A stretch of DNA of 64,000 nucleotides from Chloroflexota bacterium. Its GTDB lineage: Bacteria; Chloroflexota; Anaerolineae; B4-G1; SLSP01. The position numbers and the translations under genes were made by a program. A model generated the notes under the pieces. It searched no databases and was not told the origin of the DNA. It saw only the letters and a program-made list of their open reading frames with translations. Within the stretch, counting starts at the first letter, position 1; each line of letters starts with the position of its first letter. The stretch lies in the NCBI GenBank assembly GCA_019873725.1, contig JAIOAS010000002.1, positions 1,012-65,011 of the forward strand, given 5' to 3'. Positions 1 through 64,000 of the stretch are shown piece by piece.

Positions 1-551
1 AGACGTCCCAGTTGCCTGCATTCTTCTTCTCGATCTCCTATTTCACGGGCTATCGTCAACGCACTCTGGTAGAAGGCCAGGCTCTTGTCTTTTTGTCCCA
101 AGACTCGATATGCACTTCCCAGGTTCCCCTGTAGCCGTGCCTCTCTGGCTCGATTGCCGAGACGGCGTGCCAACGCCAATCCCTGCTCATAATAGGTGAT
201 TGCAGCCTGAAGTTCCCCCATCGCTCTGAGTGCATCAGCAATCCCTGTTAAGTTGTTGAGTTGCAAGGCCATAGGTGCAACCTTTCCTACCAGGGTCTTA
301 TGCATTCCGACTAACAGTGCATAATACCCCCACAGAAATAAATGAGTAGCCTCTACGCTGTCCAAGACTCGACACGCCGCATCATAATCACCGGCTTTCA
401 CCAAGTGTTCAAACTCTGCCAATTGTGGCGCTAAATCCTCAAGCGCTTTCCACTCCTTCTCCGGCTTACGAATGCTGGCATAATACTCCGCTGCCCGCAA
501 TTCCAAGATGCGTCGGATATAGGTGGATGGTTGGGGTACTTCACGTGTCAT
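1..551 (-). CDS. TPR-repeat protein, 3' end beyond window (start ATG at 551)
   Basis: Manual minus-strand translation gives MTREVPQPSTYIRRILELRAAEYYASIRKPEKEW...MALQLNNLTGIADALRAMGELQAAITYYEQGLALARRLGNRAREARLQGNLGSAYRVLGQKDKSLAFYQSALTIAREIGD, typical 34-aa TPR periodicity (A/Y/G/L pattern). Not in the ORF track because it runs off the window edge. Confidence 0.5.
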   Translation of the reverse strand, partial: MTREVPQPSTYIRRILELRAAEYYASIRKPEKEWKALEDLAPQLAEFEHLVKAGDYDAACRVLDSVEATHLFLWGYYALLVGMHKTLVGKVAPMALQLNNLTGIADALRAMGELQAAITYYEQGLALARRLGNRAREARLQGNLGSAYRVLGQKDKSLAFYQSALTIAREIGDREEECRQLGR

Positions 552-734
552 CGTATGACTCGATTTTGGAACGTGAAAATGGATCGCTATCACGTTACTG
601 CCTGGTTGATTTTGTACTACTCTAATCCAAGTATAGGTACCTTTTGCAGACAGTCAAAATACCGTTGGCTCCCCACCCCTGCTGCGCTGCCAGATTTTCT
701 ATACGAAATCCCGAAATTCACCGGCTTAACCCCC

Positions 735-762
735 TTGATTTCGCATGCCCGCCATGTATAAT
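735..762 (+). promoter_or_regulatory. sigma70-like promoter (-35 TTGATT, 16-nt spacer, -10 TATAAT)
   Basis: cccTTGATTtcgcatgcccgccatgTATAATaaaaatatagcgg. The -10 is perfect and the -35 matches consensus at 4/6. Followed by a structured region and a terminator. Confidence 0.45.
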
Positions 763-769
763 AAAAATA

Positions 770-926
770 TAGCGGTAGAAAAACTACCGTGAAAAGGTCC
801 GGGGCTTCGGCTCCAAACCGCAGGAACCTCCAAGCCTGCGGCGTCCGGGTCAAGTAATGTGGCCTGGAAATGAAAGGGGAGGACTTGGAACTTCGGTTCC
901 AGGTCCTCCCCTTTTTTGTTTGCGTC
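770..926 (+). ncRNA. candidate structured leader or small RNA (~155 nt) between promoter and intrinsic terminator, class unknown
   Basis: Local hairpins ggtagAAAAActacc and ccgcagg...cctgcgg, a repeated GTCCGGG motif, and a terminator 17 nt before the RBS/ATG of the first tad-locus gene. The arrangement suggests an attenuator/riboswitch or an sRNA. Confidence 0.3.
872..926 (+). terminator. intrinsic terminator (16-bp stem, UUCG loop, U-tract)
   Basis: ggggaggacttggaac-TTCG-gttccaggtcctcccc followed by TTTTTTGTTTG. Confidence 0.65.
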
Positions 927-943
927 AAAGAGGGGTTAGGAAA

Positions 944-1543
944 ATGCGTCATATCGTCAGAATCACAGGGATCAGCGTCGGGCTGTGCTTGCTGCTGGGC
1001 TGCAATATCTTTTCGCTCTTGCCGTTGCCCATCGAGCCGCTGCCGGTGCGTCCGGTCGTCGTCGCCACGGCAACACCCACAGCGGGACAACTGCGCGTCA
1101 CAAGGGCATACACCGCCACGCACATCGCGCCCCCCACGGCAAGCAACGCCGTGACGCTGACACAACCCTTGGGTCTGACCCTATCTGCTCAGCCCACTGG
1201 CGTATTCATCGTCGTCGTGGCCGAGGTGCAGAACACGGGCACGGTGCGCCTTGACCTGGCCCAGGCTGAATTCACCCTGGACGACAATGCCGGGCACAGC
1301 TACTCCCGCGCGCAAGCCACCGAACTCGCCCTGAGCGTCGTCGAAGGGCCGCTGAGCGTAGCCGGAGGGCCAGCTTTGACGGACACTGCTCCGCTCTCCG
1401 ATCAAACCTTGCCGCCCAACGCACAAGTCGCGGGCTACCTGGTCTTTGACGTCAGCCCGGCCTACACCGCGCCCCTGCGCCTGACTGCGCGGATACCCGG
1501 CAGCCAAACCATCACATCCAATACTTTCACCGTGGAGGACTAA
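944..1543 (+). CDS. secreted lipoprotein, DUF4352-like
   Basis: N-terminus MRHIVRITGISVGLCLLLGC is a lipoprotein-type signal with cysteine. The C-terminal region (AQAEFTLDDNAGHSYS...GYLVFDVSPAYTAPLRLTARIPG) resembles the DUF4352 fold. RBS gagggg/aggaaa upstream. Confidence 0.55.
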   Translation: MRHIVRITGISVGLCLLLGCNIFSLLPLPIEPLPVRPVVVATATPTAGQLRVTRAYTATHIAPPTASNAVTLTQPLGLTLSAQPTGVFIVVVAEVQNTGTVRLDLAQAEFTLDDNAGHSYSRAQATELALSVVEGPLSVAGGPALTDTAPLSDQTLPPNAQVAGYLVFDVSPAYTAPLRLTARIPGSQTITSNTFTVED

Positions 1544-2275
1544 ATGCATACCAACGTACTCTGTGTCGCCCCCCAAGAAGCCCAGGCCGCAGCCCTGAGC
1601 GACGCCGTAACCGCCGTACCGGAGGTGCTGGTCGTCGGTATCTGCGACCCGCAAAAGACGTGGCAAATGCTAAAGTTCGTTGATGCCAACCTGATCGTTA
1701 CCCTGGAAGGGGCAGAGATTCCCGACGTTGAAAAACTCAGTATTCCAGTATTGCCTGTCCCGGAAAAGGAGGCCGCCGAGGTCCTGACCGCGTACCTGCA
1801 AGCGCAAGCGGCAAAGCAGCCGCCAGCGAAACAGGCTGCGCCCGCCACTGCTGCTCCCGTGGCAACCCCACGGTTGCCCTTCGCGCCACTTCGCCGCCAA
1901 CTGCGCCTCGGCTTCTACGGCACACGCGGTGGCGTCGGCACAACGACCGCCGTGGTCACCGCGGCCAAACTCCTGGCTACGCAGGGCAAGCGCGTAGCAC
2001 TCTTCGACGCAGCACAGCGCGGTGATCCCTATCTATTATTGGACCTTACTCCGTCCGACCAACCGGCCACGACCGGCAATATCACCGTATACCCCGATCT
2101 GGCCCTGGATGACGCGCGCGTCAGTTACGACGCGATCATCGTAGACGGCGGGCGCGAACGGCGGGCTTTCCCCGCGCGCTGGATCGCGATGGACAAACCG
2201 TTGTCTGAAGCGGCTGTCGCCAAACTGTTGGGTATTGACCTTGCGTTGCTCACTCAGGAGCAAGCCCAATGCTAA
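1544..2275 (+). CDS. TadZ/CpaE-like pseudo-ATPase (receiver-like N-domain + MinD/ParA-like domain lacking P-loop lysine)
   Basis: Walker-A position reads FYGTRGGVGTTT, where consensus is xKGGxGK[ST]; both lysines are absent. The N-terminal ~100 aa are receiver-like, as in TadZ. Confidence 0.55.
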   Translation: MHTNVLCVAPQEAQAAALSDAVTAVPEVLVVGICDPQKTWQMLKFVDANLIVTLEGAEIPDVEKLSIPVLPVPEKEAAEVLTAYLQAQAAKQPPAKQAAPATAAPVATPRLPFAPLRRQLRLGFYGTRGGVGTTTAVVTAAKLLATQGKRVALFDAAQRGDPYLLLDLTPSDQPATTGNITVYPDLALDDARVSYDAIIVDGGRERRAFPARWIAMDKPLSEAAVAKLLGIDLALLTQEQAQC

Positions 2276-2829
2276 TTCTCGTGGTGGGTGCAAAGGGCGG
2301 CATTGGCACAACCACGCTGGCGCAACACCTGTGCCGGCAGGCCAACGCCGTCCCCCTGGATGCCGCCGACGGCACATTGGCCCTGCAAATGGCTGCGCCA
2401 GGCGCGCCAGTGCTTGATCTAGGCTTCACCGCGCAGTGGACAGCGAGTCGCCGGGGACGCGCTGTCGAGCAAGCGGTCGAGACGCGGCAACCGTTGCTGT
2501 GGAGCGCCGCCTGCACCGTGTGGCGCGCGCCGGTGATGGCCTTCGTGTGGGACGCGGCAGCATTGGGACACGTCATTGCCGACGGCGGCACAACCCCGCC
2601 GCCCGCCCTGGTAGACCTCGCCAGCCTAATCCTCATCGTCAGCGCCGATAACCCGGTCGCCCAATGGCACGAGCGCCGCCTCAAGCAGCAATGGCCGCAG
2701 GCCCACGCCGTGGTCGGTGATCTGAAGGCGGCAGCCCAGGCGATTGCGGAGGAAACGTTGGGCGTGAAGAAGAAGCTTTCAGCTATCAGCTTTCAGCGTT
2801 CAGCCAGCAGTCCAAAAGCTGACCGCTGA
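2269..2829 (+). CDS. MinD/ParA-like protein with degenerate Walker A (GAKGGIGTTT)
   Basis: MLILVVGAKGGIGTTTLAQ: the signature lysine is present but the P-loop GK[ST] lysine is replaced by T. The C-terminal tail (KKKLSAISFQRSASSPKADR) is encoded by a hairpin-repeat element. Confidence 0.5.
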   Translation: MLILVVGAKGGIGTTTLAQHLCRQANAVPLDAADGTLALQMAAPGAPVLDLGFTAQWTASRRGRAVEQAVETRQPLLWSAACTVWRAPVMAFVWDAAALGHVIADGGTTPPPALVDLASLILIVSADNPVAQWHERRLKQQWPQAHAVVGDLKAAAQAIAEETLGVKKKLSAISFQRSASSPKADR

Positions 2830-2846
2830 CGGCTGAAAGCTAACGG
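2774..2846. repeat. tandem-heptamer inverted-repeat hairpin element (AGCTKWC / GCTGACG arms)
   Basis: agctttcagctatcagctttcagcgttcagccagc ... agctgaccgctgacggctgaaagctaacggc. Confidence 0.6.
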
Positions 2847-2874
2847 CAAATCATTCATCAAGGAGACAAACGAA

Positions 2875-3831
2875 ATGCGTATTCTGAAATCCATTCAATT
2901 CTGGGTCGGCCTGCTGCTCGTCGGGGGTGCGTTCGTGGGCGTGCTGCTGTTTGCGCAACTCACCACCCCGCCCACCTACGAAGTCGCCATCGCGGTGCAG
3001 GACATTCCGGCGTACACATCACTGCAAGACGCCTATACCAACGGTTATATTGCGTTGGACAAGCAATCGTTCAGCCCGTCGCTCTTGCAAGTCGTGCTGA
3101 CGCCCGAAACCTTGCAAGCGATGCTGGCCGATGGGGTCTTCGTCGAGACGGTCCGCGCGGGCGATGTGCTCAACCGAGGGCGCATTGCCACCGGTGAGAA
3201 CGCACAGAAAGTGCGCCGGCTGGCGCTGGCCCTCACCGATCCGCAATTGGTCATCAAGTCCATCCCAGTGGACGCCGAAACCACACCGTACATCGCGGTC
3301 GGCGACCTGGTGGACTTATACACCACGTTAGGCACCGTGCGCGCCACCGAGTTGGCGACCAGCACCGTGCCGCCTTTGCCCGCCGGGGTCACGCCACCCC
3401 CGCCCACACCGGAGCCGCTGCCCGACTACGAGGCGTTGACTCAGCCCGTGACGGTCACGCTGCAACTGCCGGTGACCAAGCGGGTGGTGGCCGGGGCCAT
3501 CGTGGTGCGCGTCAACCACGAGCAGATCGCCAACCCGCAGTATGGGGCGGTGACCGCCGATGGGCAACCCCAACCCGCACCGTTTATCGCCGGGCCGGTG
3601 GTGGGCGTGGACGTCCTCGTCCCCGAAACCACCGCCGAGAGCCTGGATTGGGCGGTGTTCAACGGCAAGATGTCCCTCGCGGTACGCCCCGCCATCTGGC
3701 GCGCGACCGTCGAGGCCGGGCAAGCCTTGCCGGAGACTCCGGGCTTCGCGTGGGAAGACTTCAATGCGGTGTTTTGGGGTGGTAGACGGCAGACGGTAGA
3801 CAGTAGACAGGGGGAGACGGAGACACGGTAA
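2875..3831 (+). CDS. cpaB: Flp pilus assembly protein CpaB/RcpC
   Basis: N-terminal TM helix (WVGLLLVGGAFVGVLLF), then SAF-like region (YEVAIAVQDIPAYTSL...GDVLNRGRI) and CpaB C-terminal domain. RBS aaggagacaaacgaaATG. Confidence 0.75.
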   Translation: MRILKSIQFWVGLLLVGGAFVGVLLFAQLTTPPTYEVAIAVQDIPAYTSLQDAYTNGYIALDKQSFSPSLLQVVLTPETLQAMLADGVFVETVRAGDVLNRGRIATGENAQKVRRLALALTDPQLVIKSIPVDAETTPYIAVGDLVDLYTTLGTVRATELATSTVPPLPAGVTPPPPTPEPLPDYEALTQPVTVTLQLPVTKRVVAGAIVVRVNHEQIANPQYGAVTADGQPQPAPFIAGPVVGVDVLVPETTAESLDWAVFNGKMSLAVRPAIWRATVEAGQALPETPGFAWEDFNAVFWGGRRQTVDSRQGETETR

Positions 3832-3940
3832 TGGGATGACGGGGTGACAAGGTGAGTGGGTGACAGCGTGAGATTCACCCTTTGTCCCCTCTCCCCTTCC
3901 CCCCGCCCCGTCTACCGTCTACCGTCTACTGTCTACTCTC
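3781..3940. repeat. tandem-heptamer inverted-repeat hairpin element (GGTAGAC family), nested arms
   Basis: ggtagacggcagacggtagacagtagacag ... ccccgtctaccgtctaccgtctactgtctac. Inner G-rich/C-rich arms pair with G-U wobbles. Confidence 0.65.
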
Positions 3941-3953
3941 CGAAGGAGGAACT

Positions 3954-5321
3954 ATGGAACGCATCAAGATTGTCATCGGCACAAAGGTATGGGACGACGT
4001 GCAGCGTCTGGAACGGGCGCTGTCCGAGATACCCGAAATGCAAATCGTCGCCGGGCCAACCACAGCTTCAGGGGTGTTTGCCGACGCCACCGAGATGGAG
4101 GCGGACATCGTACTTTTGTCGCCCACACTGCCAGGCTTTCGGCCAGAACTGGTGAGTGAACTGCTGCACTACGACGAGCGGCCCATTGCTTGCATTGGGC
4201 TGCTGCCCCCGCTGGAATCGCGCACTGACGAGTTACTGGCTCTGGGGATGAAAGGCCACGTCTCGTTGCCCCTCGACGACGCGCAGTTGCGGCGCTTGCT
4301 GGAACTGATCCCCAACGCCGTCACCCAGGCGCGCGCCGAACGGGCCAGCAGCAGCTACGTCGCCCTGGACACACCCACACTCTACACTCTGGCGGAGGCC
4401 GGGTGGCGACGCATGGTCATCGCCTTGTGGGGCACGGGCGGCGGCGTGGGCAAGACCAGCCTGGCGATCAACCTCGCGGCAGCCTTGGGCGTCATCGGCC
4501 AGCGCACTACCCTGTTGATGGACCTGGATATGACCCGCGGCGCAGTCGCGCCCCGCCTGGGCCTATCCCCGAAGGAAAACATCTACGGCCTGATCAATAC
4601 TTTACTGCTGGACTATCTGCGCACTCGGAATGCCAGTTGCCCGCCGCAGACGCTCCAGACGAAAGTGCAACTGTGGAACACCAGGCTGGCCTCGAAGCTG
4701 CACTGCCTGAGCGGTATCGCCTCAATGGAGGTCGCGGGCCGGGCAGAGTTCCGCGACGATCCGCACCGCACGCAGGCACTGACCCGCGCCATCATCGACA
4801 CCGCGCGCAAGCTCTATGACTTTGTGATCATCGACCTGGGGCCGGACATCAACAATGACGTGCATTTCGCCGCACTGGACGCCGCCGACCTGGTGCTGAC
4901 CGTGGTGCGGCCCGATGTGGCCGATATGCACTCCACCGGTCAGACTGTGCCGCGCCTGAAGCAGACCTTTGGCGAGGGCATCGGCAAGTTCGAGTTGGTC
5001 ATCAACCAGTGGAGCACCGAAACAGGTCTCAAGCTGAAGGACGTGATCAGCACCATTGGGATGAAGAAGTTCGCCCAAGTGCCCTACGATCCGCAGTTCA
5101 CCTACAGCAACAACCACCAGATGCCCTTCGTGCTGGAAAAGCCCAATCCCACGTCGGACGCGATTGTGTCAATGGCGGTGCGCTTTTACCCGCCGTTAGC
5201 GAACACCTGGGTTAGCCGTGGCGGGCAGATCGAAGGCGAGGCGGCAGCGTTCAAGCCACCGGAGCGTCGCAAAGAGCCGGGGCTGTGGCAGCAGGTGCAG
5301 AGTGTGTTCGTGGGGAAATGA
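3954..5321 (+). CDS. cpaE: Flp pilus assembly ATPase-like protein CpaE/TadZ
   Basis: Receiver-like N-domain (MERIKIVIGTKVWDD...IVLLSP) plus MinD/ParA domain with ALWGTGGGVGKTSLAINLAAAL. RBS gaaggaggaactATG. The upstream in-frame ORF start at 3882 lies inside a repeat element. Confidence 0.8.
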   Translation: MERIKIVIGTKVWDDVQRLERALSEIPEMQIVAGPTTASGVFADATEMEADIVLLSPTLPGFRPELVSELLHYDERPIACIGLLPPLESRTDELLALGMKGHVSLPLDDAQLRRLLELIPNAVTQARAERASSSYVALDTPTLYTLAEAGWRRMVIALWGTGGGVGKTSLAINLAAALGVIGQRTTLLMDLDMTRGAVAPRLGLSPKENIYGLINTLLLDYLRTRNASCPPQTLQTKVQLWNTRLASKLHCLSGIASMEVAGRAEFRDDPHRTQALTRAIIDTARKLYDFVIIDLGPDINNDVHFAALDAADLVLTVVRPDVADMHSTGQTVPRLKQTFGEGIGKFELVINQWSTETGLKLKDVISTIGMKKFAQVPYDPQFTYSNNHQMPFVLEKPNPTSDAIVSMAVRFYPPLANTWVSRGGQIEGEAAAFKPPERRKEPGLWQQVQSVFVGK

Positions 5322-5323
5322 AA

Positions 5324-5462
5324 CTGGTTGCTAGTTGCTGGTTGCTGGTTGCTGGTTGCTTGAAGCTCGATGCTCGATCCAGCAACGTGTAACCAGCAAC
5401 AAGTAACGAGTATCCAGTATCGAGTATCCAGTATCCAGCATCGAGCAACCAGCAACAAACAA
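5324..5462. repeat. tandem-heptamer inverted-repeat hairpin element (CTGGTTG / CCAGCAA family)
   Basis: ctggttgctagttgctggttgctggttgctggttgc...ccagcaacgtgtaaccagcaacaagtaacgagtatccagtatcgag. Confidence 0.65.
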
Positions 5463-5478
5463 CGAGGAGAGAGGAACA

Positions 5479-6279
5479 ATGAAAGAAAGCATCTTTTTGG
5501 AACGCGAAGTAGATCACGCGCGGCGCATTGGACTGTCGGAACGTCGGACCGGGATGTTGCGCCGGACGTTGGCGTTGAAACGGGAAGGATATACCCCCAG
5601 GCGCATCCGTGTCCAGATGTGCAAGGCCAACGTCACCTGGCGTGTGGCGCTGCGGACGCAGGAGGAGTTGGAACAGGAATTAGGCGTGGCGTGGGAAGGT
5701 GGGGTTTACGTCCCTGACAGTCCCGCTGTGCCCGCCGAGCAAGCGCAAGCCGTGGCCGAGGCCGGACGTGAACAGGCGCGGGGTAGCAACAAGCACCTCC
5801 GCGCCCAGTACGGTCTGCACAATGGCAGCACCGCGCCATACGGCTACGTTTTTGGCCCGGACATCACCATCAAGACCGCCGACGGGCAATCTTTGACCGG
5901 ACACAGCTTAGTCCCTGACCCAGATACAGCGGTTGTCGTAGCCGACATCTTCGCACAGTTCATCGGTGGGGCGTCGCCGTATACCATCGCCGCCGACCTG
6001 AACCGGCGCGGCATCGGCAGTCCCAACGGCGGACGCTGGGGCGAGGCCAACGTGCGCGACATCGTGCGCCGCGCGCCGCTGTACTCCGGGTACGTTGTCT
6101 ACCACGACGCGGCCCACAAGCAGGCGCGCTGGACGGGGATGCTGTACCCCGGCCAACACGAGGCCCTGATCGATTGGGAAACCACCCTGGCAGTCCTGGC
6201 TGTCACCGGACGCACATTGGAATGGACGTTTGGCCCGACACGGGAAGAAGCCACGCTTGCGACACCGGAGGTAGCCTGA
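5479..6279 (+). CDS. HTH + serine-recombinase 'Recombinase' domain protein lacking resolvase catalytic domain
   Basis: APYGYVFGPD...LVPDPDTAVVVADIFAQFIGGASPYTIAADLNRRGIGSPNGGRWGEANVRDIVRRAPLYSGYVVYH matches the Pfam Recombinase (PF07508) consensus. No S-Q-Y catalytic motif. N-terminal HTH-like RRIGLSERRTGMLRRTL. Confidence 0.55.
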   Translation: MKESIFLEREVDHARRIGLSERRTGMLRRTLALKREGYTPRRIRVQMCKANVTWRVALRTQEELEQELGVAWEGGVYVPDSPAVPAEQAQAVAEAGREQARGSNKHLRAQYGLHNGSTAPYGYVFGPDITIKTADGQSLTGHSLVPDPDTAVVVADIFAQFIGGASPYTIAADLNRRGIGSPNGGRWGEANVRDIVRRAPLYSGYVVYHDAAHKQARWTGMLYPGQHEALIDWETTLAVLAVTGRTLEWTFGPTREEATLATPEVA

Positions 6280-7616
6280 TGGCAGCGCCCTCGACCTTTG
6301 CCCAACGGGTCGCCGCGCACGCCACTGCGGAGTACCCCGATCCCTACACGGGCTTGCTCGCTGCTGCCCGTGACCGCCTGGCCGGACAGTTTAGCCTGGA
6401 AGCCTTGCGCACGCCCACTGCCCACGTCGAACGCGAGGCCGAGACGCTGCTGCGTTCCCTGGTCGAAGAACACGCGAATGCCGCGCTGCAACACGGCCGG
6501 CCCTTTACCGAGCCGCTGGAGGAGCTGGTCGCGCGCTTGCAGTACGACATCTTTGGCTACGGCGTCATCACCCCGTATCTGAATATGCCCACCGTCGAGG
6601 AAATTATGATCAACGGCCCGGACGTGATCTGGGTGGACGACGCCGAACGGGGAATGTACCGCGCCAGCGTGCGATTCGAGAGTCCGCGTGAGGTGCAGAA
6701 ACTCGTCGACCGCATCGCTGCGCGGCACGGACGGCGCTTCGACCGCTCCAACCCACGGGTCAACGCCAAGATGCCGGACGGCAGCCGCCTCAACGCCGTG
6801 ATGGAACCGCTGGTGGACAATGTGCCCGTCGCGGTGACGATCCGCCGCCACCGCCTGGTCGCCCGCACGCTGGATGACCTGGTGCGATTAGGGACGCTCA
6901 CTGCCGACATTGCGGGTTTCCTTAAGGAATGCGTGCTGGGCCGCCTCAACCTCATCGTCACTGGCGGCACGGGATCGGGCAAGACCAACACCCTCAACGC
7001 CCTGTGCGCCGTTCTCCCCCCGGAAGAACGGGTGGTCACCGTGGAAGATACCCCGGAACTCCAACTCGGTTTGGATAACTGGATTGCGATGGTCACCACG
7101 GAAGAAACTGAAGAAGGCCAACGTCCGATCACGCTGGACGACCTGGTGATCAACGCCTTGCGGATGCGCCCCGACCGCATCGTCACCGGTGAGGCGCGCG
7201 GGGCGGAGATTCGCTCCGTCCTGATGGCGGCTAACACCGGCCACGACGGGCAACTGCTGACCTTGCACTCCAATGGCGTCCACGAGATTGCCAACCGCGT
7301 GGTGCAGATGTGGCAACTGGCCGACTCAGCGATGGCCCCCGGCGTGATCACGCGTTATCTGGTCGATGCCTTCGACCTGGTGCTCTACATCGAGCGCGTC
7401 ACGGTCAACGGCCAACGCCGCCGCATCGTGCGCGAGGTCGCTGAGTTGCTGCCGTCGCGCCAGATGGAAGGTGACATCCCAGCGATCAATGTACTGTGGC
7501 AGGATACCGGCAATGGCTTGCAGTGGACGGGTCTGTATCCGCAGACGCTGGAAGAGAGCATCTACCTGCGCACCGGGCAACAGGTCAGCCTGCACCGCTA
7601 CTTCAAACGGGGGTGA
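6279..7616 (+). CDS. cpaF: Flp pilus assembly ATPase CpaF/TadA (VirB11-type secretion ATPase)
   Basis: LIVTGGTGSGKTNTLNAL Walker A, VTVEDTPELQL, RPDRIVTGEARG, and His box AANTGHDGQLLTLHSN. The ATG overlaps the previous stop (TGATGG). Confidence 0.9.
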   Translation: MAAPSTFAQRVAAHATAEYPDPYTGLLAAARDRLAGQFSLEALRTPTAHVEREAETLLRSLVEEHANAALQHGRPFTEPLEELVARLQYDIFGYGVITPYLNMPTVEEIMINGPDVIWVDDAERGMYRASVRFESPREVQKLVDRIAARHGRRFDRSNPRVNAKMPDGSRLNAVMEPLVDNVPVAVTIRRHRLVARTLDDLVRLGTLTADIAGFLKECVLGRLNLIVTGGTGSGKTNTLNALCAVLPPEERVVTVEDTPELQLGLDNWIAMVTTEETEEGQRPITLDDLVINALRMRPDRIVTGEARGAEIRSVLMAANTGHDGQLLTLHSNGVHEIANRVVQMWQLADSAMAPGVITRYLVDAFDLVLYIERVTVNGQRRRIVREVAELLPSRQMEGDIPAINVLWQDTGNGLQWTGLYPQTLEESIYLRTGQQVSLHRYFKRG

Positions 7617-7621
7617 GGACG

Positions 7622-7750
7622 ATGCGTTTTCTATGGGGAACACAAGCTGAAGCCGAGGTCAGTATGGTGCTGGTCGTTGGGCTGGTTCTGGTCTGCCTCG
7701 TAGTATTTGTGGCGTGTGCCGCGATGGGCGCGCCGCTGGGAGCTGTGTAG
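7622..7750 (+). CDS. small hydrophobic protein (42 aa), possible Flp-like or minor pilin
   Basis: MRFLWGTQAEAEVSMVLVVGLVLVCLVVFVACAAMGAPLGAV: a Gly followed by acidic residues and a ~22-aa hydrophobic helix. RBS ggtgaggac 6 nt upstream. Located between cpaF and cpaA. Confidence 0.3.
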   Translation: MRFLWGTQAEAEVSMVLVVGLVLVCLVVFVACAAMGAPLGAV

Positions 7751-8451
7751 TGAGTCAAGGGACAACCGCTGTCACACTCGTGCCCGCCCTGGTCGGCCTC
7801 TGGCTGGCTTGGTTGAGCTACGGCGATCGGCGGACACGCAACGTCCCGGCCTGGGCCACAGCCTTGCCCCTGGCAGTGTTGGGATTGCTGCGTGTTGTTG
7901 TAGTCCCACCGGATGGCGTGGTTGTACCTGGCGGCGCAGCGGTGGGGTTCGCCCTGCTGATGCTCTTGCTGTCCGACACGCCGTCCGCCATCTTCCCTGC
8001 CGGGGCCGCTGCGTTCTGCGCCGGACTCTCCGGGGAGCAGGCGCAAGTCCTGGTAGGCAGTTGGATCGCTGCGTTGGTGCTCGTTGACCTGAACATCTGG
8101 GGCGCAGGGGACGGCAAAGTGTTGGCCGTGTTGACGGCGCTGTATCCCGATGTGCGGGTACTGGTCGCAATGGGTATAGCTTTGCTCGCGGGCGGTGTGG
8201 TGACCTTGCTCCGGCACCGCCCACGCATTGGCGAACGCCGCACTTTCCCCGCCATCCCCTGGTTGGCAGTGGGAACAATGCTCTACCTGGTGTTGGTAGC
8301 GGTCAGCAATCAGCGTTCAGCTATCAGCTTCGGACTGCCAGCATCAAGCAACCAGCTTCCAGCATCCAATATTCAGCATTCACTCCCAAGTGCAAGGACT
8401 TCGGACTTTCGACTTTGGACTTGGGACTACTTTCAAGGAGGTTCACATTGA
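7750..8451 (+). CDS. cpaA: prepilin peptidase CpaA/TadV (A24 family)
   Basis: Polytopic membrane protein with LVDLNIWGAGDGKVLAVLTALYPD (the aspartyl peptidase DGK-type motif). GTG start at 7750 or ATG at 7714. The last ~48 aa are encoded by a repeat element and overlap the tadB start. Confidence 0.65.
   Translation: MSQGTTAVTLVPALVGLWLAWLSYGDRRTRNVPAWATALPLAVLGLLRVVVVPPDGVVVPGGAAVGFALLMLLLSDTPSAIFPAGAAAFCAGLSGEQAQVLVGSWIAALVLVDLNIWGAGDGKVLAVLTALYPDVRVLVAMGIALLAGGVVTLLRHRPRIGERRTFPAIPWLAVGTMLYLVLVAVSNQRSAISFGLPASSNQLPASNIQHSLPSARTSDFRLWTWDYFQGGSH
8301..8432. repeat. tandem-heptamer repeat element (CAGCNNT / CCAGC / GGACTT arms) encoding the cpaA C-terminal tail
   Basis: ggtcagcaatcagcgttcagctatcagcttcggactgccagcatcaagcaaccagcttccagcatcc...ggacttcggactttcgactttggacttgggac. 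Confidence 0.55.
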
Positions 8452-9332
8452 ATACACCGACTTTCCTTTTCGCCGCCCTGGCCGCCGCCGGGGTGCTCCT
8501 GGCCTGGATCGGGGCGACAACACGCGCTTACGTGCGCCTCGTACCCATCGATCAACGGGGAATACTCGCGCAGTTGAACACCCGCTTGCAGGCCGCTGAT
8601 ATTCCATTGTCCGCACGCGAGTTCCTGCTCACGGGTCTCGGGATCGGCGCGGTCTTGGCCGGGGGCGCGCTGGTCATCCTGGGGCCGACGGTTTTGGCCG
8701 CGGTCGTCATTTGCCTCGGTCCCGTCATCTATTGGCAGGCGTGGGCAGGCAAGCAGGAACGCTTCAAGCGCGAGTACGTCAACGCCCTCAGCCAGGCCAT
8801 CGAGACCTTGCTGCGGGCCTACAGCGCCAATCCCAACTTGACCGCCGCCTTGCAGGAGGCCACGCCCTATATGCGCGAACCGGTGCGTGGCGACTTCGTG
8901 CAGGTGGTCACATCCTTGCAGACCCGCGCGACGCTCAGCGACGCCCTCTACCAGGTGGCCGAACGGCGGCACAACCCGTACTTCGATATGCTGGCCGAGG
9001 CCCTCGTGGTGCGCGAGCAACAGGGCGGCAAACTCAAGACCGTCCTCGAAGGACTGCAAAGCCTGCTGCGTGGCGTGATCCAGATTCAGAACGAAGTCCG
9101 CGCCCGGCAAACACAGCCCAAACTGGAAGGCACGATTGTGGCCATTGCGCCGTTCGTTTTCCTCGCACTGCTCAAGCTGGCGTTGCGCGACTACGAGGGC
9201 GGCTTCTACGCCACGCTCGACGGGCAGATCGTGTTAGCCGTCGCCATTGTCTTCTCCGGGGTGGCTTATCTGCTCTCTCAGAAGATCGCCAAGGCCGGAC
9301 TTGACCTGGAAGCTCAGGGAGGTGCGCGATGA
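8448..9332 (+). CDS. tadB: Flp pilus assembly protein TadB (T2SS-F family)
   Basis: TTG start 7 nt after AAGGAGG. Membrane protein with T2SSF-like region (LSQAIETLLRAYSANPNLTAALQEATPYMREPVRGDF). Confidence 0.7.
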   Translation: MNTPTFLFAALAAAGVLLAWIGATTRAYVRLVPIDQRGILAQLNTRLQAADIPLSAREFLLTGLGIGAVLAGGALVILGPTVLAAVVICLGPVIYWQAWAGKQERFKREYVNALSQAIETLLRAYSANPNLTAALQEATPYMREPVRGDFVQVVTSLQTRATLSDALYQVAERRHNPYFDMLAEALVVREQQGGKLKTVLEGLQSLLRGVIQIQNEVRARQTQPKLEGTIVAIAPFVFLALLKLALRDYEGGFYATLDGQIVLAVAIVFSGVAYLLSQKIAKAGLDLEAQGGAR

Positions 9333-10237
9333 CGTACAGTCTGTGGTTCGCTTTCCTGGGTGGTCTGGGGACGTTCCTGGCGCTCAACGCCGGGCAACGC
9401 CGCGCCCCACGTACTTTGCGCGTGCGCCTGGGACTGGAACAGGTGCAAGCGCGGCGGCCCCTGGTAGATCGCTTGTTTGGCACGTGGGCGGAGAGCCTGT
9501 TACAGCGACGCGACGCCACCGACGTGGAAACGCGGCTCAAGCAAGCGGGGTTCTGGCAACGGGTCGGGGCGCTGTATCCCGATGTGCGCACCTTCTACGC
9601 CTACAAGGTCGCCAGCGCCACGCTGTTGGCCGTGCTGGGCTTGGGCGCAGGGCTGATCCTGGCGTCTCTGGGCGGTTTCAGTCCTGCGACGGGCCTGGCT
9701 GTCGCTGCGGCGACTGGTGCGCTGGGCTACTTCTTGCCGGATATGGACTTGAAGGGCAAGGTCTCGCGGCGCGACGACCAGATGCTCGCCGATATGGCTT
9801 CAGCGTTGGATCGCCTGGCGAACTTCCTGGCGGCGGGGTATCCCCTGGCGCAGGCGGTGCAGCAGTTGGCGGAGCGCCCCGGTGGGGTGTTCGTGGCCGA
9901 ACTGCGGCCTGTCGCGGCGCACTACAACGTCAGCGGCGATCTGGCGGCGGGGGTGGAAGCCTTGTTGGAAAACAACGGCAACCTGCCGCCGCTGATCCCG
10001 TTCGTGACGCTGCTGCGCACGACGGCGCGGTTGGGCGGCGGCGTGAGTGAACAGTTACGCGATTTGGCCGCAGAGCTACGGACGGAGTTGACCCAGCGCA
10101 TCACAGCGCGGGGCTACCGCAACACGGTCTTGATGATCGTCCCGGCCTTCTTCGCCATCCTCGCCACGCTGCTGGTCTTGGCCGCGCCCGGCGCGTTACG
10201 CGCCTTTGCCAGCCTGGGGACGGGCGGCTTTCTGTAA
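9329..10237 (+). CDS. tadC: Flp pilus assembly protein TadC (T2SS-F family)
   Basis: Overlapping start (ATGA). Membrane protein with T2SSF-like region (LDRLANFLAAGYPLAQAVQQLAERPGGVFVAEL). Confidence 0.7.
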   Translation: MTYSLWFAFLGGLGTFLALNAGQRRAPRTLRVRLGLEQVQARRPLVDRLFGTWAESLLQRRDATDVETRLKQAGFWQRVGALYPDVRTFYAYKVASATLLAVLGLGAGLILASLGGFSPATGLAVAAATGALGYFLPDMDLKGKVSRRDDQMLADMASALDRLANFLAAGYPLAQAVQQLAERPGGVFVAELRPVAAHYNVSGDLAAGVEALLENNGNLPPLIPFVTLLRTTARLGGGVSEQLRDLAAELRTELTQRITARGYRNTVLMIVPAFFAILATLLVLAAPGALRAFASLGTGGFL

Positions 10238-10264
10238 TAGCCGTTACGCGCCTGGCCGTTTTCT

Positions 10265-10346
10265 GACAGGATTAACAGGATTTTCAGGATTGGCAAAGGC
10301 TTTATGAGGTCTTTTTTCATCCTGTTCATCCTGGCAATCCTGTCCA
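10265..10346. repeat. CAGGATT-family inverted tandem repeat; paralog at 60713-60784
   Basis: gacaggattaacaggattttcaggatt ... catcctgttcatcctggcaatcctgtcc. The left arm is the exact reverse complement of the arm at 60758-60784. Confidence 0.7.
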
Positions 10347-10502
10347 AAGAAAGGAGGTGATGCCTATTGAATGACGACAACTAACCCATAACGGTCCCGC
10401 ACCTTACCGGGGGCGCAGTGCGTTCCACTGCGTCCCCACTTAACCGAAGCCATTCATAGTTCAGCCAAATCAGTTTCAGGCAGAAGGAGGAGAGATAAGC
10501 CT

Positions 10503-10787
10503 ATGAACATCGTGCAACGCACTCAAGATACAGTCACCCTGACCTATCTGCGGGTCAGCCAGCGTCTCGCGGCGCATCCCATCGCGCGACGGCTCAGCGC
10601 CTTGCAGCAGGGACGGGTCAAGCAGGCTTTGGCCTGCGAAGAGGGACAAGGCTTGCTGGAGTACATCATCGGCATCGCCGGGGTCTTTGTCGTCGCCGCT
10701 GCGGTGTTGGCGCTGTACCGCGCCATCCGCGGCAAGTACGGCGAAGCGACCAACAGCGTCAATTCGCTGACCATCACCGCGCCCTAA
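10503..10787 (+). CDS. flp: Flp family type IVb pilin (long leader)
   Basis: EEGQGLLEYIIGIAGVFVVAAAVLAL matches the G/XXXXEY Flp processing motif and is followed by a hydrophobic helix. Strong RBS aggagg. Unusually long ~47-aa leader. Confidence 0.7.
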   Translation: MNIVQRTQDTVTLTYLRVSQRLAAHPIARRLSALQQGRVKQALACEEGQGLLEYIIGIAGVFVVAAAVLALYRAIRGKYGEATNSVNSLTITAP

Positions 10788-10862
10788 GGCGTGCGCCGGG
10801 GAAGGCCCGTGCGCCGCCCTGGTGGACGCGCGGTCTTCCCCGGCCTGAAAGGAGTCACACAG

Positions 10863-11279
10863 ATGAACCAAGTGACACAACATCAAAAAGAGCAAGGCCA
10901 GGCCCTCATCGAGATGCTGTTGGTCTTGCCGGTCTTTCTGTTCCTGACCGGGGCGATCATCGGCATCGGCTGGGCCTACTGGGTGCGCCTGAATCACGTC
11001 GCCTATGCCCAGGATGCGACCACGATGGCGGGCAAAGCCAACGCCGTGGATGCGGGCCAGGCGTGGGCCGCGCGTTTTATCCAAGGGTCCAACGTGGACT
11101 TCGGGGCGCAGACGACGGTTGCGCCGTTGACGCTGCAACGCGGCGTCCAGGCCACGGCCCGGTACCAGGCCCCGGCGCTACTGCTGTGGGACTTAGCCGC
11201 ACCGGAAGTCACCGCCGGGGCGTTCACCCGCTGGGAGCAGTTCTACCCCGGCCCACCCGCGCCGGGCGCTTTTGAATGA
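10863..11279 (+). CDS. tadE: TadE-like pseudopilin
   Basis: HQKEQGQALIEMLLVLPVFLFLTGAIIGIG matches the TadE/TadG N-terminal motif. Confidence 0.7.
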   Translation: MNQVTQHQKEQGQALIEMLLVLPVFLFLTGAIIGIGWAYWVRLNHVAYAQDATTMAGKANAVDAGQAWAARFIQGSNVDFGAQTTVAPLTLQRGVQATARYQAPALLLWDLAAPEVTAGAFTRWEQFYPGPPAPGAFE

Positions 11280-11317
11280 CGGTGACACATACATCACAAG
11301 GAAAGGATAAATACACA

Positions 11318-13903
11318 ATGCGAAAGAAACGAATCTTGACCCTCGCTCTACTGGGCATTCTCATCATTTCCAACGTCGTGCGCGCCGTGGCTGCCCCGGC
11401 TGCACCGACTGCGCCATCGCGCCTCTTGACCTACCAGGGGCACCTACTGGACACAACAGGCTTGCCGGTGGCCGACGGTGCATACTCGATGGCCTTCAGC
11501 CTGTGGGACGCCGCGACAGACGGCGCACAGCTTTGGGGACCCGAAGCGCATACCGTGACCGTCACGGACGGCTACTTTGCGCTGCTCTTGGGCACGGAGA
11601 TACCCCTCGACGCGGCACACTTCACCGACGACACCTACCTGGAGATCGCGGTGAGCGGCGAGACGCTCACCTCCCGCCAGCCGTTGGGCGCTGTAGCGTA
11701 TGCGCTGGGTGCATCCCAGGCCGAGCACGCTGTCACTGCCGATGATGCGGCGCTGTTGGGCGGGGCCGCACCGGAGGTCTACCACGACTGGCGCAATCTC
11801 ACCCACGTCCCAGACGGCTTTGCCGATGGCCTCGACAATGACACGCTCTACACCGACGACGATGCGCTGTCAGCCGTGCAAGCTGCCGGGTATCTCACCG
11901 CCACCGGCGTCATCGAGGTGTTGAGCACCACGCACACGCTGACCGTCACCGTGGCCCACGCCCTGACCGCGAATGACGCGGAGACCCTCAACGGGCAGGC
12001 CGGGGACTACTACCTGGACTGGCGCAACTTCAACCATATCCCGGACGATTTTGCTGACGGTGTGGACAACGACACGACCTACAGCGCCGGTTTTGGTCTA
12101 GCACTGGAAGACGCCACCTTCAGCGTCATCGGCGCACCGTGGTCAGGCTTGGTCGGCATCCCGGCGGGCTTTGCTGACGGCGTGGACAACGACACAGTTT
12201 ACACCGATGAAGACGCACTATTGGCTGTGGAAGCCGCCGGATATGTCACCTCAAGCGAGGTCATCTCCGTGGTCAACCAGGCCGGCTATGTGACCGACGT
12301 GCAAGTGCTGGCCCTCATCACCAACACCACGTCACACACTTCGACGTATGCCTTTACTGCTGGAGATGCCGCGACCCTCAATGGACACGCCTGGGACTAC
12401 TACCTGGACTGGCGCAACTTCACGCACGTGCCTGACGATTTCACTGATGGCGTAGACAACGACACGACCTATACTGCCGGTTCTGGGCTGCGCCTGGACG
12501 GAACGATGTTTAGCGTCACCGGCGCACCGTGGTCAGGACTGACGGGCGTGCCTACCGGGTTTGCCGACGGGGTGGACAATGACACGACCTACGCGGCAAG
12601 CACTGGAATCACCCTGAGCGGGACACAGTTCAGTGTCGCTGTACCATATCGCTTGCCGCAAAGCTGCACCAGCGGGCAGATCGCTGAATGGAACGGGACG
12701 ACCTGGGTATGTGCTTCGGACAACGACAGCGGCGGCGACATCACCGCGGTCACCGCAGGGACAGGACTGACCGGCGGTGGCACAACGGGCAGCGTTGCTC
12801 TCGCCGCCGACACCGCTTATCTACAACGCCGCGTCAGCAGCACGTGCGCGGTGGGCAGCAGTATCCGCGCCATTAACGCCGACGGCACGGTGCTCTGCGA
12901 GGCCGACGACAATACCACCTACACTGCTGGGGATGGTCTGGCCCTGATCGGCACGCAGTTCAGCCTGTCCACACCCTATCAACTTCCCCAAACATGCGCC
13001 AACGGCCAAATGCCACAATGGAATGGCGCGGTGTGGGACTGCGGTAGTCCAGTTGTCCCTGGCTACGCTCGCACCCTGGTCGTCGCTGCGAGTGGCGGGG
13101 ACTTCATCAGCGTCCAGGCCGCCGTGAACAGCATCACCGACGCCAGTGCGACGAACCCGTACCTTGTCTGGATCGCGCCCGGTGTGTATGCCGAGACGGT
13201 GACGCTCAAGCCCTATGTCCACTTGCAAGGCGCGGGGCGCGATGTCACCGTGCTGCAAGGCAACATCACCGACGACGATGGTAGTCCAACGGACAAAGCG
13301 ACGCTGATCCTGGACAACAATACCAGCGTGCGTGACCTGTCGGTGAATAACAGCGGCAGCGAGGGGCAAACCCGCGTGGGGATCCTCGTGCCAATGGGAA
13401 AAAGCAATGTGCGCGTGGTCGATGTCAACGTGAGCAGTGGAGGCACAGCGCGCAGCAGTTTCGCGCTCTGGATCGCCGGACGCGCCACGCTGGAAAATGT
13501 CACCGCCACGGCCAGCGGGGGGACGGTCATCAACGCCGCCATGATGGTCAAGGCGCAGTCTGCGTATCCGCCGTTTCCCGCGGAAGCGACGCTCTACGAT
13601 GGCGTGTACACGGCCAGCGGAACGAACGCGATGGGCATCAAGGTGGAGAACCTCGACAGCCGCATGGTCGTCAATGCTGCTTACATCTCCGCTACCGAGG
13701 CGCTATACAGTGATGGCTGGATCGAGGTCTACCACAGCCGCCTGGAAGCGCCCACCCACGTGGTGGTCAACACACAAGCCAGCCAACCGCAGCGCGCGCT
13801 GGTCAAGTACACCGAGTTTGTGGGCGCGGGGGGCATCTTCAACACCATCACCTGTGTAGCCGTGAGTCGCGGTGCGACCTTCGGGGCGACGACGTGTCCG
13901 TAA
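11318..13903 (+). CDS. large secreted repeat protein with C-terminal right-handed beta-helix (pectin-lyase-fold) domain; candidate adhesin
   Basis: Signal peptide MRKKRILTLALLGILIISNVVRAVAA. About six copies of DWRN[LF]THVPD[GD]F[AT]DG[LV]DNDT[LT]YT. C-terminal VVAASGGDFISVQAAVNSI...GVYAETVTLKPYVHLQGAG beta-helix signature. Confidence 0.6.
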   Translation: MRKKRILTLALLGILIISNVVRAVAAPAAPTAPSRLLTYQGHLLDTTGLPVADGAYSMAFSLWDAATDGAQLWGPEAHTVTVTDGYFALLLGTEIPLDAAHFTDDTYLEIAVSGETLTSRQPLGAVAYALGASQAEHAVTADDAALLGGAAPEVYHDWRNLTHVPDGFADGLDNDTLYTDDDALSAVQAAGYLTATGVIEVLSTTHTLTVTVAHALTANDAETLNGQAGDYYLDWRNFNHIPDDFADGVDNDTTYSAGFGLALEDATFSVIGAPWSGLVGIPAGFADGVDNDTVYTDEDALLAVEAAGYVTSSEVISVVNQAGYVTDVQVLALITNTTSHTSTYAFTAGDAATLNGHAWDYYLDWRNFTHVPDDFTDGVDNDTTYTAGSGLRLDGTMFSVTGAPWSGLTGVPTGFADGVDNDTTYAASTGITLSGTQFSVAVPYRLPQSCTSGQIAEWNGTTWVCASDNDSGGDITAVTAGTGLTGGGTTGSVALAADTAYLQRRVSSTCAVGSSIRAINADGTVLCEADDNTTYTAGDGLALIGTQFSLSTPYQLPQTCANGQMPQWNGAVWDCGSPVVPGYARTLVVAASGGDFISVQAAVNSITDASATNPYLVWIAPGVYAETVTLKPYVHLQGAGRDVTVLQGNITDDDGSPTDKATLILDNNTSVRDLSVNNSGSEGQTRVGILVPMGKSNVRVVDVNVSSGGTARSSFALWIAGRATLENVTATASGGTVINAAMMVKAQSAYPPFPAEATLYDGVYTASGTNAMGIKVENLDSRMVVNAAYISATEALYSDGWIEVYHSRLEAPTHVVVNTQASQPQRALVKYTEFVGAGGIFNTITCVAVSRGATFGATTCP

Positions 13904-13912
13904 AGGAGGTCA

Positions 13913-15280
13913 ATGATGCGACATACACTGTTACTCCTGCTCCTGCTGAGCTGCTTGCTCGCTGCCCCTGTAGCAGCGCAAGCCCCCGGTCTGCAGCGCG
14001 TCACGGCGGACACGGCCAACGCCGTCGCCGGTGGCACGCTGACCAACGGGAACTACACGCTGCACGGCACGCTGGGCCAGACCAGCGTCGCCACCTCGCG
14101 GGGCACGACCGCCACCCTGACCGGCGGTATCTGGTCCGGCATCAACGCCGCTGAGGTGTTGGTGCTCGAAAAGACCTACCGCGACGTCACCCCCGCACGT
14201 ACCGAAGTCGGGGAGACACTGACCTTCATCGTCGCCGTGACCAACAACGGGGTGCGCCCGCAGGCTAACATCGTGGTCAGTGACACGCTACCGGTGGGCT
14301 TGACCTTGCTACCGCAGAGTGTTACGGCGGACAAGGGTACGGTCACGGCAAGTGACAACGCGCTCACGCTACACCTGGCGACGTTGAGCTACGAGGAAAT
14401 TGCGGTGCTCACCTATCGCGCCACGGTGGATGTGGGGACGGAGGGGCAAACACTGGTCAACACGGCGGTCGCGCAGAGCGATACTTATGGGCCGGTTAGC
14501 GAGTCGGCCAGTGTATCCGTATATCGTCCGACCCGCATCTTCCTGCCGTTGGTGATGCGCGGCTATCCCCCTACGCCGCCCGTAGTGCAGGTTGCGGATG
14601 CGCCGGGAACGTGTCCGGGCTTGAGCATTGCGCTGGACATCTTCTACCGCGAGGACTTCGACGGGGAGAACGACAACGACTGCTTTGCCTTCACTGCCGT
14701 CGCCGGGCAGACCTATGTGCTGGAAACGGGCGACCTGGGAGCACAGGCCGATACCCTACTGACCTTGTATGCCGCGACGGACTGTGGGACACCCCTGGCG
14801 GAGAACGACGACATCAACTACCCCCACGACGTGGCCTCGCGCATTGTCTGGACGGCTCCGGCAAACGGTGTCTACAGCGTCCTGGTGCGCAGCTACGACT
14901 GGCGCGTCTATGGGTCGGGCACGGAGTACACGTTCCGGGTAACGCGCAGCAATGGAGTTACGCCGCAGAGCGCACCGCCGTCCACTGACAAGCCCGTGCC
15001 ACCGCCTACACCGATGCCCGACACCGACGCCCGTGTTTCACGGCGCGTACCAGGTTTAGCCGCGCCCCTCGCCGAGAAGCCGACCCCGCCGCCTACGCCG
15101 GTCAAGCCGCCGGTTGCCCCGACGCCCACCGGTCTAGCGACGCCGGAGGCCACTCCGGTAGTGACACAGATCGTGTTGTTGCCGGAAACGGGTTACGCGG
15201 GACGACTCAGTGGAGCCGGTCTGGTGTTGGCTTTGCTGGGTGCTGGTGCGCTGTGGCGTGTGCGGAGGTCCGTAGCGTGA
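13913..15280 (+). CDS. LPXTG-anchored surface protein with DUF11-like repeat and PPC (pre-peptidase C-terminal) domain
   Basis: Signal peptide. DFDGENDNDCFAF...YDWRVYGSGTEYTFRV (PPC). Pro-rich linker. C-terminal LPETG + hydrophobic segment + RVRRS (sortase sorting signal). Confidence 0.65.
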   Translation: MMRHTLLLLLLLSCLLAAPVAAQAPGLQRVTADTANAVAGGTLTNGNYTLHGTLGQTSVATSRGTTATLTGGIWSGINAAEVLVLEKTYRDVTPARTEVGETLTFIVAVTNNGVRPQANIVVSDTLPVGLTLLPQSVTADKGTVTASDNALTLHLATLSYEEIAVLTYRATVDVGTEGQTLVNTAVAQSDTYGPVSESASVSVYRPTRIFLPLVMRGYPPTPPVVQVADAPGTCPGLSIALDIFYREDFDGENDNDCFAFTAVAGQTYVLETGDLGAQADTLLTLYAATDCGTPLAENDDINYPHDVASRIVWTAPANGVYSVLVRSYDWRVYGSGTEYTFRVTRSNGVTPQSAPPSTDKPVPPPTPMPDTDARVSRRVPGLAAPLAEKPTPPPTPVKPPVAPTPTGLATPEATPVVTQIVLLPETGYAGRLSGAGLVLALLGAGALWRVRRSVA

Positions 15281-16581
15281 TGCGCCGTTTCGCCGCGCTG
15301 CTCTTGCTGGGGTTGGTGGTGTGGGCCGTGCCGGTAGCGGCGCAGAAGCCCACGCCGCCACCCACGCCCGCGCCGGTCGTGGAACCGTCCGCTGCACCGA
15401 CCAAAGCGCCGGAACCGCCGACGCCCACGCCGGAGCCGCTGCCCACCGCGACGCCGGAAGCCTTGCTACCGACAGCGACAGCCGTGTGGCCTACGGCGAC
15501 GGCTACGACGGTGGAAACGACAGCGACACTGGATGTGCCCACGGCGACTGCCACTTTGCCTCGTCCTACCGCGACGCACGCGGTGACGCCTACAGTGGTA
15601 GTCACGGCGACGCTAGATGTCGCGCCAAGCACTGCATCCACGGCCACACCCGGCCAATGGCCGACGTTGCCGGGCTGGGTGTGGCCGGTGGTCGCCGGTA
15701 TTGGTGTGCTCATTCTGTGGCTTATCGTGCGCTTCGTGGGCTACACGCGGCAAGACCTGGCGATGAAGCGGCGGATGATCGCCGAGGATACGGCGGCGCG
15801 CGTCGCCGCCCACCGTCGTGATGTGGCGGCGCAGTTGCAGGAGACCGATGCCTGGCGGCACTTGCTCGGTCAGATCGCTACCGATGCGTTGGGCCAACCG
15901 GTGCGCATCGTCGGGGACACCTTGCCGTACATCAACGCCGACGACCTGGCCTTTACCGCGCTGGATGATCAGGGCGTGAGCTACTGCTTCACCGTGACCC
16001 CGCACAAGTTACCAGGCCAGGTCTACCGGCTGGACAACCCGGAAACCCAGGCTGAAGTCTCCGCTGTGTGGCACTATCTGGCAGCGCAGCGGCTACAGGG
16101 TGCGCTCCCCGCCGTCCCGCGCCAGGCGACGTGGATCCTGGTCGTGCAACGGCCCAGTTCCCCGCTACTGCGCCGCCGCACTAACCGGCGCTGGTGGCTA
16201 GGTGTAGCGTTGGGCGTCCTCTTGCTGATCGCGGCGAGTACCCTGGTCGGGGCGCGGTTGGTGCGAGCACACCTGGCGACGCCGACGCCTGCCGTAGCTG
16301 CCGTCACCCTGGTCAACGAAACGGGTGAGACGGTGAGTTTGTGGACACTGGAAAACGAACCAGTGTGCGTGGTCTGCCCTGAGGCGGCACTGTCGCCACA
16401 AGAGAGTCGTGTCTTGGACGTCACCCCTGGCCCCGTGCTCTGGGAAGTCGTCCGCGCGCCCTTCGGCGACTTCTACACCGCTTACCGCCTTGCCCTGGTC
16501 GAGACCTACGTCGCACCAGGGACCACCGCGCGGGATACGGTAATCACCCTATCCAAAATGCCATTCACCAATGGGAGGTGA
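15280..16581 (+). CDS. Pro/Thr-rich secreted protein with single TM helix and cytoplasmic C-domain
   Basis: Signal peptide MRRFAALLLLGLVVWAVPVAAQ, PTPPPTPAP... low-complexity region, TM WVWPVVAGIGVLILWLIV. The ATG overlaps the previous stop. Confidence 0.5.
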   Translation: MRRFAALLLLGLVVWAVPVAAQKPTPPPTPAPVVEPSAAPTKAPEPPTPTPEPLPTATPEALLPTATAVWPTATATTVETTATLDVPTATATLPRPTATHAVTPTVVVTATLDVAPSTASTATPGQWPTLPGWVWPVVAGIGVLILWLIVRFVGYTRQDLAMKRRMIAEDTAARVAAHRRDVAAQLQETDAWRHLLGQIATDALGQPVRIVGDTLPYINADDLAFTALDDQGVSYCFTVTPHKLPGQVYRLDNPETQAEVSAVWHYLAAQRLQGALPAVPRQATWILVVQRPSSPLLRRRTNRRWWLGVALGVLLLIAASTLVGARLVRAHLATPTPAVAAVTLVNETGETVSLWTLENEPVCVVCPEAALSPQESRVLDVTPGPVLWEVVRAPFGDFYTAYRLALVETYVAPGTTARDTVITLSKMPFTNGR

Positions 16582-16585
16582 AACG

Positions 16586-17032
16586 ATGCAAATTCGTAAC
16601 TCGCAACTCGCAACTCAGCCCGAACAAGGCCAGGCCCTCATCGAAATGCTCATCGCCTTGCCGCTGCTGCTCCTGATCCTGGCCGCGGTCATCGGCTTCG
16701 GGCGGGTGCTCTTTGTCGCCCTCGCCGTTGACCAGGCCGCCTTCACCGGTGGACGCTACGCCGCCGAGAGCCTGAATCCCTACCAGGCCGCGTACCAGGC
16801 CTACCGCGCCACGGCAATGAACCTGACCGCTAACGGGATCGACGCTGCGCCGATGGCCTGGCAACTCGACGCCGCCGGCTGGCAGCGTGGCGGGACGGTG
16901 ACCAACTACGCCGGCGTCGCCGTGCCCGTCAATGACATCCCGCTGGCCCCGCTGCTCTTCGGCAGCGACCGCGTGACGCTCTGGCAGGGTGCGACGTTCC
17001 GCATCGAAAGGTGGAAGTCGAAATGGCAGTGA
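16586..17032 (+). CDS. TadE/TadG-like pseudopilin
   Basis: QPEQGQALIEMLIALPLLLLILAAVIG. RBS gggaggtgaaacgATG. Confidence 0.7.
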   Translation: MQIRNSQLATQPEQGQALIEMLIALPLLLLILAAVIGFGRVLFVALAVDQAAFTGGRYAAESLNPYQAAYQAYRATAMNLTANGIDAAPMAWQLDAAGWQRGGTVTNYAGVAVPVNDIPLAPLLFGSDRVTLWQGATFRIERWKSKWQ

Positions 17033-17493
17033 GGACAGGGAGTAGGAAGTATGGAGTAGGGAGTAAGGGACGCTGGCGCGGCCCTGATGAACAGGGGCAA
17101 GTGCTGGTTTGGGTACTGGTGTTGCTCCCATTGCTCCTGCTGATGGCGGCGCTGCTCATCGAGGGTGGCCTGATGTACCGCACGTACCGGCTGGCGCAGA
17201 TGGCCGCCGATGCAGCGGCGCACGCCGCCGCCCAGGAACTGGACGTGGCCTTGTACATGCGTACCGGGCGCGTGGCGTTGACGCCCAATGCGGCGACCGT
17301 GGCGCGGACCATCGCCGCGACCAACACCCGCGGACTGGTGGCCTGCGGCGTCCCGCACGTATGGGCCAACCGTGTGGAACTCGTCTGTCAAGCGGACTTA
17401 CACCCTGTCGTGCTCATCGGCGGTCCCACGGTTCACGTCAGTGTGCGTGGCCGCGCCCGACCCGCCTGGGGTGCAACGGTGGAATACGAGTGA
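17023..17493 (+). CDS. tadG: TadG-like (Tad_N domain) pilus assembly protein
   Basis: DEQGQVLVWVLVLLPLLLLMAALLIEGGLMYRTYRLAQMAADAAAHAAAQE is Tad_N-like. Confidence 0.6.
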   Translation: MAVRTGSRKYGVGSKGRWRGPDEQGQVLVWVLVLLPLLLLMAALLIEGGLMYRTYRLAQMAADAAAHAAAQELDVALYMRTGRVALTPNAATVARTIAATNTRGLVACGVPHVWANRVELVCQADLHPVVLIGGPTVHVSVRGRARPAWGATVEYE

Positions 17494-17494
17494 C

Positions 17495-17656
17495 GGAGAT
17501 TGAGAGAGTGGGAGATTGAGAGAATGGGTGAATGGAGAATCAGCGAATGAGCGAATCAGCGTGCATCGCCTTTCTTCTTTCCCCCTTACTCCTTACTCCT
17601 TACTCCCTACTCCTATTCACCATTCTTAACTCGCAACTCATAACTCGCAACTCGCA
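17495..17656. repeat. compound tandem repeats (GAGATTGAGAGARTGGG x2; GAATCAGCG; CTTACTC xN; AACTCGC xN)
   Basis: The cccttactccttactccttactccctactcc run is the inverse of ggagtaggaagtatggagtagggagtaaggg at 17040-17070, so the pair flanks tadG. AACTCGC runs also occur at 16596-16620 and 54731-54768. Confidence 0.55.
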
Positions 17657-17665
17657 AGGAGAACA

Positions 17666-18382
17666 ATGAAACGACAACGACAACGACAACAACACAAACT
17701 CAAACGTCCCAGCTACATCTTACTGGCCGTCGGGATCATCTTCGGCGGTATTGTGTTGGCCGGTGGGGGGCGGCTGTATCGCTGGCTCACCGCGCCACGC
17801 ATTGATTTGCAGGCAACGCCGATTCCCACGGCGACTGCCTTGCCAGCACCCACGGCGACGCCGCGACCGGCCGGGTGGCAGGAACAACGAGACGCGCGCA
17901 GTGGGACGGTGTATCTCACCCCGCCAGCCGCCGAGGAACAGGCGTTGCGGACAGCGTTCGCCGTGCTGTTACAACGTACCCGCGTGGAAGCTGCCGATGA
18001 AGCGACGCTGCTGGCCTATGACTACGACGCCAGCATTGCCCAGGCGCGAGACTACGTGGCGGTGGACTTTGCCTGGCCCTTGCTGGACACGCCCTTCGTC
18101 TTCGTCCACACGGCGTTGGGGCCGGAGAATCCCATTCGCTGTGCTGATACGACGCATTGTTCTGTCACCCAGGCTGTGCTTGGCATCCAGGCCGTGCTCA
18201 TCTTTGATGCGGCGATGTGCCAATCATCGGGCAGTGCGCCGTGTCTGGCGCAGCTTGGCGATGACCAGATCGACGCGCGCGACAACCTGGTGACGGCGAC
18301 GTTTGTCCAGGATGCGGACGGCGGCTGGCGACTCACGGGCTGGGAGGCGCTGGCCTTGCCCACGCCGCCGGACACGTGGTAG
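17666..18382 (+). CDS. membrane-anchored hypothetical protein
   Basis: Basic N-terminus plus TM (ILLAVGIIFGGIVLAG). No recognisable domain. Confidence 0.45.
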   Translation: MKRQRQRQQHKLKRPSYILLAVGIIFGGIVLAGGGRLYRWLTAPRIDLQATPIPTATALPAPTATPRPAGWQEQRDARSGTVYLTPPAAEEQALRTAFAVLLQRTRVEAADEATLLAYDYDASIAQARDYVAVDFAWPLLDTPFVFVHTALGPENPIRCADTTHCSVTQAVLGIQAVLIFDAAMCQSSGSAPCLAQLGDDQIDARDNLVTATFVQDADGGWRLTGWEALALPTPPDTW

Positions 18383-18387
18383 AGGAG

Positions 18388-19875
18388 ATGAGTATGCACA
18401 CGAATGACAAACGCAAAACCGTTTTACGCATCGGCCTTCTGCTGCTGGTCACTGGACTGGCACTGTTGGCGCTGGCGGTGTTCGTCACCCCGGCAGGCGC
18501 GTGCTGTACGCCGCCGGAGAACAGTTGTTGCGGTGCTCCTACCAGTGGCTGCTTCAAGTGTGCCAGCGGTGGTTCTGGCGGTGGAGGAGGCGGTGGAAGT
18601 GCAACGCCGGTTCCCCCTGCACCAACGCCTGGCGAGGGTGGTGGCGGCGGCGGTACACCTGCGCCACCGCCTCCTACCGCGACACCGCCGGCGGGCTTGC
18701 CCGGTGGTGGTTTCTACCGGATGAGCTGCGACGCGCTGATTCCCGGCTGTCCCCACGACTGGACGGTGGTCTTGTGGTGGTGTATGCCGAGCGGCCAGTG
18801 CTACGTGGTGCAAGCGCGCTGTGCTGCCGCCGGGGAATGTGACCTGGCGACGCCCACGCCACGTCCCTCGCCAGAGCCAGGCGAGGGCAGTGAATGGCCG
18901 TGCGAAGATGTGCCCGATGTGTACCCTGGTGGCATTGACCAGACCTGCGATGACTGGCAGTGGAACATCGATGTGCAAGTCCAGATTCCGCCCGCGCAAG
19001 TGCTGCGCAATCCCTGGCCGCGTTCGCTGGTGGGCTTGCCAACCAAAATCTGGTACACCGGCGCGCCCAACCGTGTCGAAGCCTTTTCCACGGGCAAGGC
19101 GTTCCCCTGCAACGTGGACTACGGGGCAGCTTACAGCAGTACCGGCGATGTGCCGGCGTGTCCTTCACCGGTGGGTCAACCCACGGAAGGGACGCGGGTG
19201 AATCTGCAACTCGGCGCGGCCTGGCAACGCTGGACACAAGGGGCAGCAGGGGTGTACGGCTTCACCCCGCCGTATGCATCGCTGATCTCCGTGGGCGACC
19301 GCGCCTGGAATGGCGGCGGCAGTACCATACCGGGCAACTACCTGGAACACACCTTTCAGACTTCATCGTATGGCCTCACCGCCAACGGCCCGCGCTGGAA
19401 CCCGGACTGCCAGGACCGCAACTGTACCTGTGACGAACGGGTGCTGGCCTGGGATATGCCGGCGTATCAGGGCGGGGTGCAGACCTGGTGGTATCCGCAG
19501 TGGACGTGGAAGTACGACGAACTGCAATGCACACGCCGCGAGTGGGGCGACTGTTTCTACCGCGCCGAGCCGCCGTTGGGCATCTCCGCGCGCGGGTGCA
19601 GTTCCGGGGAACACACAGGGGAAGCCGACTGGTATCAGTTGGAACAATGCGTGGAATGGCGCTGGCGCAACATCACGGGGCCGCTGTTTGGCTGTTCTGG
19701 CGAGCAGCAAGGCGCGTGGTGCGTCTACGACTTGCGCAATCTTGGCTTTCAGCCAATGGTCACCTGGGCCGCCGCGCAGACTGCCGGGGCCGATGCCAAT
19801 GGGACGCAATGTGGCAGCTTCACGCCGGGTCTGGCGATTCCCGTCATCGAGGTGCAGGCGGTGTTAGAGCCGTGA
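18388..19875 (+). CDS. Cys/Trp-rich secreted or anchored hypothetical protein
   Basis: TM/signal (LLLLVTGLALLALAVFV), then CCTPPENSCCGAPTSGCFKCASGG, a poly-Gly/Pro linker, and more than 30 Cys and many Trp in the remainder. No known domain recognised. Start at 18388 or 18394. Confidence 0.45.
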   Translation: MSMHTNDKRKTVLRIGLLLLVTGLALLALAVFVTPAGACCTPPENSCCGAPTSGCFKCASGGSGGGGGGGSATPVPPAPTPGEGGGGGGTPAPPPPTATPPAGLPGGGFYRMSCDALIPGCPHDWTVVLWWCMPSGQCYVVQARCAAAGECDLATPTPRPSPEPGEGSEWPCEDVPDVYPGGIDQTCDDWQWNIDVQVQIPPAQVLRNPWPRSLVGLPTKIWYTGAPNRVEAFSTGKAFPCNVDYGAAYSSTGDVPACPSPVGQPTEGTRVNLQLGAAWQRWTQGAAGVYGFTPPYASLISVGDRAWNGGGSTIPGNYLEHTFQTSSYGLTANGPRWNPDCQDRNCTCDERVLAWDMPAYQGGVQTWWYPQWTWKYDELQCTRREWGDCFYRAEPPLGISARGCSSGEHTGEADWYQLEQCVEWRWRNITGPLFGCSGEQQGAWCVYDLRNLGFQPMVTWAAAQTAGADANGTQCGSFTPGLAIPVIEVQAVLEP

Positions 19876-20010
19876 GCTAGTTGCTGGTTGCTGGAAGCTC
19901 GAAGCTGGAAACTGGAAGCTGGAAAAGCCAGTGACCAGCAACCAGCAACCAGTAACCAGTAACCAGTAACCAGCTTCCAGCATCAAGTATCCAGCTTCAA
20001 GTATCAAGAA
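19876..20010. repeat. CTGGTTG/CTGGAAG inverted tandem-heptamer hairpin element
   Basis: gctagttgctggttgctggaagctcgaagctggaaactggaagctgg ... ccagtgaccagcaaccagcaaccagtaaccagtaaccagtaaccagcttccagc. Confidence 0.65.
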
Positions 20011-20030
20011 TCTCACAAGGAGGAACGTTT

Positions 20031-20420
20031 ATGAACAACATATCTTTATCAGGAACGGTGGTTCGGCGGCGGGTGTCGCCGGATCAGACGACGGTGTATC
20101 GGGTGCTGATCCCCCGTCAGCCGGGGATGTTACCGAATCCCGACGGCAAGAACTTCGACGCCATCGATGTGTGTTTCCCGCAAGCCGTGGGCAATGCGCC
20201 ATCGTGGCGGCAGGGTGACCAGGTGGAAGTGGCCGGGTTCTTGCAGCAGCGCGACACGCGGGAGAACCTGGTACACTTGCTACGGCGCGCCGAGGGCCTG
20301 GGCGATGCGGAGCGCAATGAACTCGCGGCGAACGCGCAGGGCTTTGTGCAACAGGCCAAGGTCGAGGTCGTGGCGACGCAGTGGCGGTTTTTGGGGAGGA
20401 GGGAGGAAGAGAGGAAGTAA
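20031..20420 (+). CDS. OB-fold (SSB/PriB-like?) hypothetical protein
   Basis: MNNISLSGTVVRR...YRVLI...DAIDVCF...GDQVEVAGFLQQR resembles the N-terminal beta-strands of SSB/PriB OB folds. Good RBS aaggagg. Confidence 0.3.
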   Translation: MNNISLSGTVVRRRVSPDQTTVYRVLIPRQPGMLPNPDGKNFDAIDVCFPQAVGNAPSWRQGDQVEVAGFLQQRDTRENLVHLLRRAEGLGDAERNELAANAQGFVQQAKVEVVATQWRFLGRREEERK

Positions 20421-20516
20421 CTCGACTTCAAGCAGCTTCGCACGTGCGGCTCTGTGGCTCTAGCCCTGGGCCTGATTTCAGATGTACCGGACGAAGCCCC
20501 TTCGCGTGCGTCACGC

Positions 20517-20567
20517 CACAAAAAAGTCGCCCCGGCTCAGGGATATACATCCCAGGAGACGGGGCTA
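20517..20567 (-). terminator. intrinsic terminator (minus strand) downstream of FGE remnant
   Basis: Minus-strand reading gccccgtctcctgggatgtatatccctgagccggggc followed by gacTTTTTTgtgg. Confidence 0.45.
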
Positions 20568-20699
20568 TTCTATCTTCGTCCGGCCTGTGGAGACCACAGG
20601 CGCGGCCAGGAGTCAGCCGCGCTTTCTCTCTGGGCGTTCGACTGACGCCGAACACCCTACCTCGGCCGCCAAGCCCGAAAGCCGGGCGGCATTTCTGGC

Positions 20700-20830
20700 A
20701 GAGCCGCAGAGAGGAATGAGCCGCCACACACACCCGCAACCCGGTGTCGTCGTTGTTGTCGTTGTTCCTGTTCCTGTGGTCGCGGCACGCGCAGCGGAGA
20801 GTTCGGCTGCCCCTACCCGCAACGGCGAAG
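20700..20830 (-). pseudogene. duplicated 3'-terminal remnant of the FGE-domain gene
   Basis: ~100 bp at ~85% identity to 20981-21075 (gagccgccacacacacccgcaacccgg...gtcgcggcacgcgcagcggaga). Minus-strand translation preserves the FGE C-terminal motif LRCACRD...GLRVCVAA. Confidence 0.45.
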
Positions 20831-20873
20831 TTGCAGGCAAGGGCACTATACGCCAGAGACAACAGATGTCAAA

Positions 20874-20921
20874 TGCCCAAAAAACCGTTTTGTAGCGGCC
20901 CAAGGGGGGTACCCCCCCTTG
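20874..20921 (-). terminator. terminator-like palindromes after CHAT-FGE gene
   Basis: caaggggggtacccccccttgg (G6-TA-C7 palindrome) plus the adjacent caaaacggttttttgg hairpin/T-tract on the minus strand. Confidence 0.4.
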
Positions 20922-20957
20922 GAACCCCCCAAGACCAAAGAACCAAAGGCCAAAGAT

Positions 20958-23327
20958 TCAAAGGGCAAAGGTGTGAGAGAAAGGAGCCGCCACACACACC
21001 CGCAACCCGGCGTCGACGTTGAGGTCGAAGTTCCCGAACCTGAGGTCGCGGCACGCGCAGCGGAGATACTCCTGGCTGTTCCAATATGCCCCGCCCCGCG
21101 CAACACGGTAATCATTCGAGCGCATATCCTCGCGCCCGTCGTCGGGCCGGTAAGGGTAGGTGAACTGCGGCCCCTTCCATTTCGGCCCCCAGCGCGTGCT
21201 CGTCCACTCCCACACATTGCCCGCCATGTCCGCGCACCCGTAGGGGCTGTCCCCCTGCGGCGAATACCGTCCCACTGGCGTGGTGCCTTTCACATTGTTG
21301 CCAAAATTGCACAATCGCTCTGTCGGCGGATCATCGCCCCACGGCCAGGTCCGTCCATCCGTCCCCCGCGCCGCTTTCTCCCATTCCGCCTCCGTCGGCA
21401 GGCGAACAATGCAAGAAGCGCGCGGCAGCTCTTCTGTCACCAGAATACCCCCGCGCCACACCTTGATCTTGCATCCGGCGTCTTGTATCTTTTCTGTCAG
21501 CCATTTGCAGTAGGCCACCGCCTCTTTCCAGTAAAGGCCTCTCACCGGGTGCTCGTCCTGGCCGAAGGGAAACTGCTTATTTTTCCAATAATACGGCGTC
21601 CTATCATGTCCCGTCTCCTGCACGAAAACCCCATACTGCGCGTTCGTCACCGGGTACTTGCCGATATAATACTCCGGCAGGTCAATAGTTCGCTGCGGCG
21701 TTTCCCACTCAAACTTGTACCAGTATGGTTCCTTAACCTGCCTGCGCAGCGCCGCCGCCTGTTGCGCCGTCGTGCCCATCCAGAACTTCCCCTTCGGGAC
21801 AAAAACCAACTCCGGCTCCCAACCCAGGCGCGGCTCCACGCCCTGGCGTGGTTCCTCCCGCCGATCGGGCTGTACTTTCCCTGCCGTTTCCTTCGGCTCC
21901 TTTCCCCCGGACGGCTGCACCTCCGTCGGCGACGTCGGCTCCTCCCGTGGCCGGCGAAGCATATCGATAAACCCATCCACCTTGATAGCCGTACTGGCGC
22001 TTTTCTCACCGGCTTTTTCACCAAGGCGGAACATCAAATCGCCGAACAACAACATCCAGGGAAGATCGCGCCGCACCTGCGCCAGTGTGGGATTATCGGC
22101 CAATCTGTCGAGCAAAACTCCGGCAATTTCGCGGAAAACGGCGCTGCGGGAAGGATCGTCCCGCCATGCTGCAAGCTGGGTGCGGATCGAGGGCCAGAAC
22201 TTCGGCAGTTCTATGTCGGCGGCTTGCACCCGTCCAGATTCGTTCACATGGAGCCAGAGTTGCCCATCTTCGCGCCGCATAAAGAGCGTTGGCACATAGG
22301 CATCGCTGCACCAGGCCGCATCCAGAGTGCGGCGCGCCGCATTCAGCGCGCGATCCACTACCCCGTCCAGCATCAGTTTTTTGTAGAAAATCGGCGTCAT
22401 ACGCCGCGCCGTGTCGATGTCCACAAAGTCCTGCATCGCCACCACTGCCGGGACACCAGCTTCGATCAGCCTCGGACCTAACCCGGCAAAAGCGTCCAAA
22501 GTTGCGCGCGTCGCGCTGTGACAGGCCGCCAGAAAGACCAGGCGCGGGCGCTTCTCCCCCTGCCGCTGAATAAGGGTGGCGAACTCCTTATCATCGACGC
22601 GCTTCACCTTACCATCATCGCCCTGCAAATAGAGCGCGGCCTGCCCGCTTTTCTGGCTGACACTTCCATGCCCCACAAAGTGCAGCACGTGATAGCCGTC
22701 ACCTTCACCGAGCGCCTCATTCAGGCGATCCAGTGTGATAGGGGCGGGAAGAGGCGTCACCTCGACGAACCGCATACCCCCTTTTTTCTTCGGGGGCAGA
22801 AAGTCAACAAAAGCTTCCTGCACCAACGCGTGTTCCTTCGCCACATCGATCTGCATCAGCCCGAGTTTGTCCTGCAAATCATCAGGATTCGAAACAACGA
22901 CCAGCACCCGAATGGGGTGAGCAGGGAGCAAGTCAGGCCGGGGAAGAGACAGAGGCAGGTGGCGTGAGAAAGGGGTCTTGTCGTCGGTTGCCAGCCAGAC
23001 ATCGCCGTCGCGCAGCAATTCCCAGGGCAGGCTATGGAGCTCGGCAGCGCCCGGCTCAATCCACAAACGAATCCGACGTTGCTCGTGACGGGCGCGCGCC
23101 GCCACCCACATATCGTGCAATCCAGGATCGGCAAAGAGCGCCGTAAAGAGGTCTTTTCCGTACTGCACCGGATCGCCACCGCTTCCCCAGAGGGGCAGGC
23201 CCTGCGTCGAGAAATCCCCGCTACACTCGCCGCCCTCCCCAAGTTTGACCGTCACATGATACACTCCCGTTCCCTTGGGAGCAATGCGAATTTCGAAATC
23301 CCAGAAAGCTTCCGGCGTCGTCTCCAT
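20958..23327 (-). CDS. CHAT (caspase-like) protease domain fused to FGE/SUMF1 (formylglycine-generating-enzyme-like) domain
   Basis: CHAT: HFVGHGSVSQKSG...LVFLAACHSA (His/Cys dyad). FGE C-terminus: GNVWEWT...YRVARGGAYWNSQEYLRCACRDLR...GLRVCVAA. Start METTPEAFWDFEIRI with RBS ggaggt 8 nt upstream. The ORF-track start at 23408 is probably an upstream extension. Confidence 0.75.
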   Translation of the reverse strand: METTPEAFWDFEIRIAPKGTGVYHVTVKLGEGGECSGDFSTQGLPLWGSGGDPVQYGKDLFTALFADPGLHDMWVAARARHEQRRIRLWIEPGAAELHSLPWELLRDGDVWLATDDKTPFSRHLPLSLPRPDLLPAHPIRVLVVVSNPDDLQDKLGLMQIDVAKEHALVQEAFVDFLPPKKKGGMRFVEVTPLPAPITLDRLNEALGEGDGYHVLHFVGHGSVSQKSGQAALYLQGDDGKVKRVDDKEFATLIQRQGEKRPRLVFLAACHSATRATLDAFAGLGPRLIEAGVPAVVAMQDFVDIDTARRMTPIFYKKLMLDGVVDRALNAARRTLDAAWCSDAYVPTLFMRREDGQLWLHVNESGRVQAADIELPKFWPSIRTQLAAWRDDPSRSAVFREIAGVLLDRLADNPTLAQVRRDLPWMLLFGDLMFRLGEKAGEKSASTAIKVDGFIDMLRRPREEPTSPTEVQPSGGKEPKETAGKVQPDRREEPRQGVEPRLGWEPELVFVPKGKFWMGTTAQQAAALRRQVKEPYWYKFEWETPQRTIDLPEYYIGKYPVTNAQYGVFVQETGHDRTPYYWKNKQFPFGQDEHPVRGLYWKEAVAYCKWLTEKIQDAGCKIKVWRGGILVTEELPRASCIVRLPTEAEWEKAARGTDGRTWPWGDDPPTERLCNFGNNVKGTTPVGRYSPQGDSPYGCADMAGNVWEWTSTRWGPKWKGPQFTYPYRPDDGREDMRSNDYRVARGGAYWNSQEYLRCACRDLRFGNFDLNVDAGLRVCVAAPFSHTFAL

Positions 23328-23502
23328 ACCCCTTACCTCCAAACACTCCACGCCCACGCCCAATCCACCGATCTGCCTATAAGTATACCCATCCTCCCAC
23401 CCGCGCAACTCCTCTCCCCATATCTAGCGCCCCCTTCTTGCCTCCTTGCTTCTTCCCCGTTATACTAGGGGCATAACATTTGGCGTAACGAGGAACAGCG
23501 TG

Positions 23503-24963
23503 ATGCGCACAGACTTGCTTTACTTCAACGGCATTGACGGCGATACCGGCAGCTACGACCTGCCCCCGATGTCCGCCGAGGAACTCGCCAAGGTAATCCT
23601 CGGTGAAGCGACTCCCCAAAATATCCTTGAATTACGCAGGCGGCATGAGCGGGAAACGGCCAAGCATCTAGGCCCGGAGGTGGATCCCAACAAGCTGGAT
23701 GAAGCAGGCTGGGGCGTGATCTTCCCCAAATACCCGGAAGAGGAACGCCAGAAAAAGGTGGAGGCGATCCGCGAGGCACTTCAGCCGCTGCTCCAATTGC
23801 GCGAGCAACAGGCCGGTGAACGCTTCGCCGCGTGGTGTCAGGGCACGGGCAAAGACTTTCAGATCGGTGATGACAAGAACAAAAACAAATATCTGGCGCG
23901 GCAAGGTATGGGGCCTGGCCCCGCCGATCCGAATATAGTGCCTTACTATCTGTTGATCGTGGGTAGCCCGGCCGACATCCCCTACGAATTCCAATCGCAA
24001 CTCGATGTCGATTATTTCGTTGGGCGCATCCACTTCGAGACGCCAGACGAATACGCAGCCTACGCCGCCAACGTCGTGGCAGCCGAGACAGGTCCAAAGA
24101 AGCAGGCGCGCAAAGCCGCATTCTTCAGTGTGGCCAATTCCCACGATCGCGCTACTCAACTTGGCGATACCAAACTCACCCAGCCACTAGCTGACAAGAT
24201 GCGCACCGGCTATCCTGATTGGGCTGTGCAGTTGTATCCGCCAGACCAGGCGTACAAAGCGACGTTGGCCTCGCTGTTGGGCGGCGCAGAGACACCGGCC
24301 TTCCTCTTTACGTCCAGTCACGGGATGAAGTTCGCCAAAGGTAGCCCACGCCAGCTTTCGCACCAGGGTGCGCTGCTCTGCCAGGATTGGCCCGGCCCGG
24401 AGGAGTGGACAAAACCCCTCATCCCTCAAGACTTCTACTTTGCAGGTGACGACTTGACGTCAGCCGCCGACCTGCATGGACTGGTTGCCTTTTTCTTCGC
24501 CTGTTACGGCGGCGGCACACCGCTCTGTGACGGGTTCGCCCGGCAAGCCCACCCGGGCGGCACATCTACCACGCGCTTCGAGATAGCCCCCTATCCTTTC
24601 CTGGCGCAGTTGCCGGTAAAGATGCTAGGCCGGTCACACGGAGCACTCGCCGTAGTCGGTCATGTGGACCGCGCCTGGGGTTGCTCTTTTGAGTGGGGCG
24701 CAGCAGAAACGCAGACGACCGTCTTCGAGGGCGCAGTGGAGCGGCTGCTCAAAGGCTATCCCATCGGCTGGGCGATTCAATACTTTAACAATCGTTATGC
24801 CAGTCTCGCCGTTATGCTAAATGATGAGCTTAGAGAGATCGACTTCGGGAAGCGCTATGATCCGCCCAAGCTGGCAGAGCTGTGGATAGCCAACAACGAC
24901 GCGCGTGGCTATGCGATCATCGGCGACCCAGCCGTAAGGCTGCCGGTGGACAAAGCCCCCTGA
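23503..24963 (+). CDS. caspase-like (clan CD) cysteine peptidase-domain protein
   Basis: Putative His/Cys dyad FLFTSSHGM ... VAFFFACYGGGT in the order and spacing typical of caspase/gingipain/clostripain folds. Divergently transcribed from the CHAT-FGE gene. Confidence 0.5.
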   Translation: MRTDLLYFNGIDGDTGSYDLPPMSAEELAKVILGEATPQNILELRRRHERETAKHLGPEVDPNKLDEAGWGVIFPKYPEEERQKKVEAIREALQPLLQLREQQAGERFAAWCQGTGKDFQIGDDKNKNKYLARQGMGPGPADPNIVPYYLLIVGSPADIPYEFQSQLDVDYFVGRIHFETPDEYAAYAANVVAAETGPKKQARKAAFFSVANSHDRATQLGDTKLTQPLADKMRTGYPDWAVQLYPPDQAYKATLASLLGGAETPAFLFTSSHGMKFAKGSPRQLSHQGALLCQDWPGPEEWTKPLIPQDFYFAGDDLTSAADLHGLVAFFFACYGGGTPLCDGFARQAHPGGTSTTRFEIAPYPFLAQLPVKMLGRSHGALAVVGHVDRAWGCSFEWGAAETQTTVFEGAVERLLKGYPIGWAIQYFNNRYASLAVMLNDELREIDFGKRYDPPKLAELWIANNDARGYAIIGDPAVRLPVDKAP

Positions 24964-25133
24964 GCCTGCGGGCTGCACCCCCTCCCCAGCTTGCAGGGCT
25001 TCGTGCTTTTGACCCTGTGATTCCAGCCCTGGGCCATCACCCTCACTCCCCAACTCCGCGATCACACCCGCACCGACATCGACTTCGACCCACGGTCCGC
25101 CAGCGGCGCCGTTAGCGCAGGTTATCTGTACCC

Positions 25134-28100
25134 TCAGCGGTTTCGACACACGAGCGGCAGATAGACGCGCAGCGGAGAGTAGCCGACAGCCTGTACCTCC
25201 AGTGTGCGTTGCGGCTGTAGAGGGTCGGTGCTGCTGATCCACAGCGTGGTTGTGACCGGCCCGACCTCCGCCGGACGGAAGTCCACCATGGCCGTGCAGA
25301 ATGCGCCCGGCGCCAGCGTTGCCAGCGTGCAGTTGTCTTGCGCCAGGCGGAAGCGGGACGCCGCCGCGCCCTCAAAGAGCATGGTGCGCACTGTGAGGTC
25401 GAGGCCCCCGCTGTTGGTCAGTGTGAAGGGGGTGCGCGCGTACGACAAGCCGACAGCGGCTTGCCCGGCATCGAGCGGGCCGGAGGGGCTGAGGGTCAGC
25501 GCGGGCGGATCGGCTGCACTGAAACTCCAGCTCCTGGTGTTGTTGATCGTGTTCGTGTCGGTGGGCACCACGTCGCTTACTTCACCCCTGAAGGTATAGC
25601 TGCCTGGAGCAGTCGGCGCGAAGGTCGCGCTCAGGTCGTGCCGCTCGAATGGCGTGAGGTGGAGCGTGCTGCGGGCCAGCAGTGTCTCGCCGCCGGTGGG
25701 CGGCGTCACGTACAGACTGAGTGTCGCGGTCACCGGCGCGCCCGTGTTGTGCAGGCGCAGAACGACTGTGTTCGTCATGCCGCGGGCCAGCGTTACCGGA
25801 GCGCTCGTGGTTGGATCGCGCTGCGGTGGCTGCACGCGCAGCGCATCGGCCGGCAGTGCCAGGTCCACCGTCGGCATGGACGCGACTGTCACCTGCACTG
25901 AGGCGCTGACCATCACACCCGCGCTGTCCGCCGCCTCATAGGTCAGCGTATGCGTGCCCGTCGGCAGAAGCACGCCGCTCAAGTTCGGGCCGCTGCCCAG
26001 CGTGCCGGTGGCCGTGCGCCACGTCCCGGTCATCACGATCCCGTCTTCCGGGTCGTAGACGCTGGCCTGGAGCGTCCAGCGCGTCTCCGGCTCGCCGCAC
26101 GCACCGTCTTCTGGCGACCAGATGGCGATCGTGGGTGGCAGGTTGGGTCTCGTCAGCTCGTCAACCTGCCCGGCTGCCAGGCGAAAGCCGTCGGATGCGG
26201 TCACACGCAGCGCCAGATTGTCGCTCACCGGCAGGGCGTTCACCGGCAGCACGACGTGGTCGCCCTCGACCGGCAGGCCGAGCGCCGACCACGTGACACC
26301 GCCGTCGGTGCTGTACTGTACCAGGTTCTGCAGCGGTTGGCCCGCGGGCATATCGCCGGTGGTTTGCCAGCGCAGGGTGAAGGTGACGGCGTCTCCTGAG
26401 CCAGGCAGCGTTGTCCCGGTCACAGGCTCCAGGATTTGTGTGGTCAACGGGCCTGAACCGCTAAAGACTGCTATCGCCGGGCCGGTGTAGGGGTCGTAGG
26501 CTAATTCTAACTGCGGCGGGTCGCTGTAAAGGTTGACGGTCGCCAAGAACGCATCGTAGTCGCGCCCGGCGTCACGGCCCGGAATGGCGTTGCTCAACAG
26601 GACAAAAGATGGAAATCCGGCATCATCGTAGCGCAGGTAGAGGTAACTGAAGTCGCTGTACGAGCAGAGTGGCAGGCCGCTTGACGTGCTCGCCTCAGCC
26701 GTCGTCGCTGCGCTCTGGGTCGGGCTCACAGACGACAGCATCGCAGTTGCCGGCGCCGGAAGTTCTACGATGCGGACCGTATCCGGGATCAGTTCAAAAT
26801 CGAGGCACAGTTCCCGCGTGTATCCCTGCGTAGTTCCAAGTGTCTCGACCCGCCGCGTCTGTCCTGAGATGACCAGCGTGCGTTGGGCTGATGGTGCGCC
26901 AGCAATACCCGTCGCTGTCACTAACGGCGTCAGGGTGCCGAAATACGTCCTAAATGCGTTCACCGTGCTGATGCTGGGCCACCGGTTCAACAATCCCGCG
27001 CCCATGATGTCGTACCACATCGGATTGTCGGTCGCCCAGTAGACGTTGTTGCCCGGAAGGTGACACACGCGACCGGCATCGCACGCCGAGAAGAAGCCGT
27101 TGATGGTTGCACTGCTGGTGGACGGCATGTCCAGGAACACGGTTACGTCTTCCAGCGGCATTCCCAGGTCGGGATAGTTGGGCCAGTTGTACTGTTCGAC
27201 TGTGTTGTACAGCCCGATGCCGTGCCCCATCTCGTGGAAAACGGCCTCCGGCTTGTCCTCGTCCACGAAGATCACTCCGCGGCGCAGCGCCATGCTCGCG
27301 CCGTCGGCTCCTCCTATTGAGCCATGCGGCATCACCGCCACGATAAAGTCGGTTACATCCTGCGGTTGCCCGTATTTGGCCGCATAGGCGTTCAGAAAGG
27401 CGCGCCGTCCCGCCAACTGTGTAGACAAGGAGTTCAGCAGCCCGGTGGTGGTCCAGTGCGTTGTCTTGTGCACCAGAGGCGGCAGCAGGCGCACGTTGAC
27501 CCTGTTGGCGGGAATGGGAAACATGGCCGGGAGGGCGCTTTCCAGCACCGCGGCCACCGGCCCCGCTTTCGCCGCGCCGGACGGAAGCTGGATGGGGATC
27601 ACGGCAATGCGCAGTTCGCGGGCGGGCGGCGCCTGGAAATAGAGCGTCCCCGGCAAGCCGCTCAGTTGCGTCAGGCTGCCTGTACCGCCATAGCCGGTCA
27701 CCCCGCTTGTATCCAACCACACTTCCAGCGTGGCGGCGCTTTTATCGGTGGGCGGCAGGATGAAGTTGACGGTGCTGCGTCCCAGGTTGTTGCCGTTCCG
27801 GCCATAGTCTATGCTGTCGCGGTGCAGCGTCAGACTGCTGCCAGCGGTGGGTTCCACGGTCTGCCCGTCAAACACGGCATAGACATGCACATTGTTTACG
27901 GTGCGGTCGTTGGTGACCAGGTTCAGGCTCAGCAACGTCTCCTTGCCCTGGACTAACTCCCCGGCCCCCGAGGTCCCATATCTCCCCACACTCTGCAGTA
28001 CACGGTAGAAGGGAGAGCCGAGGTAGTTGTTGAGCCAGAACGACGGGAAGACATCCGTATCAGTGCACCAGCGGCCCGTGACGTTAGCTGGCGCCACCTC

Positions 28101-29564
28101 GAAGATCGTGTCGTCCACGTAAGCGCCCCGGCGCAGAAAACCTCGCGGTCCGCTTTCCAGGACGGGGCCGTCCGTGTCGCCGTAGTAGTTGGCCCCGACC
28201 GGGATTTTGTTCTGGCAAAGCCAGGTACCTTCGGTCACCAGCGCCCGGCTGCCCAGGAAGCTGTTGGTCTCGAACGTGGGTGTGGGAGTCTCGCCGAAAT
28301 AGCAGAACCCACTCAGCGCGACTGCATCCATGAACACGTTGCCCTGAAAGACAGCATCCGTGTTTTGGTTCACGGTTACCTGGCCGGCGAAATCATTCAG
28401 GATGAAGTGCGGGTGCCCGGTCGCAGCCATGAGGTTCACCGGGCCGCGAAACGAAGAGTCCTGGATGGTAACTCCTGCGCCAGAGGTGATATACATCTGG
28501 ACTCCACCTGGAACCGTCAGACGGCGGGCTTCGAGCGTCCCTTCGATAGACGGGCAATCAGTGCTAGGGCAGGCTCCCTGAGCGTAGAAGGCTGAGCCGG
28601 TATACTCAACAGTGTTCAAGGTTACCCCTGAATCGACAGCCAACTGGGCGTCCAGGAGGCTCAAATTCGTTACGTCCTGGATGGTCACGTTGCCTTGCGG
28701 CCGGTTAATTTGAAGCGACAGGCCGTCTATATACTGTATTGCCAGCCCGACTGCTGTCACTACCTTCAGGTCCGAGCTGCTGCTGAGGCTTGAGCCGGCG
28801 CTCCCCACATCGAAGCGAAGGTTGGCGTGGGTCAGGTCGGAGAAGCTGTGCGGGGAGTACAGTGAGATCTGCGCCACCGAGATGACCGATTGGGAATCCA
28901 ACGCCAGCGTTCCATAGGCTCTGATCGAGCAGGAGCCTTCAGGCAGCAGCAGCAACTGAGTCTGGGCGATGTTCAGGGTTTTCCCCTCCGGGATGTCAAT
29001 CCCACCAGCGCAGACCACCATGCCTTCAAGGGTCTCGTCGAAGAGCAACGCGCCTGACGCCTGGTCGCCAGTCACAACAGCCTCCGTCGTCAGGGGTGTG
29101 GACGTTTGTTGCAGGTTGTTGTCCGCATCGTAGCGTTCGACGATCACGCTGAACGCATAGGTGCGCGCATCCAGGTTCGCGTGGTGATAGGCGCCGGTGA
29201 AAACATAGTCACCCCCTGGCGCTTGCTCGCGTTTCAATTCGACCTGCGCGCCGCCACCAGCCGGGGTGCCCATCAGGCGATAGACACAGTAAGCGTAGGC
29301 GCAATAGTCGGACAGGTAGTAGCTCAGATGCACGGTTTTAGGGCCGATGTAGGACGCCCCCAGGCTATTGAAGGTCGGCGCGGCGGGCTGGCAACGTGTA
29401 GCGTCGCACGCCGCCTCAGCAGTCGTTTTGTCCGATGGGACAGCTGGCGTCATCGCTGCTTCTGGGTGCGCCGCCGTGCGGGGCGCAGGCCATAACAGCC
29501 AAATGCTTGATATGCTGCTTAAGCACACAATCGCCAATGGAAGAAGGAATTTATGGGGTTTCAT
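25134..29564 (-). CDS. giant secreted multidomain zinc metalloprotease (HEXXH; M6/M64-like), beta-helix and CARDB/ASH-like Ig domains
   Basis: Signal peptide MKPHKFLLPLAIVCLSS. AVFHEMGHGIGLYNTVEQY zinc-binding motif. Right-handed beta-helix-like repeats. C-terminal Ig-like/ASH domains. Alternative upstream start at 29606. Confidence 0.7.
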   Translation of the reverse strand: MKPHKFLLPLAIVCLSSISSIWLLWPAPRTAAHPEAAMTPAVPSDKTTAEAACDATRCQPAAPTFNSLGASYIGPKTVHLSYYLSDYCAYAYCVYRLMGTPAGGGAQVELKREQAPGGDYVFTGAYHHANLDARTYAFSVIVERYDADNNLQQTSTPLTTEAVVTGDQASGALLFDETLEGMVVCAGGIDIPEGKTLNIAQTQLLLLPEGSCSIRAYGTLALDSQSVISVAQISLYSPHSFSDLTHANLRFDVGSAGSSLSSSSDLKVVTAVGLAIQYIDGLSLQINRPQGNVTIQDVTNLSLLDAQLAVDSGVTLNTVEYTGSAFYAQGACPSTDCPSIEGTLEARRLTVPGGVQMYITSGAGVTIQDSSFRGPVNLMAATGHPHFILNDFAGQVTVNQNTDAVFQGNVFMDAVALSGFCYFGETPTPTFETNSFLGSRALVTEGTWLCQNKIPVGANYYGDTDGPVLESGPRGFLRRGAYVDDTIFEVAPANVTGRWCTDTDVFPSFWLNNYLGSPFYRVLQSVGRYGTSGAGELVQGKETLLSLNLVTNDRTVNNVHVYAVFDGQTVEPTAGSSLTLHRDSIDYGRNGNNLGRSTVNFILPPTDKSAATLEVWLDTSGVTGYGGTGSLTQLSGLPGTLYFQAPPARELRIAVIPIQLPSGAAKAGPVAAVLESALPAMFPIPANRVNVRLLPPLVHKTTHWTTTGLLNSLSTQLAGRRAFLNAYAAKYGQPQDVTDFIVAVMPHGSIGGADGASMALRRGVIFVDEDKPEAVFHEMGHGIGLYNTVEQYNWPNYPDLGMPLEDVTVFLDMPSTSSATINGFFSACDAGRVCHLPGNNVYWATDNPMWYDIMGAGLLNRWPSISTVNAFRTYFGTLTPLVTATGIAGAPSAQRTLVISGQTRRVETLGTTQGYTRELCLDFELIPDTVRIVELPAPATAMLSSVSPTQSAATTAEASTSSGLPLCSYSDFSYLYLRYDDAGFPSFVLLSNAIPGRDAGRDYDAFLATVNLYSDPPQLELAYDPYTGPAIAVFSGSGPLTTQILEPVTGTTLPGSGDAVTFTLRWQTTGDMPAGQPLQNLVQYSTDGGVTWSALGLPVEGDHVVLPVNALPVSDNLALRVTASDGFRLAAGQVDELTRPNLPPTIAIWSPEDGACGEPETRWTLQASVYDPEDGIVMTGTWRTATGTLGSGPNLSGVLLPTGTHTLTYEAADSAGVMVSASVQVTVASMPTVDLALPADALRVQPPQRDPTTSAPVTLARGMTNTVVLRLHNTGAPVTATLSLYVTPPTGGETLLARSTLHLTPFERHDLSATFAPTAPGSYTFRGEVSDVVPTDTNTINNTRSWSFSAADPPALTLSPSGPLDAGQAAVGLSYARTPFTLTNSGGLDLTVRTMLFEGAAASRFRLAQDNCTLATLAPGAFCTAMVDFRPAEVGPVTTTLWISSTDPLQPQRTLEVQAVGYSPLRVYLPLVCRNR

Positions 29565-29862
29565 TTCTTCGCTTATCTCCGTTCGATCAGTATTTTTCTG
29601 TGTCACCGACTATAAATGAGTAAACGAAAGGGATATTTAATCTGTATTGTGCCACAAAACATACCGGATACAAGCTAACACTACAGCCTGATTCAAAGCA
29701 CGGCTTGCGCTTACTCCATCAAAACCCGGAGGCCGTGCCGCCTGGCTCTGACTCCCTCGGCAGCGGGAAGTGGAAATGCTATCTGATGGGCCGGAAGAGC
29801 CAGTCATCGATCCTGTATTAGCGGATGGTCAATCGGGAATGAGAGAGGCGGGGTAAAGGCAG

Positions 29863-32800
29863 TCAGCGATTCGCAGGGGGTTGGACGGCGGTGATTTCTT
29901 TCAGCAATTGGGCGGCCTGCTGCGCCAGTTGCACAAAACGCCGTTTGAGTTGTTCCGGCGACTCGCCCTGGATATTCACGAAGAATGGGTCGGTGGGATG
30001 CGGCTTTCTGCCGGCGAGGCGACCTCCCAGCACTTTGAGCAATGGCGCCCAGGGATAGCCATGCCGCTTCAGGCCGGAAATTGCTGTGGCGTCGAACGCC
30101 AGCGGGTAGCCGGTTTGCTCCAACAGACTGGGCTGCTGCCCCAATGCCAGTTCGACCAGCGCGGCATCCAGCAGCAGACGCCCGGCGCGCGCCAGCAGCG
30201 CCTCGCGCTGGATGTGCTGTAGCCGTTCCTGTCCGCGCTGCACGCGCGCCCATTCAGCTTCAGCGGCGGATTGCACCGCGGTTTGTGCCGCGGCGATCTG
30301 CGCTGGCGTCCAGGTGATGTCGCTCTCGGATTTCAGCGCCTTGCGCAGCTCCGCCAAACGTCCTACGGGCTGCAAGTTCCCCGTCTTATCCTGTGTGAAG
30401 TATCCCACCCGCGGCAACGGTTCAGCAATTGCAATGCGCAGGATCGTAGAAGGTACAGCCTTTGATGTTACATCGCCTGCGAGGTCGGGCAAACTCTGAA
30501 GCAATGCGTCCAGCAAGGGATTGCCAAACGTCAGCAGTCGCACGGTGTTGGGATGAGTGTCGAACACCTGACGGTCGAAGGTAACGGCAGTTTGTGCGCC
30601 TTCCAGACTTAGCCAGTAAGCTCCCGCTATCGTTTCGTGAGGCTGGAAGTGCGTTTTTAGCGTAGGCGCTTCAAGGATGGCGGAGGCCATCTCCGGCAAA
30701 TTGAAGGCAACCTGGTTGCCCGCTGCCCCTGTCGCTTCCACTTCGGGATGCGCGGCCCACTCATCGAGGTTTAGCTGCGCCGTTTGCCGATCCAGGGCCG
30801 CGTCAAGATCGGCCAATTCCTGTTGGAGCACTCGCTGCCGCTCCGCGTCGCCGGTCAACGCCACACGCTGGATGGCGCGCCCCACCTGCGCCAGGATGGG
30901 TTGCAGCGGCCCCACAACGTCCTGGAACCAATCGATCCGGTTGTTGAGCGCCTGGTACACTTTGGCTTCGACGGTCTCTTTGTAGAAATAGTTATAAATC
31001 CATACCCGCTCGTAACGCTGCCCAATGCGGTCCACGCGCCCGATGCGTTGCTCGACCCGCATGGGATTCCACGGCATATCGTAATTGATCAACACGCCGC
31101 ACGTTTGCAGGTTCAAGCCTTCGCTGGCCGCCTCGGTCGCCAACAGGATTTTGATCCGTTCGCCCTCGCGGAAGGCGTTTTTCAACTCTTCTTTGGTGAT
31201 GGGCATCCAGGCGTTGCCGTCCCACCATTCGCCGCCGCGCCCGCTATAGCAGGCGACCTGGCTGCCGTATTGCTGCCGCAGTTGCTCACGTAGAAAGTCC
31301 AACGTGTCGGTATATTGCGTAAACACCAGCGCCGTCTCGCGTTGGCGAAATGCGGTCCCCAGATCGTGTTGCAATTGCGCGACTTTGGAATCATGGCCAC
31401 TCAGCGCCTGCAACGCGTGCAGGAAATCTTCAACGTAGGCGATTTCCTCCTGGTACTCTGCCGCGTAGTCTGGATCACGCGCCACGGCGAGGTCTTCGTC
31501 TATATCGAGCGCCAGTACGTCCTGTTCCAGATCATCGTCGTCCCAGAGCAGATCAGCCTGCCCGCGCAGGAAAGCCAGCCGGCGATTCAGGCTGCATTGG
31601 ACAGCGTGAAAGCTGCTGGTGAGCCGCCGGCGGTAGACGGTCATCACAAACCCCAGCCCTTTGCGCTTGGCCTCGTACTTGCGGTAGAAGTTGCTGATGT
31701 ATTCTTCGATGCGCAGGTATAGCTCGCGTTCCTCTTCCCGCATATCAATCCAGATCAGACGAGGGTCGCGGTAAGGGACGTTCTCCCGCAACAATCCCCG
31801 GCGGACATAATCGCGCAGCAGTGGGCGCGTGTTGCGGAAAACCAGTCGGCGCAGCGGTGTCGTGCGTTGAAGCAACTCCGCAGCCAGCGTTTGTGCTGTG
31901 GGTGGCAGTTTCTTGAATCCGGCGGCAGCAGCCTGGGGGTCAGCTTCGAGGACCTGTTGGAGTTGCGCCCAATCGACTGCGCCCAAACGTTGTTGCGCCT
32001 TGTGCGACCATTCTGCGGAGACACCGTCCGCCGCGCCGTCCCCACCGGCCGCGCGTTCGGCCTGGAACATACGAAAGACGAAGTCCCAGTCCGGTTCTTG
32101 ACTGCGCAACTCGGTGTAGAAACGCAGGAAATTGCGCCCGTCAGCGCCCCATTCGCCGCTCAATCCAAGCAACGTGAGCAAATCCCACACTTCGATGGGA
32201 TCGACTTGCATCGGCGTGGCGGTCATCAAGAGTAGGGATTGGGTGCGCGCTTGCAAGCCGCGCAGCAATTCGAGCAATCGGTTGGGACGATAGGTGCGCT
32301 GATCGAGGAAATCTTTGCGGCGGGCGTGATGCGCTTCGTCGACGAGCACCAAATCCCAGGCGGCTGAGGTCAGTAATTCGGCCTGCCGATCCTGGCGCTT
32401 GAGGAGCTGGCTGGAGGCTAACGCCAGGTTGACGCTGTCCCAGGGATTCGGAGTGGATACGGGTTGGATTTGCTCCCAATAATCCACGAAATCCTTGCCG
32501 TTATACAGCGGGACGTTGAGGGCGAACTTCTCGTAGAGTTCTTCCTGCCATTGGCGCAGCACGGACTTGGGCGCGAGGATCACCGCGCGTTTGACCAGCC
32601 CGCGCAGCCAGAGTTCGCGCAGCACCAGCCCCGCTTCGATGGTTTTGCCCAGGCCGACTTCATCGCACAACAGATAGCGCGAGGGGTACGTCTCGACGAT
32701 CTGTCTGGCGACGGCAATCTGGTGCGGCCAGGGCGCTACCGGCGCCGTCGCTGTTCCCAAGCCGGCGCCATTGATCAGGTGTGGCGCATCCTGTAGGAAG

Positions 32801-33621
32801 CGGCTTACCCAACGTTCGCGTTCCACGGCTGAGGCCAGGAGCAGTTGGGGCTTGTGCTCCTCGGTGCGAGAGGGCTTTCCAGGTTCACATTCCAACGGAT
32901 CGCGGTTGGGTGCAGCGTGGGGCGTGTAGCGCAGCAGGCTTTGCCGCGCGGCTTCAGGCACAGGGAGCGAAATCCAATCCGGCTCGCGGTGTTCCCACAG
33001 ACGCTCGAAGCGCGCCACGGCCTCCGCCACCCATAGCCGCCCCTCATTCCACGAACAGAACACCATAAACTGTTCGTAGTTGTGTTCCCAGCCGGTTTCC
33101 GATTCGTTGATGCTGCCGCTAAAGGCGACCTGATGGCCCTCAGCGTCGGTGAAGATACCGACTTTCGGATGGAAGTAGTCGTGGGTGTCGGGCGCGGGGA
33201 GGGGCAAGCCGCCAGGACCTTTGGGGAGCACCACGCGGATGTCCAGGCGCTCGTGGGCTACCAACCAGGCCAACGCTTCCAACCGCGCGCGGAGCAGATG
33301 GTCGGTCAAGGTCTCTGGATCGGGCAAGCCCGGACCCAGGCTATTGGCGACCACATCAGGCAGGTTGTAGCCGGCTTCAATGGCCGCCACATCTTCCCGG
33401 CTGAGTTGCGCGCCGACGAGCAGGCGCATCCGTCCGCCGTTGGCGATGAGGTGCGCCACGCCTGCCGCCGCAATCGCCAGCGCGTGGCTGCTAAAGTAGC
33501 CCGTCATCCGGTCGTAACGCACGCTGGCGGTGAGGGCCGGGATGTAGAAGGTGTGCAGCCGGTCATCGCCGGGACCGTAGGAGAGGCGAAAAGAAAGGTC
33601 TGGCAGAAGATTAGCCATCAT
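29863..33621 (-). CDS. PLD-like (HxK) nuclease domain fused to SNF2/Rad54-family helicase
   Basis: PLD: YFHPKVGIFTDAEGHQVAFSGSINESETG. Helicase: LLCDEVGLGKTIEAGLVLREL, LVDEAHHARR, LLATEAASEGLNLQTCGVLINYDMPWNPMRVEQRIGRVDRIGQ. Start overlaps the upstream stop (ATGA). Confidence 0.8.
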   Translation of the reverse strand: MMANLLPDLSFRLSYGPGDDRLHTFYIPALTASVRYDRMTGYFSSHALAIAAAGVAHLIANGGRMRLLVGAQLSREDVAAIEAGYNLPDVVANSLGPGLPDPETLTDHLLRARLEALAWLVAHERLDIRVVLPKGPGGLPLPAPDTHDYFHPKVGIFTDAEGHQVAFSGSINESETGWEHNYEQFMVFCSWNEGRLWVAEAVARFERLWEHREPDWISLPVPEAARQSLLRYTPHAAPNRDPLECEPGKPSRTEEHKPQLLLASAVERERWVSRFLQDAPHLINGAGLGTATAPVAPWPHQIAVARQIVETYPSRYLLCDEVGLGKTIEAGLVLRELWLRGLVKRAVILAPKSVLRQWQEELYEKFALNVPLYNGKDFVDYWEQIQPVSTPNPWDSVNLALASSQLLKRQDRQAELLTSAAWDLVLVDEAHHARRKDFLDQRTYRPNRLLELLRGLQARTQSLLLMTATPMQVDPIEVWDLLTLLGLSGEWGADGRNFLRFYTELRSQEPDWDFVFRMFQAERAAGGDGAADGVSAEWSHKAQQRLGAVDWAQLQQVLEADPQAAAAGFKKLPPTAQTLAAELLQRTTPLRRLVFRNTRPLLRDYVRRGLLRENVPYRDPRLIWIDMREEERELYLRIEEYISNFYRKYEAKRKGLGFVMTVYRRRLTSSFHAVQCSLNRRLAFLRGQADLLWDDDDLEQDVLALDIDEDLAVARDPDYAAEYQEEIAYVEDFLHALQALSGHDSKVAQLQHDLGTAFRQRETALVFTQYTDTLDFLREQLRQQYGSQVACYSGRGGEWWDGNAWMPITKEELKNAFREGERIKILLATEAASEGLNLQTCGVLINYDMPWNPMRVEQRIGRVDRIGQRYERVWIYNYFYKETVEAKVYQALNNRIDWFQDVVGPLQPILAQVGRAIQRVALTGDAERQRVLQQELADLDAALDRQTAQLNLDEWAAHPEVEATGAAGNQVAFNLPEMASAILEAPTLKTHFQPHETIAGAYWLSLEGAQTAVTFDRQVFDTHPNTVRLLTFGNPLLDALLQSLPDLAGDVTSKAVPSTILRIAIAEPLPRVGYFTQDKTGNLQPVGRLAELRKALKSESDITWTPAQIAAAQTAVQSAAEAEWARVQRGQERLQHIQREALLARAGRLLLDAALVELALGQQPSLLEQTGYPLAFDATAISGLKRHGYPWAPLLKVLGGRLAGRKPHPTDPFFVNIQGESPEQLKRRFVQLAQQAAQLLKEITAVQPPANR

Positions 33622-34283
33622 TCTCGCTGAGGTTGTCTGTGTTCACAACCATTTTGGTCACACACTACCATTTCTAAGAAATATGCCAGGCTCCGATTCC
33701 TTTGCGCAGCTGTTGCTAACATTTGCATTTGTTCGGCGATCTCACCGGATTTCGATTTTTCGTACCGTACCCGTTTGGTATCCCGAGTGCCTTTTTCTTT
33801 GGCCACCTGACGAATAATATGGGTAATGGTTTCCTCCGCTTGAGACGGAGTATAGCCTTCTGTTTGCCCGCTTTGCTGGGGAGTATATCTGCTACCTCTA
33901 TTCCCAGCTTGAAAGCGTACAATCGCCTGCGTGTCGGTTAAGAGCCAACATTCAAGACAACTATGCGCCACAATTAACCCTACTATCATATCCTTTGGTG
34001 GGTCTTCGCAAAGTTCATCAAATGCTTGTGTAATCCGTCGCAGTAGGGCACGTTTGCTCGGATCATGAGGTTCTTGATCAACAACAAACATAACACAGTT
34101 ACACTGCTTATGCTGCGCGCTCGCTACCACCTTTTGCATCTTGGCAACGGTTTCTATTTCGTCTACTGAGTGAAACTCGACAAAAACGTGTGTGTTTATG
34201 CCATACTGCCGTCGCCAGTTTTCGGCCAGAATTTTGTAGGCAGCATTGCTCGAATCATCTACGGAGAGCAGTAAGCCCATCAA
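33618..34283 (-). CDS. DUF4276-like protein (putative Toprim/OLD-like partner of AAA_21 ATPase)
   Basis: 221-aa low-GC gene translationally coupled on both sides. Acidic/His-rich motifs (FVVDQEPHD, CLECWLL). Assignment to DUF4276 is from memory of the family consensus; low certainty. Confidence 0.4.
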   Translation of the reverse strand: MMGLLLSVDDSSNAAYKILAENWRRQYGINTHVFVEFHSVDEIETVAKMQKVVASAQHKQCNCVMFVVDQEPHDPSKRALLRRITQAFDELCEDPPKDMIVGLIVAHSCLECWLLTDTQAIVRFQAGNRGSRYTPQQSGQTEGYTPSQAEETITHIIRQVAKEKGTRDTKRVRYEKSKSGEIAEQMQMLATAAQRNRSLAYFLEMVVCDQNGCEHRQPQRE

Positions 34284-35998
34284 AACACCCCCTGATCCAA
34301 GATGTTTTTACGGGTCAGGTCGCCTAACCGATATTCATCCAGCCACGGCGCAAATTCTTCCGCCGTAACCGGCTCAAATGTGGTTTTTCCTTCTTCATCC
34401 CGTCGCGCAATGAACACTTGGAGATAGGATGCCTCTGCACGTAAATCAAAGCAATCCATAAAGTCGGGGCTGTGGGTCGTAATGACGATTTGTGGTCGCC
34501 GAAACTCCTGATCGTCCGACTCTGGCTCAAGATCTACGACTGAGCGGATAGCGTCGGCCAACCATAACATCAAATGAGGATGCAAGCCCCGATCTGGCTC
34601 TTCCAGACAGATCAAGGCGGCGCCTGGATCGCCGATAAGAACAGCCAATGTAGAGAGGAGACAAAGCGTGCCATCAGACATGCTTTCCGCTGGAATGGCA
34701 CGGCCAGGAAAGAATGTCTCGTTAAAAGCGATTTCAGCCTTGCCGGTTCCGCCAGTTACAGATGCGCGAAGCGTGGTTGTCAGGGATTGCGCTGCGCGAA
34801 TGGCGCTATGCAGGCGCTCCTGAATTTCCTCGAAAAGATCGTTTGTTGTTTCATTGTGCTTCAGAGCGTACAAAAAAGCACTTAGATTGCCAGCATTGTT
34901 TTGTAACGCTGGTATTTCTTCTCCTATGCTTTCTGGAATCACACTCTCCCGTGCAGCGCGCGGATCAACTTGAAGGAAACGCCAGCCCTGTATAAACCGA
35001 TACAAGTTTTCCAAAGGTGGGAAAGTCGTTTCCCGTCCGTACGTTGCTAAAGCGGCTGTCCGCAAAGGCAATTTCCCTTGCACTGGAAGGTATCGGGGAT
35101 GCTGGTTTTCGGGATCAGAATTGGGGTGCTCGGCGTAACGTTCCACTTTTCCGGCTTGCCGGTCAATGAAGGCGATTTCAGGTCCGATGGAATGCAACCT
35201 GAGCATCAAGCGCTCCCTATCGATAATCAGTCTGTCCCTTGCCTGCTTGATGGCTAGTTCGTAGCGCGGCGCAAAGCGTCCCTGCTGACCGGGAACTGCC
35301 ATTGTCAGATCAAATGTGAATTGCGGTTCGATTTCATCTGAAGTTCCATACCAAAACAGATGGCGGGCCATTTCCTGGTGCCCTTTTCCGATACCCTCAC
35401 TTGCCAGATCATGAACAAACCTTAAGGCTTTGAACAGATTTGATTTCCCGCTGGCATTTGGCCCGATGATGATATTGAGTTGTTTTAGTTCTATGCTAGA
35501 GTCAAAAATGCTTCTGAATCCGGTGATATGAATTTCTCGTAACAGGGGTGAGAAAACACGATGTTGTTGTTCCACAAAGGCCAAGGCTTCATCGGCTGTG
35601 ACGAGTTCGTTCCGTCCATTTTGTCTCACCCAATACGCTTCAAGCTCTTTCTGGCGATAGGGTTTGGCGTTATCATTTCCATACACACGCAACACGACAA
35701 CTGCGCCCCTTGCAGTTTCCACCGTTTCAATTTTGGGTGTTAAGGGCGGAGCGCAATGCTGTAAGCAGAGGTTTTCCAGTTGCGCTTGCAGGCGTTCAGG
35801 ATCCGGAACCCCGACAATTTCGGCAGCTCCGGCCTCGGCAGTTCCGGTCACGCCAAAAATGATCCATCCCTCAAAAACGCCGTTGGCGAACGCAATAACG
35901 GCAGGGAGCACCGCGGATACAGAGGTAAAGTCAGTTTTGAATGCGGTCCATCTGTTTTCACCCGCACTTATCCGCTCCCGTAAAACCTCCTCAATCAC
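34280..35998 (-). CDS. AlbA_2/Schlafen-like DNA-binding domain fused to AAA_21 (ABC/OLD-type) ATPase
   Basis: N-terminus LPAVIAFANGVFEGWIIFGVTGTAE (AlbA_2-like). Walker A NIIIGPNASGKSNLFKALRF. Walker B/D-loop ALICLEEPDRGLHPHLMLWLADAI. Confidence 0.6.
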   Translation of the reverse strand: MIEEVLRERISAGENRWTAFKTDFTSVSAVLPAVIAFANGVFEGWIIFGVTGTAEAGAAEIVGVPDPERLQAQLENLCLQHCAPPLTPKIETVETARGAVVVLRVYGNDNAKPYRQKELEAYWVRQNGRNELVTADEALAFVEQQHRVFSPLLREIHITGFRSIFDSSIELKQLNIIIGPNASGKSNLFKALRFVHDLASEGIGKGHQEMARHLFWYGTSDEIEPQFTFDLTMAVPGQQGRFAPRYELAIKQARDRLIIDRERLMLRLHSIGPEIAFIDRQAGKVERYAEHPNSDPENQHPRYLPVQGKLPLRTAALATYGRETTFPPLENLYRFIQGWRFLQVDPRAARESVIPESIGEEIPALQNNAGNLSAFLYALKHNETTNDLFEEIQERLHSAIRAAQSLTTTLRASVTGGTGKAEIAFNETFFPGRAIPAESMSDGTLCLLSTLAVLIGDPGAALICLEEPDRGLHPHLMLWLADAIRSVVDLEPESDDQEFRRPQIVITTHSPDFMDCFDLRAEASYLQVFIARRDEEGKTTFEPVTAEEFAPWLDEYRLGDLTRKNILDQGVF

Positions 35999-36012
35999 AT
36001 CTGGCCTCCTTC

Positions 36013-38856
36013 CTAAAATCCGTATTTCATCCGGCGCAATTCAAAGGCGAAAGCGCCGCCTTCCAGAATAGATTTGACCTGTTCGCACACCTCAGGGGTA
36101 TCCACAAAGCCGCTAGATAAAACGCGCGCATGTAAGTCTTTGTCCTCTTGTACGACATCCAAGGCAATGATCAGTTCAGCATCGCCGGCAACAGGAATGT
36201 TGGGATTGTGGGTTGTAAAGAGCATTTGACGTTTACCTCGTTCCGCGCGCAGGGTCTCGACAATCTCCTGATAAATAAAACGATTGTCCAAATCATCTTC
36301 GGGCTGATCAATAATCAACGGCTCATTCGACTCAAGCAGCAAAATGGATAGAATAGCCGTACAGCCTTGCCCAACGGATACGCCTTCCCCCAAACGCCGG
36401 CCCAAAGCGCGCCAGATTCCGGGAGTGCGGTCCCCTTCATCTAAGGCGATGTTCATCTCGATTGTGACGCGATCCGGCGGTTGCATTTCATCAAGTTCCA
36501 GGCGCGTTTTAAGGTCCAGGCGTTCACGTAACTTTTCGAGCCTGTCGCCGTCCAGGTTACAATACTGTCTGAGTTGGGTCAAAGCATCAGGGATGAACAA
36601 ACTGGCCTGGGGCTGCGGCAACCATTCGGCGTAAAGCGATTCTCCTGTATTTTCTCCTTCAGCAGCCTCGATCAATGCTAACAAGGGTAGTAAATGAGGG
36701 GATTGAGTTTGCACCAGAGCGTCATAATCGGTAGCGCGCAACCGCGTACCCCGCAAGTAACGCTCCCATACTTCACGTAGCCAGTCTGCATCACGGCCCT
36801 GTTCGACGGTGATCCGAATGCGCTGTAAACGGTTGGTGATACTTGCGGCCTTTTCCTGCCTTAACTCATATTGCTGTTTACTGTTCTCTACCAGTCGCCG
36901 CAGATATGCGCGACGTTGCGCAAATAGCTGCTGTAATTCGCGTCTGGATTTTTCAACTTCGCGTTCTAAACGTTCCAATTCTGCACGTTCGCGTTCAAGG
37001 CGTAATACACCATCCGGCGATAAATCCGGCAACGCGCTTAACGCCTCACGATAGCGCGTCTCAAACATGTCGCGCGCCTGCACCCAAGTCCCCTGCGCCT
37101 GCTCAATCTCGGTCTGCGCTTCCTTTAACCTTTCTTCAACTATTTGCCACGTAGCCTCCACATCTCGCGCCAGGCGTTGTATACGTTCGCCTAACCACTT
37201 CAACTGCGCTGCATTGGGTAGAGTCTGGAGAGTATCATCAGGCAATAAGGTTTCTGGCGGCGCTATACGACGTCGTGTTTCTTCGAGCACTTTGCCGGAT
37301 TGTCTCAGATGCAGCAAGGCGTCATCCCACCCCTGCATTTCACGGTCATAGAGACGTTTGGTTGCCGACAATTCCTGGATGCCCAATTGATGGTATTGGC
37401 GCAATTGTTCTTCAATCCGCGCTTTGCTTTTGAGACGCTCCTTCGTCTGTTTGATGCGTTCATACTCAGCGATAATCGCTTCACGATTACGGCGCAATTC
37501 GATCAACTGTGTATTATGCTCGCGCTTCAGTTGTTCTAAACTTTCCCCGACAAACCGATCCAACAACTCCAATTGTGAACTGACGTTCTCAGAAGTATAC
37601 AGGATTTCTTTCTGCCCGTAGAGTTGTGGCCGGAACACATCTACCGGACGCAAGTCTGTAGATAACCAATGCCCATTCGATTCACACCGTTCCACCTGCG
37701 TAGGGTTGCGTCCTTGTCGTACCAGACGATAGCGCGTGCGATCCTTGACGATCTCCAATTCGGCGCGCCCTGTTTCCGGCAAAAACACATCGGCAAATCC
37801 TCGAAGGTCTACTTCTTTGGTCCGTAAGGGTTCGATCTCCCATAAATAACGCAATAATTCCACCAGGGCTGATTTTCCGGTCCCACGTGCGCCAATGAGA
37901 CAATTCAGACGCGGGTTGAATTGCAGATTGATTTCACGCAGGAACCCGGTCGTATTGAATCCGTTTTGCTTAACCAAACGCAAGGCTGTTAGATAGCATC
38001 CTGGCTCTGGCGGCGGATTATCTCTTAGTCGTAGACGAGCCTGGGGGTCATGTAATGCATTTTTAAGCGCGGAGAAGTTGGGACATTCACATTTCACATG
38101 GGTAAACCATGTACCAATTTCTTCAAGCTGGTGAGCATCGGAGGCATTTAGACATGCAATTGGCCGTTCGCGTCGAAAATCAGCGTCGTTATGTTGATTG
38201 GTGACGACAAGCCGTTGCCATTCACTCAGTTCCGCAATGGTACTTTTGTGGATTTGTACGCCCAGGAGTTTGGGGTGACAAAAATCGCGTTTACGCTTAA
38301 GACCCTTGTTCGATTTTGAATCCAACAAACTGTCTTCAGAACTAAAAACATGCGCGGCAATCGCTATGCCATCGCGGTTTGCAATTGCCTGTACAACGTC
38401 GGTGAAACTGCGCGGCGTTGGAATACAAAATCCCGCATCTGTAAAGCGCTCCTTGAGGTCAAGATCATCATCCAAAAAGCGTTCGAGAATCTCAACCTTT
38501 GTATCTTCTGAGAAAATTGCCAAAATATGGATAGCGCCAAGGCCCCCTGAGGCGCTGACTTCTATTCCTGGCAACACAACGAAAGTTTCTCCATAGAGTT
38601 CCTTTGCCGCCTGTCTTAAAGGATCAATCCAGCTCGCGTCGTTGTGATTGGTAATCGCAATTGCGTCCAGTCCGGCTATTTCATGCGCTTGGCGGACATA
38701 ACGACGGGCAAAGGCAAGTTTCTCCTCCGGAGTCGCTGGTATCGCCTCGCCGTTCGGCATGGTGAAATGTTGCCCCACGCCGGGCGCATGTAGATGTATG
38801 TCAAACTTTTTGTAAGTTGCTCCCAAGCTCATCAACCGCTCCTTTGATCTAAACAC
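36013..38856 (-). CDS. PHP-domain phosphoesterase fused to SMC/Rad50-like coiled-coil ATPase
   Basis: PHP: KKFDIHLHAPG...AIAITNHND...GIEVSA. Walker A LIGARGTGKSALVELL, ~400 aa of coiled-coil-like sequence. C-terminal LIIDQPEDDLDNRFIYQEIVETL...LFTTHNPNIP (Walker B/D-loop/H-loop). Confidence 0.7.
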   Translation of the reverse strand: MFRSKERLMSLGATYKKFDIHLHAPGVGQHFTMPNGEAIPATPEEKLAFARRYVRQAHEIAGLDAIAITNHNDASWIDPLRQAAKELYGETFVVLPGIEVSASGGLGAIHILAIFSEDTKVEILERFLDDDLDLKERFTDAGFCIPTPRSFTDVVQAIANRDGIAIAAHVFSSEDSLLDSKSNKGLKRKRDFCHPKLLGVQIHKSTIAELSEWQRLVVTNQHNDADFRRERPIACLNASDAHQLEEIGTWFTHVKCECPNFSALKNALHDPQARLRLRDNPPPEPGCYLTALRLVKQNGFNTTGFLREINLQFNPRLNCLIGARGTGKSALVELLRYLWEIEPLRTKEVDLRGFADVFLPETGRAELEIVKDRTRYRLVRQGRNPTQVERCESNGHWLSTDLRPVDVFRPQLYGQKEILYTSENVSSQLELLDRFVGESLEQLKREHNTQLIELRRNREAIIAEYERIKQTKERLKSKARIEEQLRQYHQLGIQELSATKRLYDREMQGWDDALLHLRQSGKVLEETRRRIAPPETLLPDDTLQTLPNAAQLKWLGERIQRLARDVEATWQIVEERLKEAQTEIEQAQGTWVQARDMFETRYREALSALPDLSPDGVLRLERERAELERLEREVEKSRRELQQLFAQRRAYLRRLVENSKQQYELRQEKAASITNRLQRIRITVEQGRDADWLREVWERYLRGTRLRATDYDALVQTQSPHLLPLLALIEAAEGENTGESLYAEWLPQPQASLFIPDALTQLRQYCNLDGDRLEKLRERLDLKTRLELDEMQPPDRVTIEMNIALDEGDRTPGIWRALGRRLGEGVSVGQGCTAILSILLLESNEPLIIDQPEDDLDNRFIYQEIVETLRAERGKRQMLFTTHNPNIPVAGDAELIIALDVVQEDKDLHARVLSSGFVDTPEVCEQVKSILEGGAFAFELRRMKYGF

Positions 38857-38920
38857 TGAACGCTCTCATCCCTATTCTACAACAACTTCCTCAGAAGCCG
38901 CACACAAGTCGCCCTCTGTC

Positions 38921-38990
38921 CATTCCAGTATCGAGCTTCCAGCATCCAGCCTCAAGCTTCCAGCTTCCAGCATCCAGCCTCAAGCCCCAA
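38921..38990. repeat. GCTGGAA/GCTGGAT tandem repeats forming the methyltransferase C-terminal tail
   Basis: cagtatcgagcttccagcatccagcctcaagcttccagcttccagcatccagcctcaagc. Confidence 0.5.
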
Positions 38991-41900
38991 CTTCCCCTGC
39001 ACCATCTCCACCCGCTCCTCTTCCTCCGCCGGGACCTCCAACGCCTCGAAGAACGCCGCGCGGATGCCGTCCAGCGCCGCCGCCTCCGGGCGGACGAACT
39101 TGCCCTTGACCTTGCCGCGCGGCACGGCATTGATGAACGCTTGCAGCGCCGCCTTGAACGCGCCATCCGCGCCCAAACCGCTCTTCTTGAGGAACGCCTC
39201 GCAGGCCGCCGCGCCATCCTCCGCGTAGACGAGCATCACGGTATGGACGGCGTCCAGCCAGGTGTCGTAGTGTTTGGCTTCGGGGTCCACTTTGCCACGC
39301 GCGCGGCGCTGTTTGGGTTGGAGCATGGTGACGTCGCTGCCGCTCTTGCTGATGACGCGCTGCGCCACCAGATCGCGCTCCACGTCCAGCCCCAGCGCCA
39401 GGGCGAGCTTGCGTGCTTCGTCCGCCGGGAAGGTCTCCGCCTGGAACGCATCCCACGCCATCAACGCCCAATCGGTGACGGGATCGAACTGCACGTCGCG
39501 CCCCAGGAGCAGGCCGCGCTTGCGTAAGGCAATGACTTCTTCGCGGGCCAGATCGAGCGCGGTTTCCGGGCGCAAGGCTCTGGGCTGCCCGGTGCGTTCG
39601 TCCACCTCGCGGGTGAGGACGGGCCAGCGTTCGGAAATGACGGCGAGCACGGGGCCAAAGGTGCTCAGGTAAAGATCGACGCCGCTGATGCCCTGCGCGT
39701 TGAACTCCGCCGCCTTCTCGCGGGCCACAGCGCGCACGCGCGGCGCGAGATCGTCCCACCAGACGGGTTGCTCGAAGCTGGAAGCTGGATACTCGATACT
39801 GGAAGCTGGTTGCTGGATGCTGACGGCTGATAGCTGACGGCTGACGGCTGACGGCTCGCTGCGTTTCCGGCACACCAGCAGTATCGTGCTCTGCGCGGCG
39901 TTTTTCTTGGCCTGGTGGAGGGAGTGCTCGCTTTCGGTGTGGACGGGCCACGAGGCGGTAATGGTGAACCCGGCGTTGATGAGCGCCATCGCCAGGGTGT
40001 CCCACGCTTCGACCTGTTTGTGGGTGAACATCACGGTGAGGACGCCGTCGTCGCGGAGGACGCGCGCCATCTCGCGGAAGGACGCGCCCATTTTGCGCTC
40101 GTAGTCCTGCGCGGCCATCTCCCGTTTGTTGCCGCCCAGATCGGTAAAGCGGGCAGGATTGGCAACGGCTTCGGCGTCCTTGTCGGTGAGTTGGGCAGCG
40201 AACCACTCCGGGTAGAGGTGGCCCACGGTGCGCTTGAGCCACACGTAGAAAAAGTCCGCGAGTTCTGCGTACATCACGTTGTCGTAGTAGGGCGGGTCGG
40301 TGACGATGACATCCACCGAACCATCCGCCAGCGCGGCGAGGCGGGCGGCGTTGCCTTGAAGCTGCGTAAGCGGGCCGCGTGCCATTGCCGCCGTTCCCAA
40401 CTTCGCCGGCGCGAAGGCAAGCAAATCGGCCATATCTTTGTAGGCATCGGCAACTTGACTGATGGCCCACGGCATCAAGTTGGCCGAAGCGTCGAATTCA
40501 CCGTGACTCCAGACAAAAGCGTAATCGTGGCGGTCGAAATTGCTGCGCAGCCCTCGGCTTGGGTCGAAACGGCACAGCCGGTTGTTATAGATCACCATCT
40601 TGTCCATCATCAGACCGAGATAAGCTTCGATGGCAGGAGCGCGTTCTTCGCCCAAGACTTTATAGATTTCAGGGCGTAGTTCTGACAAAGTTTCGATGGC
40701 TGTCCCCATCGCTAACAGTTGTCGCGGTGAGAAGAAGTCCGACCAGATCGGCATCCCGTACAATGCCGGCCGCATATCATTGCCCTGTGGGAACGCCTCC
40801 GTCGGAATCAAATCCCGTGCTTCCCACAGCGGACGTCTGCGAGCCAGTTCCGCCTCCGCCGCCGCGACGGCGTCCAGGTCGGCCTCGGTGGGCGCGCGGA
40901 AGTCGAAGCCGCCACGCCGTTTGAGCGCCACCGAGTAGAGCATCTGCCCCATGCGCCCGGCCTGCGCCTCGGCTTTGATGTAGTCGCCGTCAATGGCGTC
41001 GCCGGTCCACGGGGAGCGGCCTGTGCCCCGGCTCACCGTGCCTTCGTCGGGGTCGTACTGTAAGGGTGAGGCATCCCCACCCACACCGTCGTTCACTACC
41101 TCCCATGCGTCTTCCGTGGTGTCTTGACGATTACGTTGATTGCCGGGATGCCTCGCCCGTACGATCTCGAAGCGCGGCGCATCCCAGGCCGGGTCGGTCA
41201 GCACGCGGACGGCTATGGGCGGGGATTTGCTCAGCCACCAGTTAGGGCTGAGTGGGACGGGCTTTCCCGTCACCGGGCAGGCGACGGTCCGCGCCCAGAG
41301 GTAGGCGAAGATGTTCTCGCCTTTACCCTTGGGGAAATACGGTGCGAGTTTCTCCTGTACCCGTTTGGCCCACACATTCCCCCACTTTTTGATGTCCGCC
41401 GCCAGTTCCGGGCCGAACGTCGCAGGGTAGTCGAGTGTGGCCTTGAGGATGACGCACGCCACAGGGTTGAGTTCGTTGGCAATGGTCGCCAGCCCGTAGC
41501 GCCGCGCCTCAAAAGGAATCGAACCGCCGCCAGCAAAGGGATCGAGGACGACGACGTCTTTCAAAGACCTGACAGGTCTCGGAAGACCTGTCAGGTCTAG
41601 CAGTTTCTCGAAAAGCGCCAGGTCGTCGGCTTCAGGGTTGACGGTGAAGGCGCGGGCATAACCATAGGGATTCGCACCCAGGTCTTCGCCGGTTACACGG
41701 GCATTGAGCAGTATCTGGCGCATCTTTGCCGGATCCCCCTTGATGCCGAGGAACCGCAGGAACCAGGCGCGATAGGCGGCCTCGTCGTCGAAAGGATTCG
41801 TAGCACAGGCTTCCAGCCTGTCCCACGCCGGCAACAACGAAGCCACAATCGCCGCGCGGGAGATCGTCAACGGGCGGCGCGCCCACCAGACATGGAGACG

Positions 41901-42008
41901 GTTGAGCGGAGGCTTCTGCGCCGCGCTCGCATCGCGCAGGCTCTCCGCGCCGATGGCGTCGAAGGGGAGCCAGGATTCGATGAGGGATTGGGGGTGGTCA
42001 GATGACAT
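38952..42008 (-). CDS. DUF1156-family N6-adenine DNA methyltransferase
   Basis: N-terminus ESWLPFDAIGAESLRD...LHVWWARRPL (DUF1156), LDPFAGGGSIPFEARRYG (SAM-binding motif I), DPPY-like VIVTDPPYYDNVMY. An internal S/Q/A-rich linker and the C-terminal tail are encoded by repeat elements. Confidence 0.7.
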   Translation of the reverse strand: MSSDHPQSLIESWLPFDAIGAESLRDASAAQKPPLNRLHVWWARRPLTISRAAIVASLLPAWDRLEACATNPFDDEAAYRAWFLRFLGIKGDPAKMRQILLNARVTGEDLGANPYGYARAFTVNPEADDLALFEKLLDLTGLPRPVRSLKDVVVLDPFAGGGSIPFEARRYGLATIANELNPVACVILKATLDYPATFGPELAADIKKWGNVWAKRVQEKLAPYFPKGKGENIFAYLWARTVACPVTGKPVPLSPNWWLSKSPPIAVRVLTDPAWDAPRFEIVRARHPGNQRNRQDTTEDAWEVVNDGVGGDASPLQYDPDEGTVSRGTGRSPWTGDAIDGDYIKAEAQAGRMGQMLYSVALKRRGGFDFRAPTEADLDAVAAAEAELARRRPLWEARDLIPTEAFPQGNDMRPALYGMPIWSDFFSPRQLLAMGTAIETLSELRPEIYKVLGEERAPAIEAYLGLMMDKMVIYNNRLCRFDPSRGLRSNFDRHDYAFVWSHGEFDASANLMPWAISQVADAYKDMADLLAFAPAKLGTAAMARGPLTQLQGNAARLAALADGSVDVIVTDPPYYDNVMYAELADFFYVWLKRTVGHLYPEWFAAQLTDKDAEAVANPARFTDLGGNKREMAAQDYERKMGASFREMARVLRDDGVLTVMFTHKQVEAWDTLAMALINAGFTITASWPVHTESEHSLHQAKKNAAQSTILLVCRKRSEPSAVSRQLSAVSIQQPASSIEYPASSFEQPVWWDDLAPRVRAVAREKAAEFNAQGISGVDLYLSTFGPVLAVISERWPVLTREVDERTGQPRALRPETALDLAREEVIALRKRGLLLGRDVQFDPVTDWALMAWDAFQAETFPADEARKLALALGLDVERDLVAQRVISKSGSDVTMLQPKQRRARGKVDPEAKHYDTWLDAVHTVMLVYAEDGAAACEAFLKKSGLGADGAFKAALQAFINAVPRGKVKGKFVRPEAAALDGIRAAFFEALEVPAEEEERVEMVQGKLGLEAGCWKLEA
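39772..39856. repeat. heptamer repeats (CTGGAAG + GCTGACG types) inside the DUF1156 MTase coding sequence
   Basis: gaagctggaagctggatactcgatactggaagctggttgctggatgctgacggctgatagctgacggctgacggctgacggc. Confidence 0.6.
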
Positions 42009-42069
42009 AAAAGAATCTCCCTACAGTGTAGTATCATGCATAATGTATGATGTTATGCTAAAAACGTTA

Positions 42070-42852
42070 TCACTTGGTTCGCGTCATTTCAATGAGCAGG
42101 AACTTACCTGACTGTAAATACGCCTTCCTGTATTCAAGCTCACCGTTTCGGCGCTGGAAAACTATGATAAGTTCGTTATCACTTAACCAAGTATAATCCA
42201 AGACCTGGTAAGCTATGTCGGTAACACGCAGAACCTGTTGCCCATCAGTGCGAGCAGCAAAAAGCTCAACCACTTCGCTTTTCACGGATTGAGCGGGAAA
42301 CACGACCCATGCGCCGTCAGGCGAAAAGGCTGGTGCCAATGTCGTCAGTATCACAAAGTCGGTGTGCAGACCGGTTGTACCAGAGTGAAATGTTGGCATC
42401 GTAAGCGTACGGGATATAAGGTCTAGAGTATACAAGTTCACTACAGAGTCGCTCTGACCATAAAAAGCAATTCGTTCGGTTTCCTTATGGTAGACTGGCT
42501 GAATTTCCTCGACTGTTGGACTTCGTGTGAGATAATCACATGAATATGTCGCCGTTACTGTTTCACAAATGTACAGATCGTTATCTTCTATCATCACAAA
42601 TCGAGAAGGCACCGTCTGGCTGTAAGGTAGCGTCAATAAACGAGAGGAGGCATCTGGCAAAACCACATCGCTTACAGGATTCTTAGATAATATAGGGCGA
42701 TATAAAATGGCACTAACAATGCACAAAGTCAGTATCAACAAAATTCCAAGTAAGGGCAAATTAATACGGATATACCACCATAGTTTATCAAATACCCCCG
42801 GTTTAGGATCATAGGTCGGGGAGCCTGCAGCCGATTCAAACTCTTCAGACAT
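42070..42852 (-). CDS. membrane-anchored partial beta-propeller (PD40/TolB-like) protein
   Basis: N-terminal TM (INLPLLGILLILTLCIVSAIL). SPDGAWVVF and DGQQVLRVTD PD40-like strands. The locus is markedly AT-richer than its flanks. Confidence 0.4.
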   Translation of the reverse strand: MSEEFESAAGSPTYDPKPGVFDKLWWYIRINLPLLGILLILTLCIVSAILYRPILSKNPVSDVVLPDASSRLLTLPYSQTVPSRFVMIEDNDLYICETVTATYSCDYLTRSPTVEEIQPVYHKETERIAFYGQSDSVVNLYTLDLISRTLTMPTFHSGTTGLHTDFVILTTLAPAFSPDGAWVVFPAQSVKSEVVELFAARTDGQQVLRVTDIAYQVLDYTWLSDNELIIVFQRRNGELEYRKAYLQSGKFLLIEMTRTK

Positions 42853-42857
42853 AACAC

Positions 42858-43178
42858 TTAACCAATCAGATGGTGCCTAATCTTGTTTCGTAGTCCTTTA
42901 TGATGCTCTAGTACGCCAGTAAACTCTGGCTGGGTCTGAGCATCCTGATTGACCAATATCCGGTTGGCTTGGCGCCATGCTTTCCAGGCTTCAGAATAGT
43001 CACCTTTGTTTAGAGCATTATCGACCTCTATATGTAACTTAATGACCTGCCCTCTAGCATTATCAGATACTTCGGTGCCATCACCACTTAAACCAGGAAG
43101 AGACCTGATATTGGAGAAAGTCACCAGTCTGCCAAATCCCAGAACGCTGCCTATCCAAACAATGATATCTCTGATCAT
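42858..43178 (-). CDS. hypothetical small protein
   Basis: 106-aa ORF in the AT-rich insert, coupled spacing to neighbours. No recognisable domain. Confidence 0.3.
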   Translation of the reverse strand: MIRDIIVWIGSVLGFGRLVTFSNIRSLPGLSGDGTEVSDNARGQVIKLHIEVDNALNKGDYSEAWKAWRQANRILVNQDAQTQPEFTGVLEHHKGLRNKIRHHLIG

Positions 43179-43196
43179 TTTCTTGCCCTTCTTCCA

Positions 43197-44210
43197 CTAG
43201 CTTTGTGCCTGTTTTCGCGAAAGTGCATCATAATCAAAAATCTCTATTGCTGCGTTGGGGTCCTGATCGCGGAAAAAGCGACTAACATACTTCCATCGTT
43301 CGCGCTCATCTTCATCATCGATGAAATACCTCAATCCCAGGTGCTCGCGTAATTCGTCTTTATGAAGCGTAAACGCAACCTTAACTGTATGTCCCCAGGC
43401 TAATGCCCCCTGAATTGCAAAAACGTAGAAAATATAAGCCACAAAACACGTAATGATGGCCTGCAATATTACCGAGTACCAGAAGTCAAAACTTTGAAGA
43501 ACAGGAGCAAATAGAAAGTCAGTGTAGAGTAACTCACCACCAAATATTAGCGTGATAATGCTCATGTTTAGCAGGAAATCCAAGAGCGATTTTTCGGCAG
43601 CAACGGAAGTCGCATAACCGCTTTTCTGTAAAAATGGTACAAGATAAGGCCACAAAGCCACAGAATCAATACCGTAAAGCACAGAAGGATATTGTTCGGC
43701 GCAAGCAATGACATTGCCTAGCCGTGTCGGCAAAATACGACGGAGCTCATGTTGAGGATAAATGTAATTGAGTTCCTCTTTGCAAACGTTTCTTTGCACC
43801 TCGGCCTTTGAGCGCTCCGGTGAACCTGCAGGGGACTTCTCAGCCAATTCCCGCCATTTTCCATACTCCCTTTTAAGGTAAAAGACTCGCCGTTCGTTAG
43901 AATCGCGCAACCATTGCCCAATCCCTGTCCACAGCCACGGATAGCCTTCAAAAAGGCGGATAATACTGATATTCAGAACGTTCAAGGCATATGCAACCAC
44001 AAGGATAGCAAAACCAGCGATCATACCTGAGGATAAATCAAGGTTCAATGCCTGCAAATGCTCAAATAATCTTGTACCCTGGAAACGTGGCCAAACAAAC
44101 GCGATATTAAGTCCAACCAAAATCACCGAAGGCAGCAGCATATCAAAGCGCAATACCTGTAGAAACAAAGCTACTAAATCTGATAGTGTTTTTACGAGAA
44201 CAGTCATGCT
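43197..44210 (-). CDS. polytopic membrane protein, unknown function
   Basis: Start MTVLVKTLSDL. At least 5 predicted hydrophobic helices and a charged C-terminal domain. AT-rich. Confidence 0.4.
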   Translation of the reverse strand, partial: SMTVLVKTLSDLVALFLQVLRFDMLLPSVILVGLNIAFVWPRFQGTRLFEHLQALNLDLSSGMIAGFAILVVAYALNVLNISIIRLFEGYPWLWTGIGQWLRDSNERRVFYLKREYGKWRELAEKSPAGSPERSKAEVQRNVCKEELNYIYPQHELRRILPTRLGNVIACAEQYPSVLYGIDSVALWPYLVPFLQKSGYATSVAAEKSLLDFLLNMSIITLIFGGELLYTDFLFAPVLQSFDFWYSVILQAIITCFVAYIFYVFAIQGALAWGHTVKVAFTLHKDELREHLGLRYFIDDEDERERWKYVSRFFRDQDPNAAIEIFDYDALSRKQAQS

Positions 44211-44221
44211 TTGCTCCTTAC

Positions 44222-45241
44222 TTATTCCTCCGCCAGCAGTACCCGTAACGCCTTCTGCGCACGAATGGCATCCGGCCCGGCGGTGCATTTGCTGAACCAG
44301 TAATAGGCTTCCTCACCGCTCATCGCCTGGATGCCCTGCCCAATCGCCTCGATGCGATCCTGGCGCGTCAGCGGCTTCACCGCCAGCAAGATCAGCGCCA
44401 GGCGCAGCCCCGTCGGTTCGTCAAGGTAGAAAGGCTTGTCGCTGCCCACAGCGCGGGCCAGGTCGGTGGCCTTGTAGCCATTGGCGCGCAGCGCCGCGAG
44501 CAGGTGCTCGGTCGTCGCGTGGAGCGTCTGCGCATCCACGTCCACGCTCCACAACGCCTGTGCGGCGGGCTTTGTGGCCTGCTCGTAAGCGAATTTGGCA
44601 GTCTGCCGCCCATTGAGCCACTGGTATAACGCCGCGCGGTAGCCCCCGGCAGGATCAGGCAACGTGTAGAGCACAAAAGGCCGGGCCGGGTCGGGTTGGA
44701 AGCTGGGTGCTGGTTGCTGGATACTGGTTGCTGGTTGCTGGATGCTGGATGCTGGATGCTCGATGCTGGATGCTGGATGCTCGATGCTGGATGCTGGTTG
44801 CTGAGGGCTGACCGCTGACTGCTGATAGCTAATAGCTGACGGCTGACGGCTGATAGCTGATGGCTGATCGCTGACATCGAAGAGACGGCGGCGGCCGGCG
44901 GTATGCAGCGGTGCGGGCAGGCGTTGCGGAGCGGCGAAGAACCAGCCAAAGCACGGCGCGCCGGGAAAGGGTTGGTCCAGGCGGTGCTGGGCTTGCAAGG
45001 CTGCGTAAGATTCGGCGTCCAGCGCGCGGATCTCGACCAGTTCCACCGTCCCGAGGAGTGCGCCGTAGGCCAGCGCATCGGGATCGAAGCCCAGGGCGCG
45101 GCAGCGTGCGTCCCGGCGCGTGGCGGCGGCGTGCACTGCCAACGGGCCGCGATAGGCCGTCTGCCAGGTGCGGATGTCCACCGTCTTTTCACCGCGGACG
45201 ATCTGCTCCGCGCGCGGCTGGTGGAAGCTCAAAGCTTTCAC
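44222..45241 (-). CDS. ASCH-domain protein fused via repeat-encoded linker to DUF3780-like C-terminal domain
   Basis: ASCH: MKALSFHQPRAEQIVRGEKTVDIRTWQTAYRGPLAVHAA...GTVELVEI. Linker SDQPSAISRQPSAISYQQSAVSPQQPASSIEHPASSIEHPASSIQQPATSIQQP encoded by heptamer repeats. The C-terminal ~170 aa sit in the position expected for DUF3780 in DUF1156/DUF499 cassettes. Confidence 0.5.
   Translation of the reverse strand: MKALSFHQPRAEQIVRGEKTVDIRTWQTAYRGPLAVHAAATRRDARCRALGFDPDALAYGALLGTVELVEIRALDAESYAALQAQHRLDQPFPGAPCFGWFFAAPQRLPAPLHTAGRRRLFDVSDQPSAISRQPSAISYQQSAVSPQQPASSIEHPASSIEHPASSIQQPATSIQQPAPSFQPDPARPFVLYTLPDPAGGYRAALYQWLNGRQTAKFAYEQATKPAAQALWSVDVDAQTLHATTEHLLAALRANGYKATDLARAVGSDKPFYLDEPTGLRLALILLAVKPLTRQDRIEAIGQGIQAMSGEEAYYWFSKCTAGPDAIRAQKALRVLLAEE
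44698..44876. repeat. heptamer repeats (CTGGATG/CTCGATG + GCTGACG types) inside the ASCH-DUF3780 coding sequence
   Basis: ggatgctggatgctggatgctcgatgctggatgctggatgctcgatgctggatgctggttgctgagggctgaccgctgactgctgatagctaatagctgacggctgacggctgatagctgatggctgatcgctgac. Confidence 0.65.
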
Positions 45242-48200
45242 TTTTCCTCCGCGTCAAGTTGGATCACGTCCAGCCCCACCGTCGTGAGCACTTCGTGCAG
45301 GGTGCGGAAGGCGTCGCTATCCACGGCCAGCCCTTCGGGGAAACGCAAAATCAACGTCAACGTCATCGTGAATTTGTCGGCGAGCTTCGCCAGGTCATCC
45401 GTCGCGGCCTTGAGCTGGCGATAGCGTTCCCAGGCCAGGTCGACGGTGAAGGTGGCCGATTCATCCTCCCCGAACTCGGCTGCTGAACGCAGTTGTACCC
45501 GCGCCGCAGGCGCATTCAGTTGTGGGATGACGACGCCCACCGTGCGCAACGCCCGCGCGCCGGCCTGTCCCTGCCCTTGCAGCGCGATGCGGAGCGTCTG
45601 GATATGGGTGATCTGCCGGTCATGGCAGATATCGGACAATTGCTGGAACGCCTGCTGCGGCACCCCCGCACCGCGCAGCGGTTTTTCTGTGGGCGGTGGC
45701 GTGATGATGATGTCTTCCCCACACGTACATTGCGATTGTGGCTTTCCGCAGACCGGGCACGGTTCTTCCGGCGGCGGTGTGATGATCACCTTACCTTTGA
45801 TCGGCAGGCCCAGTCGCGCGGCCTCGGCGGGCAGGTACAGATACGCCTCATCGGCGATCTGCACCGCGGGCGGTGGGGAGTCGTGATCGTAGCCCATCTC
45901 GGCGCGCGCGTCGTAGTAAATCCACGTCTGTGTCTTGATCCCGTTGAGGATCGTCTTCTTCAGTTGGTTCAGATCGAACAACATCGGGAGGCTCAGCCGG
46001 CGGGCAAACGCCTTGCGCAAGTCCTCGGTCGTCATTTGCGTGAGATTGGCGTCCCAAGCCCGCGATTTCACGTAAGCGGCGGACAGCATCTGCTCGTTAC
46101 CGGTGAGCGCCTTCTGCTGCTGTCGCAGCACGCGCAGCACCACGTCGGATTGGTCTTTTTGCACATCGCCCTGATCCTGTGCGGGCAGCATCTCGTGCAT
46201 CAGATACCCGTCGCGCTGCAATGCATCCGCCTGCGGAAAGTAGCAATGCCGGTAGACTTTCGTGATGCCCACCCGCACATCCAACTCCGCGCTTTCACCG
46301 AGCTTCTTGATCTTTTTGCGCTGCTCCTCGGTGAACTCCTGCATCCGCTGCGCGTCGCCCGTGATCCGGTTGATGCCCAGGTAGTAGCGAACGGTATCCA
46401 CCACATCATCAACCCGCTCGCCATCGGCCACCAGGAACAGCAGATTGTTGGGGAAGCGGCGATACCCCTCCATCGCGCCGGCGCGCGCCGCGAGCTTGCG
46501 CGCCAGTTCGGGCGGTTGCGGCGCGGTCGCCGTGGCGCTGGCCGCGTCGTAATGCAACACGACCAGCTTGGGCGCATCGGCGTCATCGTCCACGTCGTCG
46601 GCTTCCTGGGGAAAATAGATAACCTTGAACGCGCCGCTCTTCCAGACCTTGCGGATGCGCGCATCCAGTTCCGCTTTGGCCGTCGTCAGCCCCACCAGTT
46701 GCATTTCGTCGTTGATGATTTTGTTGATCGAAGGCTCCGGCTTGAAGCGATACCGCAGCCCGTCCCACTCGAAGAACCAGCCCTTGTCGTAGAGCCGTTC
46801 CGCCGCCTTGTGGACCAACGCCGGCTCGTCGCCTGGCGCCAGCGCGCCCAGCAGCAATTCGGGCGGCGCGATGCCGGAGATCGCGCCCTGTACCAGGCTA
46901 TGCAGGAACACCGTGGTCGCCACGCGGCGGGCGTAGCGCGGCTTGCCCGTCATCACCCAGGGACCGTCGATCTGGTAGGCGTGGCCCGGCGCAGCGCCTT
47001 TGGGACTGACGATGTCGGCTTCGATCACTTGCCGGAAGGCCGGACGCTCCAGGCGGCTGGTGAGGTCTTCGGCGATCTCCGTGTTGCGCAAGTCCACGTG
47101 ATACGGCGCGATGAACCAGGCATCGGCCGGGCGCTCTTCCCAGACCCGGCGCACCACCAACGCCAGCAGGCGCAGTGCGCCGCGCGTCTTTTGGAAATTG
47201 GGGATCGTCGCCACCCGCAGAGTCAGCGCGTTGAGGAGTTCTGGGTGAAATGGGTAAGCCGCCGCCAGCGCCTGCGCGTATTCCGCCGTAAGCGCCTGCG
47301 TGGGCAAGGCCACGTTCTGCTCGTGCCAGCGGCGGTAAGCCTCCGTGTACGCCTGCGCCGTCTCGGCGGCGGCCTGGGCGTCAATCGTCGCAAACAACCG
47401 GTGGCGCACAATCGCGGCGATCTCCGTCTCGCCGGTAGGGGTGATGACCCGCTCTTGCCGCGCCGAAACCTTGTACGCTTCGGCCAGGTGCGCGCGCAGT
47501 TGGTCGGTCTCCTTCGCAAAGGCGTCTTCCGCGCCAGCCAGGGTGAGCACCACGACGACGTTGGCGCGGCTGGCAGCGAACTCCAGCAGCGACATCAAAA
47601 AAGCCACCGTCTGCTCGGCCAAATCGGATTTTCCGGTAGCGGTGGGGACGGATTGCGCGGCGCGCATGTGCCGGGCCACTTCGTCCAGCATAATTAGCGT
47701 GGGCCGGTCACCCAGCAGTTCGGCAAAGAGGCCAGTGCCGGGCGCGGAGCGGTGCTGATCGCTCTCCTGCGCCAGCGCGTACCCGGCCGGGCCGCCGAGT
47801 TGGTAGGCCAGTTCGCCCCATAGCGTAAACGTGCGGAGATTGGCGTCTGCATGATAAAGCCCCGTCGTGGGATCCAGGTCCGAACCTACCACACCGGCGA
47901 TGCGCACCTGATCAGGCGCGGGTAACAAAGCCGGGTCCACCACCTGCGGCATCAGCGCCGCGGGCAGGTCTTGGCCGCGCGCCGCGTGATACAGCGCAAT
48001 GAGATTGTGCGTCTTGCCGCCGCCGAAAGCGGTTTCCAGGCGCAGAATCGGGCTGCTGGCAGGGCGTGCGCCGGTCAGGCGCCCGAGGGCTTCAGTCAAC
48101 AACAGCCGCAGGCCGGCGGTAGGATATGTGTTCTCGAAAAAGGTCGTGGGGTTTTGGTACACCGGCACAGCTTTGCCATCCAGCACATCCTTGAGCCGGG

Positions 48201-48276
48201 CAGCAAAAATGTCTTCAGTCAATTGCCCCTGCAAGACTTCGGGCCGAGGCGTACAGGTATCAAAAACGAGTTGCAT
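45238..48276 (-). CDS. DUF499-family ATPase
   Basis: MQLVFDTCTPRPEVLQGQL...ILRLETAFGGGKTHNLIALYHAARG matches the P-loop and N-terminal region of DUF499. RBS aggagg 6 nt upstream of the ATG at 48276. The longer ORF-track start at 48576 is unlikely. Confidence 0.6.
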   Translation of the reverse strand: MQLVFDTCTPRPEVLQGQLTEDIFAARLKDVLDGKAVPVYQNPTTFFENTYPTAGLRLLLTEALGRLTGARPASSPILRLETAFGGGKTHNLIALYHAARGQDLPAALMPQVVDPALLPAPDQVRIAGVVGSDLDPTTGLYHADANLRTFTLWGELAYQLGGPAGYALAQESDQHRSAPGTGLFAELLGDRPTLIMLDEVARHMRAAQSVPTATGKSDLAEQTVAFLMSLLEFAASRANVVVVLTLAGAEDAFAKETDQLRAHLAEAYKVSARQERVITPTGETEIAAIVRHRLFATIDAQAAAETAQAYTEAYRRWHEQNVALPTQALTAEYAQALAAAYPFHPELLNALTLRVATIPNFQKTRGALRLLALVVRRVWEERPADAWFIAPYHVDLRNTEIAEDLTSRLERPAFRQVIEADIVSPKGAAPGHAYQIDGPWVMTGKPRYARRVATTVFLHSLVQGAISGIAPPELLLGALAPGDEPALVHKAAERLYDKGWFFEWDGLRYRFKPEPSINKIINDEMQLVGLTTAKAELDARIRKVWKSGAFKVIYFPQEADDVDDDADAPKLVVLHYDAASATATAPQPPELARKLAARAGAMEGYRRFPNNLLFLVADGERVDDVVDTVRYYLGINRITGDAQRMQEFTEEQRKKIKKLGESAELDVRVGITKVYRHCYFPQADALQRDGYLMHEMLPAQDQGDVQKDQSDVVLRVLRQQQKALTGNEQMLSAAYVKSRAWDANLTQMTTEDLRKAFARRLSLPMLFDLNQLKKTILNGIKTQTWIYYDARAEMGYDHDSPPPAVQIADEAYLYLPAEAARLGLPIKGKVIITPPPEEPCPVCGKPQSQCTCGEDIIITPPPTEKPLRGAGVPQQAFQQLSDICHDRQITHIQTLRIALQGQGQAGARALRTVGVVIPQLNAPAARVQLRSAAEFGEDESATFTVDLAWERYRQLKAATDDLAKLADKFTMTLTLILRFPEGLAVDSDAFRTLHEVLTTVGLDVIQLDAEEK

Positions 48277-48454
48277 ACCACCTCCTGTGGCCTGGAAATG
48301 GGTCGTGATCCGTCTACAGTTTATCATCTTTTGGGGAAGGATGCAAATGTACTTGCTATAGGGCACAATCTTCCTTGCTTTTTCGCAGCCTGACGTTATA
48401 GTTAGGGTATGCACATTGTCGTATTCCGGTTCTTGAGATGACTTCAAGCTATCT

Positions 48455-51220
48455 ATGATGACAGCAGTACAATCCCCAACACCTACTACGCACCGGCGAT
48501 TCTTCTCAGACCGCCAAGCCGCGCTGCGGTGCATCGCCTCCGCGTTGGAATCTGCCGAACACATACGGATTGCCACGGCGTACTTTGAGGGTTCAGGATT
48601 TCAGGCGCTCCAAGAGACGCTCAGAGGCAAAAAGATTCGTCTGCTTGTGGGACGGCAGGAAGGTGGAGAAGATAGCTTTCGCGAAGTATTGAAAGAATTC
48701 GTCCGAGAGCTTTCCTATGGTCCGCAAGAGCATCGCAGCCGCGCTATGCAGCAAATGTTGGAGGCGCTGGAACAAGGATGGATGACCGTAGCAGTGGGAG
48801 CAGCGTTATCCGAAGACTTGCCCTGGCTAGAGGCGCGCTATCTCTACCATCATGCCAAACTCTACATCGCCGATGAACGATTCGCAGTAGTTACATCAGC
48901 TAATTTTTCATACCATGGCTTGTGTATTAGCCGTGAAGCTGGGATCACGGTCACTGATTCCGACGATGTGCGCTACTTTGTCCATTGCTTCGACAAGTAT
49001 TTTGACCAGGCGCGTTCCATTACTGCAGAGCTAATCGAAGCCCTGCGGGCGTATCTGCGCGCGTATGATCCCTATGTAGTCTATGCTCGCGCTTTGCTGG
49101 AACTGTATGGCTTGCCACAGGACGAAGCGCCGCCACAATTGCCCCCTTTGGCCAAGTACCAGGAAGGCGTAGTATCCAGCGTTTTGCGGTCGCTCCTGGA
49201 ACACCATGGGGCGTTCCTTATTGCTTCGACCGGCTTGGGCAAGACAATCATCGCCGCACACGTCGCAGCCTACTTGCGGATGCAAGGTGAAATCGATAGC
49301 GTAGTGGTGATCGGACCGGCAGGACTCCGTGAGGTCTGGAGGCGCTCCATGCGGGCAGCGCGGGTACCCAGCGTAGAATTCTCATATCACACCCTCACCC
49401 GCACCGACGGCGACTCAAACTTGCCCATCCTGGAACACGAACTGCGCCAGGTCAATGAGCAGACACTTATTATCCTTGACGAATCCCATCGCCTGCGCAA
49501 TGAAAGCAGCAATGGCGGCGATCTGCGGTTGAGCAATGCGCGAATCCAAGAAGCCGTGCGGGAAAAAGGGGCCAAAGTGTTGCTCCTAACCGCCACCCCT
49601 TATGGCAAGGATTTTTCGGAAGTCGAAAGTCAATTGAAGCTCTTGCCTGCTCCGAGACACGCTATGCACACTGCATTAGGATTCACCACCAGCATTACGA
49701 CATGGCAAGCGCAAAAGTTGGCCGATTTGCCAGAACTACCGCCCTGTACAGTGCTAACCACACCGGATGTCGTGCGGCACTTTGGACATCAAGACGAACA
49801 GGGTGAACGCTATGTTGTATTCTCTGAAACCGATCGGCGCTATTTCCCGCGCCGTATCCGCCTGCAGACCGTACGTTACGACAACCCTTTCGATGAGTTC
49901 CTGGCTGAGCTTCTCGAAAGTAAATTGCTGTATAAAGAATTGGCATCCGGCAAACCATCTCCACAGGCTGCTCTGCCACTCGACCTACCCAATGGACATG
50001 GTGAAAGGCTACCCCTGCAAGAAGCACTCTTCTTACATCAGTTTTGTTCTTCGCCAGCAGAAGTCAAAGAGGTGTGTGACAAACTTGAGTTCGGCGGCTA
50101 CAACTACACCTTTGCCCGCCAAAAGGAACTGAGCGATTTCGTCCGGGAACGACGCAGACTCATCCGACAATCTGGGAACCCTCGCAAAGACCCAAAGCTA
50201 CGGGCCTTATTCGACATTATCAAGACGGCTAAAGACAGCAAATTAGTCATCTTTTGCGAGTATCATGCCACAGCACGTTATCTACGAGAAGGATTACTGA
50301 AGCTTATGCCGCGTTTGAAAGTCGAAACGACGCTGGATGTATCCGATTTGGATGGTCTTCTACGTCGTTTTGCTCCGCTGGCTAATGAAGTGCTGCCGGA
50401 AGAGCGCCAACCAGAACAAGAAATCCAGGTATTGATCGCCACACGCTCTATGGCTGAGGGCTTTAACCTGCAGGATGCGGCAATACTGGTCAATTACGAT
50501 CTGTCTTGGACAGTCTTACAACTGGCACAACGTATGGGGCGCATTCTACGTCCCTGGCATATTCCCCGCGACGTAACCATCTATAACTTTGTACCTTCTA
50601 CAATGGATCATGCGCGCATTGCACATGCTCGTAATTGGGAACGCCGCTTGCGAGAACGCAATCGCCAACATCGCTCGCTTGCCCAGATCCCCGTGATGGT
50701 TTATAAGGAAAGCCGCCAGAGCAATTTGGCGCAAGAGCTTGAGATGGAACGCCTGGGGCGCGAAATGTACCTGTCTGGAGAGACCTATGCTGACCTGGAT
50801 TTACACCAGGTAATGGAATTCATCCAATCGGTGGATGATCTCACGACCAGCACCTTCTACAATGATCTGGCAACCATTGCCAACCGTGATGAAATTCTCA
50901 ACTTGCCGGCTGGGATCCGGAGCGCCATGGTCAAGCCTGGTCGCAAGCGTCTGTTTCTCTTGCTGCGTAGCGCGCGTTCACGTTTGGATACAGTTCTGGC
51001 AGACAGTAGAGGGCGTCCATTGGATGAAAGTTGGCGACGCGATGACGTGATGCGGGCCATTCGATGTCTGCCTGAGACACCCAAAGCACCTGCTGCTACC
51101 TATCCTACACCTGATGATTTTGACACCTGGATCGAAGTTACACGCAATGAGTGGGCGACCCAGCACGGACTCGATGCAACAAAACTACAGATCGTCTGTG
51201 CTTTGGCATTACTGCCGTAG
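48455..51220 (+). CDS. PLD-like (HxK) domain fused to SF2 helicase (DEAD/SNF2-like)
   Basis: PLD: YLYHHAKLYIADERFAVVTSANFSYHG. Helicase: FLIASTGLGKTIIAAH, LIILDESHRLRN, VLLLTATPYG, VLIATRSMAEGFNLQDAAILVNYDLSWTVLQLAQRMGRILRPW. Confidence 0.75.
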   Translation: MMTAVQSPTPTTHRRFFSDRQAALRCIASALESAEHIRIATAYFEGSGFQALQETLRGKKIRLLVGRQEGGEDSFREVLKEFVRELSYGPQEHRSRAMQQMLEALEQGWMTVAVGAALSEDLPWLEARYLYHHAKLYIADERFAVVTSANFSYHGLCISREAGITVTDSDDVRYFVHCFDKYFDQARSITAELIEALRAYLRAYDPYVVYARALLELYGLPQDEAPPQLPPLAKYQEGVVSSVLRSLLEHHGAFLIASTGLGKTIIAAHVAAYLRMQGEIDSVVVIGPAGLREVWRRSMRAARVPSVEFSYHTLTRTDGDSNLPILEHELRQVNEQTLIILDESHRLRNESSNGGDLRLSNARIQEAVREKGAKVLLLTATPYGKDFSEVESQLKLLPAPRHAMHTALGFTTSITTWQAQKLADLPELPPCTVLTTPDVVRHFGHQDEQGERYVVFSETDRRYFPRRIRLQTVRYDNPFDEFLAELLESKLLYKELASGKPSPQAALPLDLPNGHGERLPLQEALFLHQFCSSPAEVKEVCDKLEFGGYNYTFARQKELSDFVRERRRLIRQSGNPRKDPKLRALFDIIKTAKDSKLVIFCEYHATARYLREGLLKLMPRLKVETTLDVSDLDGLLRRFAPLANEVLPEERQPEQEIQVLIATRSMAEGFNLQDAAILVNYDLSWTVLQLAQRMGRILRPWHIPRDVTIYNFVPSTMDHARIAHARNWERRLRERNRQHRSLAQIPVMVYKESRQSNLAQELEMERLGREMYLSGETYADLDLHQVMEFIQSVDDLTTSTFYNDLATIANRDEILNLPAGIRSAMVKPGRKRLFLLLRSARSRLDTVLADSRGRPLDESWRRDDVMRAIRCLPETPKAPAATYPTPDDFDTWIEVTRNEWATQHGLDATKLQIVCALALLP

Positions 51221-51267
51221 AAAGTTGATGGTTTATTGGCTGTGGAGTGCGACAACAACGGATACCG

Positions 51268-51296
51268 GTATCCCTCTTGATTTCACCCCCTCCCGT
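51268..51296 (+). promoter_or_regulatory. second sigma70-like promoter (TTGATT-17/18-TATAAT)
   Basis: ctcTTGATTtcaccccctcccgtatggTATAATattgg. Same -35 and -10 hexamers as the promoter at 735-762. Confidence 0.4.
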
Positions 51297-51484
51297 ATGG
51301 TATAATATTGGTAAGAATCGTTCTTTACCAGTTCCATAACCTGCCCATCCTGACCTGCCCGCGCCTGTCGCGGGTCCGCTGTCTTTGTTGCATCATATCC
51401 GGTCATCGGACTGGAAACCCTGACATACCTTGAAAGCCCCACCGGGGCATCTGACGTTTTTCACGCCTGACGGACTTTGTGCCG

Positions 51485-51516
51485 CCCACGTTAGATGCTT
51501 GCCCGCGTGGGGCTTT
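51485..51516 (+). terminator. terminator-like hairpin + U-tract
   Basis: cccacg-ttagatgcttgcc-cgtggg followed by gcTTTTTgcg. Confidence 0.3.
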
Positions 51517-52073
51517 TTGCGTTCCAATGATACCTTCAGTCCGTGGTCGCGGCATCGGCCTTGCAGCGCAAGGCTTGTGCCGAGGCTCCGGCCTCACATC
51601 CGGCCCTGTCTGATCAAGACAAGGCGCAATGGGCAGAACCTTAACAACCTCAATATTCTTATTCTGACTGCGAAAGGCAGAGCCGTGGGCAGCGCCCGGA
51701 GAACAATCCCGGTGCATTTCCTGCGGCTGCCAATACGCAATTCTGAAACGTAAAGACGTAAAACGTAATGCGCAAGAAAGACACGGCGACTTGGCTTTGT
51801 CCCTTTACGTTTCACGTTTTACGCCTTATTCTGCCCATCTTTGCTTTGGCCTCTCCGGTGCCCCGGCCTAAAAACAGTCGGTGCGCGGGAGACGCACTGA
51901 TTGATACCCTGGTTCATCCACGCACCACCCCGACCCCGGCTTCAGCTTGTCGAGTCAGCCAGGCGATGGGGCGTCCGGCTGACCACTGTTTTCGTCGTTG
52001 TCCTTCACACGGGAGGCGCATCGTTCTCCCGTCGTGGAGAACCCGTGCGCCTCTCAGTTGTGATCCACTGGTA

Positions 52074-52124
52074 ATCAACAAATCTCAAATCAACAAATCT
52101 CAAATCAGCAAATCACAAATCTAA
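52074..52124. repeat. AAATCTCAAATCA tandem repeat upstream of RBS; paralog at 60878-60920
   Basis: aatcaacaaatctcaaatcaacaaatctcaaatcagcaaatcacaaatcta. Both copies end ...GGAGGTATRC(G)AATG. Confidence 0.55.
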
Positions 52125-52137
52125 TCGGAGGTATGCA

Positions 52138-53052
52138 ATGTCTTGGCAAGATCGTGACAACTCGCAGATTCTACAAGAAGAAATGGTGTCCGAATACCCG
52201 TTCATTCAATACGTGAACGATGGTGGTTCGTTGGAACCCCGCGAAACCACCGGCGGCTTTGCGATGAGCGCGGAGCAGGCGGAACTGCTCAAGGCTACGC
52301 CCAACGGCGCGGTCGAACACACGCTCATCTTCAGCACCGGCGAAAGCGAAAGTGTGTTCTTCACCGACTGGCTGCGCTTCGTGCCTTTGGCGACGCGCTT
52401 CGCCTGGGTCAAGGACGGCAACCGGCTCGGCGGCTTCGTGGACGGGGCGCGCGGGAAACTGCAAGCCCTGGGCTACGTGGAGACCGAGAGCGGGTACGTC
52501 GGCCCGGTGATGCTAACCGTCAAAGGGATGGCATCGAAAGACCTGGCGCAGGCGTTGCGCGAACACCGGCAGGCGGTGCGCAAGGCGACGCAGGGCAAGG
52601 CCCCCAGTTCGTTCTTCGCGGTGCTGCTGCACGCCGGGGAACCGGCAATGCGCGGCACCAAGCAGAAGAGCCGCGCCACCCCCATTGTACGTTCCAATGA
52701 GTTCGACCCGGATGTGGACTACATCGGGGACGAGCTGGCCGACCTCATCGAGGCCGAGTGGGAGCTGTACAAGCAATGGGCGGCGGCCTGGGAGCACAAC
52801 CCCGGTCCCAACGGTGACGGTGAATTGGCTGACGGCGACGTACCGGTCGAGGAAGAAGGCGCTGCGCCTACCGACGCTCCGGCGAAGGCTGGCAAAGCGG
52901 ACGCTGTTCCGGCGACGGAGAGCACCAAACGGTTGCTCACCGCGTTGATGCGCGGCAAGGGCTTCACGCCGGACGCCATCGACAGCACGCTGGATGGCAT
53001 CACCGCCGACGCCGCGCAAGCCTTGCTCGCCGAACTGAAGCGCCAGGGGTAA
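52138..53052 (+). CDS. hypothetical protein (acidic C-terminal tail)
   Basis: 304-aa ORF with RBS cggaggtatgcaATG. No recognised domain. Confidence 0.45.
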   Translation: MSWQDRDNSQILQEEMVSEYPFIQYVNDGGSLEPRETTGGFAMSAEQAELLKATPNGAVEHTLIFSTGESESVFFTDWLRFVPLATRFAWVKDGNRLGGFVDGARGKLQALGYVETESGYVGPVMLTVKGMASKDLAQALREHRQAVRKATQGKAPSSFFAVLLHAGEPAMRGTKQKSRATPIVRSNEFDPDVDYIGDELADLIEAEWELYKQWAAAWEHNPGPNGDGELADGDVPVEEEGAAPTDAPAKAGKADAVPATESTKRLLTALMRGKGFTPDAIDSTLDGITADAAQALLAELKRQG

Positions 53053-53055
53053 GCG

Positions 53056-53535
53056 ATGGACGGACAAGCTGTATACCGCGTCTATCGCCGTCACCCCGCG
53101 CAACACCGTCCGGCGCGTCAGGCCCAAGTGCGTCCGGCGCAGGAACCCCGTGAAACGGAGAACCTGCACTGGCGACCGGCGCAGCAAGCCGCACCAACTC
53201 GGACTGTACCGTGCCAGGCGGCGGACTTGCACTGGCGGCCACAATGCCAGCAAGCGCACGCGCCGGCGCCGCGCCACCCGCGCTCCGCACCCCGGCGCAA
53301 GCCGCGCGGAGGGGCCAGGTGGTGGCGTCCGCTGTTCTTGTTAGCGTTGATCGTGCCTGGTCTGACGTGGCTGTATGCCCAAGCGCCGCGCCTGTTGCCC
53401 TTCACGGCCCGACACGGTGCGCACCCTGGCTTGCTTCTGCTGGTCGTGGTCGCCCTGGTGGTAGCCGGTGGACTGAAGCAGGTGGTCTGGTTCAAGACCA
53501 TGCAGCGCGTTGCGCCCACGTTGTCTGAGGAGTAG
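53056..53535 (+). CDS. Arg-rich N-terminus, two-TM membrane hypothetical protein
   Basis: WRPLFLLALIVPGLTWLY and LLLLVVVALVVAGGL hydrophobic helices. Confidence 0.4.
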   Translation: MDGQAVYRVYRRHPAQHRPARQAQVRPAQEPRETENLHWRPAQQAAPTRTVPCQAADLHWRPQCQQAHAPAPRHPRSAPRRKPRGGARWWRPLFLLALIVPGLTWLYAQAPRLLPFTARHGAHPGLLLLVVVALVVAGGLKQVVWFKTMQRVAPTLSEE

Positions 53536-53695
53536 GTTTCTGTCCTACATCCGATGTAAAAGCCCCTGGCTTTTACCAAGCGCCTGTGGACTCAGTTCCC
53601 AGGCGCTTTTCTCCATTCCTGCCCTGTCGAGGAGGCTGTGCGCCTCCGTGACAGGAGACGCCGGCCTTCCTCGTCACCTACGAGGAGGTATACAA

Positions 53696-54165
53696 TGACC
53701 TTTCAGCAAGTTCAAGGCGAGCCCCTTCACCAAGTTCAGGGCAAGCCATTTGCCCCTGTCCTGAAGCTGCCCACAATGGCAGCCCCGCTTCACCCCGTCG
53801 CCTTCACCCCGGAACAGCAACAGCGCCGCGCCCGGTTGATCCAACAGACCGGTACCGCGCTGCGCGCTGATCCCACGGTGACACGTCTACGGGGCACAAT
53901 GACCCCCACGCCGCCGCGCGCGGTGTGGCTGGACTTCACGTTGTCGTATGATGCCACACCCTATTGCCTGACGTTTCCCAACACCGCGCCCACCGTAACC
54001 CTGTGGATGCCGGGACGCTTCGCGCCGTGGGAGACGCTGGCCTGCTGGACGTTGGCCGACTTTGCAACCGGCGCAGACCTGTGGGAAGCCGTGAAAGCCA
54101 CCCTGGACGCGCCGGAACTGGACGTGCTCCACCGTTGGCTGGAAGACACCGGAGGTGTACCGTGA
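53696..54165 (+). CDS. hypothetical protein
   Basis: RBS cgaggaggtatacaATG. The ORF-track start at 53638 lacks an RBS. Confidence 0.4.
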
Positions 54166-54692
54166 ATGCCACGCTCGCCCACGAACTCCAACAACGGTTG
54201 GGCTACCACTTTGCCAACCCTGACCTGCTGCGCCTGGCCTTGACCCACAGTTCCGCCGGCGTGCAGAACTACGAACGCCTGGAACACCTGGGCGACGCGG
54301 TGCTGGAACTGGCGGTGACCTACTGGCTCTACCGCGACTTCCCGCACTTCGGGCCGGGCCAGATGAGCATCTTGCGCGCCGAGTTGGTGCGCGCTGAAAG
54401 CCTGGCGCGCTTCGCCCGGCAACTGGAACTGCCCTGGGCTGTGCGCTTGAGCCTGCGCGCCGACAGTCGTGGCTTGCGCCAGCGCACCTCGGTGCTCAGC
54501 GACGTCTTCGAGGCGGTGCTGGGTGCGGTGTTCGTGGACACGGCGCTTGACACCGGCAACACCGATTTAGCGACGGTGCAGACTGTGCTCCGTCCGTTGG
54601 TGACGCCGCTGGCCGATACCGTCATCCACCGCAACCCCGGCTTCTACCGCATATCCACTCCGGGACTCACGCTGTATCCCAGCCTGCCCTGA
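54163..54692 (+). CDS. mini-RNase III-like ribonuclease (catalytic domain only, no dsRBD)
   Basis: YERLEHLGDAVLELAVTYWLY matches the RNase III signature ERLEFLGDA. Acidic SDVFEAVLGAVFVD. GTG start overlapping the upstream stop. Confidence 0.6.
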
Positions 54693-54730
54693 CCCCGCAT
54701 CCCGCGCGGAACGGGCAACGCCCCTAACCT

Positions 54731-54768
54731 GTAACTCGCAACTCGCAACTCATAACTCGCAACTCATC
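54731..54768. repeat. AACTCGC tandem repeat
   Basis: gtaactcgcaactcgcaactcataactcgcaactc, immediately 5' of caaggaggtaactcgtATG. Confidence 0.55.
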
Positions 54769-54786
54769 CCCAAGGAGGTAACTCGT

Positions 54787-55713
54787 ATGAACCCATTGTT
54801 GTCATCCGCGTTGGCTTACACCCGCGCGGGCTTATCCGTGATTCCCTGTGACCGGCGGCGCAAACAACCGCGCCTGCGCCGGTGGAAGCCGTACCAGGAC
54901 CGTCCACCCACGCCTTTCGAGGTGTGGCGCTGGTTCGGTCCCTGGACGCAGGCCGACGCCCTCGCCGTGATCACCGGTGGGGTCAGCGGCGATCTGGAAG
55001 TGCTCGACTTCGATGCGCCCGCGCTGTTCGCGCAATGGGCGACGGCGCTGATGCAGTACGACGCGACGCTGCTCGCGCGGCTGCCCGTGGGGCAGACGCA
55101 AAGCGGCGGCTACCACGTGTACTATCGTTGTGACGTGGCGATCAGCGGCAACCAGAAACTAGCCGTGGATCCAGCCAAGCCCGGCGGCAAGTTCACGCTC
55201 ATCGAAACGCGCGGCGCGGGCGGCTACGTGCTGGCCCCGCCGAGCGCGGGCTACACGCTGCTGCAGGGCGACCTGACCGCGATCCCGTTTCTGAGCTGCG
55301 AAGAACGTGCGGCGCTCTTGGACACCGCGCGGCAGTTCAGCCGTGTACCGCCGGTCTGCGTGCCACGCACGGCGATGACGCCCTGGCGCTATGCAACGCA
55401 GGCCCACCGGCCCGGCGACGACTACAACCGGCGCGGGGACGTGGTGGGCATCCTGGAACGCCACGGCTGGCGCTGTGTACGCCACGTCCACGAGGCATCG
55501 TACTGGCGACGACCGGGGAAGCGGTGCGGACATTCCGCCACCTACAACTACCGCGACTCGCGCTGTTTCTACGTCTTCACCAGCAATGCCCCGCCGTTCG
55601 ACCCCGCGCGGGCCTACAGCCCCTTCGCCGTGTTTGCGTTGTTGGAACACGGCGGCGACTACCACGCGGCGGCCACGGCCTTGCGGCAGTTAGGCTATGG
55701 CGGTAGCTCATAG
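54787..55713 (+). CDS. bifunctional primase-polymerase (Prim-Pol) N-terminal domain replication protein
   Basis: ALAYTRAGLSVIPCDRRRKQP...WKPYQDRPPTPFEVWRWF...LAVITGGVSGDLEVLDFD matches the Prim-Pol (PF09250) pattern with acidic catalytic motif. Confidence 0.65.
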   Translation: MNPLLSSALAYTRAGLSVIPCDRRRKQPRLRRWKPYQDRPPTPFEVWRWFGPWTQADALAVITGGVSGDLEVLDFDAPALFAQWATALMQYDATLLARLPVGQTQSGGYHVYYRCDVAISGNQKLAVDPAKPGGKFTLIETRGAGGYVLAPPSAGYTLLQGDLTAIPFLSCEERAALLDTARQFSRVPPVCVPRTAMTPWRYATQAHRPGDDYNRRGDVVGILERHGWRCVRHVHEASYWRRPGKRCGHSATYNYRDSRCFYVFTSNAPPFDPARAYSPFAVFALLEHGGDYHAAATALRQLGYGGSS

Positions 55714-55813
55714 CTATCAGCCGTCAGCGGTCAGCGTTAGCAGCGCAGCCAGCCCTTGACGTGAGGATGAGATGCACCTCCGGGCTGATGGCTGAAAGCT
55801 GAATGCTGACGGC
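55706..55813. repeat. AGCTATCAGCCGTCAGC / GCTGATGGCTGAAAGC inverted tandem-heptamer hairpin
   Basis: agctcatagctatcagccgtcagcggtcagcgttagc ... gctgatggctgaaagctgaatgctgacggc. Confidence 0.6.
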
Positions 55814-55836
55814 TTTTACTCACAAGGAGAACCACG

Positions 55837-56298
55837 ATGAACACCTTTGTCAGTCTTGTCTACGTTGAAACATTAGCCGACTTTGCTCGCGAAGTGTCCT
55901 GTGAGTGCCCGGTGCGGCTGTTGTTGTCGCACCAGACGCAAGGGCAGAGTCCCTTGTTCAGCCGCGTCTACACGTTGACGTTAGCTGGTTTCAACGCCTA
56001 CCACGAACTGGTCATTCTGGCCGACACCGTGCAGATTGACCTCGACCCGCAAGGACAACAGCCCTGGACGGCGGCAGGGGAGTCCATTGCCGAGCAGGTC
56101 GCCACCTGGCGCGCCCTGGTGCGCGAGCATCTGGAAGCGCGCGGGTATACCGTGTGGCCGGCAATGTACGCGCTCCCGAAGGATTACACCGCCTTGCGGG
56201 GCACGTTCGAGTGTGTGCGCTGGCGCAAGACCGGGGACACCTGGTCGGTCGAAGCCGCCACGCCGGAAGCGGAGGCAACCCAATGCCCTACCGCTTGA
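55837..56298 (+). CDS. hypothetical protein
   Basis: 153-aa ORF with RBS aaggagaaccacgATG. Confidence 0.35.
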   Translation: MNTFVSLVYVETLADFAREVSCECPVRLLLSHQTQGQSPLFSRVYTLTLAGFNAYHELVILADTVQIDLDPQGQQPWTAAGESIAEQVATWRALVREHLEARGYTVWPAMYALPKDYTALRGTFECVRWRKTGDTWSVEAATPEAEATQCPTA

Positions 56299-56771
56299 CC
56301 TATAATGACCGCCTGTACATCCAATGTGACGTCTGCGGGAAGGTGTATCCGCAGCTCTTTGCCGACGACTTTGCCACACCCTTGCCACCCGGCTGGGGCG
56401 GCGGGCCGTCACACGTGCGCTGTCTGTACTGTGAAGCCGACTGGCCGCAATGCGATGTGTATGGTTATGGCTGGAAATCGGGAACACCCGTGCCAATCAT
56501 CGATCACTGGACCGGCGCGCGGTCAGGGCCGGTGTTCCCCGGCGAACCACCGGAGCACTACCCGCTGGGCTACTTCCGTAGCTTTGGCGCGGCCCAAGTG
56601 CCGTACTTCTCGCGCAAAGCGAAGGTGCACCTGTTGGGCCACTGGATCAGCAGCGCCGAACGGGTGTTGCCGACCCTGAGCCGCCTCGACCAACCGGCGC
56701 AAGAACGCCGCATCGCCCGCTGGCGACAGGAGTTCGACGCGCTGCTGGCCGAGATCGCAGCGGACCGTTGA
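56283..56771 (+). CDS. hypothetical Cys-containing protein (possible zinc ribbon)
   Basis: CDVCGK...CLYC pairs. ATG at 56283 inside the longer ORF-track call 56154..56771. Confidence 0.3.
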   Translation: MPYRLTYNDRLYIQCDVCGKVYPQLFADDFATPLPPGWGGGPSHVRCLYCEADWPQCDVYGYGWKSGTPVPIIDHWTGARSGPVFPGEPPEHYPLGYFRSFGAAQVPYFSRKAKVHLLGHWISSAERVLPTLSRLDQPAQERRIARWRQEFDALLAEIAADR

Positions 56772-56885
56772 TTGTAACTTGAAAACATCACCCTTGCAGG
56801 AGTTGCTGCCGCTCCTGCAACGGGGGCACGTGGGCAGCAACTCCTGCACGCATCTTAAAACCAAGACTATGCAGGAGGAACAATA

Positions 56886-57575
56886 ATGAGCACTTTGCAT
56901 ACTTTGCCCTTACACGAACGCCCGGCGGCGCGCTTGAGTTACGTCGGCAGCGCTGGGGTCAGCCAGGTCGAACTCCTGGCGCTTCTCATCGGTGGCCCTG
57001 ACCAACTCGACATCGCGCAAGCCGTGGTGCAACGCTTTGGGGACACACTGCCCCAGGCTTTGACCGATGAACTCCTTGCCATCCCCGGCATCGGAGCGGC
57101 GACAGCGGCCCGGATACGGGCGGCTCTGGAACTGGGACGGCGGTTTGCCCACGGCCAAGACACCGACCGGCGACAGATCAGCAGTCCGAGCGACGCCGCC
57201 GACATCCTGATGGCCCTCATCGGCCATGCTGAACAGGAGTGCTTTGCCGTGCTGTATCTGGACATCCGCAACCGCGTGCAGGATCAGGAGATTCTGTATC
57301 GCGGCACGCTCAACACCACGCATATCCGTCCCGCCGAAATCTTTCGCGGTGCGGTGCGGCGCAATGCGGGCGCGGTGTTGGTCGGGCATAACCATCCTTC
57401 GGGCGACCCACGGCCTTCCCCGGAAGACCGCGACATCACCCGTACCCTGATCCAGAGCGGGAAATTGGTGGAGATAGACGTGGTGGATCACGTGATCATC
57501 GGACGTAACCGCTGGACGAGCTTGCGCCAGACTGGTGGTGAACTCTGGGAGGCGTTGCCGGGGGTGACCCGATGA
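56886..57575 (+). CDS. radC: RadC-like JAB/MPN domain protein
   Basis: HhH region (LAIPGIGAATAARI) plus JAMM motif VLVGHNHPSGDPRPSPEDRDITRTL. Confidence 0.8.
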   Translation: MSTLHTLPLHERPAARLSYVGSAGVSQVELLALLIGGPDQLDIAQAVVQRFGDTLPQALTDELLAIPGIGAATAARIRAALELGRRFAHGQDTDRRQISSPSDAADILMALIGHAEQECFAVLYLDIRNRVQDQEILYRGTLNTTHIRPAEIFRGAVRRNAGAVLVGHNHPSGDPRPSPEDRDITRTLIQSGKLVEIDVVDHVIIGRNRWTSLRQTGGELWEALPGVTR

Positions 57576-57907
57576 ACGGTGTCACACCGCTACCTGGCAA
57601 GTGGCGGGCGCGACACTCCACGGCGCTGGCCGATGAGACCCGCGCGGCAGTGGAAGCCTGTCTGAATAGCTTTGCCGCTACGAAGACGGCAACGCCGACC
57701 CCGCCGACCACTGTGTCGGCCCAATGGGAAGACCTGTTGGCCGGACGGCTGGCGCACTGCCACTTACCAGCCGGCGTCCTGGAACGCCTCATTGCCGAGG
57801 CCGTGGCCGACACGATGTCGGCAATGGCCGCGACGTTGGAACGCCAGTTGCGCTTCCGCATCCAACGCGAGCAACAGGCGCAATTGCAGACCTGTGACGA
57901 TTACTGA
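57572..57907 (+). CDS. hypothetical protein
   Basis: 111-aa ORF with overlapping start. Confidence 0.3.
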   Translation: MNGVTPLPGKWRARHSTALADETRAAVEACLNSFAATKTATPTPPTTVSAQWEDLLAGRLAHCHLPAGVLERLIAEAVADTMSAMAATLERQLRFRIQREQQAQLQTCDDY

Positions 57908-58207
57908 GTGGTACTGTTGATCGTGTTGTTACATTTCTCCGCGTATTGGCCTACTCCGTAAGTGCTGACATCGTTTGACGATTCCAGCACACTGCGACTC
58001 TATGTCGCGCATCCGCAAGGGAAGCGGACGAGGACGCACAGCGTCTTTCTCCGCTTCCCCGGCCTTTTCTTCGCAGGACCGCGCTGCGTGCGGCTCTGCT
58101 TTTCGCAGAATACGTTTTTCCCCGGCAGGGAGGCACATCGTTTCCCCGCCTGGGGAGCTATGTGTGCCACCTTGCCACCATTCTATCTTGAGCAAGGAGG
58201 CTCAACC

Positions 58208-59329
58208 ATGCAACTGACCTGTGTGAACGAAACCTTGAGTGCCGGCCTGAGCCGGGTGGGACGCGCCGCGTCTCCCCGTGCGACGGCAATGCCCATCTTG
58301 GGCCATGTTCTGTTGGATGCCACACCCGATACGCTGACCCTCGCGGCCAGCAACCTCGAATGGCACATCGTCCAACGCATTCCCGCCGTGGTCACTGAAC
58401 CCGGGCGCGTCACCGTCCCCGCGGCAGCCTTCGCCGAGTGGGTCAAGATGCTGCCCGCTGGTTTGACCTCGGAACTGACGCTGGACGTCACGTCCCTCAC
58501 GTTGTCAATGACCTGTGACCAGGCCAACGCGCGCTTTCGCGGCCTGGATGCAACGGAGTACCCGCTTCTGCCGGAACCCGATGCCGACAGCGTGGAAGTC
58601 GAGGCTACGGCCTTGCGCGCGGCGCTGACCCGCGTGGCGTTCGCCGCCTCGGAGGACGCCGCCCGTCCGGTGTTGATGGCCGTGCTGGCGCACTTCGCGG
58701 GACAGACCCTCACGCTGGCGGCTGCCGATGGCTACCGCCTGTCCGAGGCGCAAGTTCCGCTGGCCGCGCCGGTCACCGCGCCCTTCGATGTGCTGATTCC
58801 TGCGCCGGTCTTGGCCGAAGTCCAACGGTTGTTGGGCCGCGAAGGGACGGTGACGTTGTCCGTCACTGACCTGCGCGACCGCATCGCCTTGCACTTCGAC
58901 GCGACCACGGTGGTCTCCCAAGTCGTGGCCGGGACTTACCCCAACTACAAGGCGGTGATCCCGACCAGCACGGCCACGAGCGTCACGGTGGAACGCGCGG
59001 CAGTGCTCCACGCCTGCCAGCGGGCGCGCATCTTTGCCCGCGATGTCGGCGGCCTGGTGCGGTTGCACCTCGATGACGCTGGCCTGACGGTGACGGCGGA
59101 GTCCGCCACGGGCGGCGATAGCAGCACGGTCGTGCTGGTGGTGAGCCACCAGGGACTGGCGCTGGATATTGCCTTCCGTGTGGACTTCCTCATCGAAGCG
59201 TTAGCCGCGTTGGACACCTCGCTGGTAGGACTGCGCTTCAACAGCGCCCTGCAACCGGGTGTCATTGGGCTGGCTGATGTGGATGCCTTCGTCCACGTGG
59301 TGATGCCGATGGAGATCGGTAGACGGTAG
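58208..59329 (+). CDS. dnaN: DNA polymerase III beta subunit (sliding clamp)
   Basis: MQLTCVNETLSAGLSRV...AMPILGHVLLDA...LTLAASNLEWHI and YPNYKAVIP motif. RBS agcaaggaggctcaaccATG. The C-terminal codons overlap a repeat element. Confidence 0.8.
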   Translation: MQLTCVNETLSAGLSRVGRAASPRATAMPILGHVLLDATPDTLTLAASNLEWHIVQRIPAVVTEPGRVTVPAAAFAEWVKMLPAGLTSELTLDVTSLTLSMTCDQANARFRGLDATEYPLLPEPDADSVEVEATALRAALTRVAFAASEDAARPVLMAVLAHFAGQTLTLAAADGYRLSEAQVPLAAPVTAPFDVLIPAPVLAEVQRLLGREGTVTLSVTDLRDRIALHFDATTVVSQVVAGTYPNYKAVIPTSTATSVTVERAAVLHACQRARIFARDVGGLVRLHLDDAGLTVTAESATGGDSSTVVLVVSHQGLALDIAFRVDFLIEALAALDTSLVGLRFNSALQPGVIGLADVDAFVHVVMPMEIGRR

Positions 59330-59538
59330 ACGGTAGACAGGAGGGAGAGAATTCTCCCCGTCTACTGTTGGCTGACTATTGGCTACCCGGCCTGACAAGG
59401 CCACTCAACATCAATGTGAATCGTTGTGCAACATTAACCTGGAGACGGAAGACAACCGACTACCGACAGGGCAACACCCCCTCTTCCCCTTCTCCCTTTC
59501 CCCGCCCCGTCTACCGTCTACTGTCTACCGTCTACTCT
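59318..59538. repeat. GGTAGAC-family inverted tandem-repeat hairpin; paralog of 3781-3940
   Basis: ggtagacggtagacggtagacagg ... ccccgccccgtctaccgtctactgtctaccgtctactc. The right arm plus flanking C-rich tract is ~90% identical to 3893-3940. Confidence 0.7.
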
Positions 59539-59551
59539 CAAGGAGAAATCG

Positions 59552-60685
59552 ATGAACCCTGTACTGACCTTTCAAGATGATGTTACCTCGTTGTTGACCG
59601 AGTTGCGGCGCTATCTGGCGCAGTACCCGGAGATGCCGCTGCTGTGCAGCGTGACGTACCCCTTGCCTGGCTTGCCGTTGATCCCGGAACGCGCCGAGCG
59701 CGTCTACCGCAACTACCGCCAGTATCTCCAAACGCCGTGGGGCCTCGCCGTCTACACCGACATCCGCCACTACCAGTACCCGCAGCTTTCTTACGCGGGC
59801 CTCTACACGCTGGTCGAAGTGGCGAAAGACGTCGTGTGTCCGCAGCCGACGGCGCCAGAACCCGCTGTGGCCGTGGTCAACCCGATCAATGGACTGGCCG
59901 CGGTCTACGCGGGTGACACCCTGGCGACGGAGACAATGGACGGTACGCCGGCCTGGGAAGGGAAGCTGATCTTGCCCGACCACTGGAATGCGGTCGATGT
60001 GCTGTACCAGGTACGGCTGGCGTTGGCCCAGGCGGGTGCCGCGTGGTATCCCGGTGCGTTGTACGTCGAACGAGTGGCCTATCCCTGGCTCACGCCAGAG
60101 GGCTTGCCCACGCAGACGGCCTACATCGCCAACGGGGAAGTGCGCTTGCCCGTCATCGGCTACGCCATCGACCCGCATACCGAGGCGCTCGTGTACCTGA
60201 GCCTGGTGGGGCACAAGACCGCCGCGCGCAGCATCTGGGGATCGCTGAACACGATGCACCAGCGCAAGCTGACCCTGGAAGCGCACCGCACCCAGACTAC
60301 GGTGGTTTCGTCGCACAACTACGCCACCTACACCGCCAGCGTGGACGCCGACACGGGCCTGCTGCGGATGCAGATCGTGGAACGCCGCGCCTGCGCCGCC
60401 GATGTGGAGGACTGGGTCTACCTGGTCACCCCACCGGGCCTGGACGCAGCGGCGGTCAATGCGGCCTTCGCCGCGCGCCTCAGCGCCGTGTTGCCTATCG
60501 GCGTGCCGGCGCAATGGGGCGGCAAGTTGCGCGAGGCCGGCGACGATCTGGGCCTGGTGCGGCGGTGCTTGTGCGGTGGGGACGTGGGCGCAGCCTACGC
60601 GCTCACCGCTGATGAACAATGGCTGGACGTGATCGCAGGCTTGTTGCGCGACGATCCGGCCTTCGTGATTCCTGAGACGTTGTAA
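59552..60685 (+). CDS. hypothetical protein
   Basis: 377-aa ORF with RBS caaggagaaatcgATG. No recognised domain. Confidence 0.45.
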   Translation: MNPVLTFQDDVTSLLTELRRYLAQYPEMPLLCSVTYPLPGLPLIPERAERVYRNYRQYLQTPWGLAVYTDIRHYQYPQLSYAGLYTLVEVAKDVVCPQPTAPEPAVAVVNPINGLAAVYAGDTLATETMDGTPAWEGKLILPDHWNAVDVLYQVRLALAQAGAAWYPGALYVERVAYPWLTPEGLPTQTAYIANGEVRLPVIGYAIDPHTEALVYLSLVGHKTAARSIWGSLNTMHQRKLTLEAHRTQTTVVSSHNYATYTASVDADTGLLRMQIVERRACAADVEDWVYLVTPPGLDAAAVNAAFAARLSAVLPIGVPAQWGGKLREAGDDLGLVRRCLCGGDVGAAYALTADEQWLDVIAGLLRDDPAFVIPETL

Positions 60686-60712
60686 GCGTGATCTTACGCG
60701 GTTTGTTCCTTT

Positions 60713-60784
60713 GGACAGGATTAACAGGATAAAAAAGTTGGCAGCAAGCCTTTCCTAATCCTGAAAATCCTGTTAATCCTGTCA
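60713..60784. repeat. CAGGATT-family inverted tandem repeat (paralog of 10265-10346)
   Basis: gacaggattaacaggat ... aatcctgaaaatcctgttaatcctgtc. Confidence 0.7.
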
Positions 60785-60877
60785 GAAAATGACACACCAC
60801 GTCACGCCTGATCTTACACACCGGGGGATGCACCATGCATTCCCCCGGTGGGAATGTACGGTGTGTCCTCCGTTGGT

Positions 60878-60920
60878 CAATCATCAAATCTGCAAATCAC
60901 CCAATCATCAAATCACATCA
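60878..60920. repeat. AATCATCAAATCWS tandem repeat upstream of RBS
   Basis: caatcatcaaatctgcaaatcacccaatcatcaaatcacatca. Confidence 0.5.
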
Positions 60921-60935
60921 ATGGAGGTATACGAA

Positions 60936-63900
60936 ATGGCACGTCTAATCAATGCTGAAGTGTTGGGGTTCTTCGCGACCCCACCAAATGTCACCGCGCT
61001 CATCGCGGAATGGTTACAGGCCCCACAAGGCGAAAAACTGTGGCGGCTCCTCGATCCCTGCTGTGGCGAAGGCGTGGCTGCCGCGCAACTGGCGACTGCG
61101 CTCGGCGGCCCGGTACAAACCTGGGGCGTCGAACTGAGTCCCAAGCGTGCCGAACGCGCCGCAGCGGTGCTGGACAAGGTCCACAACACCGCCTGGCAAG
61201 CCACGCGGGTGAGTAAGGAATCCGTGTCGTTGCTATTGTTGAACCCCCCGTATGACAGCGACCTGGACGGCGACAGCAAGCGCCTGGAAATCGAATTCCT
61301 GCGCACGGCGCTGCCCACGTTGGTCCACGGCGGGGTCCTGGTCTACATCGTGCCCCAACACCTGTTGGGCTACCGCGACGTGGCGCGGCTGTTGTCCGGC
61401 CACTTTGAGAACATCGTCGTGCGCCGTTTTCCCGACGGCGAGTACGAACGCTTCAAGCAAGTCGTGGTGCTGGCACGGCGCAAGCCCTACAGCACGCCGA
61501 CCGAGGAAAGCCTGGATGTCTTGCGCGCCTTGCGCGACGCCGACCTGCCGCCGTTGGCCGCACCGCCCGAACGCTGGCGACGCGAGTTACCTGCTGCGCC
61601 GCTGAAGGCGAAGTGTGTGCGCATCGACCTCAGCGACCGCGAGCAGGTGGCTCTGGGCTACGCCCTGGACTGGCCGGATGCGCTGCGCCAGGCGTTGCAA
61701 CCGCAAAGCCAGACCCCTTTCTGCCCCCCGATCCCGCTCAAGAAAGGGCACGTGGCGATGCTGATGGCCTCCGGGCTGATGGGCACCTTGCTCATCCGCA
61801 AGGACGGGCAGCGGCTCTTGGTCAAGGGCCGCGTGCGCAAGGCGCAGGACGTGAGCACCGAGGAAACGGAGAAAGGCGACGTGATCACCATCCGCCGCGA
61901 CCGCTTCACCACCACGGTGGGCGTCGTGTCCGCTGACGGTGTGCAAGTGCTCGACGACGTAGCCGGGTTGACTGCCTTTATGGAAGACTACGGCGAGGAA
62001 ATCGCTGCCGAAATCCTGAAGCATCCCCCGCGCTACGACTTGAAGCCGACAACGGCAGAATGGCAACACCTGAGCACGCTGGGCAAGAACCGTGCGGCGC
62101 TGCCAGGCCAGGCCGAAGCCGGGTTGCTGCCAGTGCAGAAGCACGTGACGATTGCACTGACACGCACGTTGCAAGCGCGGAAAAACGCCCTGATCCAGGG
62201 CGAAATGGGTTGTGGGAAGACCACGATTGGCCTGGCGACCATCGATGCGCTCAACGCCTACCCCGCACTGGTCGTTGGTCCGCCGCACCTGGTGGAGAAG
62301 TGGCTGCGTGAGGCCGCCGAGGTCATCCCCGGTGTGCAGGTGCGCGAGTTGCGCAAGGTGGGGCGCAATGGCGACCCGCACGATATCAACGATGCACGCG
62401 AGTTTGTTGAAGACTGGCAAGCCGGGCGCTTGGGCGACAAGGCCATCGCCGTCATCTCCGAGACCAGCGCCAAGCTGGGATCAGGGTGGCGCGGGGCCAC
62501 CGCGACGCGCTACATGCTGCTGCGGCCTAAGCCACGCCGCGATGAACGCGAGGTCGATCCGGCGCAGGTGCAGCGGGAGCAGTTCCGCAAGGCCGTGCAA
62601 GCCTACAAGGAAGCACGAAGAGTGCTCCTGGAACTCAGCACCGGCGACGATGCCACCGCTGTGGCGCAGCAACGCGCTACGGTGGAGCGACTACGGAAAG
62701 CAGCATTGCAAGTCGCCACGACCATCCCGGTGTGTCCTGACTGTGGCAAAGTGCAACAGGAGCGCAATGGTTTGCTCTTGACGGCGAAGCTGTTCGACAA
62801 GCAGCCACGCCACTGCGACCGTCCCGGCATCGGCTGGGCGCGGGATGCGCAAGGCAGCAAGCTACGCGACGACGACGGCCAACCCACGTGGGTCTGGGAC
62901 GTCGAACACGAACACGCGCCGCGCTGTACCAATGCGTTGTTCCAGTTCGGGGATCAGTTCCGCCGTTGGCCCATCGCCGACTATGTACGTCGCAAGTGTC
63001 GCCACGTCTTCAAGCTGCTGATCGCCGACGAGGTGCATCAGTTCCGCAGCAAGGACAGCGACCGCGGCCAAGCCTTCCATCACTTGATCACGGCGACCAG
63101 ATACCATCTGGGAATGACAGGGACGGTCTACGGGGGGAAGTCCACCTCGGTCTTCTACCTCTTCTACCGCCTGTTCCCCCAGGTGCGTAACGCCTTCCCC
63201 TTCAATGGGGAGAAGCAGTGGGCGGCTAAGTACGGGGTGCTGGAAACGCGGCAGTATGGGGCCAAGGGCGCGACCGACGACGACAGCGCCGAGTTCGGGA
63301 GCTTCAATGCCACCCGGCGCGGGCACGTTACCGTCACCGAAAAGCCCGGCGTCTCCCCTGCGATCCTCTCGCAGATCGTGGATCACGCGATCTTCCTATC
63401 CTTGAAAGACCTCGGCGTGGGCCTCCCGGCCTACCGCGAGGAAGCCTTGCCCCTGGCGATGACCCCGGAGCAGGCCGCGCAGTACCAGCGAATGGAAGGG
63501 GCGCTGCGCCTGCAAGCGCGGCAGTACCCCAGTTGGCTATCCACGTGGCTGCAATGGTCGCTGTCGCGGCCTAACTCTGCCTTCCGCCCGGAAATCGTGG
63601 AGAAGCAGCGCCGGGACGACGAGGGCAATGTCATCGACGTGACCGCGTTTATGGAGTTGCCGGAGATTGTTGCCGGGGTGGATGCCACGACCAATTCTTC
63701 GGGTGAAGTGGTGTACGTGCCCAACGGCACTGCGCCACTGCCCAAGGAAGCCTGGTTGGTGGACTTCATCAAGGCCGAGAAAGCCGTGGGGCGCAAGACG
63801 CTGGTCTTCGTGCGCCAGACGGCCACGCGCGACATCCAGCCACGTATCCAGGCGGTGCTACGCCAGGCGCAGCTACGCGCGCAGGTGCTCTACGCTAACG

Positions 63901-64000
63901 TGGACACCCGCAAGCGCGAAGCCTGGGTCAACCGCCACGCGCCGGGGTTGGATGCCTTGATCTGCAATCCAGCTTTAATCGAAACTGGACTGGACCTTGT
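60936..64000 (+). CDS. N6-adenine DNA methyltransferase fused to SNF2-like helicase (DarB-like), C-terminus beyond window
   Basis: MTase: LLDPCCGEG (motif I), LLLLNPPYD (motif IV). Helicase: LIQGEMGCGKTTIGLA, LIADEVHQFRS, GMTGTVYGGKS. Zn-ribbon CPDCGK...HCDR. Continuous frame to the window end. Confidence 0.75.
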   Translation, partial: MARLINAEVLGFFATPPNVTALIAEWLQAPQGEKLWRLLDPCCGEGVAAAQLATALGGPVQTWGVELSPKRAERAAAVLDKVHNTAWQATRVSKESVSLLLLNPPYDSDLDGDSKRLEIEFLRTALPTLVHGGVLVYIVPQHLLGYRDVARLLSGHFENIVVRRFPDGEYERFKQVVVLARRKPYSTPTEESLDVLRALRDADLPPLAAPPERWRRELPAAPLKAKCVRIDLSDREQVALGYALDWPDALRQALQPQSQTPFCPPIPLKKGHVAMLMASGLMGTLLIRKDGQRLLVKGRVRKAQDVSTEETEKGDVITIRRDRFTTTVGVVSADGVQVLDDVAGLTAFMEDYGEEIAAEILKHPPRYDLKPTTAEWQHLSTLGKNRAALPGQAEAGLLPVQKHVTIALTRTLQARKNALIQGEMGCGKTTIGLATIDALNAYPALVVGPPHLVEKWLREAAEVIPGVQVRELRKVGRNGDPHDINDAREFVEDWQAGRLGDKAIAVISETSAKLGSGWRGATATRYMLLRPKPRRDEREVDPAQVQREQFRKAVQAYKEARRVLLELSTGDDATAVAQQRATVERLRKAALQVATTIPVCPDCGKVQQERNGLLLTAKLFDKQPRHCDRPGIGWARDAQGSKLRDDDGQPTWVWDVEHEHAPRCTNALFQFGDQFRRWPIADYVRRKCRHVFKLLIADEVHQFRSKDSDRGQAFHHLITATRYHLGMTGTVYGGKSTSVFYLFYRLFPQVRNAFPFNGEKQWAAKYGVLETRQYGAKGATDDDSAEFGSFNATRRGHVTVTEKPGVSPAILSQIVDHAIFLSLKDLGVGLPAYREEALPLAMTPEQAAQYQRMEGALRLQARQYPSWLSTWLQWSLSRPNSAFRPEIVEKQRRDDEGNVIDVTAFMELPEIVAGVDATTNSSGEVVYVPNGTAPLPKEAWLVDFIKAEKAVGRKTLVFVRQTATRDIQPRIQAVLRQAQLRAQVLYANVDTRKREAWVNRHAPGLDALICNPALIETGLDL

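Follow-up and report, generated by a model that had tools for sequence, protein, structure and literature searches.

Ppl has been described as a single-gene defence system that combines PHP and ATPase domains (PMC11482910, where the E. coli protein is cited from Gao et al. 2020). In secondary summaries, E. coli Ppl is reported as an NTP-inhibited ssDNA 3'-5' exonuclease triggered by 3'-OH ends (PMC12904381; Xu et al., Mol Cell 2026, via PMC13434339), with the PHP domain as the exonuclease and with NTPs binding to that domain (PMC12904381). HEC-01 is a pair of an ATPase and a TOPRIM-like protein embedded in Hma systems, which are recognised as hot spots where defence genes become embedded, and it gave no protection in the sole published test (Payne et al., bioRxiv 10.1101/2024.01.29.577857). 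No structure of a Ppl or TrlF protein was found in the PDB, searched by sequence and by fold, and our literature search gave no source for the name TrlF.

The locus analysed here lies in a 64,000-nucleotide stretch of DNA from a Chloroflexota bacterium (the window) and encodes, on the minus strand, a protein that joins a PHP phosphoesterase to a Rad50/SMC-like ABC ATPase (PHP-ABC). The initial annotation took the open reading frame (36013..38856) as a 947-aa polypeptide. The frame is present, with 947 codons counted from a GTG, whereas the protein more likely starts at the ATG at 38832, because a database protein (P0001) is identical across exactly 939 aa and M1 of this shorter version is invariant in the clade alignment; an AAGGAG Shine-Dalgarno sequence lies six bases upstream of this ATG. 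The gene would then span 36013..38832 (939 aa plus stop). Its product matches the NCBIfam model NF045780, 'TrlF family AAA-like ATPase', at 441.8 bits against a cut-off of 350 (E = 8.3e-132), and the alignment runs end to end (residues 4-938 on positions 2-944 of the 944-position model), which establishes family membership. The PADLOC Ppl model (3.4e-44, 149 bits; best stretch, query residues 1-653), the NCBIfam Ppl model (1.6e-57) and the Spaf_1101 model are matched as well. The score against the Ppl equivalog model (NF042955 / PADLOC PDLC02208) is 195.1 bits, under the 1000-bit cut-off, and judged by sequence the protein is a homologue of Ppl, not a Ppl equivalog. The fusion had been put forward as a candidate novel effector; the full-length match above the TrlF cut-off, the PADLOC Ppl match, existing RefSeq annotation and the published description of Ppl instead place its design in the known Ppl/TrlF anti-phage family, and it is the operon variant that is apparently undescribed.

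The proposed fusion itself is borne out by motifs, family matches and an AlphaFold2 model (pLDDT 88.6, pTM 0.79). The PHP domain (38023..38832, minus strand, aa 1 to about 270) has the alpha/beta-barrel fold, and the metal-binding His/Asp motifs noted at the outset are all kept, with a complete ligand set of HxH, H, E, H, H and DxH (H13xH15, H63, E91, H102, H161 and D232xH234 in the 939-aa numbering). Most PHP and ATPase motif residues do not vary among 60 homologues or show conservation of at least 90%; for H13/H15 and H234, conservation holds within the window clade, not family-wide. The first motif reads HxH-PGxGQ in the window clade and QxN in most family members, roughly two in three family loci having Q-x-N in place of H-x-H. 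By comparison with canonical Ppl-like proteins, which read HxHTPASxD from motif I on, the window protein reads HxHAPGxGQ and presents Gln21 or His22, without an Asp, at the extra-ligand position after HxH. At this position the ligand of canonical PHP proteins is acidic or a His, so that the metal site of the clade may differ from the canonical one; given the Q-x-N motif, many TrlF/Ppl relatives may be without a canonical metal site.

The ABC ATPase head is split by an antiparallel coiled coil and keeps all ABC motifs, which assigns it to the SMC/Rad50/RecN type. The N-lobe (37585..37998, minus strand, aa 279-416), which matches the N-lobes of Rad50 and SMC, contains Walker A (G314-ARGTGKS321, nt 37870-37893) and the Q-loop residue Q407, with G314, G317, G319, K320 and Q407 invariant. 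The C-lobe (36016..36471, minus strand, aa 788-939) contains the signature motif S819-x-G821-Q822, the Walker B/D-loop I840-IDQPEDDLD849 and the H-loop residue H875; G821, Q822, D842, P844 and E845 are invariant, Q843 and H875 are at least 90% conserved, and the C-terminal Pfam AAA_21 match spans residues 830-879. The Walker A, Walker B/D-loop and H-loop first noted are thus all present, the Q-loop and signature motif being located in addition, and the nucleotide-binding and head-dimerisation motifs are intact. Structural or sequence matches include Rad50, Smc, MukB, JetC and RecN.

Between the two lobes, a region of about 400 aa had been taken as coiled-coil-like. It is helical, but not one coiled coil: in the AlphaFold2 model it consists of a hairpin of about 250 aa (36829..37584, minus strand, aa 417-668, pLDDT about 80-97), with two long antiparallel arms (417-523 ascending, 541-668 descending), followed by a helical insert of roughly 100 aa before the signature motif (36493..36789, minus strand, aa 682-780), for which the Pfam family search gave no match. 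The hairpin is matched by Foldseek to Smc, MukB and JetC heads with their coiled coil. The apex residues 524-540 (PPETLLPDDTLQTLPNA) contain no Cys pair or CxxC and no globular hinge domain, either in sequence or in the AlphaFold2 model. ABC ATPases normally carry a catalytic Glu at the position where the TrlF/Ppl family has Gln. In the window protein, Gln843 directly follows the Walker B D842, an invariant Glu stands at 845, and the D-Q-P-E form of Walker B is family-wide. This family-wide Gln in place of the catalytic Glu would suit a switch that senses nucleotides better than it would a fast motor.

Two further minus-strand genes follow PHP-ABC closely. Partner 1 (34280..35998, 572 aa) has a GGAGG of its own, starts 14 nt past the PHP-ABC stop, and joins an N-terminal AlbA_2 (Schlafen-like) domain (aa 14-132; Pfam SLFN_AlbA_2, 4e-14) to an AAA_21 ABC ATPase (4e-27) of the HEC-01A type (PADLOC HEC-01A, 7e-45). 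Partner 2 (33618..34280, 220 aa from its ATG) is DUF4276-like; its start and the partner 1 stop share 1 nt, and its stop overlaps the ATG of the helicase gene further downstream (ATGA). It scores 24.8 bits against Pfam DUF4276, for which the cut-off is 30.2, and matches PADLOC HEC-01B weakly (4.5e-4), while its orthologues match DUF4276 and RloB and its conserved residues are D10, D69-x-E71 and E111. A search for a TOPRIM fold in partner 2 returned only generic alpha/beta Foldseek matches (E>1e-3) for a poor model (pLDDT 62). Upstream of PHP-ABC, the intergenic region (38833..38951) contains about eight heptanucleotide repeats (TCCAGCA) that continue into the methyltransferase gene at its 3' end; in a scan for promoters and terminators, the cassette including this region scored no better than shuffled sequence. 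No Rfam family or tRNA was found in or near the cassette, so that a retron or other RNA component is unlikely. A second cassette of three open reading frames has no Pfam or PADLOC match, sub-threshold NCBIfam matches only, and no relatives in the loci compared.

The three genes are inserted frame-tight into an Hma system, with the methylase gene on one side and the helicase gene on the other; this system forms one minus-strand operon (29863-48576). On the upstream side lies an HmaB-type DUF1156 DNA methyltransferase (38952..42008; Pfam DUF1156 and N6_N4_Mtase; PADLOC HmaB, 4e-77; GC3 77.9%), preceded by an ASCH/DUF7680 protein of the host system (44222-45241) and an HmaC-type DUF499 ATPase (45238-48576; HmaC, 2e-108), and on the downstream side an HmaA-type PLD and SNF2 helicase (29863..33621; Pfam; PADLOC BrxHI, PLD_Helicase and HmaA, 2e-67; GC3 72.5%). 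GC3 is 43-50% in the cassette versus 72-78% in the flanking genes, and in every relative examined it is 33-62% in the cassette and 57-86% in neighbouring genes. A low-GC insert was part of the original description, with borders at the methyltransferase and AAA_21 genes; the insert stands, and its borders move outwards to include the AAA_21 gene and the third gene, so that it spans the whole gap from methyltransferase to helicase. The trio is a horizontally mobile low-GC cassette with PHP-ABC first.

A comparison of neighbourhoods for consistent partners, as the initial annotation proposed, does find them: in all informative loci of the window clade, PHP-ABC precedes the gene of an AAA_21 ABC ATPase, which in turn precedes a DUF4276 gene; the ATPase usually carries an AlbA_2 N-domain (L088 and L092 are without it). 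The order is constant at 43-64% identity (L085/86, L171-173, L087, L083/84, L088, L092), identity declines in step for the three proteins, and the longest contigs of 11 cluster pairs are identical in size. The initial annotation treated the fused protein as a single-polypeptide effector; its gene in fact opens a conserved cassette of three genes, whose products we infer to act together. The cassette of this clade occurs nearly exclusively within Hma systems.

Within the TrlF/Ppl family (1,099 representatives at 50% identity, E<=1e-30; two collections with at least 576-590 loci each), the window clade is small, with 27 clusters at 90% identity and about 9 of the about 1,100 representatives at 50%. 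The window protein shares 25-34% identity with the bulk of the family and about 25% with Ppl-like proteins such as P0099. At least two Hma components lie nearby in 15 of 170 loci, those of the window clade included. A metagenome scan with the single PHP-ABC query gave no match, and a rescan with the clade alignment gave mostly distant family members and two clade loci only. The contigs that carry the identical protein and the 87% relatives measure about 3 kb only. An AlbA_2+HATPase_c_4 gene lies immediately downstream in 101 of 141 family loci (72%), and the AlbA_2 domain of partner 1 aligns with that of these wider-family partners (2e-8). In the searchable literature we found no description of the AlbA_2 partner of the TrlF/Ppl family, nor a paper joining PHP, Schlafen, ABC ATPase and defence. 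RefSeq annotation of such genes exists for E. coli chromosomes and many plasmids.

We favour, with a probability of roughly 0.8, the reading that the window encodes a TrlF/Ppl-family anti-phage PHP-nuclease/ABC ATPase as the first gene of a mobile, Hma-embedded three-gene cassette with cooperating products. The main competing account holds that two independent systems, a single-gene Ppl-like one and a HEC-01-type pair, are stacked in the locus and are co-inherited only through a shared Hma slot. Ppl is single-gene (PMC11482910) and HEC-01 was defined as a two-gene pair (bioRxiv 10.1101/2024.01.29.577857), close AAA_21 relatives (39-40% identity) have other partners and no PHP-ABC gene, the AAA_21 and DUF4276-like pair also occurs without PHP-ABC in MADS-like loci, and Hma slots can carry several unrelated cargos, that of L171 also holding a VapBC-like pair and a CAP-domain gene. 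We nevertheless regard stacking as rather unlikely, since trio order and tight spacing are kept over 43-100% identity both inside and outside Hma, since the three genes share a compositional signature unlike that of their neighbours, and since AlbA_2 is fused to AAA_21 proteins in the window clade alone, yet accompanies PHP-ABC in 72% of the wider family.

The role of the fused protein itself could also be read otherwise. Its best structural matches are the heads of Rad50, SMC and RecN, and PHP domains serve as polymerase proofreading exonucleases (cited in bioRxiv 10.1101/2025.09.30.679545), as would suit a housekeeping analogue of SbcCD/Mre11-Rad50 for hairpins and double-strand breaks in which PHP replaces the calcineurin-like nuclease. 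A repair role of this kind is very improbable for a gene that sits in a low-GC foreign cassette within a defence operon, whose family has a patchy distribution on mobile elements, with members on plasmids, in 38 of 5,426 E. coli genomes and at a site adjoining a Type III R-M system, and whose nearest characterised relative is an anti-phage protein. Somewhat less remote, though still improbable, is that the PHP domain is a nucleotide-binding or phosphatase sensor, the killing being done by the DUF4276 protein or another partner: the prevalence of Q-x-N in the family, the Gln at the third-ligand position in the window clade and the NTPs reported on the Ppl PHP domain in PMC12904381 point this way, whereas the retained ligands of the window protein, from H13 to H234, and the exonuclease activity reported for the E. 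coli Ppl PHP domain in the same paper speak for a nuclease.

For the favoured cassette reading, the Hma embedding and the anti-phage function of the Ppl relatives argue for a defence role, and E. coli Ppl offers a model of how it might work. In an uninfected cell, NTPs on the ATPase heads and the PHP site would hold the enzyme off; phage infection would lower NTPs and generate DNA 3'-OH ends, and the PHP domain would then degrade DNA as a 3'-5' exonuclease and so halt phage replication. At about 25% identity to Ppl-like proteins, and with 195 of the 1000 bits, carrying this mechanism over to the window protein is an extrapolation. The AlbA_2 domain of partner 1 could serve as the coupling element to PHP-ABC, and the AAA_21/DUF4276 pair might add a sensor-nuclease arm of the OLD/PARIS type. 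A more ambitious version, to which we give somewhat less than even odds, is an undescribed three-component system in which AlbA_2 couples a Ppl-like PHP-ABC with another ABC ATPase and with a TOPRIM-like DUF4276 nuclease, in which most TrlF/Ppl proteins would be two-component systems needing an AlbA_2 partner, and in which the cassette is possibly an accessory arm of Hma. Its near-exclusive residence between methylase and helicase genes and its translational coupling to the helicase are the reasons why it could be such an arm rather than independent cargo.

As the architecture is not new, the value of these observations rests on correct annotation, as a Ppl/TrlF-type defence nuclease-ATPase for which the studied E. 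coli relative suggests a mechanism. The comparison of about 140 loci indicates that the family is mostly not single-gene and has a conserved AlbA_2 (Schlafen-like) partner, which a small branch has swapped for an AlbA_2-AAA_21 ATPase and a DUF4276 protein, the trio moving as one cassette with a composition of its own. Should the partners prove necessary, published single-gene Ppl models would cover only part of the biology of the family. The cassette within Hma is, in addition, a clean further example of 'guilt by embedding'.

Our comparison with known systems reveals both shared and distinct features. The analogy to SbcC/Rad50 with a PHP nuclease, drawn at the outset, holds for the Rad50/SMC head fold and the PHP domain and fails for the zinc hook and the D-E Walker B. 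Mre11-Rad50 and SbcCD use a calcineurin-like nuclease, whereas the window protein has a PHP fold fused in cis, a short coiled coil of about 105-125 residues per arm without a CxxC zinc hook, and D-Q rather than D-E in Walker B, and its gene is mobile and defence-linked, not part of core repair. OLD, Gabija and PARIS are pairs of an ABC ATPase and a TOPRIM protein; the DUF4276 protein is reported by others as TOPRIM-like, and the fold search here gave no significant match. The partners resemble HEC-01, with a strong match to HEC-01A, a weak one to HEC-01B and Hma embedding exactly as described by Payne et al. By comparison, the window ATPase carries an extra N-terminal AlbA_2 domain that is absent from other HEC-01A-like proteins, and in the window clade the PHP-ABC gene always precedes the pair. 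With Ppl, the window protein shares whole-length homology, PHP and NTPase domains and a defence-island context, whereas Ppl is a single gene and the window clade has two conserved partners. TrlF (NF045780) likewise combines PHP, a split ABC ATPase and a helical hairpin, and the DQPEDxLDN and THNxN motifs are common to both; the bulk of that family is usually partnered by AlbA_2+HATPase_c_4, whereas the window clade is partnered by AlbA_2-AAA_21 and DUF4276.

The protein encoded on the minus strand at 36013–38832 of the window is assigned by its sequence to a named family, TrlF/Ppl. It matches the NCBIfam model 'TrlF family AAA-like ATPase' from end to end with 441.8 bits against a cut-off of 350, and the PADLOC Ppl model at 3.4e-44; the NCBIfam Ppl anti-phage model matches it at 1.6e-57, yet far under that model's cut-off. 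An exhaustive HMMER search (E ≤ 1e-30) returned 1,099 representatives at 50% identity. The initial annotation's proposal of a novel PHP–ATPase effector does not hold. Pattern scans gave at least 600 matches in each of the genome and metagenome collections, in RefSeq 38 of 5,426 complete E. coli genomes have annotated TrlF genes, as do plasmids from many genera, and relatives are present in a few phages.

The open reading frame does run from 36013 to 38856, with 947 codons when counted from a GTG, as originally described. We take the ATG at 38832 as the probable start because it lies six bases past AAGGAG, the database protein P0001 is 100% identical to the window protein and exactly 939 aa long, and M1 is invariant in the alignment of the window clade, the small TrlF/Ppl branch that includes this protein. 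All previously reported motifs are found in the protein, and both its catalytic-type residues (PHP: H13xH15, H63, E91, H102, H161 and D232xH234) and its nucleotide-binding motifs (ABC ATPase: Walker A 314–321, Q407, signature S819xGQ822, Walker B/D-loop 840–849 and H875) are intact. Among 60 homologues, most of these residues show either no variation or at least 90% conservation, while H13/H15 and H234 are kept within the window clade and not family-wide. In about two thirds of the family (alignment A1, loci L003–L170), PHP motif I reads A-x-Q-x-N (e.g. CALQVNP) instead of the metal-binding D-x-H-x-H, and the PHP site of this majority clade may therefore be altered or inactive; the HxH is retained in the Ppl-like and window clades. 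The AlphaFold2 model, built with 60 homologues, is confident (pLDDT 88.6, pTM 0.79) and agrees with the earlier reading of a PHP domain joined to a Rad50/SMC-like ATPase: an alpha/beta PHP barrel (residues 1 to ~270) is followed by an ABC N-lobe (279–416), two long antiparallel helical arms (417–523 and 541–668), a helical insert (682–780) and an ABC C-lobe (788–939).

By sequence, the gene lies within an Hma defence operon whose genes are all encoded on the minus strand: the HmaC DUF499 ATPase (45238–48576), an ASCH/DUF7680 protein (44222–45241), the HmaB DUF1156 methylase (38952–42008) and the HmaA PLD-SNF2 helicase (29863–33621). This operon is broken by two low-GC cassettes, at 42070–44288 and 33618–38832. 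The latter consists of the PHP-ABC gene, a gene for a 572-aa ABC ATPase with AlbA_2 and AAA_21 domains (PADLOC HEC-01A, 7e-45) and a gene for a 220-aa DUF4276-like protein. The suspected low-GC insert is real: GC3 is 43–50% across these three consecutive genes and 72–78% in their neighbours. Packing of the cassette is seamless, with 14 nt containing GGAGG between the first two genes, a 1-nt overlap between the second and third, and an ATGA overlap between the third and the helicase gene. That Hma systems harbour embedded defence genes has been published, and HEC-01, an ATPase plus a TOPRIM-like protein named as an Hma-embedded candidate, gave no protection in the published assay (bioRxiv 10.1101/2024.01.29.577857).

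The second cassette (42070–44288, minus strand; GC ~45%, GC3 42–44%), between the ASCH/DUF7680 and methylase genes, holds three ORFs of 363, 106 and 260 aa with no Pfam or PADLOC match and no relative in any fetched locus; the sole signal is a weak, sub-threshold lasso-peptidase/beta-propeller-like match of the 260-aa ORF. By 'guilt by embedding' it is a candidate defence module without family assignment. Adjoining the DUF499 gene, a divergent 921-aa PLD and helicase protein (48455–51220, plus strand; GC 53%; PADLOC 'HKD+Snf2' 8.7e-26) is probably another defence gene, extending the island. Upstream of the island on the minus strand lie an 816-aa protein with CHAT protease and FGE-sulfatase domains (20958–23408) and a 1,490-aa protein that carries a choice-of-anchor D/Ig-like domain at its C-terminus (25134–29606). 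Imperfect heptanucleotide tandem repeats (e.g. TGGATGC x15, TCCAGCA x8, GCTGACG x11) occur at 38924–38978, 39769–39856, 44697–44875, 5324–5360 and 19928–19973. Some lie inside the methylase ORF and the ASCH/DUF7680 ORF linker, where a changed repeat number would shift the reading frame; since others are intergenic elsewhere in the window, short repeats of this kind seem to be a feature of the whole genome.

The three-gene cassette is mobile. The window clade comprises 27 clusters at 90% identity, each at least 41% identical to the window protein (BLASTP), and AAA_21 ATPase and DUF4276 genes lie downstream in every informative locus. The trio occupies the same Hma slot in L085/86 (64% identity) and L171–L173, lies within Hma in L087, and is flanked by DUF499 and helicase gene fragments in L083/84; L088 and L092 lie outside Hma and have an AAA_21 partner without AlbA_2. 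Identity ladders of the three proteins parallel one another, many cluster pairs lie on contigs of identical size, and trio GC3 is much below that of the neighbours in each relative. In L083/L084 (49% identity), the short fragments bracketing the intact cassette (9218–9883 and 15248–15502) have 55% identity to the DUF499 ATPase of Hma and 46% to its helicase; apparently the host Hma decayed and the embedded cargo survived. L171–L173 carry extra embedded genes (308–2098 and 10422–11115): a CAP-domain protein between DUF7680 and methylase, and a small ORF with a VapBC-like PIN-domain gene between the DUF4276 and helicase genes.

Among AAA_21 relatives, AlbA_2 is carried by those of the window clade only, and the nearest relatives without it are found in MADS-like loci that lack a PHP-ABC gene. 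The closest (39–40% identity; L174–L176, 8001 to ~14000) have an N6_N4 methyltransferase next to them, along with proteins of ~234, 380 and 570 aa, and the window AAA_21 protein itself matches the NCBIfam MAD3 model (2.8e-19); several systems thus seem to reuse this ATPase, together with its small partner, as a module.

De novo clustering of the neighbours of 79 family loci showed that one family supplies the immediate downstream gene in 61, encoding a ~400-aa protein with SLFN_AlbA_2 and HATPase_c_4 domains. A same-strand gene of this kind lies directly downstream in 101 of the 141 fetched loci with enough sequence, which makes most of the TrlF/Ppl family look like a module of two genes rather than one; our literature search found no paper describing this partner. 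The AlbA_2 domain of the window partner is 28% identical to those of the canonical partners over 99 residues (E 2e-8).

PMC11482910 presents Ppl as a one-gene system whose product combines ATPase and PHP domains. According to a summary in PMC12904381, it degrades ssDNA as a 3'-5' exonuclease, is held back by NTPs bound to both domains and is switched on by 3'-OH ends from phage homing endonucleases; a passage of PMC13434339 credits Xu et al., Mol Cell 2026, with the mechanism. Homology with Ppl suggests that bound NTPs keep the PHP-ABC protein inactive, that infection depletes NTPs and creates DNA ends, and that the PHP domain then degrades DNA from 3' ends; the D-Q Walker B would suit a sensing switch. 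Since AlbA_2 occurs alongside PHP-ABC genes in two distinct partner architectures, the three cassette genes would act together, with AlbA_2 as the coupling element. The main rival, a self-sufficient Ppl-like gene merely co-resident with an independent HEC-01 pair, would suit the single-gene description of Ppl and the definition of HEC-01 as a pair; with the trio conserved as it is, we consider it the less likely reading. Much less likely still are a repair role for the PHP-ABC protein, given its defence context, and a PHP domain that is not a nuclease, given its intact motifs.

In the sequence and model, compared with Rad50/SMC, the arms of the PHP-ABC protein are short, and their apex is short and free of cysteines, with neither zinc hook nor hinge. 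Next to the Walker B Asp, a Gln (Q843) occupies the usual position of the catalytic Glu, and an invariant Glu (E845) lies two residues beyond. This D842-Q843-P844-E845 sequence is family-wide (residues 839–849, window 36286–36318) and is reminiscent of engineered E-to-Q ATP-trapping mutants of ABC ATPases. Whereas most of the TrlF/Ppl family has the AlbA_2 and HATPase_c_4 partner, the window clade has AAA_21 and DUF4276 genes downstream, and this arrangement, specific to the clade, appears to be an operon variant not described before, of modest interest, around a known protein family.

Follow-up and report, generated by a model that had tools for sequence, protein, structure and literature searches.

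A three-gene membrane cassette in a cargo bay of a likely Hma/DUF499-centred BREX-related operon from Chloroflexota

What is a block of AT-rich genes for membrane proteins doing between the core genes of a DNA-methylation operon? The question is raised by a 64,000-nucleotide stretch of a Chloroflexota genome (contig JAIOAS010000002.1; the window, below), where three such genes separate a DUF1156 methyltransferase from its upstream partners. The original prediction for this region assigned it to a class of functionally uncharacterised cassettes. That description is outdated: the BREX-related (BR) systems have a published classification (PMC12839542), the mechanism of MANTIS, the sister type (type-2), has been dissected biochemically (bioRxiv 10.64898/2026.09.23.753747), and Hma is represented in PADLOC. 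We consider it likely that the locus is an Hma/DUF499-centred BREX-related, restriction-like operon of Anaerolineae-type Chloroflexota, whose two intervals between core genes both serve as cargo bays, the membrane cassette being an exchangeable passenger.

The six minus-strand open reading frames predicted between 38952 and 48276 are all present at their coordinates, and the assignments of the 1012-aa protein to DUF499 and of the methyltransferase to DUF1156 both hold (Table 1). The NCBIfam DUF499_antiphage score of the ATPase lies below the equivalog cut-off of that model; its mechanical reading frame extends to 48576, with the profile matches starting at the ATG at 48276. The range itself was drawn too short, as the operon runs another 9 kb through a second bay to a fourth core gene. 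This gene, co-oriented with the others, follows the methyltransferase gene on the far side of bay 2 and codes for a putative helicase-nuclease whose N-terminal PLDc_2 match (E = 6.4e-5) reaches 23.2 bits against a gathering score of 27; the PADLOC PLD_Helicase match covers the helicase part of the protein. A DUF499 ATPase, a DUF1156 N6-methyltransferase and a Swi2/Snf2 helicase in one operon is the combination that characterises Hma, or DUF499-centred BR, systems. Across 80 surveyed loci the shared order is DUF499, DUF7680, a slot, DUF1156, a second slot and a helicase of ~1250 aa, the last following DUF1156 in most of them.

Another PLD-SNF2 helicase, divergently transcribed, adjoins the ATPase gene and is kept at the same position in a sister genome (L013). 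We rejected it as a core gene because its best plasmid relatives are stand-alone helicases rather than members of BR loci; it is probably a neighbouring, separate defence gene.

Table 1. Features of the operon and its surroundings in the window.
Feature	Coordinates	Strand	Evidence and remarks
Stand-alone PLD-SNF2 helicase, 921 aa	48455..51220	+	Pfam PLDc_2, ResIII, Helicase_C; PADLOC C3a139 HKD+Snf2 8.7e-26; GC ~52%; divergently transcribed
DUF499 AAA+ ATPase (HmaC / MtsA-like), 1012 aa	45238..48276	-	Pfam DUF499 8.8e-40; PADLOC HmaC 2.4e-108; NCBIfam DUF499_antiphage 8.3e-73
ASCH-DUF7680 fusion protein, 339 aa, low-complexity linker	44222..45241	-	Pfam DUF7680 E 2.3e-28
Heptanucleotide tandem repeats TGGATGC x15, GCTGACG x11, coding for the ASCH-DUF7680 linker	44697..44875		TRF
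Bay 1, three-gene membrane cassette	44219..41998	-	Between ASCH-DUF7680 and methyltransferase genes
Cassette gene 1: MEM, 336 aa, all-helical 4-TM membrane protein	43197..44207	-	Sequence, alignment, hydropathy, AF2 model
Cassette gene 2: small protein, 106 aa	42858..43178	-	Open reading frame
Cassette gene 3: single-pass anchored protein with TolB-type (PD40) beta-propeller fragment, 260 aa	42070..42852	-	TM helix and family profile
DUF1156 N6-adenine DNA methyltransferase (HmaB / MtsC-like), 1018 aa	38952..42008	-	Pfam DUF1156 4e-16, N6_N4_Mtase 9e-8; PADLOC HmaB 4e-77; NCBIfam DUF1156_antiphage 1.4e-67
Bay 2, second cargo bay, GC ~50%	33592..38954	-	L013 homology stops at 38955, resumes at 33591
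Ppl-like PHP-ATPase (bay 2)	38856..36013	-	PADLOC Ppl 3.6e-44
HEC-01A Schlafen/AlbA-ABC ATPase (bay 2)	35998..34280	-	PADLOC HEC-01A 7e-45
HEC-01B DUF4276/TOPRIM (bay 2)	34283..33618	-	PADLOC HEC-01B 4.5e-4
SNF2 helicase with putative HKD(PLD) nuclease domain (HmaA / MtsD-like), 1252 aa, fourth core gene	29863..33621	-	PADLOC HmaA 2e-67, PLD_Helicase 2e-73, BrxH 9e-79; Pfam SNF2-rel_dom, Helicase_C

The small protein encoded between the ATPase and methyltransferase genes, at the position of MtsB, was correctly predicted to carry an N-terminal ASCH domain, which both its beta-barrel fold and a sequence profile confirm. Its C-terminal domain had been predicted to be DUF3780, a point on which the prediction had staked itself, and here it failed: the domain belongs to DUF7680, and DUF3780 goes unmatched at thresholds as lenient as E <= 10 for Pfam and E <= 1 for NCBIfam. 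Two hhalign comparisons of DUF7680 with DUF3780 were likewise not significant (P = 0.14 against ten verified DUF3780 proteins), the sole resemblance being a short motif (EEAYYWFSK / EERWWLYSK). The copy number of the heptanucleotide repeats that code for the linker varies among close relatives. We considered repeat-mediated phase variation on account of a seemingly split ASCH-DUF7680 gene in one locus (L030) and rejected it, as the split is a masked run of N. By analogy with MANTIS, loading of the methyltransferase onto asymmetric sites would fall to the ATPase of the operon, and restriction of unmethylated DNA to the helicase-nuclease. The small protein would stimulate or regulate methylation and might, through its ASCH domain, read nucleic acid or a modified base.

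The 2.2-kb insert encodes what had been predicted, namely a polytopic membrane protein, a 106-aa protein and an anchored TolB-like propeller fragment. The first of these, MEM, has four TM helices and the invariant motifs IIRxFEGYP and LPTRLGN in its alignment; its AF2 model has a pLDDT of 89.8 and a pTM of 0.83, and it has no relatives in Pfam, PADLOC, NCBIfam or PDB. A counterpart of the second, 87-115 aa in length, lies between the MEM and propeller genes in all ten loci examined. The third is anchored by one TM helix (residues 32-50), and its family profile matches solved TolB structures at E ~1e-7 and Atu1656 at 3.3e-8; the 260-aa protein itself matches NCBIfam propeller_TolB at 0.0023, and its precomputed Tricorn_N matches are faint to weak. 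Only ~200 residues follow the anchor and the matches span ~2-3 blades, so the protein falls short of a complete six-bladed TolB. No family for defence in PADLOC, Pfam or NCBIfam matched any of the three proteins, and none of the 5,027 PADLOC v2 models matches the three-gene cassette.

All these genes lie on one strand, separated from each other and from the flanking core genes by gaps of 14, 18, 5 and 61 nt; MEM has an AGGAG ribosome-binding site 14 nt past the upstream stop codon, and the three genes are probably co-transcribed. A scan for promoters and terminators from 38.8 to 48.7 kb found sites no more frequently than in shuffled sequence, and is uninformative on separate transcription.

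The AT-rich character of the insert, part of the original prediction, is genuine: GC is 43-46% compared to 62-68% in the flanking core genes, and GC3 is 0.44 compared to 0.76-0.78. A drop of ~20 percentage points is what would be expected of a one-off, recent acquisition of foreign DNA unrelated to the operon, such as the remnant of a mobile element. We regard this as extremely improbable, for its recurrence contradicts it: at least 15 distinct loci, from different genomes, have this three-gene architecture in the same position. Further, the boundaries of the insert coincide with the ends of core genes, and Pfam scans of the six reading frames of the range and 14 neighbouring ones revealed no transposase or integrase domain.

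How such a recurrent block moves is seen in the comparison with the sister genome L013. The two DNAs are 88% identical as far as the stop codon of the ASCH-DUF7680 gene (44220), where homology breaks; it returns at 41997..38955, is lost again across bay 2, and returns at 33591. The core proteins of the two loci are 86-93% identical (93% for the DUF499 ATPase), whereas MEM and the propeller protein are only 34% and 45% identical. Among nine loci, core and cassette identities are uncorrelated (Spearman 0.05 and 0.00), and the GC content of the cassette is below that of the core in every one. At the sequence level, the contrast between core and cassette identities in L013, together with the consistently lower GC of the cassette, shows it to be an exchangeable passenger rather than a core subunit. 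The original prediction, which left open a recruited accessory or an independent unit, thus came close with respect to a separately evolving unit housed in the operon. The break-points suggest that cassettes are probably swapped between related Hma loci when the conserved core genes on either side recombine. Neither recombination sites nor mobility genes turned up.

The survey of further loci is consistent with both gaps being cargo bays. Slot 1 is occupied (>200 bp) in 45 of 61 loci and slot 2 in 16 of 36, and the GC of the slot is below that of the core in 41 of 45 loci. The cargo of slot 1 elsewhere includes AbiL/RloB, HEC-01, GmrSD (HEC-05/06), DarTG, OLD-like, HicB and CAP genes; a 78%-identical relative (L015) has a CAP-domain gene there, and a cyanobacterial plasmid locus has PIN, DarTG and MazEF. 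Bay 2 of the window itself carries AAA_21, SLFN_AlbA_2 and DUF4276 domains (Pfam). The membrane cassette has the attributes of an Hma-embedded gene, being placed between core genes, co-oriented and variably present.

A passenger may nevertheless depend on its carrier, and the cassette could be an accessory dedicated to this Hma/BR subtype, functionally coupled and not autonomous. It might, for example, tether the ATPase-methyltransferase-nuclease machinery to the membrane at sites of phage DNA entry, activate it there, or relay an envelope signal to it. Its placement argues for such a role. All readable propeller-linked cassettes adjoin Hma core genes with one exception, mostly directly upstream of the methyltransferase gene, from which 12-94 nt separate them in the majority of loci. 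In the window the genes share a strand and are packed very tightly, and in loci with additional cargo the cassette usually stays beside the methyltransferase gene (L005, L038). Where 1.5 kb or more could be read upstream of a propeller-linked MEM cassette, DUF7680 precedes it in nine loci and is absent in two (L116, L122). The latter is the exception just mentioned, yet it too is a locus of a P-loop ATPase and a DUF1156-like methyltransferase, the second of this kind, with a divergent cassette that once more immediately precedes the methyltransferase gene; its 1310-aa ATPase has no PDB relative and no match to the DUF499 profile. Against this, the core does not need the cassette, which is carried by just 6 of the 80 DUF7680 loci, with slot 1 empty in 16 of 61 and filled by unrelated cargo in many. 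Moreover, the phylogeny of the cassette is decoupled from that of the core, one locus (L002) keeps it with neither methyltransferase nor helicase gene downstream, and in another (L008) an NB-ARC gene sits between it and the methyltransferase gene. On balance, we think functional coupling of this kind rather unlikely.

We instead favor, by "guilt by embedding", the reading that the cassette most likely constitutes an additional, membrane-acting layer of defence. Speculatively, events at the envelope or during injection would be sensed by the propeller ectodomain, with the 4-TM protein as effector or transducer. A passenger with no part in defence, for instance a transport-related membrane complex or one for envelope maintenance that hitch-hikes in a recombination-prone gap, would account for the lack of any defence-family match and for a TolB-type propeller, a fold typical of envelope proteins. 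It would also fit the wider distribution of MEM, a superfamily of ~6,947 clusters at 50% identity with no Pfam match. Most members of this superfamily are found away from Hma, accompanied by a different partner protein, and their neighbourhoods are heterogeneous and not obviously defensive; clade B, for instance, is widespread in soil bacteria beside MreB, kinases and metabolic genes, and has an HhH-TM-SAF partner. This partner (~250 aa) was rejected as a homologue of the TolB-like protein, since hhalign aligned the two over the TM helix only (P = 0.065). We nonetheless hold a non-defensive passenger to be quite improbable: most genes embedded in Hma operons are defence-related or unknown, and housekeeping genes are rare among them (bioRxiv 10.1101/2024.01.29.577857), identifiable cargo of this very slot consists of defence or toxin-antitoxin modules in every case, and the propeller-linked clade was not seen outside ATPase-methyltransferase loci.

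That exclusive placement could instead reflect functional dependence on the host system. A bolder proposal, which we put forward tentatively and consider doubtful, is that MEM, the small protein and the propeller form a new membrane module specific to BREX-related ATPase-methyltransferase systems. Such a module might convert a signal from the envelope or from DNA entry, sensed by the propeller ectodomain, into restriction or an abortive response at the membrane, and would found a defence-associated branch of the ~7,000-cluster superfamily.

The embedding of genes in Hma operons is already published and quantified; the three-gene membrane cassette is an undescribed cargo, and adds to the embedded candidates one made of membrane proteins only, from Chloroflexota metagenome-assembled genomes. 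The comparison with L013 shows its replacement directly, with breaks at core-gene ends between homologous but divergent cassettes. Beyond this, our analysis shows that the DUF7680 clade of BR/Hma systems prefers to house cargo between the genes for the small protein and the methyltransferase, and flags a large 4-TM family with invariant FEGYP and LPTRLGN motifs. If functional, the cassette would make the joining of a membrane layer to a methylation-based system tractable for study.

Set against known systems, the operon shares with Hma (type-1) the DUF499 ATPase, DUF1156 N6-methyltransferase and SNF2 helicase(-nuclease) on one strand, matched by PADLOC HmaC, HmaB and HmaA; it differs in its conserved fourth gene, ASCH-DUF7680, which the type-1 description does not list. 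The putative N-terminal HKD domain of its helicase would be a type-2 feature, although the protein is ~1250 aa long compared to ~900. With MANTIS (Gao_RL, BR type-2) it has in common the A-B-C-D order of ATPase, small protein, methyltransferase and (putative HKD-) helicase and, by analogy, probably the same logic of ATPase-loaded hemimethylation and restriction by a motor-nuclease. However, the small protein of MANTIS is a stand-alone DUF3780 (MtsB) rather than an ASCH-fused DUF7680, and the NCBIfam equivalog bit scores of the window proteins are far under the cut-offs (DUF499, 245.8 versus 1200; DUF1156, 228.6 versus 1000; PLD, 88.4 versus 1100). The original prediction had suggested looking for the insert in canonical cassettes: in the ten DUF3780 loci examined the small-protein gene abuts that of the methyltransferase with no gap, whereas the DUF7680 clade has its cargo bay, with the close relatives of the insert, at that point.

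The cassette is, in turn, comparable to the HEC and PDC systems, which are nested between hma genes, co-oriented and variable in content; a survey of 1,485 Hma systems found embedded genes in 62.7%, with 96.7% co-oriented, and defence by seven of the nine candidates tested (bioRxiv 10.1101/2024.01.29.577857). In the window, bay 2 holds one of these systems, HEC-01, alongside Ppl. In contrast to HECs of the ATPase or nuclease kind, the cassette consists of membrane proteins only and appears confined to one slot in Chloroflexota-type loci. Finally, its 260-aa protein shares PD40-type blade motifs with the TolB propellers, but is a fragment of ~200 residues with an N-terminal membrane anchor in place of a complete propeller, and lacks the TolA-binding domain.

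Our analysis showed that window positions 48276..38952 harbor six co-oriented genes, all on the minus strand: those for the DUF499 ATPase and the DUF1156 methyltransferase and, between them, the gene for a 339-aa protein and then three ORFs for which no family match was found. The original prediction had named both flanking families, and profile matches bear this out (see the table). The NCBIfam model DUF499_antiphage also recovers the 1012-aa protein (8.3e-73), but with a score far under its equivalog cut-off. Across a survey of 80 species-representative loci encoding DUF7680, the canonical gene order is DUF499, DUF7680, a first variable slot (slot 1), DUF1156, a second variable slot (slot 2), and a helicase of ~1250 aa. 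The operon extends beyond the range originally predicted.

Features of the window
Feature	Position	Strand	Description
DnaN	57962..59329		upstream
Prim-Pol	54787..55713		upstream (region 54787-59329)
PLD(HKD)-SNF2 helicase	48455-51220	+	stand-alone, divergently transcribed, 921 aa, GC ~52%
DUF499 ATPase gene	48276..45238	-	1012 aa; Pfam DUF499 8.8e-40, PADLOC HmaC 2.4e-108
Heptanucleotide tandem repeats	44697-44875, 39769-39856, 38923-38978		TGGATGC/GCTGACG and complements; up to 15 copies
MEM	44207..43197	-	336 aa, four TM helices
DUF1156 methyltransferase gene	42008..38952	-	1018 aa; DUF1156, N6_N4_Mtase, PADLOC HmaB 4e-77
Slot 2	38954..33592		GC ~50%; Ppl-like gene, HEC-01A/B
Slot 2 genes	33618-38856	-	Ppl-like PHP-ATPase; HEC-01 pair (Schlafen/AlbA-ABC ATPase, DUF4276)
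Core helicase	33621..29863		HmaA 2e-67, PLD_Helicase 2e-73, SNF2 domains, weak N-terminal PLDc_2
ORF	25134..29606	-	1490 aa, without Pfam match; downstream of core helicase gene
Peptidase_C25-like ORF	23446..24963	+	downstream of core helicase gene
CHAT-FGE-sulfatase fusion	20958..23408	-	downstream of core helicase gene

The C-terminal domain of the 339-aa protein, originally assigned to DUF3780, belongs instead to Pfam DUF7680 (2.3e-28), and DUF3780 gave no match even at permissive thresholds. A profile-profile comparison of DUF7680 with ten proteins from canonical loci, each a verified DUF3780 member, returned only P=0.14-0.23, yet the alignment pairs the motifs 'EEAYYWFSK' and 'EERWWLYSK', and the modeled small protein, with four strands and a helical bundle, resembles DUF3780 as published (PMC12839542); thus, remote homology is possible though not demonstrated. 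DUF3780 proteins also occupy the equivalent operon position. The ASCH-DUF7680 fusion is common (>430 clusters, mostly from Anaerolineae/Chloroflexota), and DUF7680 is mentioned in no paper of the searchable literature.

The three ORFs filling slot 1 constitute the AT-rich insert that had been predicted, which is real given the contrast in GC (43-46% over 44200..42000 versus 62-68% in the core genes) and in third-codon-position GC (0.44 versus 0.76-0.78). Its membrane proteins are likewise as anticipated. The polytopic protein, MEM, features two invariant motifs, IIRxFEGYP directly after TM2 and LPTRLGN within a central domain of ~120 residues; AF2 models it confidently (pLDDT 89.8, pTM 0.83) as all-helical, with no solved relative found by structure or sequence. 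The 260-aa protein combines a single TM anchor with TolB-type PD40 blades (E ~1e-7 to solved TolB structures), and a divergent counterpart of the 106-aa gene (87-115 aa) is present in 10 of 10 cassettes examined. The intergenic gaps measure 14, 18, 5 and 61 nt.

The small and propeller genes always accompany MEM homologs of at least 35% identity. Where enough flank is readable, these occupy slot 1 of Hma loci of the DUF7680 type (L002, L005, L008, L013, L028, L029, L038, L045, L110-L117 and L121; in L115, L116 and L121 the visible flank is the downstream methyltransferase gene only). The one exception, L122 (3150-12697), places the cassette between genes for a 1310-aa P-loop ATPase and a PIN protein on one side and a DUF1156-like methyltransferase gene on the other, and appears to be a different BREX-like ATPase-methyltransferase locus, in which the cassette takes the corresponding place. 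This divergent version comprises MEM, a 171-aa protein and a weak propeller match; the ATPase P-loop reads GAGKTH and the methyltransferase has 778 aa. Such placement bears on the main rival reading, that the cassette serves ATPase-methyltransferase systems as a dedicated accessory, which we consider rather improbable. The cassette occurs in only 6 of the 80 surveyed loci; 16 of 61 loci have an empty slot 1, and elsewhere it carries AbiL, HEC-01, GmrSD, DarTG, OLD-like, HicB, CAP, HSP70/GrpE or NB-ARC genes. In a cyanobacterial plasmid locus (Leptolyngbya sp. BL0902, NZ_CP046156.1 138456-150132), slot 1 ahead of the DUF1156 gene holds toxin-antitoxin genes (PIN, DarT/DarG, MazEF) as cargo of ~4.7 kb; here, an EVE gene lies upstream and the DUF7680 gene is stand-alone. 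The Anaerolineae metagenome-assembled genome with L005 shows HTH_GRAD/GrpE-like, HSP70 and pentapeptide-repeat genes in slot 1 upstream of the cassette (4722-9809), and a TIR-KAP NTPase gene with BrxC/BrxD-like genes after the methyltransferase gene (15454-21137). We favor the reading that the cassette would be an additional, membrane-acting defense layer; judged solely from context, a role in defense has an even chance.

Comparison with the closely related core of a sister genome (L013) is decisive and provides clear evidence that the cassette has been exchanged independently. First, DNA identity of 88% runs from 52965 down to the ASCH-DUF7680 stop codon at 44220, is lost beyond it, returns at 41997..38955 (83%), and is lost again until 33591. 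Second, both loci have the cassette, with protein identities of 34% for MEM and 45% for the propeller protein versus 86-93% for the core; the difference is a cassette replacement. More broadly, over nine loci, cassette identity does not track core identity (Spearman ~0), and cassette GC is below core GC in every one. Since the homology breaks coincide with the ends of conserved core genes, they point to recombination within those genes as the probable mechanism. The Prim-Pol region is syntenic between the window and L013; thus, the 44-53 kb stretch is common to two Anaerolineae genomes at 88% DNA identity.

Slot 2 of L013 carries an SMC-like ATPase gene and GmrSD in place of the Ppl-like and HEC-01 genes. 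The heptanucleotide repeats code for low-complexity linkers of the ASCH-DUF7680 protein and the methyltransferase, and are also present at the stop codon of the latter. Their copy number varies between the window and its close relatives L013, L018 and L110, in frame in all intact copies; they may belong to a genome-wide class of repeats or act as a phase-variation substrate. The 921-aa helicase is conserved in L013, again next to the Hma operon. Among plasmids, its nearest relatives are helicases that stand alone; it is probably a separate single-gene defense element. The ORFs at 20958-29606 could be further conflict-system genes.

A MEM profile search retrieved 6,947 clusters at 50% identity, and Pfam returned no match over the MEM region in any member scanned. 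FEGYP and LPTRLGN are invariant across this 4-TM superfamily (metagenome loci L123-L189; P0172-P0312). The majority form a longer clade (~430 aa), part of which bears a DUF11 domain at the C-terminus. An HhH-TM-SAF-like partner (~250 aa) almost always follows, and does so in 32 loci. Hma genes accompany this clade in 0 of 62 cases and its gene neighborhoods are heterogeneous, which makes it less likely that the superfamily serves defense alone. Against this wider family, the Hma-specific, propeller-linked branch stands out. A distant homolog (~30% identity; L011:4702-11716) lies directly downstream of protein kinase and PQQ-propeller/caspase (Peptidase_C14) genes, with a CHAT protein gene nearby, and may represent another conflict-system context.

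The premise that the DUF499-centered cassette is uncharacterized no longer holds, and the embedding of genes is not itself new: these systems are classed as BREX-related (BR), types 1-3, with small-protein ASCH fusions on record (PMC12839542), and dissection of the type-2 system (MANTIS, Gao_RL) showed that its ATPase loads the methyltransferase, its small protein stimulates hemimethylation and its PLD-helicase restricts (bioRxiv 10.64898/2026.09.23.753747). Among 1,485 Hma systems, 62.7% have embedded genes, 96.7% of these genes being co-oriented, and seven of nine embedded candidates tested defend (bioRxiv 10.1101/2024.01.29.577857). The core is a system of this known kind; the embedded candidate that had not been described before is the three-gene membrane cassette.

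Follow-up and report, generated by a model that had tools for sequence, protein, structure and literature searches.

Gene content and extent of the block

The right end of the analysed 64-kb stretch of DNA, referred to here as the window, carries a same-strand block of about 13 kb that starts at position 51269 and continues past the window end (64000). The block opens with a conserved non-coding leader (51269..52137, + strand), where DNA homology with the related loci L002/L092, L093, and L006 begins at 80-84% identity; the sequence 5' of 51269 is unrelated to these loci. The initial annotation had placed the start of the module at 54163, and this boundary moves about 2.9 kb to the left, to include the leader and the first gene (52138). 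The five genes on which that annotation was built (RNase III domain, Prim-Pol, RadC, complete dnaN, and methyltransferase-helicase fusion) were all found in their places on the + strand. A GGAGG-type ribosome-binding site is present at all six inspected starts, including those of the RNase III, dnaN, and methylase-helicase genes.

The leader contains a promoter-like site detected by promoter scan (51277-51306), the first copy of a conserved motif (51668-51695), an inverted repeat (51753-51827), and, directly before the ribosome-binding site, three copies of the A/C-rich tandem sequence AATCAACAAATCTCA (52073-52121). The second motif copy is the reverse complement of the first and is located in the p111-dnaN spacer (58081..58108, - strand). 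The hairpin-rich spacers of the block consist of heptamer tandem repeats, which are present throughout the window; for example, one GTAGACG hairpin is found both at 3782-3936 and at 59317-59535. Moreover, of the four spacers in the block that bear hairpins, three fall in gaps of the L002 alignment. These two observations argue against a specific link between the hairpins and the RNase III, which the initial annotation had suggested.

Several block proteins have no assigned family. The first gene, p304 (52138..53052, +), has 52 homologues, which, where named, belong to Anaerolineae/Chloroflexota or to unassigned metagenomic bacteria, and has no match in Pfam, NCBIfam, PHROGs, or PADLOC. A fold search with its AlphaFold model (pLDDT 84) gave weak SSB/OB-fold-like matches (best E=0.06, to SSBs), and the gene accompanies that of RNase III even in the different gene context of locus L176. 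It is followed by p159 (53056..53535, +), which has hydrophobic membrane-like segments and, at the same length of 159 aa, is among the gene calls of L093 and L179, and by p156 (53695..54165, +). Further downstream, p153 (55837..56298, +), conserved at 85-89% in L002, L179, and L180, is overlapped by 16 nt by the Cys-rich p162 (56283..56771, +), and an ORF, p111 (57572..57907, +), precedes dnaN. The conserved partner immediately upstream of the methylase-helicase, p377 (59552..60685, +), occurs in 60 of the 78 related loci at about -1.26 kb from the latter gene; its model (pLDDT 90.5) matched nothing at E<=0.001 in PDB or BFVD. Family searches returned no match for p159, p153, p162, or p377, and PHROGs contains no family that matches any of the hypothetical proteins.

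Replication genes and RNase III

The archaeo-eukaryotic-type primase-polymerase Prim-Pol (54787..55713, +; PF09250, E=4e-20) contains the LDFD and GGYH motifs, and its nearest solved structure is pRN1 ORF904 (E=1e-4). It lacks the helicase half to which this domain is usually fused, covering positions 13-330 of 865 in phrog_19930. Neither a replication initiator nor a replicative helicase was identified, and thus autonomous replication of the element is no more than putative. RadC (56886..57575, +) has an HhH and a JAB-like domain (PF04002, E=1e-38; NF000642, 198.7 bits at a cutoff of 180). About 45 of the 78 related loci encode a RadC homologue upstream of the methylase-helicase, at a distance of 3-7 kb. 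The 373-aa beta sliding clamp DnaN (58208..59329, +) is full-length, with all three beta-clamp domains (TIGR00663, 222 bits at a cutoff of 137.65) and the C-terminal pocket strand HVVMPME. Its gene is flanked by the 111-aa and 377-aa ORFs, not by dnaA or recF, and a DnaN homologue is found in 37 of the 78 loci. The earlier label 'private' for this clamp, judged from the window and not the whole genome, is tentative.

The RNase III catalytic-domain protein (54162..54692, +; 176 aa) matches PF14622 (E=5.5e-24) and PF00636 (E=8.6e-20) over residues 19-130, and a dsRBD would not fit into the tail of about 45 residues that follows the catalytic domain. Both catalytic signatures, ERLEHLGD at residues 38-45 and DVFEA at 114-118, are intact and shared with E. 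coli Rnc at the equivalents of E38, E41, D45, D114, and E117. The protein aligns to residues 1-132 of Rnc (7r97, E=5e-25) and to positions 1-127 of 219 in TIGR02191, and no Mini-III chain matched it at E<=0.01. Of its earlier description as a mini-III, dsRBD-less RNase III, the absence of the dsRBD stands, but membership in the Mini-III family does not: as judged from sequence, this is a truncated classical Rnc, closest to classical Rnc, which shares with Mini-III (MrnC) the absence of the dsRBD and is not its relative. It belongs to a small clade (7 of 18,804 representative matches at E<=1e-30, lengths 118-605 aa). Unlike Rnc and MrnC, it is a mobile-element protein, and the start of its gene overlaps the gene for the 156-aa p156. 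The TGA stop of p156 and the GTG start of the RNase III gene share the sequence GTGA, and the same overlap is seen in the gene calls of L002, L093, and L179, which implies translational coupling of the two genes.

The methylase-helicase and its terminal peptide

The last gene (60936..64000, +, continuing beyond the window) encodes residues 1-1021 of a fusion of about 1194 residues between a DUF6094 methyltransferase and an SF2/SNF2-type helicase. The methyltransferase (PF19587, E=1.8e-35; motifs DPCCGEG and NPPYD) is also similar to small RNA methyltransferases (PF05175) and is followed by the ResIII/SNF2-type motifs GEMGCGKT and DEVH. The pairing of a methylase with an SWI2/SNF2-type helicase is known as a 'methylase-helicase dyad', the archetype being DarB (Iyer et al. 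2017, PMC5512222).

Almost every full-length homologue of this protein carries a beta-clamp-binding-type peptide at its C-terminus (QQLGMF, QxSLF, QMGLGI), for which the consensus QL(S/D)LF has been described (PMC9690074). A strict form of the pattern occurs in the last 20 residues of 55 of the 112 full-length homologues, compared with 0.5% of internal 20-residue segments, and on visual inspection a basic linker followed by a terminal QQLGMF, QxSLF, QMALL, or QMGLGI is seen in nearly all 59 locus-encoded proteins. As the gene crosses the window end, the peptide of the window copy is predicted from relatives that are 82-92% identical, and the same holds for the recombinase, FtsK, and ParM genes described below. 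The helicase of pKLC102 and P1 DarB have no such terminal peptide, and thus the link to the clamp is not general to the dyad. Conservation of the peptide suggests that the methylase-translocase may be held on element DNA by the element's own clamp, a possible reason for the presence of a clamp gene in the element. In six loci with at least 8 kb of upstream sequence the peptide is present and an element dnaN is absent, so that the host clamp may be sufficient.

Distribution and genomic context

The gene order of the block recurs in independent Anaerolineae contigs at 80-90% DNA identity and is therefore not a chance arrangement. On a 201-kb metagenome contig the syntenic block (82-90% DNA identity) is followed by DUF6573, cargo, an ALP_N/ParM-like gene, an FtsK_SpoIIIE gene (422 aa), and a serine recombinase of 525 aa; L004 shares this backbone and carries a smaller amount of cargo. 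Almost all of the 78 related genome loci belong to Anaerolineae/Chloroflexota, and, as far as sampled, the element family appears to be confined to Anaerolineae. Among these loci, p377, RadC, and DnaN repeatedly accompany the methylase-helicase, and in more distant relatives an SSB, a Rad52-like protein, a PolB-type exonuclease, and a DnaG-type primase are swapped in. Several MAGs contain 2-6 copies of the block; in CAZCTC01 the three copies are alike within the block (90-98% identity) and nowhere else.

Synteny with different flanks between contigs, together with the multi-copy state, supports the initial proposal that these genes are part of a mobile element, as do the serine recombinase, FtsK/SpoIIIE, and ParM-like genes located downstream in close relatives. 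The defence island next to the block is not a neighbour to be counteracted; it is cargo in an internal hotspot of the same element. This variable cargo region (19900..51268) lies outside the block, between the backbone genes p238/p499 (17666-19875) and the leader, and includes CHAT/FGE, C25-like, and Ig-like proteins, HmaA/B/C-like genes, Ppl, and an HEC-01/AriA-like ATPase with a DUF4276 protein; its GC content falls to 44-53% in parts. The genes immediately left of the leader are different defence genes in the window, L092, and L093, and p499/p238 homologues flank p304 at 0.2-9 kb in L007, L011, and L176.

Proposed function and alternative interpretations

We consider it probable that the region is the larger part of the replication/establishment block of an integrative, plasmid-like element, running from the leader to the methylase-helicase and, in relatives, to DUF6573, and that it works through a clamp-tethered methylase-translocase. 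The large serine recombinase seen in close relatives past the window end would excise and integrate the element. Prim-Pol would prime element DNA, and the element's own beta clamp, loaded at the primed sites, would recruit the host polymerase and, via the C-terminal QxxLF-type peptide, the methyltransferase-translocase. The latter may then track along element DNA and modify it, during replication or just after entry. With DNA as the presumed substrate and anti-restriction as the putative role, the modification would protect the element from restriction systems, including those carried as its own cargo. The ParM-like actin of the relatives could partition the element, and their FtsK/SpoIIIE translocase could move it between cells as double-stranded DNA, in an AICE-like manner. 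RadC, the dsRBD-less RNase III with its coupled p156, p304, and p377 would be accessory. No relaxase, VirB4, or att site was found.

In another reading, these genes would come from a temperate phage and make up its early or replication region. Proteins related to the methylase-helicase (28-45% identity) are found on eight IMG/VR viral contigs, metagenomic 'phage' records match it at about 29%, and the SSB, Rad52-like, and exonuclease set of distant relatives is typical of phage recombination modules; in addition, a Peptidase_M78 (ImmA-like) gene lies upstream in L092, and many small same-strand ORFs follow p304 and RNase III in L176. However, neither the 64-kb window nor the roughly 33 kb that surround the block in L092 and L002 contain a terminase, portal, capsid, or tail gene, PHROGs families are absent among the hypothetical proteins, ParM-like and FtsK/SpoIIIE genes beside a recombinase point to plasmid-like maintenance and transfer, and the best annotated relatives reside on conjugative plasmids and ICEs, making a prophage quite unlikely. 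It is unlikely, too, that p377, the methylase-helicase, and DUF6573 form a defence or exclusion system guarding host and element, with an R-M-like self-marking methylase and an unassigned effector, rather than serving in anti-restriction. Such pairings of a methylase and an SNF2-type helicase are also at the core of DISARM, Hma, and BREX-type systems, the trio is flanked by two defence-cargo hotspots, and p377, whose fold has no assignment, could be the effector; yet the PADLOC matches (mad2, 59 bits; ZorD, 47 bits) are weak and give domain-level similarity at most, and no nuclease domain was detected in the trio. Furthermore, the trio is an invariant backbone and not variable cargo, the same pair belongs to the backbone gene set of conjugative plasmids and ICEs, and published work counts methylase-helicase dyads among the early functions that invading elements transfer (PMC5512222).

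It is barely conceivable that this is a normal chromosomal housekeeping locus whose dnaN is the only clamp gene of the cell: the GC content of the block (63-65%) equals that of the surrounding genome and its spacers share the same heptamer repeats, but dnaN does not adjoin dnaA, recF, or gyrB, the block is multi-copy in some genomes with flanks that differ between contigs, and the scaffold-level Flexilinea flocculi genome has a homologous block at 1.04-1.07 Mb. The idea that the RNase III cuts hairpins survives best in a version in which the enzyme cleaves a long-range duplex of the two motif copies (51668-51695 and 58081-58108), splitting a polycistronic transcript in the manner of rRNA processing stalks. 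The copies are complementary on one + strand transcript, with a predicted duplex energy of -64.4 kcal/mol; control windows average -39.2 (sd 6.6), the minus-strand version gives -55.0, and one control window reaches -60.7 kcal/mol. In the window lineage the 28-nt cores differ at four positions, of which three still allow G-U pairing on the + transcript and none do so on the - transcript, a bias absent in L018 and L016. Relatives with as little as 54-55% methylase-helicase identity still have the pair, with flanks that co-vary, but two protein-binding sites on the DNA would account for such flanks equally well. Given also that L013 and L016 have the motif pair without RNase III and L176 and L009 the reverse, and that co-transcription over 6.4 kb is an assumption here, we regard such processing as highly unlikely.

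Comparison with known systems

P1 DarB resembles the methylase-helicase in domain order, an N-terminal NPPY-type amino-methyltransferase followed by an SWI2/SNF2-type helicase, and in being encoded by a mobile element with a likely role in protecting incoming DNA in cis. The earlier label 'DarB-like' holds for this architecture and not for a sequence relation: in the profile comparison the alignment is confined to 157 columns, all in the generic methyltransferase core (hhalign probability 41%), and tblastn against phages did not retrieve P1. DarB is about twice as large (2255 aa vs ~1194 aa), has an N6_Mtase/Eco57I-type methyltransferase in place of DUF6094, and is a virion head protein, whereas no sign of packaging is seen here.

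In actinomycete integrative and conjugative elements (AICEs), operationally defined by a Tyr or Ser integrase, a Rep or Prim-Pol (PF09250), and a single FtsK/SpoIIIE translocase (PF01580) (PMC3218068), the likeness lies in gene content. As in SLP1 and pSAM2, this triad is complete in the close relatives L002 and L004, and type IV secretion genes were not seen; a TraB-like nature of the translocase and AICE-like transfer are conjectural. In contrast to AICEs, the host belongs to Anaerolineae, not Actinomycetales, and the element is much larger, laden with defence cargo, and equipped with extra clamp, RadC, RNase III, and methylase-helicase genes.

By sequence, the methylase-helicase belongs with the DUF6094-helicase pair of conjugative plasmids and ICEs, which is present in 345 plasmid records (119 typed as conjugative), the ICE/plasmid pKLC102 among them; examples are pKLC102/PAPI-1 (Pseudomonas aeruginosa), Vibrio and Thermus plasmids, and Thermoanaerobacterium pMU3262, with DEAD/SNF2 helicases. 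Both share PF19587 and the helicase type (29-34% identity over up to ~94% of the length), and in both a mobile-element backbone gene has a cargo/defence hotspot just downstream; in PAPI-1-type ICEs a defence hotspot is bounded by 'a helicase' (PMC12629846). Here, by contrast, the halves are fused into one protein with a Cys4 insert, p377, DUF6573, and an element-encoded dnaN stand alongside, and the host phylum is Chloroflexota. The new observation is the conserved clamp-binding-type terminal peptide, which distinguishes these proteins from the pKLC102 helicase.

Gene content of the probable replication block

The + strand carries an uninterrupted run of genes from 52138 to the end of the window (GC content about 63%), and a GGAGG-type ribosome-binding site was present at every start site inspected in this block. 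All five genes named for this region in the initial annotation were recovered with Pfam and NCBIfam, namely those for a 176-aa protein with an RNase III catalytic domain (54162-54692, +), a Prim-Pol (PF09250; 54787-55713, +), RadC (56886-57575, +), a complete three-domain DnaN (58208-59329, +), and a DUF6094 methyltransferase fused to an SF2/SNF2-type helicase, below called methylase-helicase, which starts at 60936 (+) and leaves the window after 1021 residues (motifs DPCCGEG, NPPYD, GEMGCGKT, and DEVH). The remaining products p304, p159, p156, p153, p162, p111, and p377 (numbered by length in amino acids) had zero matches in the family libraries scanned, and the folds of p304 and p377, both well modelled, had no significant Foldseek match in PDB and BFVD.

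A/C-rich tandem leaders of the 'AAATCA' type are located at 52073-52121 and 60879-60916, directly 5' of the ribosome-binding sites of p304 and methylase-helicase, and may serve as unstructured translation-enhancing 5' leaders. A minus-strand ORF of 102-104 aa in the leader of the block, called as a gene in the related contig L002, was rejected as probably non-coding, its product being rich in Arg and Pro. Neither Rfam at gathering thresholds nor a tRNA scan found anything in the window. A DUF3307-like gene lies between p111 and dnaN in the related loci L002 (6651-7168), L004, L005, L007, L093, and L180, and is missing at this place in the window (57907-58208). In L179 (NCBI JBEFFE010060404.1), a close relative of the element, a group II intron (16013-17713) encoding a reverse transcriptase with RVT_1 and GIIM domains is found inside radC and splits RadC into pieces of 178 and 46 aa.

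Distribution and gene order in Anaerolineae

The methylase-helicase has hundreds of homologs of about 1100-1200 aa, which, where the source is named, nearly all belong to Chloroflexota/Anaerolineae. The closest one (91% identity) is encoded on a 201-kb metagenome contig (L002), where the gene order from p304 to methylase-helicase is wholly kept at 82-90% DNA identity. There, methylase-helicase is followed by DUF6573, a few unrelated genes, and genes for a ParM-like actin (ALP_N), an FtsK/SpoIIIE protein of 422 aa, and a large serine recombinase of 525 aa; another contig, L004, shares this backbone and carries less cargo. A single metagenome scan with the FtsK-like protein of L002 returned mostly generic chromosomal FtsK at about 35% identity and missed the contig sought.

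Scanning of one genome per species recovered 78 loci, including those of the isolates Ornatilinea apprima, Flexilinea flocculi, and Leptolinea tardivitalis, and several MAGs contain 2-6 copies. In one MAG with three copies only the block is common to them (90-98% identity), and the sequences diverge outside it. The p377 family is directly upstream of methylase-helicase in 60 of the 78 loci, DnaN is present in 37 and RadC in about 45 of them. RNase III and Prim-Pol are confined to nearer relatives, and in distant elements the equivalent place is occupied by SSB, a Rad52-like protein, a PolB-type exonuclease, and a DnaG-type primase. The window, and the ~33 kb surrounding the block in L002 and in L092, another related locus, yielded no phage structural genes, VirB4, or relaxase, and the hypothetical proteins had no matches in PHROGs. 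The initial proposal of an integrated mobile element is upheld by the multiple copies of the block in MAGs, the divergence of their flanks, and the conserved order in relatives. We conclude that the block is probably the replication/establishment region of a mobile element joined to a methylase-helicase dyad, both being known kinds of module. It defines a widespread, uncharacterised family of defense-carrying elements in Anaerolineae, bacteria that are abundant in digesters and sediments.

Left edge and cargo regions

DNA homology with three independent relatives starts sharply at 51269, about 50 nt past the last upstream gene. Left of this position the defense genes differ from contig to contig. 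In the window they are Hma-like, Ppl, and HEC-01/AriA-like; in L092 this place is taken by AbiJ, a type III R-M system, and Peptidase_M78, and in L093 by a PLD protein and a methylase of the MmeI/Eco57I type. In other relatives, homologs of the p238/p499 pair (17666-19875 in the window) are found upstream of p304, at 0.2 kb in L007, at about 1 kb in L011, and at about 9 kb in L176, where a type III R-M system lies between. We therefore read the 19.9-51.27 kb region of the window as cargo probably inserted into an internal hotspot of the element, whose backbone would then reach left of the block.

The cargo between 29863 and 51220, parts of which fall to 44-53% GC, includes an Hma-like set composed of HmaC/DUF499 (45238-48576), an HmaB/DUF1156 methylase (38952-42008), and two PLD-SNF2 helicases (29863-33621 and 48455-51220), together with Ppl (36013-38856) and an HEC-01/AriA-like ATPase with a Schlafen domain accompanied by DUF4276 (33618-35998). 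The PLD-helicase and HmaC cargo is shared with two NCBI contigs (L179 and L180) at 89-96% protein identity. One ORF call in this region, 44222-45241 (-), has an N-terminal ASCH and a C-terminal DUF7680 domain separated by ~180 nt of heptamer arrays (44697-44875) and may represent two genes; at the corresponding place of L179 a 392-aa DUF7680 protein is called. Farther left, at 3882-10237, the window encodes a Tad/Flp-type pilus or secretion set (a CpaE-like ATPase, a CpaF-type T2SSE ATPase, an A24 prepilin peptidase, and two TadB/C-like proteins), which is overlapped by an ORF with the serine-recombinase 'Recombinase' domain (5479-6279); in L019, another related locus, a CpaF homolog is encoded about 6 kb downstream of methylase-helicase.

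A second cargo hotspot follows methylase-helicase/DUF6573 on the 3' side and contains type III R-M, BrxL, Hma-like genes, a tyrosine recombinase, and NB-ARC genes. It parallels the defense hotspot of PAPI-1-type ICEs, which is bounded by a helicase (PMC12629846). The mapped cargo hotspots of this element family in Anaerolineae could be mined for new defense systems.

A truncated RNase III and inverted repeats

The RNase III had been described as a mini-RNase III lacking the double-stranded RNA-binding domain (dsRBD). The lack of the dsRBD is confirmed, since domain matches stop at residue ~130 of 176 and cover the catalytic domain only: TIGR02191 is matched at positions 1-127 of 219, its catalytic half, with the dsRBD half unmatched, and the score of 122.9 bits falls below the curated cutoff of 166.25 for full-length classical RNase III. 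The affiliation with Mini-III (MrnC), which matures 23S rRNA, does not hold at the sequence level. A PDB sequence search placed E. coli Rnc first among solved structures (E=5e-25, residues 1-132) and Drosha, Dicer, and further Rnc chains after it. Mini-III chains were absent from the matches at E<=0.01; a Mini-III structure, 4OUN, exists in PDB. The catalytic signatures are at the E. coli Rnc positions, and by these matches we classify the protein as a classical RNase III that is truncated. Among 1.84 billion representative proteins searched, only 7 hits (118-605 aa) reached E<=1e-30, the remaining hits being ordinary Rnc or Dicer/Drosha-type proteins. The GTG start of the gene overlaps the stop codon of p156 (GTGA), and the overlap is kept in relatives. 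In the related contig L176, p304, a 99-aa ORF, and a 205-aa RNase III stand together (10001-12047) and are followed by small ORFs of an otherwise unrelated series, in which no Prim-Pol, RadC, or dnaN homologs were detected; p304 and RNase III, occurring jointly in an otherwise different gene set, thus form a sub-module of their own.

A substrate for this enzyme had initially been sought in the neighboring hairpin repeats. Inverted repeats are indeed present in the spacers of the block and are built of tandem heptamers, but heptamers of a similar kind occur in intergenic DNA over the whole window, the GTAGACG hairpin pair has an identical copy at 3782-3936, and three of the four hairpin-bearing spacers (all but that of the leader) are gaps in the alignment with L002. 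Judged by this distribution, the hairpins of the block spacers are a feature of the host genome and not a partner of RNase III. Tandem heptanucleotide repeats (GTAGACG, CCAGCAT, GCTGACG, TGGATGC, and others), often in inverted arrays flanking spacers, are abundant inside and outside the element alike, for instance at 3782-3936, 5324-5463, 8298-8428, 17495-17694, 19876-20012, 38923-38990, 39769-39856, 44697-44875, and 59317-59535, and recall the STRR repeats of cyanobacteria.

A different inverted pair is conserved. The 28-nt motif CTGCGAAAGGCAGAGCCGTGGGCAGCGC is located in the leader (51668-51695, +) and its reverse complement just 5' of dnaN (58081-58108, -), so that the pair brackets the first half of the block, from p304 to p111. 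One copy on each strand is found at equivalent positions in L002, L093, L007, L018, L013, L016, L179, and L180; the pair persists in relatives whose methylase-helicase is as little as 54-55% identical, and within each element the flanks of the two copies co-vary. No comparable long-range inverted repeat was found in the distant elements L034, L050, L059, L009, L011, and L028. Transcribed together from the + strand, the two copies would form a duplex with a predicted energy of -64.4 kcal/mol, compared to a mean of -39.2 kcal/mol for control duplexes (sd 6.6, minimum -60.7). Of the four positions at which the 28-nt cores differ in the lineage of the window, three are G-U compatible on the + strand, which would suit a long-range RNA stalk that RNase III might process. 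However, L013 and L016 have the motif pair without an RNase III gene, whereas L176 and L009 have RNase III without the motif, and processing of such a stalk is therefore a weak possibility. The data are equally consistent with the pair being two DNA sites for a protein.

A clamp-binding-type peptide in methylase-helicase

The initial annotation took dnaN for a private sliding clamp. In the block it stands outside the canonical dnaA-dnaN-recF arrangement, between p111/RadC and p377. The product scores 222.2 bits with TIGR00663 (cutoff 137.65), contains PF00712, PF02767, and PF02768, and aligns over its full length with solved clamps, including the terminal HVVMPM strand.

In the methylase-helicase family the C-terminus consists of a basic linker followed by a peptide, QQLGMF in the relatives of 91-92% identity and N/GQxSLF, QMALL, or GQMG(L/F)G(I/L) in other members. 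In 55 of 112 full-length homologs a strict pattern occurs within the C-terminal 20 residues, compared to 0.5% of internal 20-residue windows. The hexapeptide form resembles the Pol IV peptide QLVLGL. These peptides, seen in homologs since the C-terminus of the window copy lies past 64000, fit the bacterial clamp-binding motif of the QL(S/D)LF type, which occurs at C-termini (PMC9690074). In L011 (7452-11582) methylase-helicase and DUF6573 form a natural fusion, P0020, whose junction contains two clamp-binding-type peptides, QPSLF and QMALF, with an acidic linker between them, which suggests DUF6573 as a second clamp client. The peptide is lacking in the pKLC102 helicase and in DarB, and some peptide-bearing elements lack their own dnaN. 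Two further candidates were rejected: in the conserved C-terminal RQLGYG of Prim-Pol the Q varies, with R in its place in L005, L007, and L011, and the N-terminal 'TLHTLPLHERP' of RadC looks like part of the canonical N-terminal region matched by PF20582.

From these peptides we infer that the methylase-translocase, and perhaps also DUF6573, is tethered to element DNA by the element clamp, which would be the reason why dnaN co-occurs with the dyad. In the proposed mechanism the element's own beta clamp would load the DarB-like methyltransferase-translocase onto element DNA via the C-terminal peptide, and this loading would make DNA modification processive and couple it to replication or entry. 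Taken together with possible loading of DUF6573 and with an AICE-like unit (actinomycete integrative and conjugative element) spreading in filamentous Chloroflexota, this is a tentative proposal, conceivable rather than probable. If the peptide binds the clamp, there would be a concrete reason for a second dnaN on mobile elements, and dyads would reach their DNA substrate by being tethered to a platform that slides along it, in analogy to DNMT1 and PCNA in eukaryotes. Clamp tethering would thus be a new mechanistic lead on known kinds of module, for which Flexilinea flocculi, Leptolinea tardivitalis, and Ornatilinea apprima offer cultured hosts.

Comparison with DarB, plasmid dyads, and AICEs

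DarB of phage P1 is a virion protein that is delivered with the DNA and protects it against type I restriction. It has the same domain order as methylase-helicase, with an adenine-type methyltransferase at the N-terminus and a SWI2/SNF2 helicase after it on a single chain, but is 2255 aa long and contains a methyltransferase of a family other than DUF6094. The resemblance to DarB noted initially is thus confirmed for the domain order and does not extend to full-length homology: hhalign gave a probability of 41% over 157 columns, covering the generic methyltransferase core only, and P1 was not among the phage matches in tblastn at E<=1e-3. PADLOC gave weak domain-level matches only, to mad2 and ZorD. 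PF19587 (DUF6094), on the other hand, is matched at E=1.8e-35 (122.7 bits, cutoff 22.8), and tblastn against plasmids covers 90-94% of the query across two genes, for methyltransferase and helicase, at about 30% identity. By sequence, these plasmid pairs of DUF6094 and a DEAD/SNF2 helicase are the real relatives of methylase-helicase. Such pairs are present on 345 plasmid records; 119 of these are typed as conjugative, and the set includes pKLC102, Vibrio and Thermus plasmids, and Thermoanaerobacterium pMU3262, where the pair lies within a ~27-kb region that also has ArdC-like, Rad52-like, and DUF87 (VirB4-like) genes. By analogy, methylase-helicase may reasonably be expected to work like DarB, but it is not a DarB. 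Pairs of methylase and helicase have been united in one class, the 'methylase-helicase dyad' with DarB as archetype, which is proposed to track along DNA by ATP, coupled to methylation of incoming DNA (PMC5512222).

The Prim-Pol of the block matches phrog_19930 at positions 13-330 of 865 and ends at 308 aa; both phrog_19930 and pRN1 ORF904 are Prim-Pols fused to a C-terminal helicase, whereas the block protein lacks the helicase half. Since in addition no replication initiator was recognised in the block, autonomous replication of the element is plausible at most. The operational criteria for AICEs are an integrase, a Prim-Pol or Rep, and a single FtsK/SpoIIIE (PMC3218068). The window has the Prim-Pol (PF09250 at 54787-55713), and in the relatives L002 and L004 an FtsK/SpoIIIE and a recombinase are found 7-10 kb downstream of methylase-helicase, a stretch that in the present contig would lie past the window end; by these criteria both relatives qualify as AICE-like. 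The transfer mode, the methylation target, and all protein interactions given here for the element are inferences, and by analogy with AICEs it would be transferred as double-stranded DNA. The hosts differ: AICEs were found solely in Actinomycetales in that survey (PMC3218068), whereas the hosts here are filamentous Anaerolineae. If the AICE-like reading is true, the element would represent an AICE-type unit outside Actinobacteria, thought to be the sole home of such elements.
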